From NCBI GenBank assembly GCA_028826165.1, contig JAPDFW010000130.1, positions 1 to 64,000 of the forward strand: a stretch of DNA of 64,000 bases. Direction: 5' to 3'. Numbering within the stretch: position 1 is the stretch's first letter; every line of letters begins with the position of its first letter. This DNA comes from Anaeramoeba ignava BMAN. Lineage: Eukaryota; Protista; Anaeramoebae. Shown here piece by piece: positions 1-64,000 of the stretch. Position numbers and translations under genes: made by a program. The notes beneath the pieces were generated by a model. The model searched no databases. It worked only from the letters and a program-made list of their open reading frames with translations, and had not been told where the DNA came from.

Positions 1-3000
1 TGTTGAATATATAATTTTCTGTTCAAAAAGATTACATAAACCTTCCAAAAATTCATTTCCATTGCATAAAATAACAGATCTTCCTAATGAAGCATAAAGT
101 TCTATTTTTTTTTAAAAATTTTCCAATTCAAATATTCTTTCATTTCATCAGAAATTGAGAAGAAAATAATATATTCATTCTTGTTGTTTCTTCTAAAAAT
201 AAGGAAGAATTTTTAAAGTAAATAAATTGTTGGAAATTTTTGGAATATCTAATCTATTATTATCATTATTATCATTATCTTCTTCTTTTTGTATCAGGAA
301 TTAAAATATCACTAATTTCATTTTCTTTTAATTGAGATTCTTGATTATCTGAAATATTTAATTCAATACCATTAAAAGTAGAAATGAATTTAAGCTGAGA
401 GAATCTGAAATTATAAGAATAGGTATTTTCTCTTTTCTTTTTCTTCATTGCTCAATATCTCAAAATCACTTTCATAAATTTGATTTAAATTTAAATAGAA
501 ATTCAAAATTTTATATGCTTCATTTGAATTATTTTCCAAAAATTGAGTATTAGAAAGAGTAACAACAGGAAGAATATTATTCTGATTCTCTTGAATACTT
601 TTTGAAATCTGATTTAAATAAATTTTGAATATCTTTTTGTTGTTTTAGTTGAACAAATAATATTAAAAATTTGAGTGATGGAAGTTCTAATTTTGAAAAT
701 TTGATTTCCTGATTTTGAATCCCTCAATTTCTTTTAAAATTTTAATAGCAATATATTGAGATAAACCTATTTTTTATTTATTTATTTTTATTTTATTTTA
801 ATTAAATAAAAAAGAGAATAAATTTAAATTTAAATTTAAATTTTTAAAAAAAAATATTATTTACCTGATTTTCCATAAAGAAAAAGTGTAGAATGTGAAA
901 AATAACAAATGAAAATTATTAATAAATTTTGTTTTAATTCTTCCAGTAATTTGAATTTGAGGGAAATAAGATCAAGTTCTAAAAATTAATTAATTTGTTT
1001 TGAATATCAGAAATTATAGATTTAATTGTAATTTTCTTATTTGAATTTAAATTGGGATCGATTTCTTTTTCAATGTCAGATTCTAATTTATTTCTTTCTG
1101 TTTGAGATAATTTTAAAATATAATTGATAAACAATGAAAACAACTTATTCCATAAAAATTCTCACACTTTCTTCTTTTTCGTAAAATAAAATTTGTGAAA
1201 TTTTTGGGTTTAATAACCAATTAAATATTGTTAAAGTTCTTGATATATCTTTTAAAGAACAAGTTTGATTTAGTTTTTTTGGATAAATTTATGAGAATTG
1301 ATAATATTTTTATTGAAAATTGTTTTAATTAATGTAATTTGATTATTGTTTGTTTTTGGAAATTTTAAATTTGTAAATGCTTGAGAAACCATTGAATAAA
1401 TGAAATTATTTTCTATTTTTCATTAAAAGTACCAAAATCTTCCAAATTCATTTATAAAAGAATCTAAATAATGGAAATTCTTGTTTTTCATTAAAATTAG
1501 AATAAGAAACAATAAAACGAATTTTTATCAGATATTAAACTTCTATTTTGAAATTCGGGATCAAAAATAATTTGTTTTAATAAAAAGCAATGCAATTATT
1601 GGAATTGAATTTAATCCCTTCAAATAAAATATTGAACGAGGTCGTATGTTTGTTTTTGTATATAAAAATGTTCTGCTTCCCTGTAATAGTTTGAATAATT
1701 TCTTTTGTGTTTGATCTATCATTTAAATGATAAATTATCAAATGTTGATTCAAAAAATTTTCAATTAAAAATTGAATAAATTCAGAATTTAAATTTTCAT
1801 TTGTAGTTTTGATAATTATTGGAATATTTGTTAATAATTTATATAATATTAAAATCATTCTCAAAAAGTTATCTAATGTAAAAAAATTCTTGAAATATTC
1901 ATTTTCGAAAATAATAAACTTTTTATGAATTTCTATTAAATTTGGAGATAAATAACTTAATATTTCTAAAGATTTAAAATTACCCATTTCAATTTTTCGT
2001 GATTTTTTTAAATTCTCATTAAATTTAAATCCATATTTTGAAACATGATTTTGAATTTCTCTATGAAAAAATCTATTATTTGATTTTCTTGAAATAAAAT
2101 TAACATTCTTAATAAAATTTTTGTTCTCTTCCAAAGAAAAAATAAGTAAAGAAATATCTTTTTTTTCCCATTCAATATTTTTTGAAACTAAAATTGCAGC
2201 ACTTTTTTGATAATTTTCAACAAATAATTTTGGAAATGTTGAAGAAATTTTATCATCTGCAAAAAGCTTTTATTTTAGATTTATAAGGATTAATATAACG
2301 ATATTGAATTAATGGATATATATAATATTTCAAAATATTCCAAAAATTAGATAATAAACGAAAAGTGATTTGTTGATTTTGATTAACTTGGGAAATTATC
2401 TTTTTGAACTTTCGAAAAATTTTTCTTTATTTGGAATATATCAAAAAAGGCAAATACATCAACTAACTTTCAAAATCTTGAGGATGTTGATAAATTTCAA
2501 AAATTTTGCAAGTATTTTTAAATCACCATTCTCTTCTCTTTTAATTGTTGAAGATTCATCAATTTTATATGAAAAGAAAGAAAAAGTTTTTTTATCAACT
2601 TGACATATTTTTTCTTCTAAATAATTAAAAGGAGCCAAATTTTTCAATTTAAATTCATTATTTGATATGCCAACACTTGGAATTTCAATATATAAATGAA
2701 AAGATTCATCAAAAACCCATGAATTATAATTTATATTCGATTTATTCTTTGTAATTTCAATTGATCCCCATATTAATAATTGCCAAATTAAATATGATGT
2801 TTCTTGAATAGAGGAAAGTGATAATTCAACATGTAAATATGTATTTTCTTGATCAGTTAAATTAGTAGATTTTAAGAATTGAATTTTTTTAAGAAATTCA
2901 GAAGATTTTCCTGATGTAATTAAAATTTTGAAATAACGATAATTTTTAATTTCATTATTTTCATTTCTTTCATAACAATCTTTGAATATTTGATATGTTT

Positions 3001-6000
3001 TCCCATAACCTGATTTTTCAGATGAGTAAATTTTCATTCTTTTTATATTGAGGAGAGTATTTGCAAAATATTTTTCCAATTCTTTTTAGAAAGTGAAGGA
3101 ATTTGTTTTTCAATTAAAGTTGTTGAAGATTCGTTTAATTTAAGAGATTTTTCATTTTGTTCAGAAAAGAAAATAACTAAAGGAATTTTGGTTTCATATG
3201 AAATTGATTCAATTTTTCTTTTTAATAAATCTAAGTATTTTTGAGATAATTTTTCAGGATGAAGAATTATGAATAAATGATTAATAGATTTGACTTGTTT
3301 TTGATATTGTAATCACTATAAGTTTTAAAGAAAGAATCAATAATATTTTCATCAATATCTTGAGAATCACAAAATAAAACATTTTCTTTAAGAGGGAAAT
3401 GTTGACAAAAAATAAAATATAAAGATGTGATAATATCATAAAGATTTGATTCTTGATTAATTTTATAAAGGAATATTAATTTCTTTTTTGAAGATTTTTC
3501 CAAAGTAAAAATTTTGGAAAATTGTTGATAAATTTGATTATAAGGAGTTGTATATTTAGTAGAAATGGAAATTATTTGTTCTTCTTTTTCTTTTTGTTTT
3601 TGTTCTTTTATTTGTTCTAATTCTTTTATTTGTAATTCTTCTATTTGTTTTTGTTTTTGTTCTAATTCTTCTTTTTTTTCTAATATTTGAATTTTGAAAG
3701 AATCAATTCCATTTTTTGGATTATATTTTATTATAATTTTATTATCTTCATTTTCTTTTTCAGGGATTTTTTTCAAATAATTTTGTAAATTTGAACACAT
3801 TTTATTCATTAATTCAATTATTATAAAAATGTGTTGAATTGTTTGAAGTTTAGTTTCATTCATTTTCAAATTGTTTTTTAAATCAGTATTTTCAGATTGA
3901 ATTAAAGTATGATCAAAAATTTGTTCAAATGGATCAAAATCTGAGAAAACAAATGTATCTTTTTCAGTTTTACAAGAAAATATCTCTTTTGAATTACTTG
4001 AATAATCAAAAATGAAAAACAGTTTTTCATTTCCAAAAATTTTTAAAGTATTATCAAAAATGGATTGAATTTTTGAAGATTTTGAGAGAGATTGAGTATT
4101 TATTATTTTTGAAGTATTTGGAAGATTTAGAATTTCTTCAATAACATTTAAATATTCATCATTAATTTGAAAAGATTCATTGTTCATTTGAGATTCAGAT
4201 TGTTTAATAAGATTTATTAAAAATTATCAAATGATTCAAAAGGTTCAGATTTACATATATATGTTTTAGTCTGTTTTCTTAATTTTTCGAAATGATTAAT
4301 TGAATCAACTATTTTATTATTTCTTTGTTTCTTAAGTGAATTGGAAAAATTGTAAATTGATTATCATCTTCTTGTTTTTGAATTAAATTAGATAATCTAC
4401 CAAATGATTTGATGTTATCATTGTTGAAAATGAATTTTTGGGATTTGGTTTAAACAATCAAGAATTGTTTTAAGAGTTGGAATTTCTTTAATTTTTTGAG
4501 AATTTTGCCAAGTTTTATCAAAGAATTTGGAATTATTTTCATTTATAAATTTAAATTTTTCGGAAAATATCTTTATATTTGAATCAATTTTAGAAAATTC
4601 ATTTTGAAATTCTCTATATTTTTGGATTAATAATAATAATTCATTAACATTTTCTTCTGAATATTCCTTTTTTTCTTTTTCTTTTTCTTTTGATTTAATA
4701 TTAAAATCTTGATTTCGTAAAAAATTAAGTTCTTTTTTAATGAAAGATTCATCATTTTCAATTGGAAAAATTTTATCAATTTTTGAAAGAATAATTTCTT
4801 TATCAAAAATATCTTTTGCTAATTTATTCCATTTTTTGTTTGCTGAAGGTATAATTATATCTCTAAAACTTGTAAAACTAATAATTTCTTCTTTTTTTTC
4901 TTTTTCTTGTAATTCTTTAATTCGAGAATCAATAAAATTTTTTATAATATTTTGAAAAATTTGGCTTTCATTCAATTCAATAAATCTTCTTAATCCTAAA
5001 CGTGATATATTTATTTTTTTCTTTGTTTTTATCATTTCAGCGATTGTTTTAGTTTTTTTGTCAAACTGTTTTAAGAAATTTTCAATTTTCGCAATATGAA
5101 CTTTATTTTCAAATAATTGTTTGAATGTATCTAAAAATTTTTGATAAGCTTCTTTAATTTTTTCTAAATGTTGCTTTTATTTCTTTAAGATTTTTAAAAT
5201 TTGGAAAATCTGTTTTGGAATAACATTTTGAAAATTGAATATAATCTTCTTTCTTGGATAAAAAATGTAATAATTCTTCGAAAGTACATTTTTTGTTGTT
5301 GAAATGATTAAAATGTTCAAGAATTTCTTTATCATATTTTTGTAAATTTTCCAAGAATTTGGGATTTTCATTTTCCTTTTCTTTTTTGAATTTAATAATT
5401 TTTTTAAACCAAGATAATGTTAAAACCCAAATTGTTTGTATTTTTCTATCTTTAGATTCATAAAATTCAATAAATTTACTTGGATTTTCTCCAACAAATT
5501 TTTCCCAAGAATTAATTTGAATTAATAAAGGTATATTTTTGATAATATTACCATCTATTATAATTTTTTCTTTTTCTGTATTATCATAGTAATATTGTGA
5601 CCTTTCTGTTAAAATATCCAAAATAACATTTTCAAATTTTTCTTTTTCTTTTTCTTTTTCTTTCTCTTTTTCTTTTTCTTTTTCTTTTTCTTTTTCTGAT
5701 TCAATAATCAATTCTAAAGATTTTTTTGGATCTTTTTGCCAGAAATTTTGATTTTCAACATTTTTTTTAATTGATTCTTCTAATGATTTAATAAATTTTT
5801 CATTTTCTTCATTTTCTTCTTTATTCCATGAGTTAATTTTTTTCCAAAATTGATTCCATAAATTAAAACATTGTAAAACACCTATAAATTGAATTTTTTG
5901 AAATAATTCTTTGAGGAAATCTAGGAAATGTTTATTGAAAAAATTTATAATGTATCCATGAGCAATTAAATGAACAATCAACTTAAATCCTTCAAAATAT

Positions 6001-7033
6001 TTAGGAGAAAAATCCAGAAAATCAATACAATATTGTTCTTTTATATAATCATCTAAAATTGAATCATAAAATTTTTGTTTAACCAATTTTTCTGAATATT
6101 TTTTTTTATCAAATTCATCAAAAAAATTGAAGGATAATCTTTTAAAAACTGGATAATATTGAAGTATAATAGGCTCTGGAGTTTTAATTTCCAATTGAAA
6201 AAGTAAAGTATTTTTGAGAGAATTTTTTAAGAAAACTGAATTTGGATCTTTTTCTGCATTTTCAAAAAATGTAATTATCAAATCAATTAGTTGAAAAATT
6301 AAGGATTGAGGTTTATATAATAAACGAGTAAAAAAGTAATTATCTCTCATTGTGTGTTGATTTAAGCAAAGTAAAGCAAATTTTTCTTTGATTGAAATGG
6401 GATTTGTTTCTGAAAAATTTGAGATGAAAGGAAATAAAAGCCATTCATAAATTTGTGATTTGCAAACATGGGAAATAATTTGAAGACTTTCTCCAAAAAT
6501 AAGTAAATCATTTTTAGTATCAGTATTGCTATCAATATTGTTGTTATTATTATTTGAATCATTTTGATAAAAAGGGATATAAAAAGAAAATTAAGAAAAT
6601 GAGAAATAACTTGGTTTGTATTAATTTTTGAATTATTCTGTTTGTTTTGATTCTCAAAAATAGTAAAATGGAAATTGGATTTTAAATTGATTTTTTCAGA
6701 AAGAATTTTCTCTTCCATTTCTTTTTCTTTTTCTTTTTCTTTTTCTTTTTCTTTTTCTTTTTCTTTTTCTTTTTCTTTAATAAAAGAAAAAATAATTTCT
6801 TTTTCTTTTTCTTTTTCTTTTTCTTTGAAATATTTAGAAACATCAAAATCTGAAAACAAAATATTTGTAAATGGAAAATGTTTCATTTCTTGTTTTTCAA
6901 CAACTGTTTTTGTTATTACTTTATGTTTTCTGTTTCTTTGTTTGGTTTGAATTTTAAAATAAAATTGAATAAGATTCAAATCTGTAATTAAAAGTTTGGT
7001 TATTTCAGGATCAAAATAAACCACAATTTTCAT
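1..7033 (-). pseudogene. RNF213/mysterin-like large AAA+ protein, fragmented and degenerate (continues past the window start)
   Basis: Colinear minus-strand ORFs 6362-7033, 5154-6350, 4418-5035, 3267-4187, 2459-3079 and 1577-2134. They carry RNF213-type motifs: ENVLFC..., the P-loop YSSEKSGYGKT followed by LHVELS and LYIEIP, and FFTLDNFLRMILI..LLTNIPIII. The Walker A expected after IPIII is absent (KTTNENLNS). There are many frameshifts and stops. Confidence 0.6.
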
Positions 7034-7319
7034 TTTAAATTAAAAAAAAAAAACTTTTTTTATATCTTTCTTTTTAATTTTAAATTTAAAAAAAAAAATA
7101 AAAAAGAAAAATAAAAAATAAAAGAAAAATAAAAAAAAAGGAAAATTAAATTTTTAAATTAATTTAATTTTTTAAATTAATTTAACTATTTTATATTTTT
7201 TTTAAAAAAAAAACTTAAATTTTTATTTTTATTTTTAAAAAAAAAACAAAAACAAAACAATTTTTATTTTCTTTTTATTTTTATTTAAAAATTTTAAATG
7301 AAAAATTTTAAAAACAATT

Positions 7320-8530
7320 TTCTAATTTTAATTTTGATTTTTAATTTTAATTTTAATTTTGATTTTGATTTTAATTTTGATTTTAATTTTAATTTTAATT
7401 TTGATTTTGATTTTAATTTTGATTTTGATTTTAATTTTGATTTTGATTTTAATTTTGATTTTAATTTTAATTTTGATTTTGATTTTGATTTTGATTTTGA
7501 TTTTAATTTTAATTTTAATTTTGATTTTGATTTTTGATTTTGATTTTGATTTTAATTTTGATTTAAATTTTAATTTTTTTGATTTTTTTGATTTTAATTT
7601 TAATTTTTGATTTTGATTTTGATTTTGATTTTGATTTTGATTTTAATTTTGATTTTGATTTTTAATTTTTGATTTTGATTTTAATTTTTGATTTTGATTT
7701 TAATTTTGATTTTAATTTTGATTTTGATTTTAATTTTAATTTTGATTTTGATTTTGATTTTGATTTTAATTTTAATTTTGATTTTGATTTTGATTTTAAT
7801 TTTAATTTTAATTTTGATTTTAATTTTAATTTTTTGATTTTAATTTTAATTTTTAATTTTAATTTTAATTTTGATTTTTGATTTTAATTTTAATTTTTAA
7901 TTTTAATTTTAATTTTGATTTTGATTTTAATTTTAATTTTGATTTTAATTTTGATTTTAATTTTAATTTTGATTTAATTTAATTTTAATTTTGATTTTGA
8001 TTTTGATTTTGATTTTAATTTTGATTTTGATTTTGATTTTAATTTGATTTTGATTTTGATTTTGAATTTTGATTTTGATTTTAATTTTGATTTTGATTTT
8101 GATTTTGATTTTAATTTTGATTTTGATTTTTAATTTTGATTTTAATTTTGATTTTGATTTTGATTTTTGATTTTGATTTTTGATTTTTAATTTTAATTTT
8201 GATTTTTAATTTTGATTTTTTGATTTTGAAATTTTGATTTTGATTTTTTAATTTTTTGATTTTCATTTTGATTTTTTTCATTTTTAATTTTGATTTTGAT
8301 TTTGATTTTGATTTTAATTTTAATTTTGATTTTGATTTTCATTTTGATTTTGATTTTGATTTTGATTTTCATTTTGATTTTGATTTTGATTTTGATTTTC
8401 ATTTTGATTTTGATTTTGATTTTGATTTTAATTTTTGATTTTTAATTTCATTTTAATTTTAATTTTGATTTTGATTTTTAATTTTGATTTTGATTTTGAT
8501 TTTCAATTTCATTTTGATTTTGATTTTGAT
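7320..8530. repeat. TTTTGA/TTTTAA hexamer microsatellite (reads as QN repeats on the minus strand)
   Basis: Direct inspection. The ILIL, DFNF and KIKI ORFs here are repeat artefacts. Part may be the low-complexity C-terminus of the RRM protein. Confidence 0.9.
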
Positions 8531-11383
8531 TTTCATTTTGATTTTGATTTCGTTTAAAAACTTTAAAACCATATGGAGGATTTTGTGAAAAATGATCCAA
8601 AACTTTTTTTAAATCATTTTCATTTTCAAAAGAAACAAAACCAGATTTTGGTTTTTTAGTTTTTGAATAAAACATTTTTGAAGAAGAAATTTTTAAATTT
8701 GGATTAATTTTGAGACATTCTTCACGCAATTTTGCTGAATCAAAATCATTTATTGATTCAATCTTTTCAAATTGAAAATTTAAATTAAATTTTTTGATAA
8801 ATTCCTTTTTCAAATTCTTATTTTGTTCAAGAATTTTTTTTCTTTCTGATTTTTTCATTACTCTTTCAACTATTATTTCTTGATCTAAAATTCTTTTTCC
8901 ATTCATTTTCATAATTGCTTCTTTTCCTTCTTGATTTTTTTCAAATTGAATGATTGCAAATTGAGATTTTGTTTTTGATTGGATTTTTTCTGGAATTGGT
9001 TTTAAATCTATTTGTAAATTTTTTCCGAAATTTTGAAATAATTTTTTTAGATCTTCTTTTTGATAATTTTCTGGGAAGTTTTTGACATAAACCCATCTAA
9101 ATTTTTGGTTTGGATCTTTTTGTTTTCTAAATAAAATATTTCTAATTCAAAACAAAATATTTACAAATATAAATCAAAATATTTATAAATTTAAATTAAA
9201 ATATTTATAAATTTAAATTAAAATATTTATAAATATAAATCAAAATATTTATAAATTTAAATCAAAATATTTATAAATATAAATTAAAATATTTATAAAT
9301 ATAAATCAAAATATTTATAAATCTAAATTAAAATATTTATAAATATTTATAAATTAAAATCAAAATATTTATAAATATAAATCAAAATATTTATAAATAT
9401 AAATCAAAAATATTTATAAATATAAATTAAAATATTTATAAATATAAATCAAAATATTTATAAATTAAAATTAAAAATATTTATAAATATAAATCAAAAT
9501 ATTTATAAATATAAATTAAAATATTATAAATTTAAATCAAAATATTCATAAATTTAAATCAAAATATTTATAAATTTAAATTAAAATATTTATAAATTAA
9601 ATCAAAATATTTATAAATATAAATCAAAATATTTATAAATTTAAATCAAAATATTTATAAATTTAAATCAAAATATTTATAAATTTAAATTAAAATATTT
9701 ATAAATTTAAATCAAAATATTTATAAATATAAATCAAAATATTTATAAATATAAATTAAAATATTTATAAATTTAAATTAAAATATTTATAAATTTAAAT
9801 CTTAAAATATTTATAAATTAAATTAAAATATTTATAATTTTAAATCAAAATATTTATAAATTAAATCAAAATTTTAAATCAAAATATTTATAAATTTAAA
9901 TCAAAATATTCATAAATTTAAATCAAAATATTTACGGATTATAATCAATAAGAGTAATTTCCAATTCTTTTCCAAAATATTGTTTAGTATTATAATAAAG
10001 TTCAGCTTTTTTTGCATCTTCAAATTTCTTAAATGTTACAAATCCTATATTCTCTTGATTGGATTCACTATTTTGAATAAATTTTGTTGAATTTGGTGAA
10101 AAAATTTGAAATAAAGCAAAAAGACTTTCATTTGTTTCTTGATTTGGAAGATTTGAAACTTTTCTAAATTTTTTAAATTAATAAACAAGGGGAATATAAA
10201 TTAAAATAATTTATAAACTTTTTAGAATTTGTTTTCAATTATTTTTACAATGTAAATTCTTTTTCCATTTCAATTTCTTTTTCTTTTTCAATTTGATTTT
10301 GATTTTCAATTTCAATTTTGATTTTCAATTTGATTTGATTTTCAATTTGATTTTTAATTTGTTTTTCAATTTGATTTTCAATTTGATTTTCAATTTGATT
10401 TTCAATTTGTTTTTCAATTTGATTTTGATTTTGATTTTCCATTTGATTTTCATTTTGATTTTGAATTTGATTTTCAATTTGATTTTCATTTTGAATTTGA
10501 TTTTGAATTTGATTTTCATTTTGATTTTCAATTTGATTTTCAATTTGATTTTCAATTTGATTTTCAATTTGATTTTCAATTTGATTTTCAATTTGATTTT
10601 GAATTTGATTTTCATTTTCATTTTCATTTTGATTTTCAATTTGATTTTCAATTTGATTTTCAATTTGATTTTCTTTTTCAATTTGATTTTCATTTTGATT
10701 TTCAATTTGATTTTCATTTTCATTTTCATTTTGATTTTCAATTTGATTTTCAATTTGATTTTCAATTTGATTTTCAATTTGATTTTCAATTTGATTTTGA
10801 TTTTCAATTCCAATTTGATTTTGATTTTGATTTTCAATTTGATTTTCATTTTCAATTTGATTTTCAATTTGATTTTCAATTTGATTTTCAATTTGATTTT
10901 GATTTTGAATTTGATTTTCAATTTGATTTTCATTTTGATTTTCAATTTGATTTTCATTTTCAATTTGATTTTCAATTTGATTTTGATTTTGAATTTGATT
11001 TTCAATTTGATTTTCATTTTGATTTTGATTTTGATTTTCAATTCCAATTTGATTTTCAATTTGATTTCCATTTTGATTTTCTTTTTGATTTTCAATTTGA
11101 TTTTCAATTTGATTTTGATTTTGATTTTCAATTTCATTTTGATTTTGATTTTCATTTTCAATTTGATTTTCAATTTGATTTTCAATTCCTTTTTCAATTT
11201 GATTTTCTTTTTCATTTTGATTTTCAATTTGATTTTCATTTTGATTTCAATTTGATTTTCATTTTGATTTTCAATTTGATTTTCAATTTGATTTTCAATT
11301 TGATTTTCAATTTGATTTTCATTTTTGTTTTGATTTTCAATTTGATTTTGAATTTGATTTTCTTTTTCAATTCCTTTTTGCAT
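8478..11383 (-). CDS. Multi-RRM RNA-binding protein (divergent polyadenylate-binding-protein-like) with a long QIEN-repeat N-terminus
   Basis: Exons about 11383-10249, 10163-9936 and 9141-8478, with GT-AG introns. RRM1: LKVSNLP...IGFVTF. RRM2: VYVKNFP...FAIIQF...[14 protein letters not shown] (PABP-like linker). RRM3: SGFVSF. Indels occur within the repeat exon. Confidence 0.7.
9150..9930. repeat. Intronic 22-bp minisatellite (caaaatatttataaatttaaat)
   Basis: Tandem units fill the intron 9142-9935. Confidence 0.9.
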
Positions 11384-11542
11384 TTCAATTTCTTTTAGAA
11401 AATAGAATATTTTAAATAATAAAATTAATAGTTAAAAAAGAGGAAAAAAGAGGAAAAAAATGAAAAAGTTTTTTTTTTTTAAAATTCCAAATTTTAAATT
11501 TCATTTTTTTTTCTTTTTTATTTTTTTTTCTTTTAAATTAAA

Positions 11543-14500
11543 ATGGATGAAAGAGTTGAAACTTTTGCAAGTTTAACAAACACAAGTAAAACATTTGCAA
11601 CACAATATTTAAGTCGATTTGAATGGAATATAGAAGTAAAAAATTAAAATTCATTTATAAAATTAAAATTAAAATTAAAATTAAAATTAAAATTCATTTT
11701 GAAAATTAAAATTAAAATTAAAATTAAAATTCATTTTGAAATTAAAATTAAAATTAAAATTAAAATTAAAATTAAAATTAAAATTAAAATTCATTTAAAA
11801 TTAAAATTAAAATTAAAATTCATTTATAAAATTAAAATTCATTTTGAAAATTAAAATTAAAACTAAATTAAAATTAAAATTAAAATTAAAAATTAAAATT
11901 AAAATTAAAAATTAAAATTAAAATTAAAATTGAAATTAAAATTAAAATTAAAATTAAAATTAAAATTAAAATTCATTTTGAAAATTAAAATTAAAATTAA
12001 AAATTCATTTTGAAAATTAAAATTAAAATTAAAATTCATTTTGAAAATTAAAATTAAAATTAAAATTCATTTTGAAAATTAAAATTAAAATTAAAATTAA
12101 AATTAAAATTAAAATCAAAATTAAAATTAAAATTAGAATTAAAATTAAAATTAAAATTAAAATTAAAATTAAAATTAAAATTAAAATTAAAATTAAAATT
12201 CAAAATTAAAATTAAAATTAAAATTAAAATTAAAATTAAAATTAAAATTAAAATTTATATTAAAATTAAAATTAAAATTAAAATTAAAATTGAAAATTAA
12301 AATTCATTTTGAAAATTAAAATTCATTTTGAAAATTAAGTTCGCAGTAGAAGCTTTTTATCAAAATCAAGGAATAGAAACAATTGACGATTCACAAGAAA
12401 AAAAAAAAACTGAAACATTTCAAAAACAATCCATTATATGAATTAATTATGAAGAACGATATTGAAGCAATGAAGAAGAAAATAACAAGCAACGCTGAAG
12501 AGATACTAGAATATCAAGAAGAAGATGGGTCAAATCTTCTTCATTACGCAACAGAAAACTCACAATTAGATATGATTCGGTTACTTATTGAAAGTGGAAT
12601 AAAAATTGATTCACAAAATAAAAATGGGAAATCATCATTGCACATTGCTGTTCGAGGAAATATGTATGATGTTGTTGAACAGTTTATTGCATATAAAGCA
12701 GATATTAATATCCAAAACAAGGATGGATTCACCCCTTTGTTTATTGCTGTTCAATTTAATTTTTATAAAATTGCTGAATTGTTACTTAAAAATAATGCCA
12801 ATTTTCAAATTTTCACTCAAAAATTGGCCCCAATTCATCTTGCTGCAGCAAATAATAACCCTTCGTTAGTTGAATTGTTGATTCATTATGGTTCTGATCC
12901 TAATTTAATTTCTCAAGAAGGAAAAAATGCTTATCATTATACTCAATCTATTTTTGTTCAGAAAATATTACGTTCTAAAATGAATTCTAATAATTTTCCA
13001 AATTATTATAAAATGGATAATATTGAGATTATAAATGAAGAAATAAGTTTTTTAAATTCTTTAATTGAAACACAGACTTACAATTTTAATGAGACACAAA
13101 TTGAAGTAAAATTAAATTAAAATTCATTTTGAAAATTAAATTAAAATTAAAATTAAATTAAATTTAAAATTAAAATTAAATTAAAATTCTTTTGAAAATT
13201 CTTTTGAAAATTCATTTTGAAAATTCTTTTGAAAATTCAATAGAAATTCTTCCATTTAGCTTTAACAAACAGATACCCACAATTAATTCAAAAAATTCTC
13301 AAAATACTTGATTTACACAATTACAAAGACAAATACGATCAATCCTTATTACATTATACAGTTATTGAAAACAACAATTTTCTTTTAAAAATGATTCTAA
13401 ACAACAACGGAAACCCAAATATCATTGGGGCAAAGAAGCAAACCCCCCTTCACGTGGCAGCAGAACAAGGGAACCTTCCTGCAGTGATCATGCTTTTAAA
13501 ACAAGGAGCAAATTACAATGCAAAAGATTACAAAAATAGAGACCCTTTAAATTGCTCCAAATCACCGGCAACTCATTTTACTTTGTATTCAATCAATAAG
13601 ACATACGAAATTCGCAGAAGACAACAATCAATCAAGGAAATTCTTCACATTTTCATCTCGGAAATGCAGCCGTTTATTGACTCTTGGATCGATATCAACG
13701 ATCTCCAAATTGACAGGCAAATTGGAAAAGGAATTAATGGAATAAGTTATCTTGGAAAATGGAATTCAAAGGATGTTGTTATCAAAAATTTATCATGACC
13801 CAATCGAGGGTATGGTTGATGCAGAACAATTAGCGTTTAATCAACAAATAGAAAAAGTTGTGAAAATCAAAGGAAAAAAAACGCAAACAAACAAATCCAA
13901 TTTAAATGAAACGCAAGAAAAAATATTTACAGGAAAACGTTTTTTTGGATCGTTTTATGGATTTTTCATTCATTTCTCGGAAAACGATAAAATGCAATTT
14001 GCAACTGTGAGGAAATTATTATCCGCAAGGAAGTCTTCGAGATTTGATCGAAAAATACCAGTCGGAAAAAAGGATCTTTGATTGGAAAACAATAATCAAT
14101 ATTCTTCAGACTGTTTCACAAGCAACTGAACTTTTTCACTCAGAAATTGGAACACTTGTTTTATCGATCAAGACACAGAACATCATGCTCACAACGAAGC
14201 CAAGCAAATATAAGATTGTGGATATTTTTTCAAAACCGCAAGAACCATATATCAAACTTTTTCACGGATCTTTGCACAGTTTTTTGGGAAATGGATCCGA
14301 TCTTTATTCTTTTGGAATACTCACTTGGGAATTGGTTACTTTTCAACTCCCTTTTTCTAATGTAAATGATCCCAATGGCTCAAAATATACTATCGATCAA
14401 ATGTCGAAGATTTATCAAAACTATATCTATAAATATCCCTATATTTTCGGTTCTGTTATAACCTCCATTATCTCACAATCTGTTAATGCTGGTGCTGTTT

Positions 14501-14934
14501 CTGGAATGTCAGTTATTCTCCAAATTTTAGCTTATGGAGAAAGTCAACTTATGTCTTCTCAAAATACAAATCAAAATCAAAATGAAAATGAAAATGAAAA
14601 ATTCGAAAATTTAAAACTTCCTGAAATTATCCAAAAAAATGACAGTCCGTTGATTTTTATTACAAAAGAATTGATCCACAAACTTGAAAGGCTCAAAAAT
14701 ATTCCAGATTGTTTAAAACAAGTTGAATTTGTTCTGAAGGAATTTTTCTTTAAAAGTTTCTTTTGTTTTTCAACAAAAATTGAAAGAGAGGAAGATCATA
14801 TTTTTTTATCTGTTCAAACTATTTTAGAAACATTAGGTTGGTCTCCTTTACTTTCCAGATTTGATGAATCAATAAATGAAATTGAAGTTGAAAATTTAAT
14901 TGAAGTTTTTCAAAGTTTGATTGAAGGAGATTAA
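11543..14934 (+). CDS. UBA-like + ankyrin repeats + TKL-type pseudokinase
   Basis: Exons 11543-11635, 12340-13105 and 13244-14934. N-terminus MDERVETFASLTNTSKTFATQYLSRFEWNIE|FAVEAFY is UBA-like. Several GxTPLH-type ankyrin repeats follow. Kinase motifs: IGKGINGISYLGKW, VVIK, YYPQGSL, SDLYSFGILTWEL. Three apparent 1-nt indels (about 12410, 13790, 14015) lie in A-runs. Confidence 0.75.
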
Positions 14935-15026
14935 AAAACAAAAACAACAACAAAATTTTTTTGATTTTAAATTCATTTTTTTTCATTTTTTTCTAAACAA
15001 AATTAAACAAAACAAATATAAAAAAA

Positions 15027-15057
<31 letters not shown>

Positions 15058-15060
15058 TTA

Positions 15061-15168
15061 TTAATTTTTGAGTAATGATGAGAGGAATAGTAAAAAAAAT
15101 TGTTTTAAACTGAATTTCATCTTTTATTGATGAAAATGCTATTAGCCCCAACTGAACTCAAAAATTAA
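15061..15168 (+). ncRNA. Box C/D snoRNA
   Basis: Box C ATGATGA 15075-15081, D' CTGA 15110-15113, C' TTGATGA 15127-15133, D CTGA 15152-15155. A perfect 13-bp terminal stem pairs ttaatttttgagt (15061-15073) with actcaaaaattaa (15156-15168). Confidence 0.85.
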
Positions 15169-15179
15169 AAAAAGAATAA

Positions 15180-15912
15180 AAAATTGAATTGAATTAAATT
15201 GAATTGAATTGAATTGAATTAAATTGAATATTGAATTAAATTGAATATTAAATTAAATTGAATATTAAATTAAATATTGAATTGAATATTAAATATTGAA
15301 TTGAATTGAATTAAATTGAAATGAATATTGAATTAAATATTGAATTGAATTAAATATTAAATTGAATTAAATATTAAATTGAATTAAATTGAATTGAAAT
15401 GAATTGAATTGAATATTGAATATTGAATTGAATATTAAATTAAATTGAATTAAATATTGAATATTGAATTGAATTAAATATTAAATTGAATTAAATATTG
15501 AATATTGAATTAAATATTAAATATTAAATTAAATATTGAATTAAATTGAATATTAAATATTGAATTAAATATTGAATTAAATTGAATTAAATTGAATATT
15601 AAATTAAATATTAAATATTGAATTGAATTAAATTGAATTAAATTGAATTGAATTGAATTGAATTGAATTAAATATTGAATTAAATATTGAATTGAATATT
15701 AAATTGAATATTGAATTAAATTAATATTAAATTGAATATTAAATTAAATTGAATTGAATTAAATATTAAATTAAAAAAAGAATAAAAAATTGAATTAAAT
15801 ATAAAAAATTGAATTGAATTAAATTAAATTGAATATTAAATTAAATTGAATATTAAATTAAATTGAATATTAAATTAAATTGAATATTAAATTAAATTGA
15901 ATATTAAATTAA
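15180..15912. repeat. ATTGA/ATTAA-type intergenic simple repeat
   Basis: Direct inspection. Confidence 0.85.
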
Positions 15913-15923
15913 AATATTTTTTT

Positions 15924-18900
15924 TCAATTCAATTCATTTGAATCTTTTTTCGGTAGAAAAGATCGTAAAATAGTTTCAAAAGATGAATCTTCGTGTAATT
16001 GATAAAAATCAGCAGCATTATCAAGTTCTTCCAAAACATCCAATGGAGTATCTGGATCAATTGAATCAAAATACATCCATTGAACCAGAATTTGAATAGC
16101 CTTTAAACTTTTTCCAGAATAATCCTGAACAGTAGAAGAAGGATCATTAACAGACTCAAACATATGAAGATACAAATCAGATCTTGCTGATAAAAGAAAC
16201 TTATGAATTTTGACAATTTGATCATCCACTTTTATTCCAAAATCTTTGCTTTCTTCATCCAAATAAAGCTGTTTTAATCCTAATAATAAACTATTTCTTG
16301 CTGATTTTTCACTTAAATCAATCCCATATTTTTCACATGTTTTGATGCTTTCTTCATTTTTGGGTTGTTCTCCTGAATAAACCCACTTTATAATCTCAAC
16401 AACTATATTATCATCTTCTATATCTTGAATTCCTTCAATAAATTTATCCATTTTTTCCTTATTCCCAATTCTTGCCAAAAGGAAGTGTTTATGACAAGGA
16501 AATGATTCATGTTTTGTCATGATTTTGAAATCGGTTAAAAATTTACTTGAATAAAAAGTTTCAAGTTCTTTGCAAATATTTCTAAAACTTAAAATGATTT
16601 TTTTTGTGTCTTCGTTTGCATTATTTGTTAGATCTTGTGAATTATAAAGAATATCAATAGGAGCTCCAGCAAGAATGATATCAATTAATCTATCTTTTTT
16701 TGACAAACGAGTTGCATTCCAAACAATTGGAACACACTAAATCAAAATATTTCAAAATATTCAAAATAATTAAAATATTTTAAATAATTAAAATAATTAA
16801 AATAATTAAAATAATTCAAATAATTAAAATAATTAAAATAATTAAAATAATTCAAATAATTAAAATAATTTAAATAATTCAAATAATTAAAATAATTTAA
16901 ATAATTAAAATAATTAAAATATTCAAAATAATTAAAATATTCAAAATAATCAAAATAATTAAAATAATTTAAATATTCCAAAATAATTAAAATAATTAAA
17001 ATATTCAAAAATAATTAAAATAATTAAAATAATCAAAATAATTAAAATAATCAAAATATTTCAAAATAATCAAAATAATCAAAATATTCAAAATAATTAA
17101 AATAATTCAAAATAATTAAAAATAATCAAAATAATTAAAATAATTAAAATATTCAAAAATAATTCAAAATAATTAAAATATTCAAAATATTTAAAATAAT
17201 TCAAAATATTTCAAATATTTAAAATAATTAAAATAATTAAAATATTTCAAAATAATTCAAAATAATTAAAATAATTAAAATAATTAAAATAATTAAAATA
17301 TTCAAAATAATTAAAATATTTCCAAAATAATTAAAATAATTAAAATAATTAAAATAATTAAAATAATTAAAAATAATTAAAATAATTCAAAATAATTAAA
17401 ATATTTAAAATAATTCAAAATATTCAAAATAATTAAAATAATTCAAAATAATTAAAATAATTAAAATAATTAAAATAATTAAAATAATTAAAATAATTCA
17501 AAATAATTAAAATATTTAAAATAATTCAAAATATTCAAAATAATTAAAATAATTCAAAATATTTCAAATAATTAAAATAATACTTACATCGCTTAACCAA
17601 AAATCAGCATGTTTCAATAATAATCTAAAAGAATCTCGAGGTGTTTTTTCTGAATACTGTTTTAATAGTATATGTAATGGTGTTTGATTCTACAAAAAAA
17701 TTTGTTTTGTTAATTTTCATTCAATTTAATTTAATTTTCTTTTAATTTACATCCTTTTTTTTTGGAATACAATTTTAATATCAATTTAAAAAAATTCGTG
17801 TTTGAATTCATCTTCTTTAAATTACTAACTGTTTAAATTCTATCTTAATAATCTTTTTTTCAATTATTTCTTTTTTTCAATTTTTTTACATTCTTTTTTT
17901 TTATTAAATTAATTTGATAAATTTCATTATAAAAAATTAAAATTACTAAATCATTCACTGAGAAACCCTTATCTAATAAAAATTCAATTTTGGTTTTTGA
18001 TGTTTCTCCTTCACAAGCTCTATGAAGAATTGTACTTCCCTTATTATTTAATCAAAATGATTATTATTATCACTATAAATATAAATCTTAAAAAAAAAAA
18101 GATTTTGTTTATTGATTTACTTTTCTAAAAATTTAATTTAATTTAAAAGAAAAAAAAAGAAATTATTTTTCCAATAAATTTCTTCTTTTTACTGAATCAA
18201 CTTGTTTCAAATTAACATTTGAAGAAATCAACTTTTTAATAATTGTTAAATCTTCACTTGAATTCATTGCATAATCTATTGCAACTTTTTTCTAATAATA
18301 AATCTTATTATTAAAGAAACTTTTTTTTTTTATTGAAAAGAAAATTTTTTCAAATCAAATTTACATGCTAAATTGAAAATATTTTATTCATTCTCTTTTC
18401 TAATATCTTAAAAAAGAATAAGAAATAAAACAAACATCCTAAATCCAAAAACAAATATATATAAATTAAATAATAAATTTTCATTCAAATTAAAGTTCCC
18501 TTTTTTTTACATTCTTTTGAATTTTTTTCATTAAAATTTATTCAAAAAAAAAACTCAATTTTAATTTAAAATACATGCTATAAAATATTATTTTGAAATT
18601 ATATTAATTTTCTTTTTGGATAAATAATTAAATGAATAAAATCAATACAAACTAAAAAAATAATAATAATAACAATAATATTTTTGGTTTTTTAGCATTA
18701 ATTAATTAATTAATTAATTCCAAAAAAAAATTTACAAGCTAAAAATAATTTAAATTAAATTGTCTTCCAAACAAAACAAAATATTTATATTTAAATTAAA
18801 TTCTACTTGCTAATAAAATGGAAAAAAATTTGATTTTGATATTTTTTTGATCAAAATAAAAGGAAAAACTTTTTCATTTTTGAAATCAAACATGCTAAAT

Positions 18901-19999
18901 TTTTTTTTTAGAAAAAGAATCAAAATTTTAGTTTTTTTACTTTATTTAATAAGAAAAAAAAAACATAAAATATTTACAATCTAAAAATAAAATTACTCCT
19001 CAATAAAAAATATTTTATCAAATAAAATATAAATTTATTTAAATTACATGCTAATTATTTATCCAAAAAGTAAAATCAAATGAAATCAAATGAATTTAAA
19101 TTTGAATTTAAAATTAAAATAATAATTTACAGTTGGGATATTTGGATCAGCTCCATTATCAAGTAAAAATTCTACAAGCGGAATATCTCCTTTTTGAATA
19201 GCAAAAATTAAAGGTGTAAAATTCTAAATTTTTTATAATATTTTTAATATTTTTAATATTTTTAATAATAAAACATTTACATCCTTTAAAAAGAAAAAAA
19301 AAAAGGGAATTATTTATAAAAATTAATGAAAAGGAAATATTTATCATTTACATACTAAATAATTTTAAAGTAATTTGTTTGTATTAATTTTTTTAAAAGA
19401 AGATTTTTATCTTTTCAAATTTACAATCTAAAACAAAAAGAAGAAAAAATAATTAAAAAATTTAATAAGAATAAAATTGTAATGATTTTTTACAGTCTAT
19501 AAAAACAATAAATTAAATTTAAATTTAATTCAAATTAGCTTTAAATTATCTTTATTACTCTCTTTATTAAAAGAAATATATAAAATTTAAATATTTTATA
19601 TTGAAAAATAATATTATTTACAGTCTAAAATTTTTTATAAAAATAAAAATAAAAATTAATTATAATTTTAATATAATTTTACTATTGGTAAATTTAAATC
19701 AGCTCCAATAGAAAAAAGATGTTTAATAATTTCTAAATCAATGTTTTCTTGTTTGCAAGCAAAAGCTAAAGGAGTAAATTTCTATTATAATTATAAAATT
19801 ATATAATTTAAATAAAATAATTTTAAATAAAAAGCAAATTTTTTTACATTCTAAATTTAAAAATTAAAATTTTAAAAATAATTCTAAATTAAATTGATTT
19901 TTTTTTTACATAAAGAATATTGATATTATCTTTATTAGCTTCTTCTTTAACTGATTTTAAATCGTTTTTTGTTATTGCTTCAAATAATTTTTCACTCAT
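15924..19999 (-). CDS. Ankyrin-repeat + tandem BTB/POZ protein with arrays of single-codon microexons
   Basis: Phase-0 exons: 19999-19910 (MSEKLFEAITKNDLKSVKEEANKDNINILY), 19781-19683 (KFTPLAFACKQENIDLEIIKHLFSIGADLNLPI), 19223-19131 (NFTPLIFAIQKGDIPLVEFLLDNGADPNIPT), 18291-18193 (KKVAIDYAMNSSEDLTIIKKLISSNVNLKQVDS), 18039-17947 (GSTILHRACEGETSKTKIEFLLDKGFSVNDL), 17689-17588 (NQTPLHILLKQYSEKTPRDSFRLLLKHADFWLSD) and 16736-15924. The last exon has two BTB domains (TDFKI..FPCHKHFLLAR; SKDFGI..IHKFLLSARS). All exons have AG/GT borders. Confidence 0.88.
17751..17892 (-). other. Array of 3 single-codon microexons: N,L,D
   Basis: AG|NNN|GT at 17890-92 AAT, 17826-28 TTA and 17751-53 GAT. Introns are 54-72 nt. 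Including all three gives VNDL-NLD-NQTPLH, the canonical ankyrin spacing. Confidence 0.8.
18121..18124 (-). other. Microexon AAA(A), probably a single Lys codon with a homopolymer over-call
   Basis: ttttAG|AAAA|GTaaat. One Lys here gives QVDS-K-GSTILH, the ankyrin consensus spacing. The assembly has other homopolymer indels. Confidence 0.55.
18365..19050 (-). other. Array of 10 single-codon microexons: H,I,H,Q,L,F,H,N,D,H
   Basis: AG|NNN|GT at 19048-50 CAT, 18978-80 ATT, 18892-94 CAT, 18807-09 CAA, 18736-38 CTT, 18650-52 TTT, 18575-77 CAT, 18511-13 AAT, 18436-38 GAT and 18365-67 CAT. Introns are 61-83 nt. Confidence 0.8.
19281..19624 (-). other. Array of 6 single-codon microexons: T,R,T,I,Y,D
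   Basis: AG|NNN|GT at 19622-24 ACT, 19559-61 AGA, 19494-96 ACT, 19425-27 ATT, 19352-54 TAT and 19281-83 GAT. Introns are 57-70 nt. Confidence 0.8.
19848..19850 (-). other. Single-codon microexon AAT (Asn) between exon 1 and the first full ankyrin exon
   Basis: tttAG|AAT|GTaaa, with flanking introns of 59 and 66 nt. Confidence 0.75.
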
Positions 20000-20122
20000 T
20001 TTTTTGTTTTGAAATTGAAATGAAAAAAATGAAAATAAAATTGTTTTATTAATTTAATTTGTTTTTTTTTTCTCTATCAAACAATTTTTTAAAAAGAAAA
20101 ATTAATAATTTCTTTTTCTTTT

Positions 20123-23100
20123 TTAAAAATATTTTCGAAGTTTTTCAAAATTTAAATGAATTGGTTCAAAAATTTTTCTTCCTTTTGTTGCTTTTTTCCA
20201 TTTTTGGAAATGAATTACACGAATAAAATTTTGAATGATTTTCAAATCCTTTTTATAAACAAAAGAAGATCCAGAAAATTTTGATTTGGATTGATTTTTT
20301 GGATTTGGAAAATTTTTGACGTTTTGGGATTTTGAATAATAAACCCAAGAATGAAGAGCAATTTCAAAAAAAGCGGAATAAAGATGAGCAAGATAAGTTT
20401 TGTCGTCATTCCATTGGCAGTCCAATCTCAAGATTTTATTGACGAAACTTTTGGAGAATTTTTGATGGTTTTGTTTTCGTTCGAAAATATTGGTTGAATT
20501 ATTTTCCTTGTTTTTCAATTTTTTAAGATTATAATATAAAGGACCGTTCAAAGCACCTGTTTCGTAATCATAAATGGAAACAAATTTATGCAGTGATTTG
20601 GGGAGTGAAATTGCTTTAGAAATTGAGCAAATTTTCATATTTACGAGTTCTTGGAATGATTTTTGAGAGGAAGTTAACCAAATATTGCCCACATTTTGCT
20701 TTGTGATTTCGCCTGGAACAAAAGTAGTTAAATGAGAAACCATGTATCTTGCAAAGTTTTCGTGTGTGGAAGAGGCTGTAATAAAAAGGGGTCTTCCAAT
20801 TAATAAAGTATAAACTAAATGTTCAATACAAAAAAAGAATTTTTTATGAACAAATTCAATGATTCCATTTTTGCAATCGTCTCTCCAAATAAAATCTAAA
20901 CTTTGTCTGAAATCTTGGGTATTAAAAGAGAACAAGTCGAATGATAAATGCGGATTGTTGATGAATTCACTTGCAGAACTTTTGTTTTTACTTGAGAATT
21001 GTTCCGTATTCGAAATTTTTGTTTGATTTTTTTCTTTTGAAAATTTTGTTCCGAAATTTAAAATGGGAATTTTTCCAATTGTGAGTAACAGTTCTTTTTC
21101 ATCTTTCCAAGTGTGAATGTGATATTCTGTGAATAATTGGATTTGATTTTTGGAGAAATGATGAAGGAATTGTTTGAGATGTATTTGAGTGATATTTTTA
21201 TATGCTTCATCAATGAAAACTTTTTCTATTGGTCTTAGTGGGAAATCGTAATCTTTTTGTTTTATATATGATATTAATTCTTCTTGAGTTTTTTGTTGAA
21301 TCATTCCATGTATTGATTTTTTATATTTATTTTTGAGGATTACAATTTGATTTTTTCATTTTTTTGATTTTTTTCATTTTTTTGATTTTTTTCATTTTTT
21401 TGATTTTTTTCATTTTTTTGATTTTTTTCATTTTTTTCATTTTTTTCATTTTGAATTTGATTTTGAATTTGATTTTTTTCATTTTGAATTTGAATTTGAT
21501 TTTGATTTTGATTTTTTTCATTTTGAATTTGATTTTGATTTTGAATTTGATTTTGATTTTGATTTTGATTTTGATTTTCATTTTGATTTTGATTTTGAAT
21601 TTGATTTTGATTTTCATTTTGATTTTGATTTTTTTCATTTTGAATTTGAATTTGATTTTGAATTTCATTTTGAATTTGAATTTGATTTTGAATTTGATTT
21701 TTTTCATTTTGAATTTGATTTTGAATTTGAATTTGATTTTCATTTTGATTTTCAATTTCAATTTCATTTTGATTTTGATTTTGATTTTGAATTTGATTTT
21801 GATTTTCAATTTCATTTTGATTTTGAATTTGAATTTGGTTTTGATTTTGAATTTGATTTTGATTTTGATTTTGATTTTGAATTTGATTTTGGATTTCATT
21901 TTGATTTTGATTTTGAATTTGATTTTGATTTTGATTTTGATTTTGATTTTGATTTTGATTTTGATTTTGATTTTGATTTTGATTTTGATTTTGATTTTGA
22001 TTTTGATTTTCAATTTCATTTTGATTTTGAATTTGAATTTGGTTTTGATTTTGATTTTGATTTTGATTTTCAATTTCATTTTGATTTTGATTTTGGTTTT
22101 GAATTTGATTTTGATTTTTATTTTGATTTTGATTTTTAATTTGATTTTTATTATTTTCGTTTTCAACTTCAATTTCAATTTCATTTTGATTTTCAAATTG
22201 TTTATAAATTGAATAATTATTTCTAATTTCTTGATTTCCATCTTGTGATTTTTTTGTTTCCCTTCTTAAAAAGGAATCTAATAATGATAATTCCTGAAGA
22301 GAAATAATAGAAAAAATATCTTTTTCACTTTGTTGAAGTTCTTCTAAACTTTCATTTAATTTTATATCAATTCCTTTTTTATAATTTTTGGATTCAATTT
22401 GATTCTAATTATTTTAAAATTAAAATTAAAAATTAAATTTAAGTTTTTAAAAAATAAATAAATAAATAAATACTTTTTCAATTTGTTCTAAAGTATTAAT
22501 TCTTTGAACAATTTCAAAGTAAAATTGTGGATTATTTCTAGAATGTAGATATGAAACTATTTTTAAAAATGAAGCTCTTAAATCAACAAGATTATCCATA
22601 ATTTTTGTTCTATTAGAAATGAAACTTATACATAATGTTCTCACAAAACCTCTTGCATCTCTATCAAATAAAGAAAAAAGAACAACCTTTTTTAAAAAAA
22701 ATTTATTAGTATTAAGTGATTTTTCAATTAGAATTAGAATTAGATTTAGATTTATATTTATATTTATATTTATATTTATATTTATATTTATATTTAGATT
22801 TAGATTTAGATTTAGAATTAGATTTAGAATTAGATTTAGATTTAGATTTAGATTTAGATTTAGATTTATATTTTGGATTTATATTTAGAATTAGATTTAG
22901 ATTTAGATTTAGATTTAGAATTAGAATTAGATTTAGATTTAGATTTAGATTTAGATTTATATTTATATTTATATTTATATTTATATTTATATTTATATTT
23001 ATATTTATATTTATATTTATATTTATATTTATATTTATATTTATATTTATTAAATTAGATTTAGAATAGATTTTTGATTTTGGGAATTAGAATTAGAATT

Positions 23101-24521
23101 AGATTTGAAATTGGATTTAGATTTAGAATTAGAATTAGATTTAAATTAGATTTAGAATTAGATTTAGATTTAATTTAGATTTAGATTTTAGAATTTTAAA
23201 ATTCAAAATTAGAATTAGATTTTAGATTTAGAATTTAGATTTAGATTTAGATTTTTAGATTTAAATTTAGATTTAGATTTTAGATTTGAGATTTTAGATT
23301 TAGAATTGGGAAAAGATTAGAATTTTAAATCAGAATTTAGAAATTAGAATTAGAATTAGAATTAGATTTAGATTTAGAATTAGATTTAGATTTAGATTTA
23401 GAATTTATATTTAGATTTAGATTTATATTTATATTTATATTTATATTTATATTTATATTTATATTTATATTTATATTTATATTTAGATTTAGATTTAGAT
23501 TTAGATTTAGATTTATATTTATATTTATATTTATATTTATATTTATATTTTTATATTTATATTTATATTTATATTTATATTTATATTTATATTTATATTT
23601 ATATTTATATTTATATTTATATTTATATTTATATTTATATTTATATTTATATTTATATTTTATATTTATATTTATATTTATATTTAGATTTATATTTATA
23701 TTTATATTTAGATTTAGATTTAAATTAAATTAAATTTAGAGATTTAGATTTAGATTTAGATTTAGATTTAGATTTAGATTTAGATTTTATATTTAGATTT
23801 ATATTTATATTTATATTTAGATTTATTTTTAGATTTATATTTATATTTTATATTTATATTTATATTTATTTATATTTATATTTATATTTATATTTATATT
23901 TTATATTTGTATTTATATTTATATTTATATTTATATTTATATTTATATTTATATTTATAATTATATTTAGATTTAGATTTATATTTATATTTATATTTAT
24001 ATTTAGATTTATTTAGATTTAGATTTATATTTAGATTTATATTTATATTTATATTTAGATTTATATTTATATTTATATTTATATTTATATTTATATTTAT
24101 ATTAATATTTATATTTATATTTATATTTATATTTATATTTAGATTTATTTTTAGATTTATATTTATATTTAGATTTAGATTTATATTTAGATTTATATTT
24201 AGATTTATATTTATATTTAGATTTAGAATTAGATTTAGAATTAGATTTAGAATTAGATTTAGATTTAGATTTAGATTTATATTCGGGATTGTTTACAAAT
24301 GCACATAAATTTTCTTCATTTTCAGGAATTGGAATTACAAATTCATGATCTTTATTGCCTGTTAATTTTTCACTTGGATGAAGATTTGAAGACATAACAG
24401 ACAAAACAAAACGAGTAAAATTAAAAGTTTGATTTCGAAATTTTTCTTCAGGAAAAATCCAAATTGGAATTGGACCAACTTTTTCACAAAATTCACTGAT
24501 TACAACAAAATCTGTAATCAT
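20123..24521 (-). CDS. SMCR8: SMCR8-like longin/DENN protein
   Basis: Exons 24521-24297 ([16 protein letters not shown]), 22686-22474 ([14 protein letters not shown]) and 22404-20123 (Q/N-rich insert, then [14 protein letters not shown]). A 1-nt deletion in an A-run near 21351 breaks the frame. Intron 1 is filled with ATTTAG/ATTTAT repeats. Confidence 0.75.
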
Positions 24522-24932
24522 TATTATTATTATTATTATTTTATAAAAATTAAAAATTAAATCAAAATCTAAATTATAAATATAAAGAAAGAAGAATAAG
24601 AAATAAAAAAGGAAAGAAGAAAATGAAAAAAAAATTAAATTTAAATTTTTGTTTATTTTTTTTAATTTAATCTTTCATAATTATTATGAAAAATTTTTAT
24701 TTAAAAAGGAGAAAAAAAAAAAAAGGAGAAAAAGTCAATAAATAAAAAAAAAAAAGAGGAAGAAAAGCAACAAAAACAAAAAATTTTTTCGCTTTTTTTA
24801 TTAATTAAAATCCTATTTTAAATTAAGGGGTAAATATATATAAACATTATTTTTATTTGAAATTAAAGATTTACTATATAAAGCTTATTAATTATTGATA
24901 AAATTTTTGATAAAAATAAAATTAAATCAAAA

Positions 24933-24938
24933 CACGTG
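24933..24938. promoter_or_regulatory. CACGTG (E-box-like) motif upstream of oxidoreductase paralogue 1
   Basis: aaaaCACGTG is present upstream of both paralogues, in otherwise near-pure AT sequence. Confidence 0.4.
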
Positions 24939-25121
24939 TAAACAAATTTAACAACTAAGCAAAAACTAAATTGAAAAAAAAAAACACAAAAAAAAAGTTT
25001 AAAAGAAAAGATCAAATTAAATAAATAATTATTTTTCACTTTTAAAAACAAAAAAAAAAAATTCAAATCTTTAAAAAAAAACCAAATTTAAATCTTTAAA
25101 AAAAAAAAACCAAATTAAAAA

Positions 25122-26994
25122 ATGTCAAACAAAAGAGATTTTATTATAATTGGCGGTGGACCAGGTGGAATAGTCACAGCTCATGTAATAAAATTCATGA
25201 CACAAATGATGGGCAAACAATTATCAGTTTTGATAATCAAAGACGAAGAAAAGCTTGTTAATCGATGCGCAATTCCTTATGGAATGGGAGAAAAAATTCC
25301 AGCTGATGATTTCCTTATTCCTTTAGAAATGTTCACTTCAGCTGCTGAACTTAAAATTGATACTGTTACTAAAATTCTTCCTGAAGAATCTAAAGTTGTT
25401 ACTAAATCTGGTGAAGAATTTGAATATACAAACCTCTTAATTGCTACTGGTGCTTCTCCTTTTGTTCCTCCTATTGATTTGATTGATTCAAAAAATATTT
25501 TGAAAGTTCGTGATTATGAAAACTTTGAAAAAATGAGAGAATTGACAAAAAATGCTGAAAAGAAGAAGGTGGTGGTTATTGGTGGTGGTTATATTGGAAT
25601 TGAAATGGCTTGTGGATATGCTGATATTGGATTTGATGTTACTGTTGTTGAAATGGTAATTTTGCATTAAAAACATAAATATAAACAATATAAATGAATA
25701 TAAACAAATATTAAATATTGAATATTGAATATTGAATTAAATATTGAATTGAATATTGAATTAAATATTGAATATTAAATATTAAATATTGAATATTGAA
25801 TTGAATAATGAATTGAATTAAATATTGAATATTAAATATTAAATATTAAATATTGAATATTAAATATTAAAATGAATTAAATATTGAATAATGAATTGAA
25901 TATTGAATTAAATATTGAATATTGAATTAAATATTGAATTGAATATTGAATATTAAAATGAATTGAATATTAAATTGAATATTAAATTGAATATTGAATT
26001 GAATATTGAATTGAATTGAATAATAAATATTGAAATGAATATTGAATATTGAATATTGAATTAAATATTGAATTGAATATTAAATTGAATTGAATATTGA
26101 ATTGAATAATAAATTGAATATTGAATTGAATATTAAAATATCTTTCTTTATTTTATTATTTAGTTATCTCATGTTATGCAAATAACAACTGATAGTGAAT
26201 TCACAGAAATTATTGAAAAAGAATTAACAGATCACAAAATTAATCTGAAATTAGGCCAAAAATTAACAGGATTTGTTAAATCAGAAAAAAATCCAGATTA
26301 TGTTTCTCACGTAATTTTAGATTCAGGAGAAAAAATTGAAGCAGATATTGTTGTTCTTTCAATAGGAGTAAGACCAAATACAAAACTTGCAGCAGATTGT
26401 GGAATTGAAGTGTCAAAATTTGGAATTGTTACTAATGAGCATTTACAAACAAAATATCCAAATATTTACGCAGTAGGAGATGCTACTCAAAAGAAATCAC
26501 TTATAACACAAAAACCAACTGTTTGTCAATTTGGAACAACAGCAATTTTCATGGGCAAAGTAGTAGCAAATAATATTCTTGGAATAAAGAAGGAATGCAA
26601 AGGAGTAATCAATAGTTATTGCACCAAAATATTTGATTGGGGAATTGGAGGAGCTGGAGTATCAGAAGAACAAGCAAAAGCTGAAGGATTTGATTATGTT
26701 GTTGGATTTTCCAAAGTGGAAGATAAATATCCAATGTTGAATCCATCACCTCTTATCACCAAATTAGTTTTCAATAAAAAAGATATGAAATTAATTGGAG
26801 GTTGTTCAATGAAAAAAGGAGATAGTGCTGCTCATCTTTCTGATTGGTTTAGTTTGGGCATGCAAAAAGGTATTACTCTCGAAGATGTCATTGATTTCCA
26901 ATACTCCACTCATCCAGAACTCAATTCAAAACCTAGCTTCAACATGTATGTTGCAGCTGCTCAAGATGCATGGATGAAATTACAAAAGAAATAA
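25122..26994 (+). CDS. FAD-dependent NADH oxidase / CoA-disulfide reductase family, paralogue 1
   Basis: Exons 25122-25655 and 26164-26994. Motifs: GGGPGG FAD fold, single redox Cys (NRCAIPY), ATGASP, GGGYIGIE, IYAVGD, and C-terminal YSTHPEL. Confidence 0.9.
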
Positions 26995-27893
26995 ATCAAA
27001 TTAAATCATTTTATTTCTCTTTTTTCATTCAATTTCTTTCATTCTATTTTTCTATTTCTTTCTTTTTTGTGATTCTTTTGAATTCATTTTTTTTTCTTTT
27101 CGAAAGAATTACATTTCCATTAAACTCTCCTTTCCTTTTTAATTTGATTTGATTTGATTTAATTTAATTTGATTTAATTTAATTTGATTTGATTTAATTT
27201 GATTTGATTTGATTTAATTTGATTTAATTTGATTTAATTTGATTTAATTTGATTTAATTTGAATTTAATTTGATTTAATTTGATTTAATTTGATTTAATT
27301 TGATTTGATTTAATTTAATTTGATTTAATTTGATTTAATTTGATTTAATTTGATTTAATTTGATTTGATTTGATTTGATTTGATTTGATTTGATTTGATT
27401 TGATTTGATTTAATTTGAATTGATTTAATTTAATTGATTTAATTGATTTGATTTAATTTGATTTAATTTAATTTGATTTGATTTAATTTAATTGATTTAA
27501 TTGATTTGATTTAATTTGATTTAATTTAATTTAATTTAATTTAATTTAATTGATTTGATTTAATTTGATTGATTTAATTTAATTTGATTTAATTGATTTG
27601 ATTTAATTTAATTGATTTGATTGATTTAATTTGATTTGATTTGATTTGATTTGATTTAATTTGATTTGATTTAGTTTAAATGAATTAATTTGATTTAATG
27701 AAGAAAAAAAAAAAGGAGAAAAAAGAAGGAGAAAATTGGAAAAAAAATTTTTTTAATTTATTTTTTTTGGGGGATTAGTTTAAAAAGGGGGATTTCTAAA
27801 AAATAAAATTTTTGTTGATTAAAATTAAATATTTATTGGAATAGAATAACCATTTATAATTGAATTTCCTTATTAAAAAATTTTACATTAAAA

Positions 27894-27899
27894 CACGTG
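27894..27899. promoter_or_regulatory. CACGTG (E-box-like) motif upstream of oxidoreductase paralogue 2
   Basis: Same aaaaCACGTG motif, about 130 bp upstream of the ATG. Confidence 0.4.
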
Positions 27900-28026
27900 G
27901 AAATAAAAATAAAAAAACCAAAATAAAAGAAGAAAAAACCCAAAAAAAAAAATAATTTATTTTTCAATTAAATTGATTTAAATTTAAACAATAAAAAAAT
28001 AAAAAAACCAAAAATTAAATACACAA

Positions 28027-29661
28027 ATGTCAAATAAACGAGATTTAATTATAATTGGCGGTGGACCAGGAGGAGTTACATGTGCAAATGTAGTAAAAAA
28101 TTGGGGTAAATCTATGGGAAAAGAATTATCAATAATGATGATTAAAGAAGAAGAAAGATTAGTTAATAGATGTTCAATGCCTTATGGAATGGATTACAAA
28201 AAGCCTTATGAAGATTTCCTTATTGCTCAATCACACTTTACAAACGCAGCTGAACTTAAAATTGATACTGTTACTAAAATTCTTCCTGAAGAATCTCAAA
28301 GTTGTTACTAAATCTGGTGAAGAATTTGAATATACAAATCTTGTAATTGCTACTGGTGCTTCTCCTTTTGTTCCTCCTATTGATTTGATTGATTCAAAAA
28401 ATATTTTAACTATTCGAAATTTTCAAGATCTTGCAAAAGCAAGAGATTTAGCAGAACATGCTGAAAAGAAAAAAGTTGCTGTTATTGGAGCTGGTTATAT
28501 TGGAGTTGAAGTGGCTGCAAGTTTTATAAATCTTGGATTTGATGTTACACTTGTTGAAATGGTAAATATTTGATTTTTAATTTAATATTTAATATTTAAT
28601 ATTTAATATTTAATATTTAATATTTAATATTTAATATTTAATATTTAATTTAATATTTGATTTAATATTTAATATTTAATATTTAATATTTAATATTTAA
28701 TATTTAATATTTAATATTTAATTTAATATTTAATATTTATATTTAATTTAATATTTAATTTAATATTTTAATATTTAATATTTAATATTTTAATATTTAT
28801 ATTTGATATTGATTTTATTTTATTATTTAGTTGCCTCATGCTATGCAATTAACAACTGATAGTGAATTCATTGAAATTATTGAAAAAGAATTAATAGATA
28901 ACAAAATTAATCTAAAATTAGGCCAAAAATTAACAGGATTTGTTAAATCAGAAAAAAATCCAGAAAATGTTTCTCATATAATTTTAGATTCAGAAGAAAA
29001 AATTGAAGTTGATTTTGTTGTTCTTTCAATAGGAGTAAGACCAAATACAAAACTTGCAGCAGATTGTGGAATTGAAGTTACAAGACAAGGAATTGTTACT
29101 AATAATAATTTACAAACAAAATATCCAAATATTTACGCATTAGGAGATGCTACTCAAAAAAAATCACTTATAACACAAAAACCAATTGTTTCACAATTTG
29201 CAACATCAGCAGTTTTCATGGCCAAAGTAGTAGCAATGAATGTTCTTGGAACGAAAAAAGAATGCAAAGGAGTAATCAATAGTTATTGCACTAAAATATT
29301 TAGTTGGGGAATTGGAGGAGCTGGACTTACAGAAGAACAAGCAAAAGCTGAAGGATTTGATTATGTTGTTGGATTTTCAAAAATTGATGATAAATATCCA
29401 ATGTTGAATCCATCACCTGTTACTACTAAAATGATTTTCAATAAAAAAGATATGAAATTAATTGGAGGATGTGCAATGAAAAAAGGAACAAGTGCTGCTC
29501 ATCTTTCTGATTGGTTTAGTTTAAGTATCCAAAATGGAATGACTATTGAAAGTATTATGGATTTCCAATACTCTACTCATCCAGAACTCAATGCAAGACC
29601 AAGTCAAAATATGTATGTTGCAGCTGCTCAAAATGCATTGATGAAATTACAAAAGAAATAA
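28027..29661 (+). CDS. FAD-dependent NADH oxidase / CoA-disulfide reductase family, paralogue 2 (1-nt insertion near 28297)
   Basis: Exons 28027-28561 and 28831-29661, with the same intron position as paralogue 1. Redox motif NRCSMPY. Extra C in gaatctCaaagtt versus gaatctaaagtt in paralogue 1. Confidence 0.85.
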
Positions 29662-29816
29662 ATCAAAATAAATCAAATTAAATCAAAAAAAAAATTTTTT
29701 TTTTCATTCCACTTTTTCATTTCTTTTTCCAAAAGTTTAAATTTTTAATTAAATTCAAAATTCAAAATTTCTTTTTCATTTTTTTTCATTTTCATTTTTT
29801 TCTTTGTTTCAAAAAA

Positions 29817-32153
29817 ATGTTAAATTCTTTTCTTTTTGACTTTTTTAATTCTTCAGAATCTGAAGAAATAAAAGCGAAAAACCAAGAACGTTTTTTTCAT
29901 TTGATATTTTTATTACCATTTAGTTTATTAAAACTTACTTTTTTAGCAACAATCTTATTAATACACGATTTTATTGTTTTTTTTACATTCCCAACAAGAT
30001 TCATAAGATTTTTAGCAAGTTTTGTTTCAAGTATATTTTCAAGTGAAAGAAAAAGAAAGTTTGAAAAAATAATCAAAAATGATATTTTATTTGTTTGTTA
30101 TTTAATGATTCTTGTTATAACTGTTTATGTGTTTGCTGTGAATTTTAATTCTTCAATAATATATCATCAAATTCGTGCACAATCACAATTAAAACTTTAT
30201 TTCATTGACAATTTCTTGATGTTGTGCCATAATTTACTCAGTTCATTTGAATTGACTTTGTTTCACTATTTGAATTTTTGTGTGTATAATTTAAACAAGC
30301 AAAAAATTAAGCGTCATTTAATTATTGTGTTGTTCATTTTATTTATAACAAATTTTGTGCATGTTCTTTTGCTTTCTATTGTTGTTCTTACTTTGAATGC
30401 CATTATTAATTCAGACCAAAGTATTTTGACAGCTTTTTTAGTTTCAAGCAAATTATCTGAAATTCGAAGAACATTGTTTAGAAATTTCTCTCCTGAAAAT
30501 TTATTTCAAATTGCTTGTTCAGATATTGTTGGCAAATATCAAAGATTTGTGTTTTTGCTTATTGTTTATGCAAGGAATTTATTTGGAGGAAAAGAAGTTC
30601 GTTTTTCATTTGAATCCTTGAATTTTTTGGTTCAATTTTTTTTGATTGATTTGTGTGTAGATTGGTTTAAGCATTTTTTTTTGAATATGAAGAACAAATT
30701 CCCGATAACAATTTATCAATATTTCCGGGTTATTTTATGTCAAGATTTTTATTATGGAATTTGGGTTAATTATCAACGAGATTTAAACAATTTAAACAAT
30801 TTAAACAATTTAAACAATTTAAACAATTTAAATAATTTAAACAATTTAAATAATTTAAATAATTTAAACAATTTAAATAATTTAAATAATTTAAACAATT
30901 TAAATAATTTAAATAATTTAAACAATTTAAATAATTTAAATAATTTAAACAATAATTTAAACAATAATTTAAATAACAATTTAAACAATTTAAACAATTT
31001 AAACAATTTAAATAATAATTTAAACAATAATTTAAACAATTTAAACAATAATTTAAATAATTTAAACAATAATTTAAACAATTTAAACAATTTAAACAAT
31101 AATTTAAACAATAATTTAAACAATTTAAACAATAATTTAAACAATAATTTAAACAATAATTTAAACAATTTAAACAATAATTTAAATAACAATTTAAACA
31201 ATTTAAATAATTTAAACAATAATTTAAACAACAATTTAAAACAATAATCCAAAAATAATTTAAATAATAATTTAAAAATAATTTTAAACAATTTAAACAA
31301 TTTAAATAATTTAAACAATAATTTAAACAATTTAAACAATTTAAACAATAATTTAAACAATTTAAACAATTTAAACAATAATTTAAACAATTTAAATAAT
31401 AATTTAAAAAATAATTTAAATAATAATTTAAACAATAATTTAAATAATAATTTAAACAATAATTTAAATAATAATCCAAAAAATAATTTAAACAATTTAA
31501 GCAATTTAAACAATTTAAACAATTTAAATAATAATTTAAATAATAATTTAAACAACAATTTAAATAATAATCCAAAAAATAATTTAAATAATAATTTAAA
31601 CAATAATTTAAACAACAATTTAAACAATAATTTAAACAATAATTTAAACAATAATTTAAACAATAATTTAAATAATAATCCAAAAAATAATCCAAAAAAT
31701 AATCCAAAAAATAATCCAAAAAATAATCCAAAAAATAATCCAATTTATATTATTGGAGAAACTCATAATTTATATCAAAGAATGGGATTTTCATTTCTTT
31801 CCTTTTATAATGTAATTGCAGTTTTTACAATTAAAGCTTTGATTTTTTTAGGTGGTACAGAAACAGAAGGTGGAATAATACTCAATATTATCCCTAAAAA
31901 ACATCTCAATGCAACAACTGAATTACTTTCTCATCAATTCAAAATCAAAAATTGGAAAATTTTTTTCAATTTATTTAACATTTTTGTTTTGATAATAATT
32001 ATTATTTTACTTGCAATTCTTATTAGATTTATTCTTTCAAGAATAATCATCATTTATTCTAAATCTCTCATTTCTAGAAAAGGTCTTTCAGAAAAACAAA
32101 TACCTTTAACTTATATAAAAAGATGGGAAATGTTTGGAAGAAAATTAATGTAA
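29817..32153 (+). CDS. TAPT1: TAPT1/EMP65 (DUF747) family membrane protein with an Asn/Leu-rich insert
   Basis: Motifs IYHQIRAQSQLKLY, ENLFQIACSDIV, VDWFKHFF and RMGF. The two ORFs share one frame. The single TAA at 31245-31247 arises from compensating homopolymer indels inside the NNL repeat. Confidence 0.8.
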
Positions 32154-32599
32154 AAAAAAAATATTTTATTTTAAACCAAAAAGTGGAAAAAAATTCTCTT
32201 TAAAAAGATATAAAAATAAATTGAGAATTTAAATGAAAAATTAAACTGAATTTTTTTTTATTTTTAATTTATTTTTAAAACGTTTTTATTTTCATTTTTT
32301 CATTTTTTCTTTTTTCCTTTTTTTATAAACAAAACGAAACTTTTTCCTTTATTTTTTACTTTTCTTATTTTTTTACTTTTATTTTTACTTTTATTTTTAT
32401 TTTTACTTTTTATTTTCATTAAAGCTATTGTAACATTTCCTGTAAAAAAATTTTTTTTAACAAAAAACAAAAAACAAAAAAAACTTTTTTTTTTACTAAT
32501 TAAAATGAAAAACAATTATTAAAATAATTATGAATCACCACAATTTATATTTTCAAATTAAAAAAAAAATTTTAATCAAAATTCTTCATCAAAATTCAA

Positions 32600-33850
32600 A
32601 TATCAAATTAATATCAATTTAAATATCAATTTAAATATCAATTTTAATATCAATTTAAATATTAAATTAAATATCAAATTAAATATCAATTTTAATATCA
32701 AATTAAATATCAAATTAAATATCAATTTAAATATCAATTTAAATATCAATTTAAATATCAATTTAAATATCAATTTTAATATCAATTTAAATATTAATTT
32801 AAATATCAATTTTAAATATCAATTTTAATATCAATTTTAATATCAATTTTAATATCAATTTTAAATATCAATTTAAATATCAATTTAAATATTAATTTAA
32901 ATATCAATTTAAATATCAATTTTAATATCAATTTTAATATCAATTTAAATATCAATTTAAATTTTAATATCAATTTTAATATCAATTTAAATATCAAATT
33001 AATATCAATTTTAATAATAATTTTAATATCAATTTTAATATCAATTTTAATATCAATTTTAATATCAATTTTAATATCAATTTAAATATCAATTTTAATA
33101 TCAATTTAAATATCAATTTTAATATCAATTTTAATATCAATTTTAATATCAATTTTAATATTAATTTAAATATCAATTTTAATATCAATTTTAATATCAA
33201 TTTTAAATATCAATTTAAATATCAATTTAAATATCAAATTAAATATCAAATTTAAATATCAATTTTAAATATCAATTTAAATATCAATTTTTTAAATATC
33301 AATTTTAAATATCAATTTTTAATATCAATTTTAAATATCAATTTAAATATTAATTTTAATATCAATTTTTAATATCAATTTTAATATCAATTTAAATATC
33401 AATTTTTAAATATCAATTTAAATATCAATTTTAATATCAAATTAAATATTAATTTAAATATCAATTTTTAATATCAATTTTTTAAATAATAATTTTAATA
33501 TCAATTTAAATATCAAATTAAATATCAAATTAATATCAATTTTTAATATCAATTTTAAATATCAATTTTAATATCAATTTTAAATATCAATTTTAATATC
33601 AATTTAAATATCAATTTAAATATCAATTTTAATATCAATTTTAATATCAATTTTAATATCAATTTTAATATCAATTTTAATATCAATTTTAATATCAATT
33701 TAAATATCAATTTAAATATCAATTTAAATATCAATTTTAATATTAATTTAAACAATAATTTTAATATCAATTTTAATATTAATTTAAATATCAATTTAAA
33801 TATCAAATTAATATTAATTTAAACAATAATTTAAATATCAATTTTAATAT
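32600..33850. repeat. 12-bp minisatellite (aatatcaatttt/aatatcaattta) upstream of the Rab gene
   Basis: Direct inspection. It ends near ttAG, 9 nt before the Rab ATG, so it may fill a 5'-UTR intron. Confidence 0.85.
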
Positions 33851-33879
33851 TAATCAAAATGATTTAATTAGTGGGGATC

Positions 33880-35603
33880 ATGTCATATGAGAATAAAGAA
33901 AAATTAGATCAAGTAAAAGAGTCACATCAAGAAGATTCAACAAATGAAAGTGACGAAAATGATCAAAAAATTGATGATATAACTCAACCACATCAAATTG
34001 AGGTTGATGATGATGAAAATCAAAAAGAAGATTATTTATTAAAAATTCTTCTTGTTGGTTTGTTTTCATTTAAATTAAAATCAAAATACAAATCAAAATA
34101 CAAATCAAAATCAAAATCAAAATCAAAATCAAAATCAAAATTTAAATCAAAATTTAAATCAAAATTTAAATCAAAATTTAAATCAAAATTTAAATCAAAA
34201 TTTAAATTAAAATACAAATCAAAATCAAAATTAAAATTTAAATTAAAATTTAAATCAAAATCAAAATCAAAATTAAAATCAAAATTAAAATCAAAATTTA
34301 AATCAAAATTTAAATCAAAATTTAAATCAAAATTTAAATCAAAATTAAAATACAAATTAAAATTAAAATAGGTGATAGTGCAGTTGGAAAATCAAATTTA
34401 TTATCAAGATTTTGTACTAATGAATTTGATCCAAATTCAAAAAGTACGATTGGAGTTGAATTTGCAACAAAAAGTGTTAAAATCAAAGAAACATTAATAA
34501 AAGCACAAATATGGGTAAAAAAAAACAAAAAAAAAAAGCAAATCTAGACAAATTTTCTAATCACAATAATTCTTACAAAACAAAATAAATAGGACACAGC
34601 AGGTCAAGAAAGATATGATTCTGTTACAAAAAGGTTCAAAAAAAATTTTTTTATTAAAACTCTTTTAAATCAATTTATTTTCCTTTTTAATATTTTAGTT
34701 ATTATCGTGGAGCTATTGGTGCTTTGGTTGTTTATGATATTACTAATCATATTACTTTTGAACATTCAAATAAATGGATTACAGCTGTTAAAGAAAATTC
34801 TCATCCAAATATTTTGATTTTACTTGTTGGAAACAAAATTGATTTAAAAGAAAAACGTCAAGTTACTCATGATGAAGTATATATTAGGAATATTTGAACA
34901 AATTTAAAATTTAGATTCAAAATTTAAATCAAATTTAAAATTCAAATTCATTTATAAAATTAAAATTAAAATTAAAATTAAAATCAAAATTCGGATAAAA
35001 AATTAAAATTAAAAATTAAAATTAAAATTAAAATTAAAATTAAAATTAAAATTAAAATTAAAATTTAAATTCATTTATAAAATTAAAATTAAAATTCATT
35101 TATAAAATTAAAATTAAAAAATAAAATTAAAATTAAAATTAAAATTAAAATTAATATTAAATTTAAAATTAAAATTTAGATTCAAAATTAAAAATAAAAT
35201 CAAAATTTAAAATTAAAATTAAAATTAAAATCAAAATTAAAATTAATATTAAAATTAAAATTAAAATTAAAATTAAAATTAAAATTAAAATTAAAATTAA
35301 AATTAAAATTAAAATTTAAATTAAAATTTAAAAATTAAAATTTAAAATAAATTGGAAAAAAATTAAAATTAAAAGGGAAAAAAATTTGCAGAAGAAAATG
35401 GACTTGCTTTTATTGAAACTTCTGCTTTAGATTCAACAAATGTTGAAGAAGCTTTTTTAACTATTTTGGAAAATATTTTAGAAGCAATTCAACAAAAAAA
35501 TGCTAATTTACAACAACAAACAACTCAACAAAATCAATCTCACGTAATTTCTCAAGATGGTTTAATGATTCAAGAAAAAAAACGTAAAAGAAAATGCTGC
35601 TAA
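33880..35603 (+). CDS. RAB11: Rab11-like small GTPase with an acidic N-terminal extension
   Basis: Exons 33880-34057, 34372-34514, 34593-34633, 34699-34876 and 35376-35603. Motifs [20 protein letters not shown]|[27 protein letters not shown] and C-terminal CC. Confidence 0.9.
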
Positions 35604-35872
35604 ACTTTTATCCATTTTTTTTTCCACTTTTTTTGAAATGATTAATTTTTTTTTTCTTTCTTTCTTTCTTTCTTAAAAAATCAAGTTTTTTTTCATTTTT
35701 CTTTCTTTCTTTTTCTTTTTTTTTTCTTCTTCTTTTTTTTGGATATTTTTTCACTTTCAAGAAAGAAAAATAAATAAAAACAAATTGAAAAAAAAATTCA
35801 ATTTTGATTAAATTATTATTAAAATCAAATTTAAAATCAAATTTAAATTTAAAATCAAATTTAAAATTAAAA

Positions 35873-37274
35873 TCATTTTCTTCTAGCAAAATAGGATTCA
35901 AGACCTGTTGGATTTATATGTTGAAGAGGACAATTTTTATCTTTACATTTACCATAAATCTGATAATCAACACAAACTAAAATAATAAATATAAAATATT
36001 AAATATAAAATAATAAATATTAAATATAAAATATTAAAATAATAAATATTATTAACCTTTTCTTTTGGTTTTTTTTCTTGTATCAAGAAAAAAAATCTTT
36101 TCAAGAAATTCAGGATTTATATCAGCTTTTCCAAATTCTTTTATTAAAATTTTTTCTTTATCTTTCCTTAAAGGATTTGGATGTTGATAAGGACACAAAG
36201 TAGAATAACAATTACCCAAATAAGGGCAAATAACTATATCTTTTGGATGAAGATTAAAATTAGGATTTTGAATATGTTCCGTTTTAGAACACATTTGATG
36301 ATTTAATAAAAAAGAGCATATCTGTTGTTGTTGTTGTGGTTGTTGTTGTTGTTGTTCATCACTTTCAAAATTTTCAAAACTTTCAAAACTGTCAAAACTG
36401 TCAAAACTGTCAACATTTTCAATATTTTCAACTTCTTGGATATCAATATATTTTTCATAGTTGTCAATTTTGACATTACATTTGGGACACTTGTCCTCAT
36501 TTTCCATAGAAGCTTCTACAAAGCAATTGCGGCAAAACGCTCTTTCACAATGTTCACATCTCACGAGATCGTGGATGGTTCTGCGGCACACTGGGCATCT
36601 TCTTCTTCTATGGGATCTATTTGATCTTCTTGAATTTCTATTGTGTTTTTTTTGTTCTTCATCTGAAAAAAATTGTGTTTCATTTTGTTCATTAAAGGAT
36701 TTTTCGAAATCATTAATTATTTCTGCATCCAAAACAATAGATTCAGAATTTTTATTTTGTGAATCAATTTGAATATTTTCTTGAATATTTTCATCTTGAA
36801 TTTTTTCATCTTGAATATTTTCATCTTGAATATTTTCATCTTGAATATTTTCATCTTGAATATTTTCATCTTCAATTTTTTCATCTTGAATATTTTGATT
36901 AATTTTTTGATTATTTTTTTGATTATTATTTTGATTATTTTTTTGATTATTATTTTGATTATTTTCTTTTTCTTTTTCTTCTAAAAGTTTTAATTCATAA
37001 TAAAGTTGTTCTAATTGATTATTTCTTTTTGGATGTCGGATTTTTGTTTTGCAAATTGGACAACGATCTCCTCTTTCAAGCCATTGAGAAAGGCATCCTT
37101 GACAGAAACTATGTCCGTTTGGACACATTGTTATTGGAGGTTCCATTGACATTTTACTTTAAAATTATTATAAAAAATTTTTCCTTTTTAATTTTGTAAA
37201 TTTTCTTTCTTTTTATTTTTCATTTGTTTTTTTTACCAGATTGGGCATTCAAAACTTTGTAGATTTTCAATCAT
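35873..37274 (-). CDS. RING-finger (C3HC4) + second Cys-rich finger + CCCH zinc-finger protein
   Basis: Exons 37274-37237, 37156-36057 and 35976-35873. RING: CPIC...CPNGHSFCQGC...CPIC. Second finger: CPVC...CEHC...CRNC...CPKC. CCCH: CPYLGNCYSTLCPYQH and CVDYQIYGKCKDKNCPLQH. Confidence 0.8.
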
Positions 37275-37349
37275 TTTAAAAATTATTAATCAAAAAAAAA
37301 TGAAAAGAAAAAAATGAAAAAAATGAAAATAAATTTTTCCTCTTTATTT

Positions 37350-39530
37350 ATTAAAAATTAATTTATTATTTATAAAAATTAATTTATTATTTAAATTATT
37401 TATTTTATTTAATTTAAATTATAAATTTTAAATAAATTTCAAAAATTTTTTAAAATAAATATTAAAAAAAAGATTTTTAAATCTAAATTATTTATTTTGT
37501 TTAAATTTAAAATTATTTTAAATTTTTTAAATCAATTTCAAAATAATTTTTAATAAATAAATATTAAAAAAATTGAATTAAATTAATTTATTATTTATAA
37601 ATAAAATTAATTAAAATAATATTTTAAAAAAGATTTTAAATTTAAATTATTTATTTTATTTAATTTAAATTATAAATTTTTAAATAAATTTCAAATCAAT
37701 TTTTAATAAATAAATATAAAAATTGAATTAAATTAATTTATTATTTATAAATAAAATTAATTAAAATAATATTTTAAAAAGATTTTAAATTTAAATTATT
37801 TATTTTATTTAATTTAAATTATAAATTTATAAATAAATTTCAAAATAATTTTTAATAAATAAATATTAAAAAAATTGAATTAAATTAATTTATTATTTAT
37901 AAATAAAATTATTTAAAATAATATTTTAAAAAAGATTTTAAATTTAAACTATTTATTTTATTTAATTTAAATTATAAATTTATAAATAAATTTCAAAATA
38001 ATTTTTAATAAATAAATATTAAAAAAATTGAATTAAATTAATTTATTATTTATAAATAAAATTAATTAAAATATTATTTTAAAAAGATTTTAAATTTAAA
38101 TTATTTATTTTATTTAATTTAAATTATAAATTTTTAAATAAATTTCAAATCAATTTTTAATAAATAAATATAAAAATTGAATTAAATTAATTTATTATTT
38201 ATAAATAAATTTAATTCATTTAATATTTTAAAAAGATTTTAAATTTAAATTATTTATTTTTATTTAATTTAAATTATAAATTTATAAATAAATTTCAAAA
38301 TAATTTTTAATTAAAATAAATATTTAAAAATTGAATTAAATTAATTTATTATTTATTTTATTTAATTTAAATTAATATTTTAAAAAGATTTTAAAATTTA
38401 AATTTAAAAATTGAATTAAATTAATTTATTATTTTTAAAATTAATTAGAATAAATTTTATAAATTTAAAATTTATTCCAAAATAATTTTTAATAAATAAA
38501 TAAAAATTAAAAATTTATCAATTAAATTAATTTAATTTATTTATTAAATAAAATAAATTTTAAAATAATATTTTAAAAAAGATTTTTAAATTTAATTTAT
38601 TTATTTTGTTTAATTTAAATTATAAATTTTATAGAAATCAATTTTTCAAAAATAATTTTTAATAAATAAATATTAAAAATTGAATTAAATTAATTTATTA
38701 TTTATAAATAAAATTATTTAAAATAATATTTTAAAAAAGATTTTAAATTTAAATTATTTATTTTATTTAATTTAAATTATAAATAAATTTAATTAATTTA
38801 ATATTTTAAAAAGATTTTAAGTTTAATTTATTTATTTTATTTTTAATTTAAATAAATTTTTAAATAATAATAAATAAAAATTGGAATTAAATTAATTTAT
38901 TATTTATAAATAAAATTAATTAAATTAATATTTTAAAAAGATTTTAAATTTAAATTATTTATTTTATTTAAATAAATAAATCAATTTTTAATAAATTTTT
39001 TAAATATTAAAAATTGAATTAAATTAATTTATTATTTATAAATAAAATTAATTCAATTAATATTTTAAAAAATTTTTTAAATTATTTATTTTATTTAATT
39101 TAAAAATAAATTTTTAATAAATAAATATTAAAAATAAAAATTGAATTAAATTAATTTATTATTTATAAATAAAATTAATTAAATTATTATTTTAAAAAAG
39201 ATTTTAAATTTAAATTATTTATTTTATTTAATTTAAATTATAAATTTTTAAATCAATTTCAAAATAATTTTTAATAAATAAATATTAAAAAAATTGAATT
39301 AAATTAATTTATTATTTATAAATAAAATTAATTAAAATAATATTTTAGAAAAGATTTTAAATTTAAATTATTTATTTTATTTAATTTAAATTATAAATTT
39401 TTAAATAAATTTCAAAAATAATTTTTAATAAATAAATATTAAAAAAATTGAATTAAATTAATTTATTATTTATAAATAAAATTAATTAGAATTTAATATT
39501 TTAAAAAAGATTTTAAATTTAAATTAATAT
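37350..39530. repeat. About 150-bp AT-rich tandem satellite (about 14 copies)
   Basis: The marker aattgaattaaattaatttattatttataaataaa recurs at about 37571, 37721, 37873, 38026, 38175 and onward. Confidence 0.85.
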
Positions 39531-39803
39531 AAATAAAATTTTAATTTGATTTTTTTTTTACTTTTATTGCTCTTTTTGCTAAAAAATGTTTGTTAATTAA
39601 GAGTGTAAAAAAAAAAAAGAATTTCTTTGTTGATTTGGAAAGGAAAAACTTTTGGAAAATGTTTTGGTAAAAAAAAATTAAAAAAAAAAAAACTTGATTG
39701 AAGAACTAATTAAAAAGAAAGAAAGAAAGAAAGAAAGGAAAAAATAAAAGTCAAAAATTTGATTTGATTTTTGATTGGATTTGATTTGATTTGTTTAAAA
39801 TTT

Positions 39804-42800
39804 TTAATCTCCATATTCAATCAAAATCTCATCAACACCAACATTTTGTCCGGTTTTGACATTGATTTTCTTGATAGTTGTGTCTTTCTCGCATTTAAGA
39901 AGATTTTGCATTTTCATAGCTTCAATGATGCAAAGTTCTTCACCAGCATTGACTTTATCGCCGGGTTTTTTGTCAGTAATTGAGAAGATCATACCTGGCA
40001 TGGGGGCAACAAGGAATTTAGAAGTGTCAAGAACAATTGGTTCTGGCATGAAGGGGGCAAGTTCAGCTTGTCTTTTTGTTCTGACAAAAACATCGAATTT
40101 TGTTCCGAGATGCCGGATTACAAATCCTTCTGGTTTTGGTTTGATCATCTGCAAAACAACCTTTTTGTTGTTGATTGTGGCTTTGAAAATATGGTCATCG
40201 ACAATCCAGTCAATGTCTTTGACGATGTTTTTGTTGCCGTTGGCTGTGATGATGTAGCCGTCTTTTGTCTTTTCAACGTCACAATTGTATTTTTCTTCGA
40301 GGAATTGAACAACAAATTCAGATTGAGGATCGTGTTTGAATCCTTGTAGTTTTCCGGAGATTGTGTGAGCTTTTTCTGCGCGAAGAAGATCCATAATAAT
40401 TGCGCCAGCAGCCAATTGTTCTTTTTCGTCTGGCTTTAAAACAACGCCTTTGAAACCATCTGGCCACATTTCTGGGATGTATTTTGTGGTGATTTTGCCT
40501 TCAACATAGCGCGGTTGATCGAGAATAGCGCGCAAAAATGGGATATTGTGATTGACACCTTCGATCACATAAGAATCAAGTGCTTCTTTCATTCTTTGGA
40601 TTGACTCGTTTCTTGTTTTGCCATAAGTGATCAACTTCGAGATCAATGGATCATAAAACATCGAAATTTCAGCTCCATCAATAAAGCCAGTGTCAATTCT
40701 GATCGACTTGTCTTCCGGAATTTCGGGTTCTTTGTATTTGACAAGTGTTCCGATCGAGGGCAAGAAGCCTCTTTCAGGATCTTCGGCATAAACACGACAT
40801 TCAGTTGCCCATCCATTAATGCCAATGTCGGATTGTTTTACTGACAATTTTTCTCCGGCAGCAACTCTGATCATGTGTTCGACAAGATCAAGTCCTGTCG
40901 TGTATTCAGTCACTGGATGCTCAACTTGCAATCGAGTGTTCATTTCCAAGAAGTAGAAGTTCTTATTTGGATCGACAATGAACTCGCATGTTCCGGCAGA
41001 ATTGTATTTGACAGCATGACATAACATGACAGCTTGTTCTCCCATTTTTTTTCGTGTTGCCGGATCCAAGAAAATTGACGGCGCTTCTTCAATGACTTTT
41101 TGGTTTCTTCGCTGAATTGAGCATTCACGTTCGTTGACATAGACAGCATTGCCGTAATTGTCAGCAAGCACTTGGATCTCAATATGACGTGGGTTGTCAA
41201 TGAATTTCTCAATGAAAATTCGATCGTCATCAAAAGCAGATTTTGCTTCTTCTTTAGAAAGTCGGATACCTTCTTTTGCTTCTTCATCATTCCAAGCAAC
41301 TCTCATTCCTTTTCCTCCACCGCCTCCGGCAGCTTTGATCATAATTGGATATCCAATTTGATGTGCGATTTTAAGAACTTCTTCTGGTGTGAAAACTTCT
41401 CCAACGTATCCTGGGATGACATTGACACCTGCTGCTTTTGCTATTTTTTTACTTGCAATTTTGCATCCCATTTGGTCAATTGCATCTGCGTGTGGTCCAA
41501 TGAATACCATTCCGTTGTCTGCTACTGCTTTGGAAAATTCTCGCTTCTCACTTAGAAATCCATATCCTGGATGAATTGCTTGTGCTCCTGTTTTCTTTGC
41601 TGCGTTGATGATGTTTTCAATAATGAGATAACTTTGGTTTGATGGTGCTGGTCCCTTTTATAATATAAAATAAAATAATTTAATTTAATTTAATTTAAAT
41701 TAATTTAAATTAAAATCTTATTTTATTTTATTTTATTATTTTATTTACCACTCGAACAACTTCATCAGCTTTAGCAACATGAAGTGAACTTAAATCTGCA
41801 TCAGAATAAACTCCAACAGTTTTGATTCCCATTTTTTTGGCAGTTCGCATAATTCTGCATGCGATTTCACCTCTAAATAAATTTTAATTATTAATTTAAT
41901 TATTAATTTAATTATTAATTTTATTATTAATTTAATTATTAATTTAATTATTAATTTAATTATTAATTTTATTATTAATTTTATTATTAATTTTATTATT
42001 AATTTTATTATTAATTTTATTATTAATTTTATTATTAATTTTATTATTAATTTTATTTATTAATTTTATTATTAAATTTATTATTAATTTTATTATTAAT
42101 TTTATTAATTAATTTATTATTAATTTAATTATTAATTTTATTATTAATTTAATTATTAATTTTATTATTAATTTAATTATTAATTTTATTATTAATTTAA
42201 TTATTAATTTTATTATTAATTTAATTATTAATTTTATTATTAATTTAATTATTAATTTTATTATTAATTTAATTATTAATTTTATTATTAATTTAATTAT
42301 TAATTTTATTATTAATTTTATTATTATTTTTATTATTATTTTTATTATTAAATTTATTATTAAATTTATTATTAAATTTATTATTAATTTTATTATTATT
42401 TTTATTATTATTTTTATTATTGATTTAATTATTAATTTATTATTAATTTTATTATTAATTAATTATTGATTTTAATTATTAATTAATTATTGATTTTTAA
42501 TTATTAATTAATTATTGATTTTAATTATTAATTTTTATTATTAATTTTATTATTAATTTTATTATTAATTTTATTTATTAATTTATTTATTAATTTTATT
42601 ATTAATTTTATTTATTAATTTTATTATTATTTTTATTATTAATTTTAATTATTAATTTTAATTATTAATTTAATTATTAATTTTATTATTAAATTTATTA
42701 TTAATTTTATTATTAATTTTAATTATTAATTTTATTATTAAATTAATTATTAAATTTATTATTAATTTTATTATTAAATTTATTATGATTTTAATTATTA

Positions 42801-43071
42801 AATTAATTATTAATTTTATTATTAATTTTATTATTAATTAATTATTAAATTTATTATTAAATTAATTGTTGATTTTAATTATTAAAAAATTGCTTATTTT
42901 CATCGTCATCATTATGGTAAAAAAAAATCAAATTAATTTTAATTGGAATTTTGTTAAAAAAAAAGGCGTATTATTTTTTTAAAAAAAAATTTCAGAACAT
43001 TACCTATTGGCAACTAAGATCTTATCGAAAACTGGTTTGGTTGCAAATGAACGAATGAATTGTTTTGACAT
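39804..43071 (-). CDS. PCCA: Propionyl-CoA carboxylase alpha subunit (biotin carboxylase + biotin carrier)
   Basis: Exons 43071-43004 ([23 protein letters not shown]), 41872-41749 and 41654-39804. Motifs [43 protein letters not shown] and the biotin site EAMKM. Confidence 0.9.
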
Positions 43072-43905
43072 TAGCTTATTTATTAGATCAAAATATTTTT
43101 TTATTAAAATTTTTATTTTTATTTTTGTTATTAGATTTAATTGTATTATTAATTAAACAAAAAAAAAGAAGGAAAGATCAATATTTAATAAAGAATAAGA
43201 ATTCCAAATTAATTTTTATTTATTTTTTTGTGATTTTTTTTTATAAAATTAAAATTTAGAAAAGATGAAGTGGAAATTATTTTTTTTTTTATAAATTAAA
43301 ATTATAAAGAATAAAAAAAAAGAGAAAAAATATAAAGAAAGCAATTTTAACTTACTTCAATTCAAAAGGAAATTGAAAAATGAAAAAAGAAATTTTAAAA
43401 AAAAAATTTTTTTTAATTAATTTTTAATTTAATTTTTTAATTAATTTTTTAATTTAATTTTTAATTAATTTTTAATTTATTTAAATTGGTTTTTTTTTAT
43501 TTAAATTTTTAATTAAAAAAAGAGAAAAAAAAAAATTTTTTTTTATTTTATTTATTTTTTATTTTTTTTGTTTTGATCAAATAAAAAATTAATAAAAAAA
43601 TAAATAAAAAAAAGAAGAAAAAAAGAAGAAAAAAAGAAAAAGGAGAAAATTAATTATTTATTTATTTATTATTCTTCTTTTTTATTCTCAATTAAATTTT
43701 TCAATTACGTTCCTCTTTTTTTTTTTTAATTTTTATTTCTTTTATTTCTTTTAATTTAAATTTCCTTTTTCCTTTTTTTTTTATTGATTTACTTTTTGAT
43801 TGAAAGAAAGAAAGTAAAAAGATTTGAAAAAGAAAAAAAAAAGGGAAAAGAAAAATCAAAAAGATTTGAAAAAGCAAAAAAAAATTAAAGTGAAAAATTT
43901 CAAAT

Positions 43906-46900
43906 TCATTTCTTTTTTGGTTTAAAACGTAAAATTGGATTTCTTGCAGCTAAAGATTCATTTAATCTTTTAACTGGAGTTGCTTGAGGAGCTTGTTGGA
44001 ATTCTTCTGCAGCTTTTCCTGATAAAGCATGTTTTGCTAAATTTAACATTGCATCACAATATTCATCTAATGTTTCAATTGATTCGGATTCTGTTGGTTC
44101 CATTAGCATTGCTCCATGAACTACTAATGGGAAATACATTGTCATTGGATGTAATCCTAAAATATTATTTTTAAATGAAAATTGATTAATTTATAAATAT
44201 AATTTTAAATATAATTATAAATCTAAATCTAATTTTAAATCTATTTTTAAATATATTTTTAAATCTATTTATAAATCTAATTTTAAATCTATTTTTAAAT
44301 CTATTTTTAAATTTATTTTTAAATCTATTTCTAAATTTATTTTTAAATATATTTTTAAATCTATTTTTAAATCTATTTTTAAATTTATTTATAAATCTAA
44401 TTATAAATTTATTTTTAAATTTATTTTTAAATTTATTTTTAAATTTATTTTTAAATTTAATTTTAAATTTATTTTTAAATTTATTTTTAAATCTATTTTT
44501 AAATTTATTTTTAAATCTAATTTTTAAATATATTTTTAAATTTATTTTTAAATCTAATTTTTAAATATATTTTTAAATCTAATTTTAAATCTATTTTTAA
44601 ATCTATTTTTAAATCTAATTATAAATTTATTTTTAAATCTATTTTTAAATTTATTTTAAATCTATTTATAAATCTATTTTTAAATCTATTTTTAAATCTA
44701 TTTATAAATCTATTTTTAAATCTATTTTTAAATCTATTTTTAAATTTATTTTTAAATCTATTATTAAATTTATTTTTAAATCTAATTTTAAATTTATTTA
44801 TAAATTTATTTTTAAATCTATTATTAAATTTATTTATAAATTTATTTATAAATCTATTTTTAAATTTATGTTTAATTTTAAATCTAATTTTTAAATCTAA
44901 TTTTAAATTTATTTATAAATTTATTTTTAAATCTAATTCTAAATCTAATTTTAAATTTATTTTTAAATCTAATTTATAAATCTAATTTTAAATCTATTTA
45001 TAAATCTAATTTTAAATTTATTTTTAAATTTAATTTTAAATCTATTTTTAAATTTATTTTTAAATCTATTTTTAAATCTATTTTTAAATCTAATTATAAA
45101 TTTATTTTTAAATTTATTTTTAAATTTATTTTTAAATCTATTATTAAATTTATTTTTAAATTTATTTTTAAATTTATTTTTAAATATAATTTTAAATCTA
45201 ATTTATAAATCTAATTTTAAATCTAAATTTAAATCTATTTATAAATTTATTTTTAAATCTAATTTTTAAATCTAATTTTAAATCTAATTTTAAATTTATT
45301 TATAAATTTATTTTTAAATTTATTTTTAAATTTATTTATAAATCTATTTCTAAATCTATTTTTAAATTTATTTTTAAATCTATTTTTAAATTTATTTTTA
45401 AATCTATTTTTAAATCTATTTTTAAATCTAATTTTAAATTTATTTATAAATCTATTTATAAATTTAATTTTAAATTTAATTTTAAATTTAATTTTAAATT
45501 TAATTTTAAATTTAATTTTAAATTTATTTTTAAATCTATTTTTAAATATATTTATAAATCTATTTTTAAATCTATTTTTAAATTTATTTTTAAATCTATT
45601 TTTAAATCTATTTTTAAATTTATTTTTAAATTTATTTATAAATCTAATTTTAAATATAATTTTAAATCTATTTTTAAATTTATTTTTAAATTTATTTTTA
45701 AATTTATTTTTAAATCTATTTTTAAATCTATTTCTAAATCTAATTTTAAATCTAATTTTAAATCTAATTTTAAATCTAATTTATAAATCTATTTTTAAAT
45801 CTAATTATAAATCTATTTCTAAATCTAATTTTAAATCTAATTTTAAATCTAATTTTTAAATCTATTTTTAAATTTAATTTTAAACAATTTCGAACCTGAA
45901 TCAATCATTGCTTTTGCAATATCAAGTGTTGTAACACCTGTTCCTTTTAAGAATTTATCTGAAAAAACAACTTCATGCATACAAGTTTGTCCTGGGAAAG
46001 CAGGTGAAAAAACAGATTCTAATCTTTTTCTAATATAATTTGCATTTAAAACAGCATCACCACCAACAGAAACCAAACCATTTCCAAAAGAAAGAATATA
46101 AGCCAAAGCTCTTGCAATAACTCCCTAATAATAATAATAAATAAAATATTAATTAAAATATTAATTAAAATATTAATGAAAATATTAATGAAAATATTAT
46201 TTAAAATATTAATTAAAATATTATTTAAAATATTAATTAAAATATTATTGAAAATATTATTGAAAATATTAATTAAAATATTATTTAAAATATTATTGAA
46301 AATATTATTGAAAATATTATTGAAAATATTATTTAAAATATTATTGAAAATATTATTTAAAATATTATTGAAAATATTATTTAAAATATTATTGAAAATA
46401 TTATTTAAAATATTATTGAAAATATTATTTAAAATATTATTGAAAATATTATTTAAAATATTAATTAAAATATTATTTAAAATATTAATTAAAATATTAA
46501 TTGAAAATATTAATTCAATAAATTGGATTAATCTCATTCTCTTCCTTAATTAAAAGGTTTGAAATAAAAATATAATATAATATAATATAAATGAAGGTAT
46601 TATACGGATTGACCGAAATAAGCTTTGACACGACCCAAAGAATTATTATCAGAATCTTTTTCAATAACTTTAAAACTATCACCTTGTTTGATAACATAAG
46701 GAAGAGGAGCATATTTAGCCAATCTCTCTGAGAAAACAACAGGACCACTTCCTGGACCACCGCCACCATGTGGAGTTGAGAAAGTTTTATGTAAATTAAT
46801 ATGCATAGCATCAACTCCCATTTTTTCAATACTTGCTCTTCCTAAAAGAGCATTTAAATTGGCTCCATCCATATAGAAATATGATCCGTTTTTGTGAAGT

Positions 46901-48495
46901 AGATCTGAAATTTGTATAATGTCTTTTTCAAAGATGCCGCAGGTGTTTGGGTTTGTAAGCATCATTCCTGCAACATCTGGTTTGAGATTTCTTTTTAAAT
47001 CTTCAATATCAACTATTCCTTTATCTGTTGTCTTGATTTCTCTTACTTTAAATCCACACATAGCTGTTGTTGCTGGATTTGTTCCATGTGCAGCATCAGG
47101 AACTAAGATTATCTACAAAGATAAAAATATTTTTTTTTTGAAATGAAAAATTTTCTTTCTTTTTTCTTTCTTTTTTCTTTTTTCTTTTACTTTTCGATCT
47201 TTTTCTCCAGTTTTAAACATTGCTTGTGAAATTGCCATAATTCCACAAAGTTCTCCATGTGCTCCAGCAGCAGGACTTAATGTAACTGCTTTCATTCCTG
47301 TAATTGCTAATAAACATTCTGCAAGTGTGTGAAGGATTTCCAAACTAAAAAATTTAAAATATAAATATAAATATAAATATAAATATAAATATAAATATAA
47401 ATATAAATATAAATATAAATATAAATATAAATATAAATATAAATATAAATATAATTATAAATATAAATATAAATATTTAAATAATTATAAATATAAATAT
47501 AAATATAAATATAAATATAAATATAAATATAAATATAAATATAAATATAAATATAAATATAAATATAAATATAAATATAATTATAAATATAAATATAAAT
47601 ATAAATATAAATATAAATATAAATATAAATATAAATATAAATATAAATATAAATATAAATATAAATATAAATATAAATATTTAAATAATTATAAATATAA
47701 ATATAAATATTTAAATAATTATAAATATAAATATAAATATTTAAATAAGTATAAATATAAATATATAAATATAAATATAAATATAAATATAAATATTTAA
47801 ATAAATATAAATTTATTTTTGTTTATAATTTTGTTGATAAATTTTTTACCTTCCTTGAATTGTTTGTTCAGGTTGAAAAGGATGTGAATTTACAAATTTT
47901 GGAATTCTTGCAACAACTTCATTAATTCTTGGATTATATTTCATAGTACAAGAACCCAAAGGATAAATTCCAGTATCAATTCCATAATTTTTTTGAGAAA
48001 GTCTTAAATAATGTCTAAACAAAAAATTTATAAGTAAAAATTTATAAGTAAATTTCCTTTTTTAAAAAATTTACCTGACAACTTGATTTTCTGATAAAGA
48101 TGGTAATCCAATTTTGTTTCTTGTTAATCCTTTCAATAAATTCTCTTTTGGTTCTTCAAAATCTTCTAAATCAACTCCTTTTACATTTTCTCTGTCTTGT
48201 TCAAAAAGTAAAGGTTCTTTAATTGAAAGTCCAACTGATTTTTTGTATTGATTTTAATTTAAAAAAGTTTTTAAGTTAATTTTTTTATTTGATTTTTCTG
48301 ATTCATCATTTTTATTTTTTATTTTTATTTTTTAATTGAAAAAAAATAGAAAAATTTTTGCTTTTTTTTTCTTTCTTTTTTTCTTTTGTTTTTGTTTTTT
48401 TTTTATTCACTTTTTGGTAAAGATTTTGTATTAGAAAATAAACAAGATAGTAATTGACTATTTTGATTAAGTTTTTGTGTAATATTGCTTAACAT
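43906..48495 (-). CDS. gcvPB: Glycine cleavage system P protein subunit 2 (split-type glycine decarboxylase beta)
   Basis: Exons 48495-48411, 48234-48075, 48014-47850, 47344-47191, 47112-46606, 46124-45896 and 44156-43906. Motifs [46 protein letters not shown] (PLP Lys) and MEPTESES. Leader begins MLS. Confidence 0.9.
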
Positions 48496-48701
48496 TTGAT
48501 GAAATTAAAATTTATTTTTATTTTTTCTTTTAATTTTTTGTTGAATTAATTTTGATTTTTTAGAAAAGAAAAAAATGAAAAAATAAAAAAATGAAAAAAA
48601 TAAAAAAATAAAATAAAAATTACTAATTTTTGTTGTTTTTATTTTTGTTCCACTTTTATCTAAAAATAAAAATAATAATATTCAAGAATAAATTAAATAC
48701 A

Positions 48702-51700
48702 TTAATCCCATTTTTTTTTCTTTCTCAAAATATTAAATCCATTTGCTCCAGAAAAACCTATTTGACACAAATCACAAACGGAACAAATTTGACGATCAAA
48801 TTGTGGAAAATAATTCGATCCACAAAAAGGACATTTTCGAGAAGAATTTGAATTATAAATGGGACGCAAAGAATAACAGCAAATAACAAAAGAATTATTT
48901 GTGTTGTAATCAAGTTTATATTTATTAGATTTATTCTTTTCACACAAAGAGATAATTTTTTTCACCTTTTGGATAAATTGAATATCTGTATTGAATTCTA
49001 ATAAACGCTTTGCAAATACAAGCGCATCCAAATAATTCTGCATTTTTGCGCATAAAAACATTGCAGAACGAAGAGCAAGAACAAGATGCTCTGGCTGAAT
49101 CTTGCAATGTGTAAAATAGCAAATCATTTCTAAACTTCGAGTTGGATCTATTTGTGATTTTTCTTTTTTCTCAATTTCTAACTTGAATGCAATTATATAT
49201 TCTCGACACATTTTGATAATTTTCTTGATCTTTTTAATATCAGAAATTTCATCAACAACAACTAAAGGAATTTGGTGTAAAATTTCTTGGAAAATCTTCA
49301 AACTTTGTGAAAATTTTCCTTGAGTTGTGAGACTTAAAGCTTGATTTAATAAGTTTTCCAAAGATTGCTTATTAATAACTTGCTTAGAAAAATGATTTCC
49401 ATTCAAGATGTTTGATTCAAATTGTGGAATGATAATTGGATTTATATTTGGAAATCCTTGCAAAGTATTGTTTGCACCTAAAAAACTTGATAAAAAATAT
49501 TTTTTCATTGGTGAAAAATTTATTACACCAAATTGAGTATTAAGAATCTTCATTGATTCGTTGAATAATCCAAGTGTTGCTAATTCTCCAGGAGTTTCTG
49601 TGTTCATAATGAGGTTTTCATTTGGATATTCTTTATGTAATGGAGGAATATAAATTAATTTTTCATTTTCATCAATATCAATAATATTTTCAATAATATT
49701 TTCATTATCATTTTCATCAATATTAAAAATATTTTCATCAATTTCAATATCGTTATAATTTTCATTTTCAATTTCAATATCTTTTTCTATCATTGATTCA
49801 AAACTCAATAAAGGCCAATTTTTTGGTGAACTAATTACAAAAGGTGGTTTTAAAAGAAATTTTTGAGTTGGAAAAAAATTTGGAATTTTTTTGTTTTTCA
49901 AACGAAATAATTCCTCAATTTCCTTCGCCTTTTCTTCAATACCATAAGTTTTTGCAGTTAAATAAGCATAAATAAGTTGATTTGATGATATTAACAATTG
50001 TATTCTTTGTTCAATATTTCCTGTCATTAAAGACACTTGAAATTGAAGAGAAGTTTCTTTGAAAAGTTGAGAAGAATTGGATTCATTTTGAGTTTTCTGC
50101 ATTTGGCCTGTAATAGCGCTAAGAAATAAAAACTTTCTTCCATCTCCTTGTCTAAAATAACTACGTTCAGCAATTTCAATATTTCCTTGTTCAATCGCAT
50201 TTTTTGATAATATTTTCCATAATTCTTTTTGATTTATTATTTCCGCAAATTTTTCCGCCATAAAAAGATCTCCAGAATCAATCGCAAATGTAAATCTAAG
50301 CTGTGGAATTTCTGTGAGATGAAGCGCAATTTCAGAGAGATGATGCTGTTGAAGAAACATCACAATTGCTTTTCCTGGGAATTTTGAATTTTTCACAATT
50401 TCCAAAATTTTTTGCTTGTTTTTCTCAAGAGCCGATGCTTTTAGTTCAAAATCTGTTTCGTTGATCTTTACAAAATTGATTTCTGAATTGTGATCCAAAT
50501 AGTAAATTTTTGAATTGGAAAAAAAGCAAAGATAAACAGGTTTGGTAATTGTTTGGATGATTGCGGTATCTCCATTGAGTAAACCGTATTTCAAATGATC
50601 ATAAGTTGAATATAGAATAACATGAGAAGAAGTCCATATCATGCTTTTGATTCTGAAAGTTTCAATAATAATTGCTTTTTTCTGAAATTTTTTGTTATAA
50701 ATGAAAATTGAGTTTTTGGAAACTAACGCAAAATATAAGTTGTCTTTCGACCAGAAAACTTGTCTAATATTCTTTGCATCGATTAACCCAGTCGTGCATT
50801 TTGTTTGAAGATCATATCGCAAGATTTGGGAGGGTGTTGCTAATAGAAAAGATCCTGTATCGGCTGGGAAAAGAGCGCAAGATGAAGGATCACAATCCTG
50901 AATATTTTTATTTCCTGAATTGACAAGAATATCTGTTATTGATATTGCGAGTGTTTCTTGTGTGTCAACATTCCTGAGAAAGATGTTATCGTTGTGGATT
51001 GAAATGAACTTATTTCGAGAAACCCAAACACTAGATCGACCAATTTGTAAATTTGACAGTTTTTTTTGTAAACAAGAAAATAATAAGAATTTTTGTTTGG
51101 ATTGAATCAAAAGCATTTCTGATGAAGGATTATATTGCAAACTGTGAATATTTGAGATATCCAATTTCTTTGAAATGCGAACCATTCGTTGTTCTATGTC
51201 TGTTTTAAAATTGAATCTTAATATTCTGGCATCACGATAAAAAAATAGATTTTCAGAAGAAAAACAAAAGGGAGATTTTTGACTCTTTAATTTAAACACA
51301 ACAAGACCACGATCATTTCCAGTTGCGAATATATTCTGTGTTGGATGAGCATCCAGACACCAGTGCTTGTTGTTTTTTGTATTGAAAACAACTGAAGAAT
51401 TTTTATTTTCAATGTTCCAAACACGAAGAGAAAAGTCTTCAGAATTTGACAATATCAGATCCTCTTTGGGATGGAACACAACAGACGAGACACAGGCGTT
51501 ATGACCGGAGAAAGTAGCAGCAACCCATGCCTTGTACTCAGATAATCTCCACAGTTTTATTTTATTGTCATCGGAACATGAGACAACAAGCGGGAAAGAA
51601 GGATGAAAACTCGCCCAATTAACCCCCATTTCGTGATCTTCAAGAATAAATTTCGGTTCTACATCAGATGGCCCAAACATGTCTGTGGGAAGTCCCATTA

Positions 51701-52277
51701 AAGAAGGTGTCATTTCCATAGAAAAATTGTCAGGATCATCCACACTTATATCGTTATTTCGGGAAAATTTTTGTTTTAATCCAGTGATGTCCCAGATGAT
51801 AATGGTCCCATCCAAGGAGGCAGAAAGAAGCGTATTCATTCTCGGATGGAATTCAACATGTGTGACGATATTGTTATGTCGAACGAGTATGGCAATACAC
51901 GATCTGTTTTGGAAGTTCCATATTCTCACTGACATATCATCAGAAGAGGACACAACCCAAGGCTGCTCGCTGTGGAAGTGAACACTCCGGATAATATCTG
52001 TATGACCCTTTAGGCTGAATTGTAATTTCTTGTTCTGGTAGTTCCAAATTTTTACTAATTTGTCATCTCCACCTGTCACAAATAGTGGCAATGTTTTATG
52101 GAAATTAACTCCTCTAACACTCCCTTTTGTTGCTTGAAATTCTTCATATTTATATTTGTGAATGTAATCCCATATCTCAATTTTACCATTACTTAATCCA
52201 CAAAGAATCCAAGATCGAGTTGGATGAAATGATAATGTTTTTACTGTTTTTGATTTTGTTTTAAATTTGATTTTCAT
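48702..52277 (-). CDS. COPA: Coatomer subunit alpha (alpha-COP), intronless and divergent
   Basis: 1191-aa ORF. N-terminal WD40 repeats (FHPTRSWIL, FVTGGDD, GVNWASFHP). C-terminal region includes YFTHCKIQPEH..LALRSAM and the Cys cluster CPFCG...CSVC. Confidence 0.93.
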   Translation of the reverse strand: MKIKFKTKSKTVKTLSFHPTRSWILCGLSNGKIEIWDYIHKYKYEEFQATKGSVRGVNFHKTLPLFVTGGDDKLVKIWNYQNKKLQFSLKGHTDIIRSVHFHSEQPWVVSSSDDMSVRIWNFQNRSCIAILVRHNNIVTHVEFHPRMNTLLSASLDGTIIIWDITGLKQKFSRNNDISVDDPDNFSMEMTPSLMGLPTDMFGPSDVEPKFILEDHEMGVNWASFHPSFPLVVSCSDDNKIKLWRLSEYKAWVAATFSGHNACVSSVVFHPKEDLILSNSEDFSLRVWNIENKNSSVVFNTKNNKHWCLDAHPTQNIFATGNDRGLVVFKLKSQKSPFCFSSENLFFYRDARILRFNFKTDIEQRMVRISKKLDISNIHSLQYNPSSEMLLIQSKQKFLLFSCLQKKLSNLQIGRSSVWVSRNKFISIHNDNIFLRNVDTQETLAISITDILVNSGNKNIQDCDPSSCALFPADTGSFLLATPSQILRYDLQTKCTTGLIDAKNIRQVFWSKDNLYFALVSKNSIFIYNKKFQKKAIIIETFRIKSMIWTSSHVILYSTYDHLKYGLLNGDTAIIQTITKPVYLCFFSNSKIYYLDHNSEINFVKINETDFELKASALEKNKQKILEIVKNSKFPGKAIVMFLQQHHLSEIALHLTEIPQLRFTFAIDSGDLFMAEKFAEIINQKELWKILSKNAIEQGNIEIAERSYFRQGDGRKFLFLSAITGQMQKTQNESNSSQLFKETSLQFQVSLMTGNIEQRIQLLISSNQLIYAYLTAKTYGIEEKAKEIEELFRLKNKKIPNFFPTQKFLLKPPFVISSPKNWPLLSFESMIEKDIEIENENYNDIEIDENIFNIDENDNENIIENIIDIDENEKLIYIPPLHKEYPNENLIMNTETPGELATLGLFNESMKILNTQFGVINFSPMKKYFLSSFLGANNTLQGFPNINPIIIPQFESNILNGNHFSKQVINKQSLENLLNQALSLTTQGKFSQSLKIFQEILHQIPLVVVDEISDIKKIKKIIKMCREYIIAFKLEIEKKEKSQIDPTRSLEMICYFTHCKIQPEHLVLALRSAMFLCAKMQNYLDALVFAKRLLEFNTDIQFIQKVKKIISLCEKNKSNKYKLDYNTNNSFVICCYSLRPIYNSNSSRKCPFCGSNYFPQFDRQICSVCDLCQIGFSGANGFNILRKKKKWD

Positions 52278-52304
52278 TTATTTATTTACAACAAAAGAAA
52301 AGGA

Positions 52305-55300
52305 AAAATGAAAAATTAATTCCATATTTTATTTTAAAATAATTTATTAAATTTATTCCATTTTTTATTTTAAAATTAATTATTAAATTTATTCCATTTT
52401 TTATTTTAAAATTAATTATTAAATTTATTCTATTTTTATTTTAAAATAAATTATTAAATTAATTCCATTTTTTATTTTAAAATAATTTATTAAATTTATT
52501 CCACTTTTTATTTTAAAATTAATTATTAAATTTATTCCATTTTTTATTTTAAAATTAATTATTAAATTTATTCTATTTTTATTTTAAAATAAATTATTAA
52601 ATTAATTCCATATTTTTATTTTAAAATAATTTATTAAATTTATTCTATTTTTTATTTTAAAATAAATTATTAAATTTATTCTATTTTTATTTTAAAATAA
52701 ATTATTAAATTTATTTCACTTTTTGTTTTTAAAATAAATTATTAAATTTATTCCACTTTTTATTTTAAAATTAATTATTAAATTTATTCTATTTTTATTT
52801 TAAAATTAATTATTAAATTTATTCTATTTTTATTTTAAAATAAATTATTAAATTTATTCCATTTTTATTTTAAAATAAATTATTAAATTTATTCGAATTT
52901 TTATTTTGAAATAAATTATTAAATTTATTCTATTTTTATTTTAAAATAAATTATTAAATTTATTCTATTTTTATTTTAAAATAAATTATTAAATTTATTC
53001 TATTTTTATTTTGAAATAAATTATTAAATTTATTCCATATTTTTATTTTAAAATAATTTATTAAATTTATTCTATTTTTATTTTAAAATAAATTATTAAA
53101 TTTATTCCATTTTTATTTTTAAAATTAATTATTAAATTAATTATATTTTTATTTTAAAATTAATTATTAAATTTATTCCACTTTTTGTTTTAAAATTAAT
53201 TATTAAATTAATTCCATTTTTATTTTTAAAATAAATTATTAAATTTATTCCTTTTTATTTTGAAATAAATTATTAAATTTATTCTATTTTTATTTTAAAA
53301 TTAATTATTAAATTTATTCTATTTTTATTTTAAAATAAATTATTAAATTTATTCTATTTTTATTTTAAAATTAATTATTAAATTTATTCTATTTTTATTT
53401 TAAAATAAATTATTAAATTTATTCCATTTTTATTTTAAAATAAATTATTAAATTTATTCCATTTTTATTTTAAAATTAATTATTAAATTTATTCTATTTT
53501 TATTTTAAAATTATTTATTAAATTTATTCTATTTTTATTTTAAAATAATTTATTAAATTTATTCTATTTTTATTTTTAAAATAAATTATTAAATTTATTC
53601 CACTTTTTATTTTAAAATAATTTATTAAATTTATTCTATTTTTATTTTAAAATTATTTATTAAATTTATTCCATTTTTATTTTAAAATAAATTATTAAAT
53701 TTATTCTATTTTTATTTTAAAATAAATTATTAAATTTATTCTATTTTTATTTTAAAATTAATTATTAAATTTATTCTATTTTTATTTTAAAATAAATTAT
53801 TAAATTTATTCTATTTTTATTTTAAAATAAATTATTAAATTTATTCCACTTTTTATTTTTAAAATTAATTATTAAATTTATTCTATTTTTATTTTAAAAT
53901 AAATTATTAAATTTATTCTATTTTTATTTTAAAATAAATTATTAAATTTATTTTATTTTTATTTTAAAATTAATTATTAAATTTATTCCACTTTTTATTT
54001 TTAAAATGATTTATTAAATTTATTCCATTTTTATTTTGAAATAAATTATTAAATTTATTCCATTTTTATTTTAAAATAAATTATTAAATTTATTCTATTT
54101 TTATTTTAAAATTATTTATTAAATTTATTCTATTTTTATTTTAAAATTAATTATTAAATTTATTCCACTTTTTATTTTAAAATAAATTATTAAATTTATT
54201 CTATTTTTATTTTGAAATTAATTATTAAATTTATTCTATTTTTATTTTAAAAATAAATTATTAAATTTATTCTATTTTTATTTTGAAATTAATTATTAAA
54301 TTTATTCCATTTTTATTTTAAAATAAATTATTAAATTTATTCTATTTTTATTTTAAAATTAATTATTAAATTTATTCCACTTTTTATTTTAAAATGATTT
54401 ATTAAATTTATTCCATTTTTATTTTGAAATAAATGATTAAATTTATTCCATTTTTATTTTAAAATAAATTATTAAATTTATTCTATTTTTATTTTAAAAT
54501 TAATTATTAAATTTATTCTATTTTTATTTTAAAATAAATTATTAAATTTATTTTATTTTTATTTTAAAATTAATTATTAAATTTATTCCATTTTTTATTT
54601 TAAAAATAAATTATTAAATTTATTCTATTTTTATTTTAAAATAAATTATTAAATTTATTCTATTTTTATTTTAAAATTAATTATTAAATTTATTCTATTT
54701 TTATTTTAAAATAAATTATTAAATTTATTATATTTTTATTTTAAAATTATTTATTAAATTTATTCCACTTTTTATTTTAAAATAAATTATTAAATTTATT
54801 CTATTTTTATTTTAAAATAAATTATTAAATTTATTATATTTTTATTTTAAAATAAAGATAAACTATTTGCTCAAATTTGGAAAAATAAAATTTTATTGTT
54901 TCAATTTTTATTTTAAAATTAATTATTAAATTTATTCCATTTTTATTTTAAAATAAATTATTAAATTTATTCTATTTTTATTTTAAAATTAATTATTAAA
55001 TTTATTCCATTTTTATTTTAAAATTAATTATTAAATTTATTCTATTTTTATTTTAAAATAAATTATTAAATTTATTCTATTTTTATTTTAAAATAAATTA
55101 TTAAATTTATTCTATTTTTATTTTAAAATTATTTATTAAATTTATTCCATTTTTATTTTAAAATTAATTATTAAATTTATTCTATTTTTTATTTTAAAAT
55201 AATTTATTAAATTTATTTTATTTTTATTTTAAAATAATTTATTAAATTTATTATATTTTTATTTTAAAATTAATTATTAAATTTATTCCACTTTTTATTT

Positions 55301-55930
55301 TAAAAATAAATTATTAAATTTATTCCACTTTTTATTTTAAAATTAATTATTAAATTTATTCCACTTTTTATTTTAAAATAATTTATTAAATTTATTCCAT
55401 TTTTATTTTAAAATAAATTATTAAATTTATTCCATTTTTATTTTAAAATAAATTATTAAATTAATTTTATTTTTATTTTAAAATGATTTATTAAATTTAT
55501 TCTATTTTTATTTTAAAATTAATTATTAAATTTATTATATTTTTATTTTAAAATAAATTATTAAATTTATTCTATTTTTATTTTAAAATTAATTATTAAA
55601 TTTATTCCACTTTTTATTTTGAAATAAATTATTAAATTTATTCCACTTTTTATTTTGAAATAAATTATTAAATTTATTCCACTTTTTATTTTAAAATAAA
55701 TTATTAAATTTATTCCATTTTTAATTTTGAAATAAATGATTAAATTTATTCCATTTTTTATTTTAAAATTAATTATTAAATTTATTCCACTTTTTATTTT
55801 AAAATTAATTATTAAATTTATTCCATTTTTTATTTTAAAATTAATTATTAAATTTATTCCATTTTTTATTTTAAAATAAATTATTAAATTTATTCTATTT
55901 TTTATTTTGAAATAAATGATTAAATTTATT
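52305..55930. repeat. About 31-bp minisatellite (ttattaaatttattcYatttttattttaaaataaa), more than 100 copies
   Basis: Direct inspection. It lies between the divergent COPA and A2M start codons, with one unique interruption at about 54855-54905. Confidence 0.92.
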
Positions 55931-56103
55931 CGAATTTTTTGATTAGATAAAAATTAATTAAATAAATAAAAAAATTGCTTAAAGTAAGAACCAAAACAAA
56001 GAAAAAAAGCAAAAAAAAAATAAAAAAAAATCTTAATTAAATTTTTTGCTTTTTTCATTTTTTCATTTTTTTTCAATTTTTGAAAAACAAAAAACGAATA
56101 AAA

Positions 56104-59100
56104 ATGGGACAAAAACCAACAAAAAAAAAACCAGAAAACGAACAAAAAACAGAAGAAAAGAAAGAAGAAAAGAAAGATGAAAAGAAAGATGAAAAGAAAG
56201 ATGAAAAGAAAGATGAAAAAAAAGATAAGGAAATGACCCCAATGGAAACTGTATATTTTGGATCAACAAGATATTCACTTCTCATTTCAACAGACAAAAA
56301 AACTTACAAACCAGGAGAAACAGTTTATATTCGAGGAATTTTATTAGAAGCATTTACACACAAACCAGTTGAAAATTTTGCCGGAAACGGAAATCCATAT
56401 ATGAAGATATTAAGTCCAAAAGGGGATACAGTATTAGAAAGCACAATCTCATATCAATCAGACAGTGTTTATTCCTTCTCATGGGCAATACCAGAAGATT
56501 CAGTTGGAGGAGAATACAAAATGCAAATTTATCACAAATCTGGCAAAGGAATTCCAATTAACGAAAGGGGATTTACAATTAGAGTTTTTCGACCTCCCAG
56601 ATTAAAATCCGATTTGGAGTTTATTCAAAAGGCTTATGGCGCAGGGGATGAAGTCAAAGCGAGTTTATCTGTTGAGAGAGCTGAGGGAGGGTTTCCTGAA
56701 GGAGCTAATGTTACTGCTATTGCTAGACTGGATAATGAGGAAGTTTATAGAGGTGATTATGTTCTTGATAAAAATGGAAAGTGTATCATTTCTTTTAAAT
56801 TACCTGATGAAATTAAAGAAGGCATTGGTAATCTTAACTGCTCAATTACTGATGGTGGTGTTAATGAAAATGCCTCTAAAACTCTTCCTGTTGTTCTTAA
56901 AAAAATGGATGTTCAAGTTTTTCCTGAAGGTGGTGAGTTAGTTTATGGTTTAAAATGTGGTGTTTATTTTGAAGCTGTTACTCCTTCTGGAAGTCCTGCT
57001 GATTTTGAAGGAATTTTAGTTTGTTCTAAAGGAGATAAATTGAATAAAGATATTAAAAGTAAATATTCAAAAAATATTAAATATAAAATAAAAATAAAAA
57101 TATTAAATAAATATTTATAAAATAAAAATAGTGAAAACTAATCATGAAGGAAGAGGAAGATTCGAATTCACTCCTCAAAAGGAAATCAATTACGAAATCA
57201 AAATCATAAAACCAGCTGGTGTTACTGTTCCTGTTCAACTTCCAGAAATTAAATCAGAAGGAGTCTCAATAATCTCAAACAAAAAATCATTCCATTTCAA
57301 AGAAAAAATCTCAATCACAATTTCATCAACACGAAAAGAAGAATATATAGTTGGAGTTTACAAAAGAGAAAAAGAAATATCAACAAAAGAAATCAAGTTC
57401 AAAAAAGAACGAGAAAGTCAAAAAATAGAACTTGAAACAAAAGAAAACGATGGAATTCTTAGAATCACTGTTTGGAAGAAAACAGATTTAACACCAATGG
57501 CTGAAAGAATAGTATTTGTTCATCCAGTTGATGAAATCATATTTGAAATTGAACCTGATAAAAAAACATATTGTCCAGGAGACACAGTTTCATTGACAAT
57601 TAAATCAAAAACCAAATCAGGAAAACCTATACAAGCCATTTGTGGAGTTACTGTTACTGATGATAGTGTGTTTAAAATGACTGAGAAAAGAGAAAGACCT
57701 CCAAGATTACCAGCAATGTATTTCCTTGAAAACGAAGTTGAACATCTTGAAGATTGTCAAATTTATCTTTCGCCAGATCAAGATAAAGATAAAGAAAAAG
57801 AAAAAGATAATCAAGAAAAAGAAAAATTGGAAAAATTCACTGAATTGGATCTTTTATTAGGAACTCAAGGTTGGAGAAGATTTTTAAAAATTGATGAAAA
57901 ATTATTGGATGATCCAGATAAAGAAAAATTGGAAAAATTATTTGTTGTTTATTGTGACCCAAATATATTATCAAGAGAAATAAGAAAAGTCAAAAGAAAA
58001 GATGAAATTCAACAAATCAAAACAAATGTTTTGAATCAAGAAATATTCAAAGAAGAAAAAGTTTTTGAAAGAGATGCCATTTTAGAAAATCAAATTCAAA
58101 TGAATTTCAATGAAATTGACGAAATAAAAAGAAAAACAAGTATTGGCGATGAAATGGAACAACCACAACTATTGATAATGGAAATGGAAAAAGCGCCACC
58201 ACCAATGCTTGAAATGAAACAAAAACAACAACTACCACCACCAATGCCTCAAATGCAACAACAACAGCAACTACAACCACCAATGCCTCAAAAGCAAATG
58301 CAAGCGCTTGCACCTCCAAAACCAATGCCTGCAATGGCTCCAGTACCACCATTTGTTCAAAAAAAAATTATGATGGAAGAAATGGAAAAACCACAAATGA
58401 AAAGAATGAAAATGAAACCAGTGATGATGAGAAGAAGGGAAATGGAAAGGGAAATGGAAATAGAAGAAGATGAATATTGGTCAGATGAAGATGATGAAAT
58501 CTGGGATGATGAAGTATTAGCACCTACTCCAACTATTCCTTATTTCAGAGAATTTATTCATAGAAGAAAACCAGATAGACAACCTGGTGAAAGAAATGAT
58601 TTTGTTGATACTCTTTTTTATATTTCTTCAATCAGAACAGAAAAAACCAAAGACATCTTCGAACAAAAGATCGAATTTGATTTGAATGATTCTGTTTCTT
58701 CATTCAGAGTTTTCATTGATGGATTCAATTCAGAAGGTTTACTTGGATTTTCTGAGAGTTTTGTTGTTGATTCAAAAGAACCATTTTATTTAGAACCAAA
58801 ATTCCCACTTGAAGTTTCATTTGGAGATAAAATTAATCTTCCAGTAGCGCTTGTTAATTCTTTGCCAAATGATATGGATATCACATTGAAAACAGAAATA
58901 CTCAGTAAATCATTAGCAATCGAAGGAGATTCAGAATGGAAAGGACAACTTAAATCAGAAGAAAGAACAAAAAAATTTTTCAACTTGACAGTTAATCAAT
59001 CACTTGAAAAAGCAAAACTCAAAATCAACGGAAACGACACGAAAAATCCTGCAATAAAGGATCAAGTTACAAGAGAAATTGAAGTCAAACCTGCTGGCTT

Positions 59101-60760
59101 TCCTTTGTCTCTAGATGTAAGTGGAATGCTAGAACCAGAAGGAACAGTAACTCAAAAAATGACAATTCCTGATGAAATTATTGAAGGAAGTATCACAACC
59201 TATTGCAGTGTTTTCCCATCGCCAATGGGAACTTTAACAGAATCACTCAAATCATTTATTCGCGAACCTTGCGGTTGTTTCGAACAGACTTCAATGACTG
59301 TGTATCCTTTAACAATGGCACAACAATATTTCAAAACACATACTGGAGTTGATCCAAATTTCGTCACCGAATCAAATGAGAAACTTGAGAGAGGATACAA
59401 ACGATTGATTGGCTACGAATGCAAAAAGGGAGGTTATGAATGGTTTGGAGAAGATCCAGGCCACGAAGCTTTAACCGCAATGGGGATCATGGAATTCACT
59501 GATTTGTCACAAGTTTTCCCAGTTGATCAAGAAATGCTCAAAAGAACAACAAGTTGGGTTTTGACAAGAATCAACAAATCAAAAGGGGTTTTCGAAAGGA
59601 ATTCACTTGCTCTTGATTATTTCGGTGGAGCACCTCCTCACACAACTGATGCTTATATCACTTGGGCTTTATCCGAATCCAAAATTGAATATAAAGAACT
59701 CAAACCTGTTGTCGATAATTTAATCAAACAATCACAGAAAGAATTCAAAGAGGATTCTTATTTCCTTTCTTTGCTTTCCTTGATTTTGTTCAATTTCGGT
59801 TTCAAAGATCAATCACTTGAATTATGCAAAAAATTGACAGCACTTCAAAACAAGGAATCAAAAGATATCAAAGAAAAAGGCCATTTAACAAAAGCTAAAA
59901 CATCAATCACTCGCTCATCAGGTTTCAATTTGAACATGGAAACAACATCATTGAGCGTTGTTTCTTGGCTCAATTTCCCCGATCAATTCGCAGAAAATAT
60001 CGAAGATGCAATGCAATTCATCACTTCAAATTGCAAAGGCGGAAATTTCGGTTCAACTCAATCAACTGTTCTTGCCTTAAAAGCAATCATGAAATACGAT
60101 ATATATTCCGCTAAAGCAACAAAAGAAGGATCAATTGAGTTGATTGTTAATGATGAATCAGTTGAGGCTTTGGGATTTGTTCCAGACCAAAAGGGAGCAA
60201 TGATTTTCCCTGATTTCTCTTCGTTTTTACAGAAAGGAAAAGAAAATGTGATGGAATTGAAAATGATTGAAGGATCCAAAATGCCTTTTGTGATTCAACT
60301 CTCACTTACAACTCCAAAACCAGATTCAAATCCAAATTGCAAAGTGAATCTTTCAACAAAATTGATTTCAACAAATAAAAAGGAATCAAAGACTAACACA
60401 ATCAAACAAGGCGAAGCAACAGAGATTGAAGTGATTGTTACTAACAAAACAGACGAAGGCATCCCAATGACTGTTGCTATTATTGGGCTACCTGGTGGTT
60501 TGGAAGTCAGATACGACCAATTAAAAGAACTTGTCAAAAAAGGAATTATCGCTTCTTTTGAAATGATTGGAGCAAGAGAACTTGTTTTTTATTGGAGAGC
60601 TATGAAACCTAAAGAAGTTATCAAGTTTAGTGTTGATGTTATTGCTGCTGTTCCTGGAATTTATACTGGTCCTTCTTCAAGAGTCTATCTTTATTACACA
60701 AATGATGAGAAGATTTGGATTGATCCACTTAAGATTGAAATTCTTCCTGATGAAAAATGA
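56104..60760 (+). CDS. Alpha-2-macroglobulin / thioester-containing protein
   Basis: Exons 56104-57058 and 57132-60760. MG-domain motifs STDKKTYKPGETVYIR and FPEGG. Also DLLLGTQGWRRF, a P/M/Q-rich bait-like region, the thioester motif REPCGCFEQ, GGYEWFG and STQSTVLALKA. Confidence 0.9.
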
Positions 60761-60888
60761 TCCAAATATTCAAACAATTTTTAATTCTTAATTCTTTTTA
60801 ATTTTTAATTCTTTTTAATTTTTTAATTCAAATTCAATAATTTTTTTTTTATTTTTGATTTCTTTATTGATTTCGTTATTGGTTGGTT

Positions 60889-63800
60889 TTAAAGATATAA
60901 ACTCGGAGAAAAAGGAATTCCTCTTTTAATTTCTGTTTTTGATTTTTCAACTTTTTCTAATAATTCTGTATTTCCAATTATTCTTAAACCTGATGAAAAT
61001 TGAACTAATAATTCTTCTAATCTTCTTAGTAAACGAATAATTGATCCTTCAAAAACTTTTGTTTTCAAACAAATGGAACGAAAAGATGAACCATTTGCCC
61101 AATCATAAACTAATTTCATCATTGAACTTGAAAATGAAGAAACATAATTTTGAGTATCAATTTGCAATCCACATTCTTTTGAAATTTTCGCAATATAATT
61201 TGCATTTGATTGAACTAGTAAAAAAGCACCAATAAGTTTTTCATTTTCAATATTAACATTTTGCATTGCAGTTTCATTTTGGTTTTCATTAAAAATCAAA
61301 CAACTCAAAACTGATGAAATTTCTTCACTTGTTAAATCATTAAAAACTCCATTAAAAACAAGTTCTGTTAAAAGCAATTCATCAGCTGCGTCAATTTCAC
61401 AAGCAAATTGTCCTTTGATTTGGAAAACTTGATCTTTGTTTATATATCCCATTCTTCTGAGAACATGATTCATTTCCTTAAATTGATTTGTGAATTCTGT
61501 TGTTTTTGATAAAGAGAATTTTTCCTTCATTTTTTCAATTTGTTTTTCAATTTCCATTTTCTTTTCATATTGTTCATATAATTTTGTTAAATTTTCTGAT
61601 GAAAACAAAGGATTCGAAACAAGAACTTGTTCTTTTTTCTCCAAATTGCGAATGATTTTCTGGAATTTCTTGCTGCTGATTCTCATGTCTTGAATTGGAT
61701 CCAAAAGAGGAATTTGTCCATGAAATTTACTCTTAATTGAATTTAATGAATTTTTAACAGAATCTCTATTTGCTTTACTTCTAAGATCTTTTGGAAGAAA
61801 AACACGCAATGTGCTAATTTTATCCACACATCCAAGAACAACAGGAACAACTTTCATTTCCGTTGAAGTTGATTCCTTATTCTGTGAATTTTCTGTTTTG
61901 ATTTCTAAAAGAACATCTAAAATGTAAGAATGTGTTGAATTTCTTGAATTTTGATTTTCTTCTTCTTGATGAATAAAATTAACAATAATTCCCCATCCAA
62001 ATATTTTGTCTTCATCTTTGATATAAACCATTCTTCCTGGTTGGAGAAATGGCACAATATTTTCTGGTTTCAAAATATATTCCTTCATTTTTGATTCAAG
62101 TTCTTTGATTTCATTGTGTGCAATATAATAATCTCTAATATGATTTTCGTTATTAATTTTAATAGAATCTTTTTGGTTTTGAAGATCTTGCAATTCTTTT
62201 AAAATATTTTTGAATTTTATTTTTAATATTTTGAAATGTTATTTTTAAAATATTTTGAATTTTACTTAATTGATAATTTGGGATTTTTTTGTTTTTTAAA
62301 AAATGATGAAAAGAATTCATAGCAAGAAATTCAATATCAAAATCTTCTTTTCTTAATAAATTTAAATATGAATTATAAGTGATTCTAAAAGAAGATTTAA
62401 GTGAATTGGCATTTCCTTGAAATAAAACAGAAGCTTCTTGAATTGAAAGTTCTTGGTTGAGAATAATCATTGAAATTCCTCTTTCATCTTTTCCTCTACG
62501 ACCTGCTCTTCCTGACATTTGGATATATTCTCCACTTGAAAGTATTCTATATTTTTTTCCATCAAATTTTTTAATTGAATTAAATATAACTGTTTTTGTT
62601 GGCATATCAAGTCCGATTGCAAAAGTTTCTGTTGCAAATAAAATCTGAATTTTGGTTTTGATTTTGATTTTGATTTAATTTTGATTTGATTTTGATTTGA
62701 TTTTGATTTAATTTTGATTTAAATTTTGATTTGATTTTGATTTTGATTTTGATTTAATTTTGATTTAAATTCGATTTTGATTTAAATTTGATTTGATTTT
62801 AATTTTGATTTGAAATTGATTTGATTTTGATTTAATTTTGATTTAATTTTGATTTGATTTTGATTTGATTTTGATTTGAAATTGATTTGATTTTGATTTA
62901 ATTTTGATTTGATTTTGATTTGATTTTGATTTGATTTTGATTTAATTTTGATTTAAATTTGATTTGATTTTGATTTAAATTTGATTTAAATTTGATTTAA
63001 TTTGAAACCTTAATATATCCTTCTTGAAATAAAATTTCTGTAACTTCTCTAATAATTGGTAATAAACCTGAATGATGAATTCCAATTCCACGAAGTAAAA
63101 GTGGAAAAATTCCTTCAATCTAAAAAAAAATATCCTTTTTATATTAATTGTTTTTGCTTTCTTCTTTCTTTTGGATAATGATCTTGAAATAATTTAATTA
63201 AATAAAAATAATCAAATCCAAAAATAATATTTTGTTTTTTACTGATTTAAGTTCTTTATCTTCTTTTGGTAATGAATCTATTGCATTTGAAAATATAACT
63301 GATATTAATTTTTTCTCTTCTTCTGTTGTACAATCAATCTTTTGTTTTTGTTTTTATTTTTATTTTTATTTTTAAACAAAAATCATCAAATTTATATTTT
63401 TTTTTGTTGAATTTATAAAATTCACCATTCCTATTGAAATTGCATTTGTTTCACAATCTTTTCTACTAAAATTAAATACAATTGCTGGAATTAATTTCCT
63501 TTTAAGAATAACAGTAATTATTTTATGAATAAATGATTTAGATTCCTTTGAATTTTTGTTTTCATTTCCTGAAAATTGAAAAGATTATAAAATAAATTTT
63601 CCAAAAAAAAAATAATAGAATTAATAATCTACCATTTTCTGAAATATTTGAAAAACATTTCATTGCATTTATAAAATTTTCTTCCTAATATTTTTTGTGT
63701 GTTTCAATTTAAAATGAAGAACTTGAAATAAATTTGTTTAAAATATTATACAAGAAATTCTCCATTCTCTTCTTTAACAAGAAAAATTCCATTTGCTCCA

Positions 63801-64000
63801 ATTGGAAAAACATAATGTTGAAGAGGAACTGGTCTATTTTCTGAATAAATAATATGACAAGGTTCAAAACGAATATTACAAATCCAATGAGCAAATTCTT
63901 CAGCATTTGATATTGTTGCTGAAAGAATAATAAATTTGATTTTTTTAGGTAATAAAATCATTGTTTCTTCCCATACAACTCCTCTTTCTATATTAAATAT
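60889..64000 (-). CDS. MTR4: Mtr4/SKIV2L2-like Ski2-family RNA helicase (5' part outside the window)
   Basis: Exons about 63990-63752, 63684-63633, 63568-63426, 63338-63243, 63119-63009, 62644-62266 and 62195-60889. Motifs [48 protein letters not shown] and C-terminal SLYL. Confidence 0.92.

Follow-up and report, generated by a model that had tools for sequence, protein, structure and literature searches.

In Anaeramoeba ignava BMAN, a gene for a putative adaptor of the ankyrin-BTB type lies on the minus strand at positions 19999-15924 of contig JAPDFW010000130.1, within a 64-kb stretch that was analysed as a whole (the window). Its ankyrin part consists of six exons of 90, 99, 93, 99, 93 and 102 nt, every one in phase 0, which confirms an earlier, sequence-only reading of the window that had assigned each repeat to one phase-0 exon of 90-102 nt. 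Between these exons, arrays of candidate exons are found whose units are almost all a single codon long, so that the gene is organised as follows:

19910..19999, minus strand: exon 1, 30 aa, cap repeat at the N-terminal end of the ankyrin stack, identical to residues 1-30 of the NCBI-type model P0063
19848..19850, minus strand: array 1, one candidate 3-nt exon (N)
19683..19781, minus strand: exon 2, single ankyrin repeat, 33 aa
19281..19624, minus strand: array 2, six candidate 3-nt exons starting at 19624, 19561, 19496, 19427, 19354 and 19283 (T,R,T,I,Y,D), with introns of 57-70 nt between units
19131..19223, minus strand: exon 3, single ankyrin repeat, 31 aa
18365..19050, minus strand: array 3, ten candidate 3-nt exons starting at 19050, 18980, 18894, 18809, 18738, 18651, 18577, 18513, 18438 and 18367 (H,I,H,Q,L,F,H,N,D,H), with introns of 61-84 nt between units
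18193..18291, minus strand: exon 4, single ankyrin repeat, 33 aa
18121..18124, minus strand: array 4, one 4-nt A-run unit bounded by AG and GT, with neighbouring introns of 68 and 81 nt
17947..18039, minus strand: exon 5, single ankyrin repeat, 31 aa
17751..17892, minus strand: array 5, three candidate 3-nt exons starting at 17892, 17828 and 17753 (N,L,D)
17588..17689, minus strand: exon 6, last ankyrin repeat, degenerate, 34 aa
16737..17587, minus strand: intron before the BTB exon, 851 nt of simple repeat, containing no 3-nt unit
15924..16736, minus strand: exon 7, 813 nt, 270 aa and stop, carrying the C-terminal BTB domain and matching residues 193-462 of P0063 at 100%

The sequence-only reading had placed the gene at 17588-19999, which covers the ankyrin part; the gene runs on beyond it, across the 851-nt repeat intron, and ends with the BTB exon at 16736-15924. 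The BTB domain that it had recognised is matched in exon 7 by PF00651 (E 2.6e-12, 47.3 bits, cut-off 20.5), probably preceded in the same exon by a degenerate BTB, a tandem layout suggested by the model of a paralogue. The ankyrin repeat motif is present in exons 2-6 according to a local profile seeded partly with the same exons, and the paralogues match Pfam Ank families; ankyrin repeats and a BTB domain, the two features of ankyrin-BTB proteins, are both present. Judged by eye, the N-terminus has the look of a charged ankyrin cap and not of a signal peptide or a secreted-type sequence.

The units themselves are found on the minus strand where they had been described, in arrays of one, six, ten, one (the 4-nt unit) and three. 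They had been counted as 21 single-codon microexons; 20 of the 21 are indeed 3 nt long and in phase 0 (symmetric), while the one at 18124-18121 is 4 nt and, as assembled, shifts the frame if included. Its extra base is likely a homopolymer assembly error, because normal repeat spacing needs one residue at that position. No stop is present among the units, in line with the first description, and the introns between them, all GT-AG with 3-18% GC, measure 54-84 nt, almost exactly the 54-83 nt previously given. Altogether the units account for 64 of the 1453 coding nucleotides of the gene (~4%). The stretches between the exons contain 20 instances of AG-NNN-GT, where 1.25 +/- 1.08 are expected, with a maximum of 6 in 1000 dinucleotide shuffles; spacers of 0-2 and 4-8 nt between AG and GT are at chance level in the same stretches. 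No comparable chain was found elsewhere in the 64-kb window, as had been noticed before, the single other intron-like match (5554) lying within an ORF. The flanks of the units have an identity of 0.43-0.44, equal to background; this decay indicates that the arrays are old.

NCBI protein models, including P0063 for the window gene, join the large exons directly and skip all units. Such a structure would be expected if the units were not exons but chance motifs, recursive-splicing signals or assembly artefacts, an explanation that is very improbable. Two EukProt transcriptome proteins of paralogues, P0151 and P0266, differ from their NCBI counterparts solely by two-residue insertions, which are present at every ankyrin junction (four in P0151 and seven in P0266, 11/11). 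The insertions were located by patterns built from the two proteins, each match being unique and the control giving 0, and at 4 of the 11 junctions the inserted residues were mapped as separate 3-nt exons:

G000:C93:695191-695471: inserted Y and M, unique match of the pattern derived from P0151/P0266
C56: inserted E and F, unique pattern match, control 0
C56: inserted K and S, unique pattern match, control 0
C56: inserted D and A, two 3-nt exons separated by an intron of ~680 nt without a dense array

Four other P0266 junctions measure ~215-221 nt, the size of two-unit arrays. The junction with D and A, 841 nt long in the P0266 gene, had been considered as a ten-unit array giving two residues; this was rejected, and the junction consists of two units and one long intron. 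In the paralogues, the 3-nt units are real spliced exons, as the sequence-only reading had proposed, and both units of two-unit arrays are used in genomic order. Direct joining of the large exons, the outcome that it had set against its own proposal, is refuted there, since the transcript-derived proteins contain the extra residues. The transcript evidence comprises 11 junctions, all consistent with two-unit arrays and none longer, exact look-ups for genes with long arrays having given no match, and assembled transcripts represent the dominant form only, minor skipping being hidden. Coding microexons are defined by a length of at most 27-30 nt, AG/GT flanks and presence in mRNA, all of which are found for the paralogue units; by extension from these, the units of the window gene would be coding microexons as well.

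Sequence-level statistics, which cover loci L031-L050, are also consistent with coding units. Among 257 phase-0 candidate units there is one stop, against 9.5% in flanking intron, and the commonest codon for the amino acid is used in 89%. GC by codon position is 0.39/0.23/0.04 in phase-0 units and 0.23/0.08/0.51 in phase-1 units, where the low-GC position is the middle base, as the frame predicts. Both the rarity of stops and the dependence of GC on the frame argue against units that are not exons. When all units are included, repeats of 33-35 aa are obtained at 30/43 ankyrin junctions, and the repeats of other family members, many of them apparently intronless, are mostly of 33-36 aa. Two units are the commonest array size (18/43 ankyrin junctions), three-unit arrays often read K-D-G or K-N-G followed by x-T-P-L, which is the ankyrin consensus, and short arrays complete a normal repeat only with all units used.

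An AlphaFold model was made of the transcript-derived paralogue P0151, not of the window gene; in this model (pLDDT 93) the inserted residues are in the loops between helix pairs, and the structure superposes on DARPins with 1.3-2 Å over ~155 residues. The repeat register and this model place the units at inter-repeat hairpin positions, as first proposed. In DARPins, the hairpin and loop positions are those that bind the target and are randomised. A target-binding role of DARPin loops is described, in general terms, in PMC8683736.

A genome scan for AG-NNN-GT chains and a comparison of orthologues had both been suggested in the sequence-only reading. In the genome scanned (42,843,398 bases in 147 contigs), a three-unit chain pattern gave 301 matches, against 9 with 4-nt spacers as control, the latter nearly all in simple repeats; a reversed-pattern control was high (189) and uninformative, and the 4-nt spacer pattern and shuffles were used instead. 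The first 100 of the 301 matches correspond to roughly 30 places. Among the loci read, chains are present in ankyrin-BTB and kinase-ankyrin genes; in BTB-TLDc genes they occupy one loop of the TLDc domain, with 7 to about 35 units in phase 1, and in the BTB coiled-coil genes L031 and L048 entire low-complexity C-terminal tails are built from unit chains. The TLDc units are not hydrophobic codons in phase 0, a reading that was considered and rejected, but lie in phase 1, and locus L047 is probably a simple-repeat false positive.

Candidate units of 3 nt, and some of 6 nt, were found at the same junctions in the ankyrin-BTB genes of A. flamelloides, about 115 nt apart, a spacing that matches the modal intron length of this species. 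In one of these genes the units are identical in two strains, a conservation that further argues against units that are not exons. Since the single-codon exon design is common to two species with an average protein identity of 37%, it appears to be old in the genus. For A. ignava, a modal intron length of 76 nt is given in PMC11550330, and the median is 102; searches of that paper and its supplements met no mention of microexons. More generally, no description of such a system was found in the papers searched, in agreement with what the sequence-only reading had stated, and from 2023 on nothing was found that joins Anaeramoeba, splicing and exons.

The explanation that we favour, with somewhat more confidence than doubt, is that all units are included and that the loops diversify in DNA by unit duplication, loss and codon change. 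According to this proposal, each repeat would be encoded by one exon and each variable hairpin-tip residue by its own 3-nt exon. Each intron of 54-84 nt, a length near the modal 76 nt of the genome, would be recognised singly, and the main mRNA of the window gene would carry all units, some skipping occurring as a minor by-product. Normal hairpins would be produced at arrays 4 and 5, the latter giving a 34-aa repeat with its three units, and the loops would be longer by about 4 residues at array 2 and 8 at array 3. The intron and its codon would form a module that keeps the reading frame intact, whose duplication, loss or mutation in DNA alters the loop by a single amino acid per step; thus the binding loops of a large, probable cullin-adaptor family could evolve quickly in length and sequence. 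In protists with short introns, intron retention predominates, cassette exons are few and intron definition is favoured (PMC2397502). Against full inclusion, intronless TLDc paralogues have 4 residues at the site where the arrays hold between 7 and about 35 units, which would represent a very large insertion if all units were used.

A possible explanation, to which we give clearly less weight, is that short arrays are constitutive, whereas in long arrays splicing is combinatorial and may take in any subset of the units as long as their order is kept, with a loop repertoire as the product of each locus. All units of 3 nt are frame-neutral, a skip requires only a ~140-nt intron, well within the range of the genome, and, relative to a normal loop, the long arrays add 4-12 residues in ankyrin genes and as many as about 30 in TLDc genes. 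Aromatic residues are enriched in long arrays (23/74 vs 9/72, p=0.009), and none of 92 phase-1 units starts with AA or GA, although about 25% would be expected to; this looks like a purge of joins that create stops, these units comprising only 14 distinct triplets and not being independent. Conversely, the splice sites of long arrays are no weaker than those of short ones, donors being equally canonical (GTAA 60/71 in both), and long aromatic loops occur also as contiguous coding sequence in relatives, namely in P0039 (about +10 residues) and in an intronless gene in L050. Two AG-starting phase-1 units are stop-free only after their preceding G-ending unit, whose skipping would generate TAG. 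The sequence-only reading had proposed a combinatorial choice; wherever a transcript exists, at the 11 paralogue junctions, which all fit two-unit arrays, no unit is missing and the genomic order is kept. It is likewise possible, though doubtful, that throughout Anaeramoeba in-order subset splicing produces a library of loop variants from each of dozens of loci of the ankyrin-BTB, kinase-ankyrin and BTB-TLDc types. If long arrays do undergo such combinatorial skipping, a protist would have a new way of diversifying receptors, based on splicing and with single-amino-acid resolution.

The 15 x 45 = 675 combinations first calculated for the window gene presuppose an unsupported choose-two rule. 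In this Dscam-like scheme a fixed number of units, about two, would be taken from each long array and would restore the repeat length; two is the commonest array size, as reported above, and is also the number that arrays 2 and 3 need for normal spacing. Such counting is quite improbable, since introns of 54-84 nt are normally spliceable, so that neighbouring units are not sterically exclusive, and a selector-like motif is not evident in the window-unit flanks, their identity being at background. The 841-nt P0266 junction with its two added residues, being no array, argues in the same direction.

The sequences of the units bear on full inclusion with diversification in DNA. At L031, L048 and L032 the units are tandem copies, whose flanks are 79-95% identical and whose triplets are 37-51% identical, and at L031 decayed copies are found among the intact ones. 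For young arrays, the values are 87-95% for the flanks and 37-40% for the triplets. In two close TLDc paralogues, the triplets differ at 5/48 bases (10.4%), against 23/1336 (1.7%) in the introns (p=0.002); the amino acid is altered in all three changed units, two of which are two-base swaps in opposite directions, suggesting conversion between units. In a second paralogue group no faster divergence of the triplets was found (4-8% vs 4-12% in introns). The excess being limited to one family, DNA-level diversification is supported there, and is extended to the rest by inference. Alternatively, the arrays may derive from a non-adaptive proliferation of introns, through tandem duplication at tolerant loops, the codons being kept as coding sequence with no selection for diversity. 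This origin, which we regard as improbable, agrees with an intron-rich genome full of simple repeats and with arrays that also form the low-complexity tails of L031 and L048, decayed units included; it does not agree with the reuse of the same two hairpin positions repeat after repeat, also in the distant A. flamelloides, with the faster divergence of the TLDc triplets, or with the abundance of aromatics in long arrays.

Ankyrin repeats combined with a BTB domain are an architecture found in cullin-3 substrate adaptors. Several cullin genes are present in the A. ignava genome, and the order of ankyrin repeats and BTB suggests that the window gene encodes a putative adaptor of this type; a search by sequence for a relative of solved structure, relevant to the cullin-3 question, found none. 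That it acts on symbionts or pathogens is speculative. Even with full inclusion, the gene design is extreme: the specificity residues of a large adaptor family each have a one-codon exon of their own, in chains that reach about 35 units, and this design is conserved between two distant Anaeramoeba species. The handling of consecutive 3-nt exons by a spliceosome can be studied here in a natural setting, and the design also provides a frame-safe route to the gain and loss of single loop residues. The public protein models that were compared lack these binding-surface residues, and the missed units probably affect the published intron counts and lengths of the genome.

Among known systems, Drosophila Dscam1 includes one exon per array by means of RNA pairing. 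The likeness is that a recognition protein is encoded with coding units which stand in tandem and look like alternatives; however, Anaeramoeba two-unit arrays include both units, and no selector motif was seen in the window-unit flanks. Human ABTB1/BPOZ is an ankyrin-BTB cullin-3 adaptor, similar to the window gene by domain order, an ankyrin stack followed by a BTB domain. To our knowledge, no single-codon exon structure is present in ABTB1/BPOZ or in DARPin-type genes. DARPins also carry their variable residues at the hairpin, and the paralogue model superposes on them, but they are engineered (PMC8683736); the LoopDARPin scaffold, whose description is listed among the references of PMC5777970, is a related design. 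The microexons of plants and animals, including exons of 1 nt, are likewise ultra-short, flanked by GT-AG introns, real and commonly misannotated; in the cases known they are single or occasionally adjacent, whereas in Anaeramoeba chains of 2 to about 35 are found across gene families (PMC8831610). In brown-algal ROCO genes, too, each repeat is an exon and all these exons have the same phase, and the genes make up a large candidate recognition family with diversifying binding positions; there, entire 72-nt LRR repeats are shuffled or skipped, while in Anaeramoeba the exons are single loop residues (PMC11378527). The window gene has one repeat per same-phase exon, and an ankyrin-BTB instead of an LRR-ROC-COR architecture. 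Finally, the MEGs of Schistosoma mansoni share runs of very short symmetric exons, which can be skipped in frame and are missed by ordinary annotation (PMC4015677, PMC10526429). MEG exons are of 3-81 bp, are separated by long introns and can account for as much as 75% of the coding sequence; the encoded proteins are small and secreted, and skipping of the exons is demonstrated (PMC4015677, PMC10526429). The window gene resembles them in its symmetric exons, and not in exon share or secretion; in Anaeramoeba, nearly all units are one codon long, the introns are minimal, ~4% of the coding sequence is involved, and the units have fixed places within an intracellular domain that is folded.

Genome loci in which chains of three-nucleotide units (candidate exons between short GT-AG introns) were read include the following genes, where C1 and C57 are contigs of the A. 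ignava BMAN assembly:
L031 (3800-7630) and L048, C1 about 409-413 kb and C57 about 594-598 kb: BTB coiled-coil genes
L032 (4330-4890), L033, L034 and L035, C1 about 942 kb and 1.054-1.080 Mb: BTB-BACK-TLDc genes
L037 and L041: RING-kinase-ankyrin genes, arrays of 3-10 units

In the BTB coiled-coil genes, the C-terminal tail appears to be composed entirely of tandem intron-plus-codon units, at least 30 in number; their introns are near-identical, the codons differ, and some of the copies are decayed. The RING-kinase-ankyrin arrays also contain 6-nt units, and the kinase exon of L037 carries a frameshift, as assembled.

The window itself contains these other genes:
11543-14934, +: ankyrin-kinase gene, ordinary introns
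25122-26994, +: pyridine nucleotide-disulphide oxidoreductase gene, copy
28027-29661, +: pyridine nucleotide-disulphide oxidoreductase gene, adjoining copy
36052-37152, -: RING-finger gene, ordinary
39804-41510, -: propionyl-CoA carboxylase alpha-like gene, ordinary
48702-52277, -: coatomer alpha gene, ordinary
56080-60760, +: alpha-2-macroglobulin-like gene (MG2, A2M and TED domains), spanning two ORFs
60889-62193, -: Mtr4-like helicase gene, ordinary

Three-nucleotide units are absent from the ankyrin-kinase gene, one intron of which is a simple repeat of ~700 nt; its kinase part is split over several frames, as assembled. In A. flamelloides, the ankyrin junctions of ankyrin-BTB genes (L051, L052, L054, L055) bear putative units of 3 nt and of 6 nt; among the few genes read, none showed a long array.

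The arrays of the BTB-BACK-TLDc genes are in phase 1, two adjoining units sharing each codon, and lie in the loop that follows the GPxFG motif; this loop has 4 residues in intronless paralogues. The arrays count from 7 to about 35 three-nucleotide units each.

Follow-up and report, generated by a model that had tools for sequence, protein, structure and literature searches.

The ankyrin-BTB gene described here, from the anaerobic amoeba Anaeramoeba ignava, lies on the minus strand at 15924-19999 of the window, the 64-kb stretch of DNA that was analysed, with its ATG at 19999 and its stop codon at 15924-15926. It consists of seven long exons (19910-19999, 19683-19781, 19131-19223, 18193-18291, 17947-18039, 17588-17689 and 15927-16736) and 21 single-codon exons, the latter grouped along the gene as 1 + 6 + 10 + 1 + 3. 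The ankyrin repeats come first and are followed by the last exon, which carries the BTB domain. Every microexon is 3 nt long and in phase 0, keeping the reading frame, and together they account for 63 of the 1452 coding bases. AG-NNN-GT flanks are present at 20 of the 21; the exception is an AAA site as assembled. Rfam and tRNA scans of the 64 kb returned no matches.

The ten-codon array (18292-19130, minus strand) spans 839 nt between exon 3 upstream (19131-19223; 31 aa, NFTPLIFAIQKGDIPLVEFLLDNGADPNIPT) and exon 4 downstream (18193-18291; 33 aa, KKVAIDYAMNSSEDLTIIKKLISSNVNLKQVDS). Exon 3 is in phase 0 at both ends and has AG/GT boundaries. The array is composed of 11 very A+T-rich GT..AG introns alternating with ten 3-nt exons, and the introns measure 80, 67, 83, 82, 68, 84, 71, 61, 72, 68 and 73 nt. 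Microexons 1 to 10, all on the minus strand, are CAT (His, 19048-19050, ttag-CAT-gtaatt), ATT (Ile, 18978-18980, ttag-ATT-gtaaat), CAT (His, 18892-18894, ttag-CAT-gtttga), CAA (Gln, 18807-18809, ttag-CAA-gtagaa), CTT (Leu, 18736-18738, ttag-CTT-gtaaat), TTT (Phe, 18649-18651, ttag-TTT-gtattg), CAT (His, 18575-18577, atag-CAT-gtattt), AAT (Asn, 18511-18513, aaag-AAT-gtaaaa), GAT (Asp, 18436-18438, ttag-GAT-gtttgt) and CAT (His, 18365-18367, ttag-CAT-gtaaat). Joined together, they read HIHQLFHNDH. As the original prediction had stated, CAT occurs four times among these codons, each time as tAG-CAT-GT.

The interval holds exactly these ten AG-NNN-GT sites on the minus strand and no others. Such clustering exceeds chance, the rough expectation for 839 nt being about one site. 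Across the minus strand of the whole window, 18 of the 32 matches to [T/A]AG-NNN-GT[A/T][A/T] fall inside 17751-19850, that is, within this gene. The donors of the array do vary, as had been noticed before (GTAA six times, GTTT and GTAT twice each, GTAG once). All are used, and they are weaker than is typical of the family: A is absent at position +4 in 5 of 11, compared to only ~7% of donors in the ankyrin-family arrays.

Transcript evidence comes from one assembled contig of 1465 nt, in the only public run with the locus (library type unrecorded). It matches six long exons within 17586-20060, exons 3 and 4 among them, with zero mismatches, and its five junctions hold 3, 18 (+1), 30, 3 and 9 additional letters, respectively. 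At the third of these, the contig joins 19131-19223 to 18193-18291, skipping the 839 nt but keeping 30 letters, the reverse complement of ATGATCATTATGAAAAAGTTGATGAATATG, which are the ten codons in genomic order. In genome searches the last exon was found once, and the 30-mer nowhere as a contiguous, intronless sequence. The contig is therefore spliced RNA of this locus, and a retrocopy as its source was dropped on the same grounds. The mature transcript thus encodes HIHQLFHNDH as a ten-residue insert at the boundary of ankyrin repeats 3 and 4, and the predicted ten-microexon array is real. Only the all-inclusive isoform was assembled, no contig being reported with another form of these junctions; assembled contigs drop rare isoforms and carry neither quantities nor splicing order.

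The remaining microexons follow the same pattern. The six-codon array in the preceding loop (19224-19682, minus strand) reads ACT AGA ACT ATT TAT GAT (TRTIYD) between AG/GT sites. The contig has 19 unaligned letters there, one exon base plus 18, and inclusion of this array is inferred from length only. Three single-codon exons lie within 17690-17946 on the minus strand, AAT (17890-17892), TTA (17826-17828) and GAT (17751-17753), reading N L D, and the contig letters joining exons 5 and 6 are AATTTAGAT. The AAA (Lys) microexon, at 18121-18124 on the minus strand, has three A in the transcript versus four in the genome assembly (TAG-AAAA-GTAAAT). A homopolymer error in the genome assembly and a splice site of non-canonical type are the two candidate explanations for this mismatch. 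A four-base AAAA exon compensated by a shifted acceptor was rejected, as three letters precede the piece of the contig whose alignment starts at 18039. In total, the 21 codons are accounted for by 20 canonical intron sites plus the AAA site, and each canonical AG-NNN-GT site in the introns of the gene matches letters present in the transcript.

The public protein model (P0001) lacks all 21 microexon residues. It has 462 aa, compared to 483 with the 21 codons, and joins DPNIPT straight to KKVA; an exact-sequence look-up of the last-exon product found no record. Domain searches and folding were performed on single exons and on this model, without the inserted residues. The Pfam Ank profile (PF00023) matches exon 3 with an E-value of 8.4e-8 (32.5 bits, cut-off 21.1), and more weakly, under the cut-off, exons 2 and 5. 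BTB (PF00651) matches the last exon in two stretches, with an E-value of 3.1e-12 (47.1 bits). Residues 2-30 of the 31 aa of exon 3 align to positions 3-31 of the 33-position Ank model, and these alignment ends leave about two positions per junction. Consistently, two to three microexons is the commonest number at 117 ankyrin-ankyrin junctions of the family. About two residues would suffice here, as originally argued, and the ten-residue insert is far longer than this canonical length. The folded P0001 model has five helix pairs, and its six junctions all fall in inter-repeat loops (6/6), the ten-codon junction corresponding to the loop at residues 86-97. Inter-repeat loops are the classical target-contact surface of ankyrin proteins. 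The protein probably acts as a substrate adaptor of the Cullin-3 type, with the ankyrin loops as a putative target-binding face, to which the long His-rich loop would belong.

Further analysis of related loci revealed the same organization. In 140 kb from 24 loci, sites with 3-nt spacing number 596 on the gene strand versus 15 on the opposite strand, whereas the other spacings from 0 to 15 nt give 6-38 sites each, so that k = 3 alone is enriched; for k = 0 the counts are 11 versus 9, with no enrichment. Stop codons make up 2 of 442 array codons versus 38.5 expected (P = 3e-15), and the GC content is 27% in array codons versus 14% in introns. Comparison of paralogs showed the flanking AG/GT bases kept in 136 of 136 cases, with introns 87.7% identical. 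At junctions of 31-32-aa ankyrin exons, the codons often spell K-D-G or K-D, the canonical ankyrin turn; at the sequence level, these residues and the stop depletion argue for translation of the microexons. Ten-codon loops recur at six other family junctions, which suggests that loops of this length are used in their entirety.

A genome-wide search for the triple-site pattern gave 91 matches versus 88 in a reversed control, a near equality that makes the raw count uninformative. The matches do concentrate in ankyrin genes. Arrays of this type were present at all loci subsequently retrieved but one, L033, whose array is of a different kind. The single-codon-exon architecture characterises large ankyrin gene families of the A. 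ignava genome, and no description of consecutive single-codon exon arrays was found in literature searches that also covered microexons in combination with Dictyostelium and the Anaeramoeba genomes.

We are highly confident that the ten AG-NNN-GT units are genuine one-codon spliceosomal exons, all ten of which are present in the mRNA of the ankyrin and BTB gene. According to the public annotation, the 839 nt are instead a single intron, with the internal units as unused cryptic sites or relics. The fusion in P0001 does keep the frame, but the transcript contradicts this reading with exactly the 30 letters predicted, and the stop depletion, the enrichment of 3-nt spacing alone and the conservation of splice sites in the family also stand against it; we regard it as scarcely credible.

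Combinatorial alternative splicing, in which every single-codon exon would serve as an optional cassette and many loop variants arise as a natural DARPin-like library, is improbable in our judgement. Since each of the 21 exons is in phase 0, skipping any subset would leave the frame intact; the weak donors, five of 11 without A at +4, are compatible with some exon skipping; and the loops sit between repeats, where ankyrin proteins classically touch their targets. However, the sole assembled isoform holds all ten codons with no contig of another joint form, the microexon splice sites are kept among paralogs at every base compared, and the exact ten-codon loop length recurs in the family. Moreover, microexons encode the structural K-D-G, and such residues cannot be optional. 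The original prediction proposed selection among codons and named inclusion of the full loop in all transcripts as the result that would speak against it; full HIHQLFHNDH is what the only assembled isoform contains, and selection among codons is not supported. More likely, the per-codon layout is an evolutionary product rather than an RNA-level device for choosing codons.

In the favoured reading, with all ten codons included in the mRNA, the 61-84-nt introns would be recognised singly, by intron definition. As two spliceosomes presumably cannot occupy introns 3 nt apart, neighbouring introns would be removed successively. Each step would then add one codon to the growing exon, in a manner resembling recursive splicing with three bases retained. 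Such a layout would permit single-residue gain or loss in a loop without disturbing the frame, through copying of an intron and codon or through loss of a splice site.

The origin of the array was also addressed. Growth by tandem duplication of an intron-plus-codon unit had been proposed. Pairwise alignment of the 11 introns, suggested along with it, found only base composition in common, with z no higher than 1.2 in any of the 55 pairs. A recent duplication of intron and codon in this array was dropped, given the lack of similarity among the introns. In the family as a whole, neighbouring introns are likewise unlike, and alike introns derive only from duplicated whole ankyrin-repeat units. 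The codons lend the proposal weak support, being unusually alike (0.563 versus 0.378 for random sets of ten, p = 0.014), with four CAT among ten (p = 3e-4). Microexon birth by chance intron-splitting mutations was dropped as well: it would yield 6- and 9-nt exons nearly as frequently as 3-nt ones, and these are absent. Exclusively 3-nt exons are consistent with copying of a founder unit. A further array, at C87, has 62 units in which the introns are 92% alike and the putative codons between them only 46% alike.

We tentatively suggest, as one possibility, that Anaeramoeba has a mechanism, which may still operate, for multiplying a spliceosomal intron from one codon boundary to the next while the spacing stays at three bases. 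Intron-plus-codon units might be copied, or introns might be inserted or homogenised, and protein stretches with a separate exon for every codon would result. On this view, the ten-codon loop would be an old, diverged product of the intron multiplication, and the C87 array would be young or homogenised. Selection of loop variants by splicing could then make use of such a layout as well.

To our knowledge, three bases are about the smallest exon that splicing handles, and such exons have been described as rare single cases. The array offers a natural system for studying intron recognition and the order of removal by the spliceosome where introns lie 3 nt apart, and also intron multiplication. 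Microexon residues are missing from the public A. ignava proteins, and probably from those of the sister species, so family analyses built on annotated proteins are systematically wrong at the loops. With one codon per exon, loop length can shift residue by residue with no frameshift, and this may be part of the reason why these families have expanded so much.

Several known systems share features with this gene. In recursive splicing, as in Drosophila Ubx and long introns, removal is stepwise and the AG-GT ratchet points leave nothing in the mRNA. Both there and in the stepwise removal inferred for A. ignava, each step rebuilds a splice site beside the growing exon; by contrast, three bases per step are retained in the A. 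ignava array, zero-length sites are unenriched, and AG is not followed directly by GT. DARPins are designed ankyrin binders with randomised hairpin or loop positions. As in DARPins, the microexon residues lie at a repeat boundary in a loop of the target-binding type; however, the natural loops of A. ignava reach 10-13 residues, and variation, if any, is between paralogous genes.

Plant microexons (at most 15 nt) are conserved, encode parts of domains and are widely missed by annotation pipelines (PMC8831610). They resemble those of A. ignava in being short, conserved, domain-encoding and overlooked in annotation, but plant clusters comprise few microexons of varied length, and arrays of at least ten single-codon exons are absent from that report. 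Schistosoma MEGs likewise have runs of very short symmetric exons, whose frame-keeping skipping was proposed to create protein variation (PMC10526429). They encode secreted proteins and consist mostly of microexons in their coding sequence, with exons of mixed sizes (3-81 bp) and introns up to 5 kb (PMC10526429). Compared to these, the A. ignava gene has 3-nt exons only, a small microexon share of the coding bases and introns of 61-84 nt; its microexons are confined to repeat-domain loops, and there is no sequence relationship between the two.

Isolated 3-nt exons are known from animals, among them micro-Ex8 of Drosophila homothorax (PMC7392893), the three-base exon of human MAP4K5 (PMC8632122) and the 3-bp exon of RPS24, one of three microexons of different sizes (PMC11162997). 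They are likewise internal, exactly three bases long and AG/GT-flanked, and add one in-frame residue. The animal exons, however, are single (three microexons in RPS24), usually alternative and located between long introns, whereas the A. ignava gene has a run of ten and a total of 21, separated by short introns and included in the assembled mRNA, with hundreds more such sites across the sampled loci.

The Ank-BTB gene occupies the minus strand (start 19999, end 15924) of a very A+T-rich window (G+C 6-36% per 2-kb block), and comprises seven long exons, every one of phase 0. Five of the seven encode units of 31-34 residues; Pfam ankyrin models match three of these units, exon 3 most strongly (E = 8.4e-8). 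The 270-residue last exon contains a BTB domain (Pfam, E = 3.1e-12). The ten-microexon array is flanked upstream by exon 3 (19131-19223, minus strand) and downstream by exon 4 (18193-18291, minus strand). In the 839 nt between them, pattern search found exactly ten AG-NNN-GT sites, spaced 61-84 nt, in agreement with the original prediction; in gene order they read CAT ATT CAT CAA CTT TTT CAT AAT GAT CAT (HIHQLFHNDH). The fourfold occurrence of CAT, each in a tAG-CAT-GT context, and the varied donors (GTAA, GTTT, GTAG and GTAT) had also been read correctly. With a stricter site pattern, 18 of the 32 minus-strand matches of the whole window fall inside this gene. Its last intron (16737-17587, minus strand; ~850 nt) is far longer than the array introns, and consists almost entirely of a tandem repeat with a ~9-nt unit (AATTATTTT and variants). 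Neighbouring genes differ enormously in intron load; long intron-free open reading frames encode a coatomer alpha (48702-52277, minus strand), an alpha-2-macroglobulin/thioester-domain protein (57131-60760, plus strand) and a biotin carboxylase with a PCC_BT domain (39804-41510, minus strand).

One public run (n = 1) covers part of this locus, containing 28% of the sampled words, about the exonic share. Over the compared stretch 17586-20060, which includes six of the long exons, a 1465-nt contig from this run matches all six with 0 mismatches and skips all introns. The joint of exons 3 and 4 carries 30 extra letters (plus strand, ATGATCATTATGAAAAAGTTGATGAATATG), which on the gene strand are the ten array codons in genomic order; the single-codon exons of the array are spliced in. 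At the remaining joints, the extra letters are AAT, a 19-letter stretch, AAA and AATTTAGAT. The 19 letters represent one exon base plus 18, which fit the six sites ACT AGA ACT ATT TAT GAT by length only, and AATTTAGAT agrees with the sites AAT, TTA and GAT. In total, the contig accounts for all 20 canonical sites in the introns of the gene and for one odd AAA microexon (18121-18124, minus strand). Here the assembly reads TAG-AAAA-GTAAAT and the contig has three A, a discrepancy due to a homopolymer error or, alternatively, to a splice site of non-canonical type. In the A. ignava genome, the last exon is single-copy (next best match, 41% identical), and the 30-mer is nowhere present as one uninterrupted stretch, even when two mismatches are allowed; this identifies the contig as spliced RNA from this locus.

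Across the 42.8-Mb genome, at least 142 paralogous sequences match the last exon, and the same architecture is present in Ank-BTB genes. We sampled 26 loci around paralogs and pattern hits, 24 of which (140 kb) were used for the spacing count. On the gene strand, the pattern [A/T]AG-N(k)-GTA[A/T] at k = 3 has 596 occurrences versus 15 on the other, and 6-38 matches result at each of the remaining k values between 0 and 15. Only two stops were found among 442 array codons, compared to 38.5 expected from intron composition (P = 3e-15), and the G+C content is 27% in array codons versus 14% in introns. K-D-G or K-D, the ankyrin-turn consensus, is a frequent reading of the codons between ankyrin exons of 31-32 residues, as in DFNFQE-K-D-G-KTSLAYL and ADVNLKN-K-D-GDTPLH. 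Among 117 junctions wholly tiled by short introns, 21 have no microexon, nine have one, 39 have two and 30 have three; beyond three the distribution tails off, peaking again at ten (six junctions besides the focal one) and reaching at most 13. Arrays also occur at loci L025, L026, L034 and L037 (G000:C128, C2, C71 and C20), whose genes look, from sequence, as if a cysteine-rich (RING-like) exon and a kinase-like exon come first, followed by ankyrin repeats; the arrays go with the ankyrin module rather than with the BTB family. At another locus (L021, G000:C104:958000-967900, plus strand; positions 6550-8693), 31 consecutive single-codon candidates (TKTTSYQERINPHGDYHDYFNWRTKYVHERR) follow the last ankyrin exon; 3-nt exons alone would here encode roughly one repeat length.

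The original prediction held that so many codons imply a choice among them. The sole assembled isoform has the full ten-codon loop, and no contig with another form of the joints was reported, which goes against such choice. Moreover, every microexon splice site is conserved: between the paralogs L017 and L019, the AG/GT bases beside 34 aligned microexons are unchanged (136/136), with identities of 87.7% for introns, 90.6% for long exons and 93.1% for microexon codons. Structural residues are encoded by the same kind of single-codon exon, and ten-codon loops recur at other junctions. Set against this, contigs lose rare variants, and the donors of the focal array are weak, with five of 11 lacking A at +4 compared to ~7% in family arrays. 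From the full-loop isoform, the conservation and the recurrence, weighed against the weak donors and lost variants, we consider optional inclusion quite improbable as a major function.

When the last exon was searched against proteins, the single public hit was P0001, annotated as "ankyrin repeat-containing protein" of Anaeramoeba ignava. This 462-residue model joins the long exons directly (NILY-KFTPL, LNLPI-NFTPL, DPNIPT-KKVA, QVDS-GSTIL and VNDL-NQTPL) and lacks all 21 microexon residues, the addition of which gives 483 residues. In the Pfam Ank alignment, exon 3 residues 2-30 correspond to positions 3-31 of 33, leaving about two positions per junction, the canonical need that had been predicted. 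The AlphaFold model of P0001, built without the microexon residues from a five-sequence alignment (mean pLDDT 75), has five helix pairs; every one of its six exon junctions (following residues 30, 63, 94, 127, 158 and 192) sits in an inter-repeat coil, and the array junction between residues 94 and 95 lies inside coil 86-97. The ten residues are thus predicted to extend one inter-repeat loop by about eight over the canonical form. The BTB domain suggests a putative Cullin-3 adaptor, in which the ankyrin loops would form the binding face.

In the family arrays, introns are 52-118 nt long (median 69), their donor (GTAAA) is strong and their acceptor is TAG. With such lengths and sites, each short intron would be recognised as one unit. 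The base pairing of U1 involves the three terminal bases of an exon, and the footprint of the spliceosome is far more than 3 nt per exon; because this footprint exceeds the exon, adjacent introns could not be processed together and would be removed in sequence.

Tandem duplication of an intron-plus-codon unit, as originally proposed, was not borne out by pairwise comparison of the 11 focal introns, which are alike in composition alone (largest z 1.2). Neighbouring introns proved dissimilar in the 14 arrays compared, and strongly alike introns stem from duplication of whole repeat units of ~410-470 nt; likeness between adjacent codons in the family does not exceed the random level. The ten focal codons are unusually alike (0.563 versus 0.378, p = 0.014) and include four CAT (p = 3e-4). 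This likeness and the restriction of exons to 3 nt speak for an origin by copying of one unit; a His-rich loop under selection would account for the likeness equally well. If AG and GT had arisen inside introns by chance, exons of 6 and 9 nt would be nearly as frequent; this route was rejected because only 3-nt exons exist.

Arrays with alike introns do exist at a separate, young-looking locus (L033 and L042, G000:C87:271326-278498, minus strand), which has ~70 tandem intron-like units of 83-91 nt. In its 62 core units, the introns are 92% alike, whereas the spacers, exactly 3 nt and variable (ATT, TTT, CTT, GCT, GAA, GGA, AGA, GTT), are only 46% alike, and include no stops and none of the commonest A+T triplets. 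Intron similarity does not drop with distance along the array and barely tracks the codon. Read as codons, the spacers resemble membrane-spanning segments (for example LILLIFGFLIFIFILIAI), and the array occupies the tail of a gene in which the upstream open reading frame (C87:280631-282415) looks like a BTB plus TLDc protein. Relatives of this unit, about 80-85% identical, form arrays at G000:C1:409336-412848 and G000:C57:593698-597543 (L044 and L045), again with 3-nt spacers, encoding polar or Lys-rich runs such as SKNKKKDPKRDKWDKKDKPKKP. The C87 array may represent either a wave of intron copies placed at one codon boundary after another or intron homogenisation under codon selection.

The A+T content of A. 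ignava is 80.65% overall and 91.86% in introns (PMC11550330); neither this genome paper nor the intein paper mentions microexons. In Anaeramoeba flamelloides, the gene of the Ank-BTB homologue P0020 spans 18.5 kb for a 522-residue model (L028, GCA_028892595.1 JAOAOG010000175.1:834933-859478). Candidate single-codon exons with 90-125-nt spacing lie beside each 31-residue ankyrin exon, with 58 sites on the gene strand versus 23 on the other, and the region also has kilobase-long gaps. As the annotated junction loops of P0020 are 2-3 residues short, whereas loops inside its long exons are of full length, other ankyrin gene models of both A. ignava and A. flamelloides likely omit single-codon exons in the same way.
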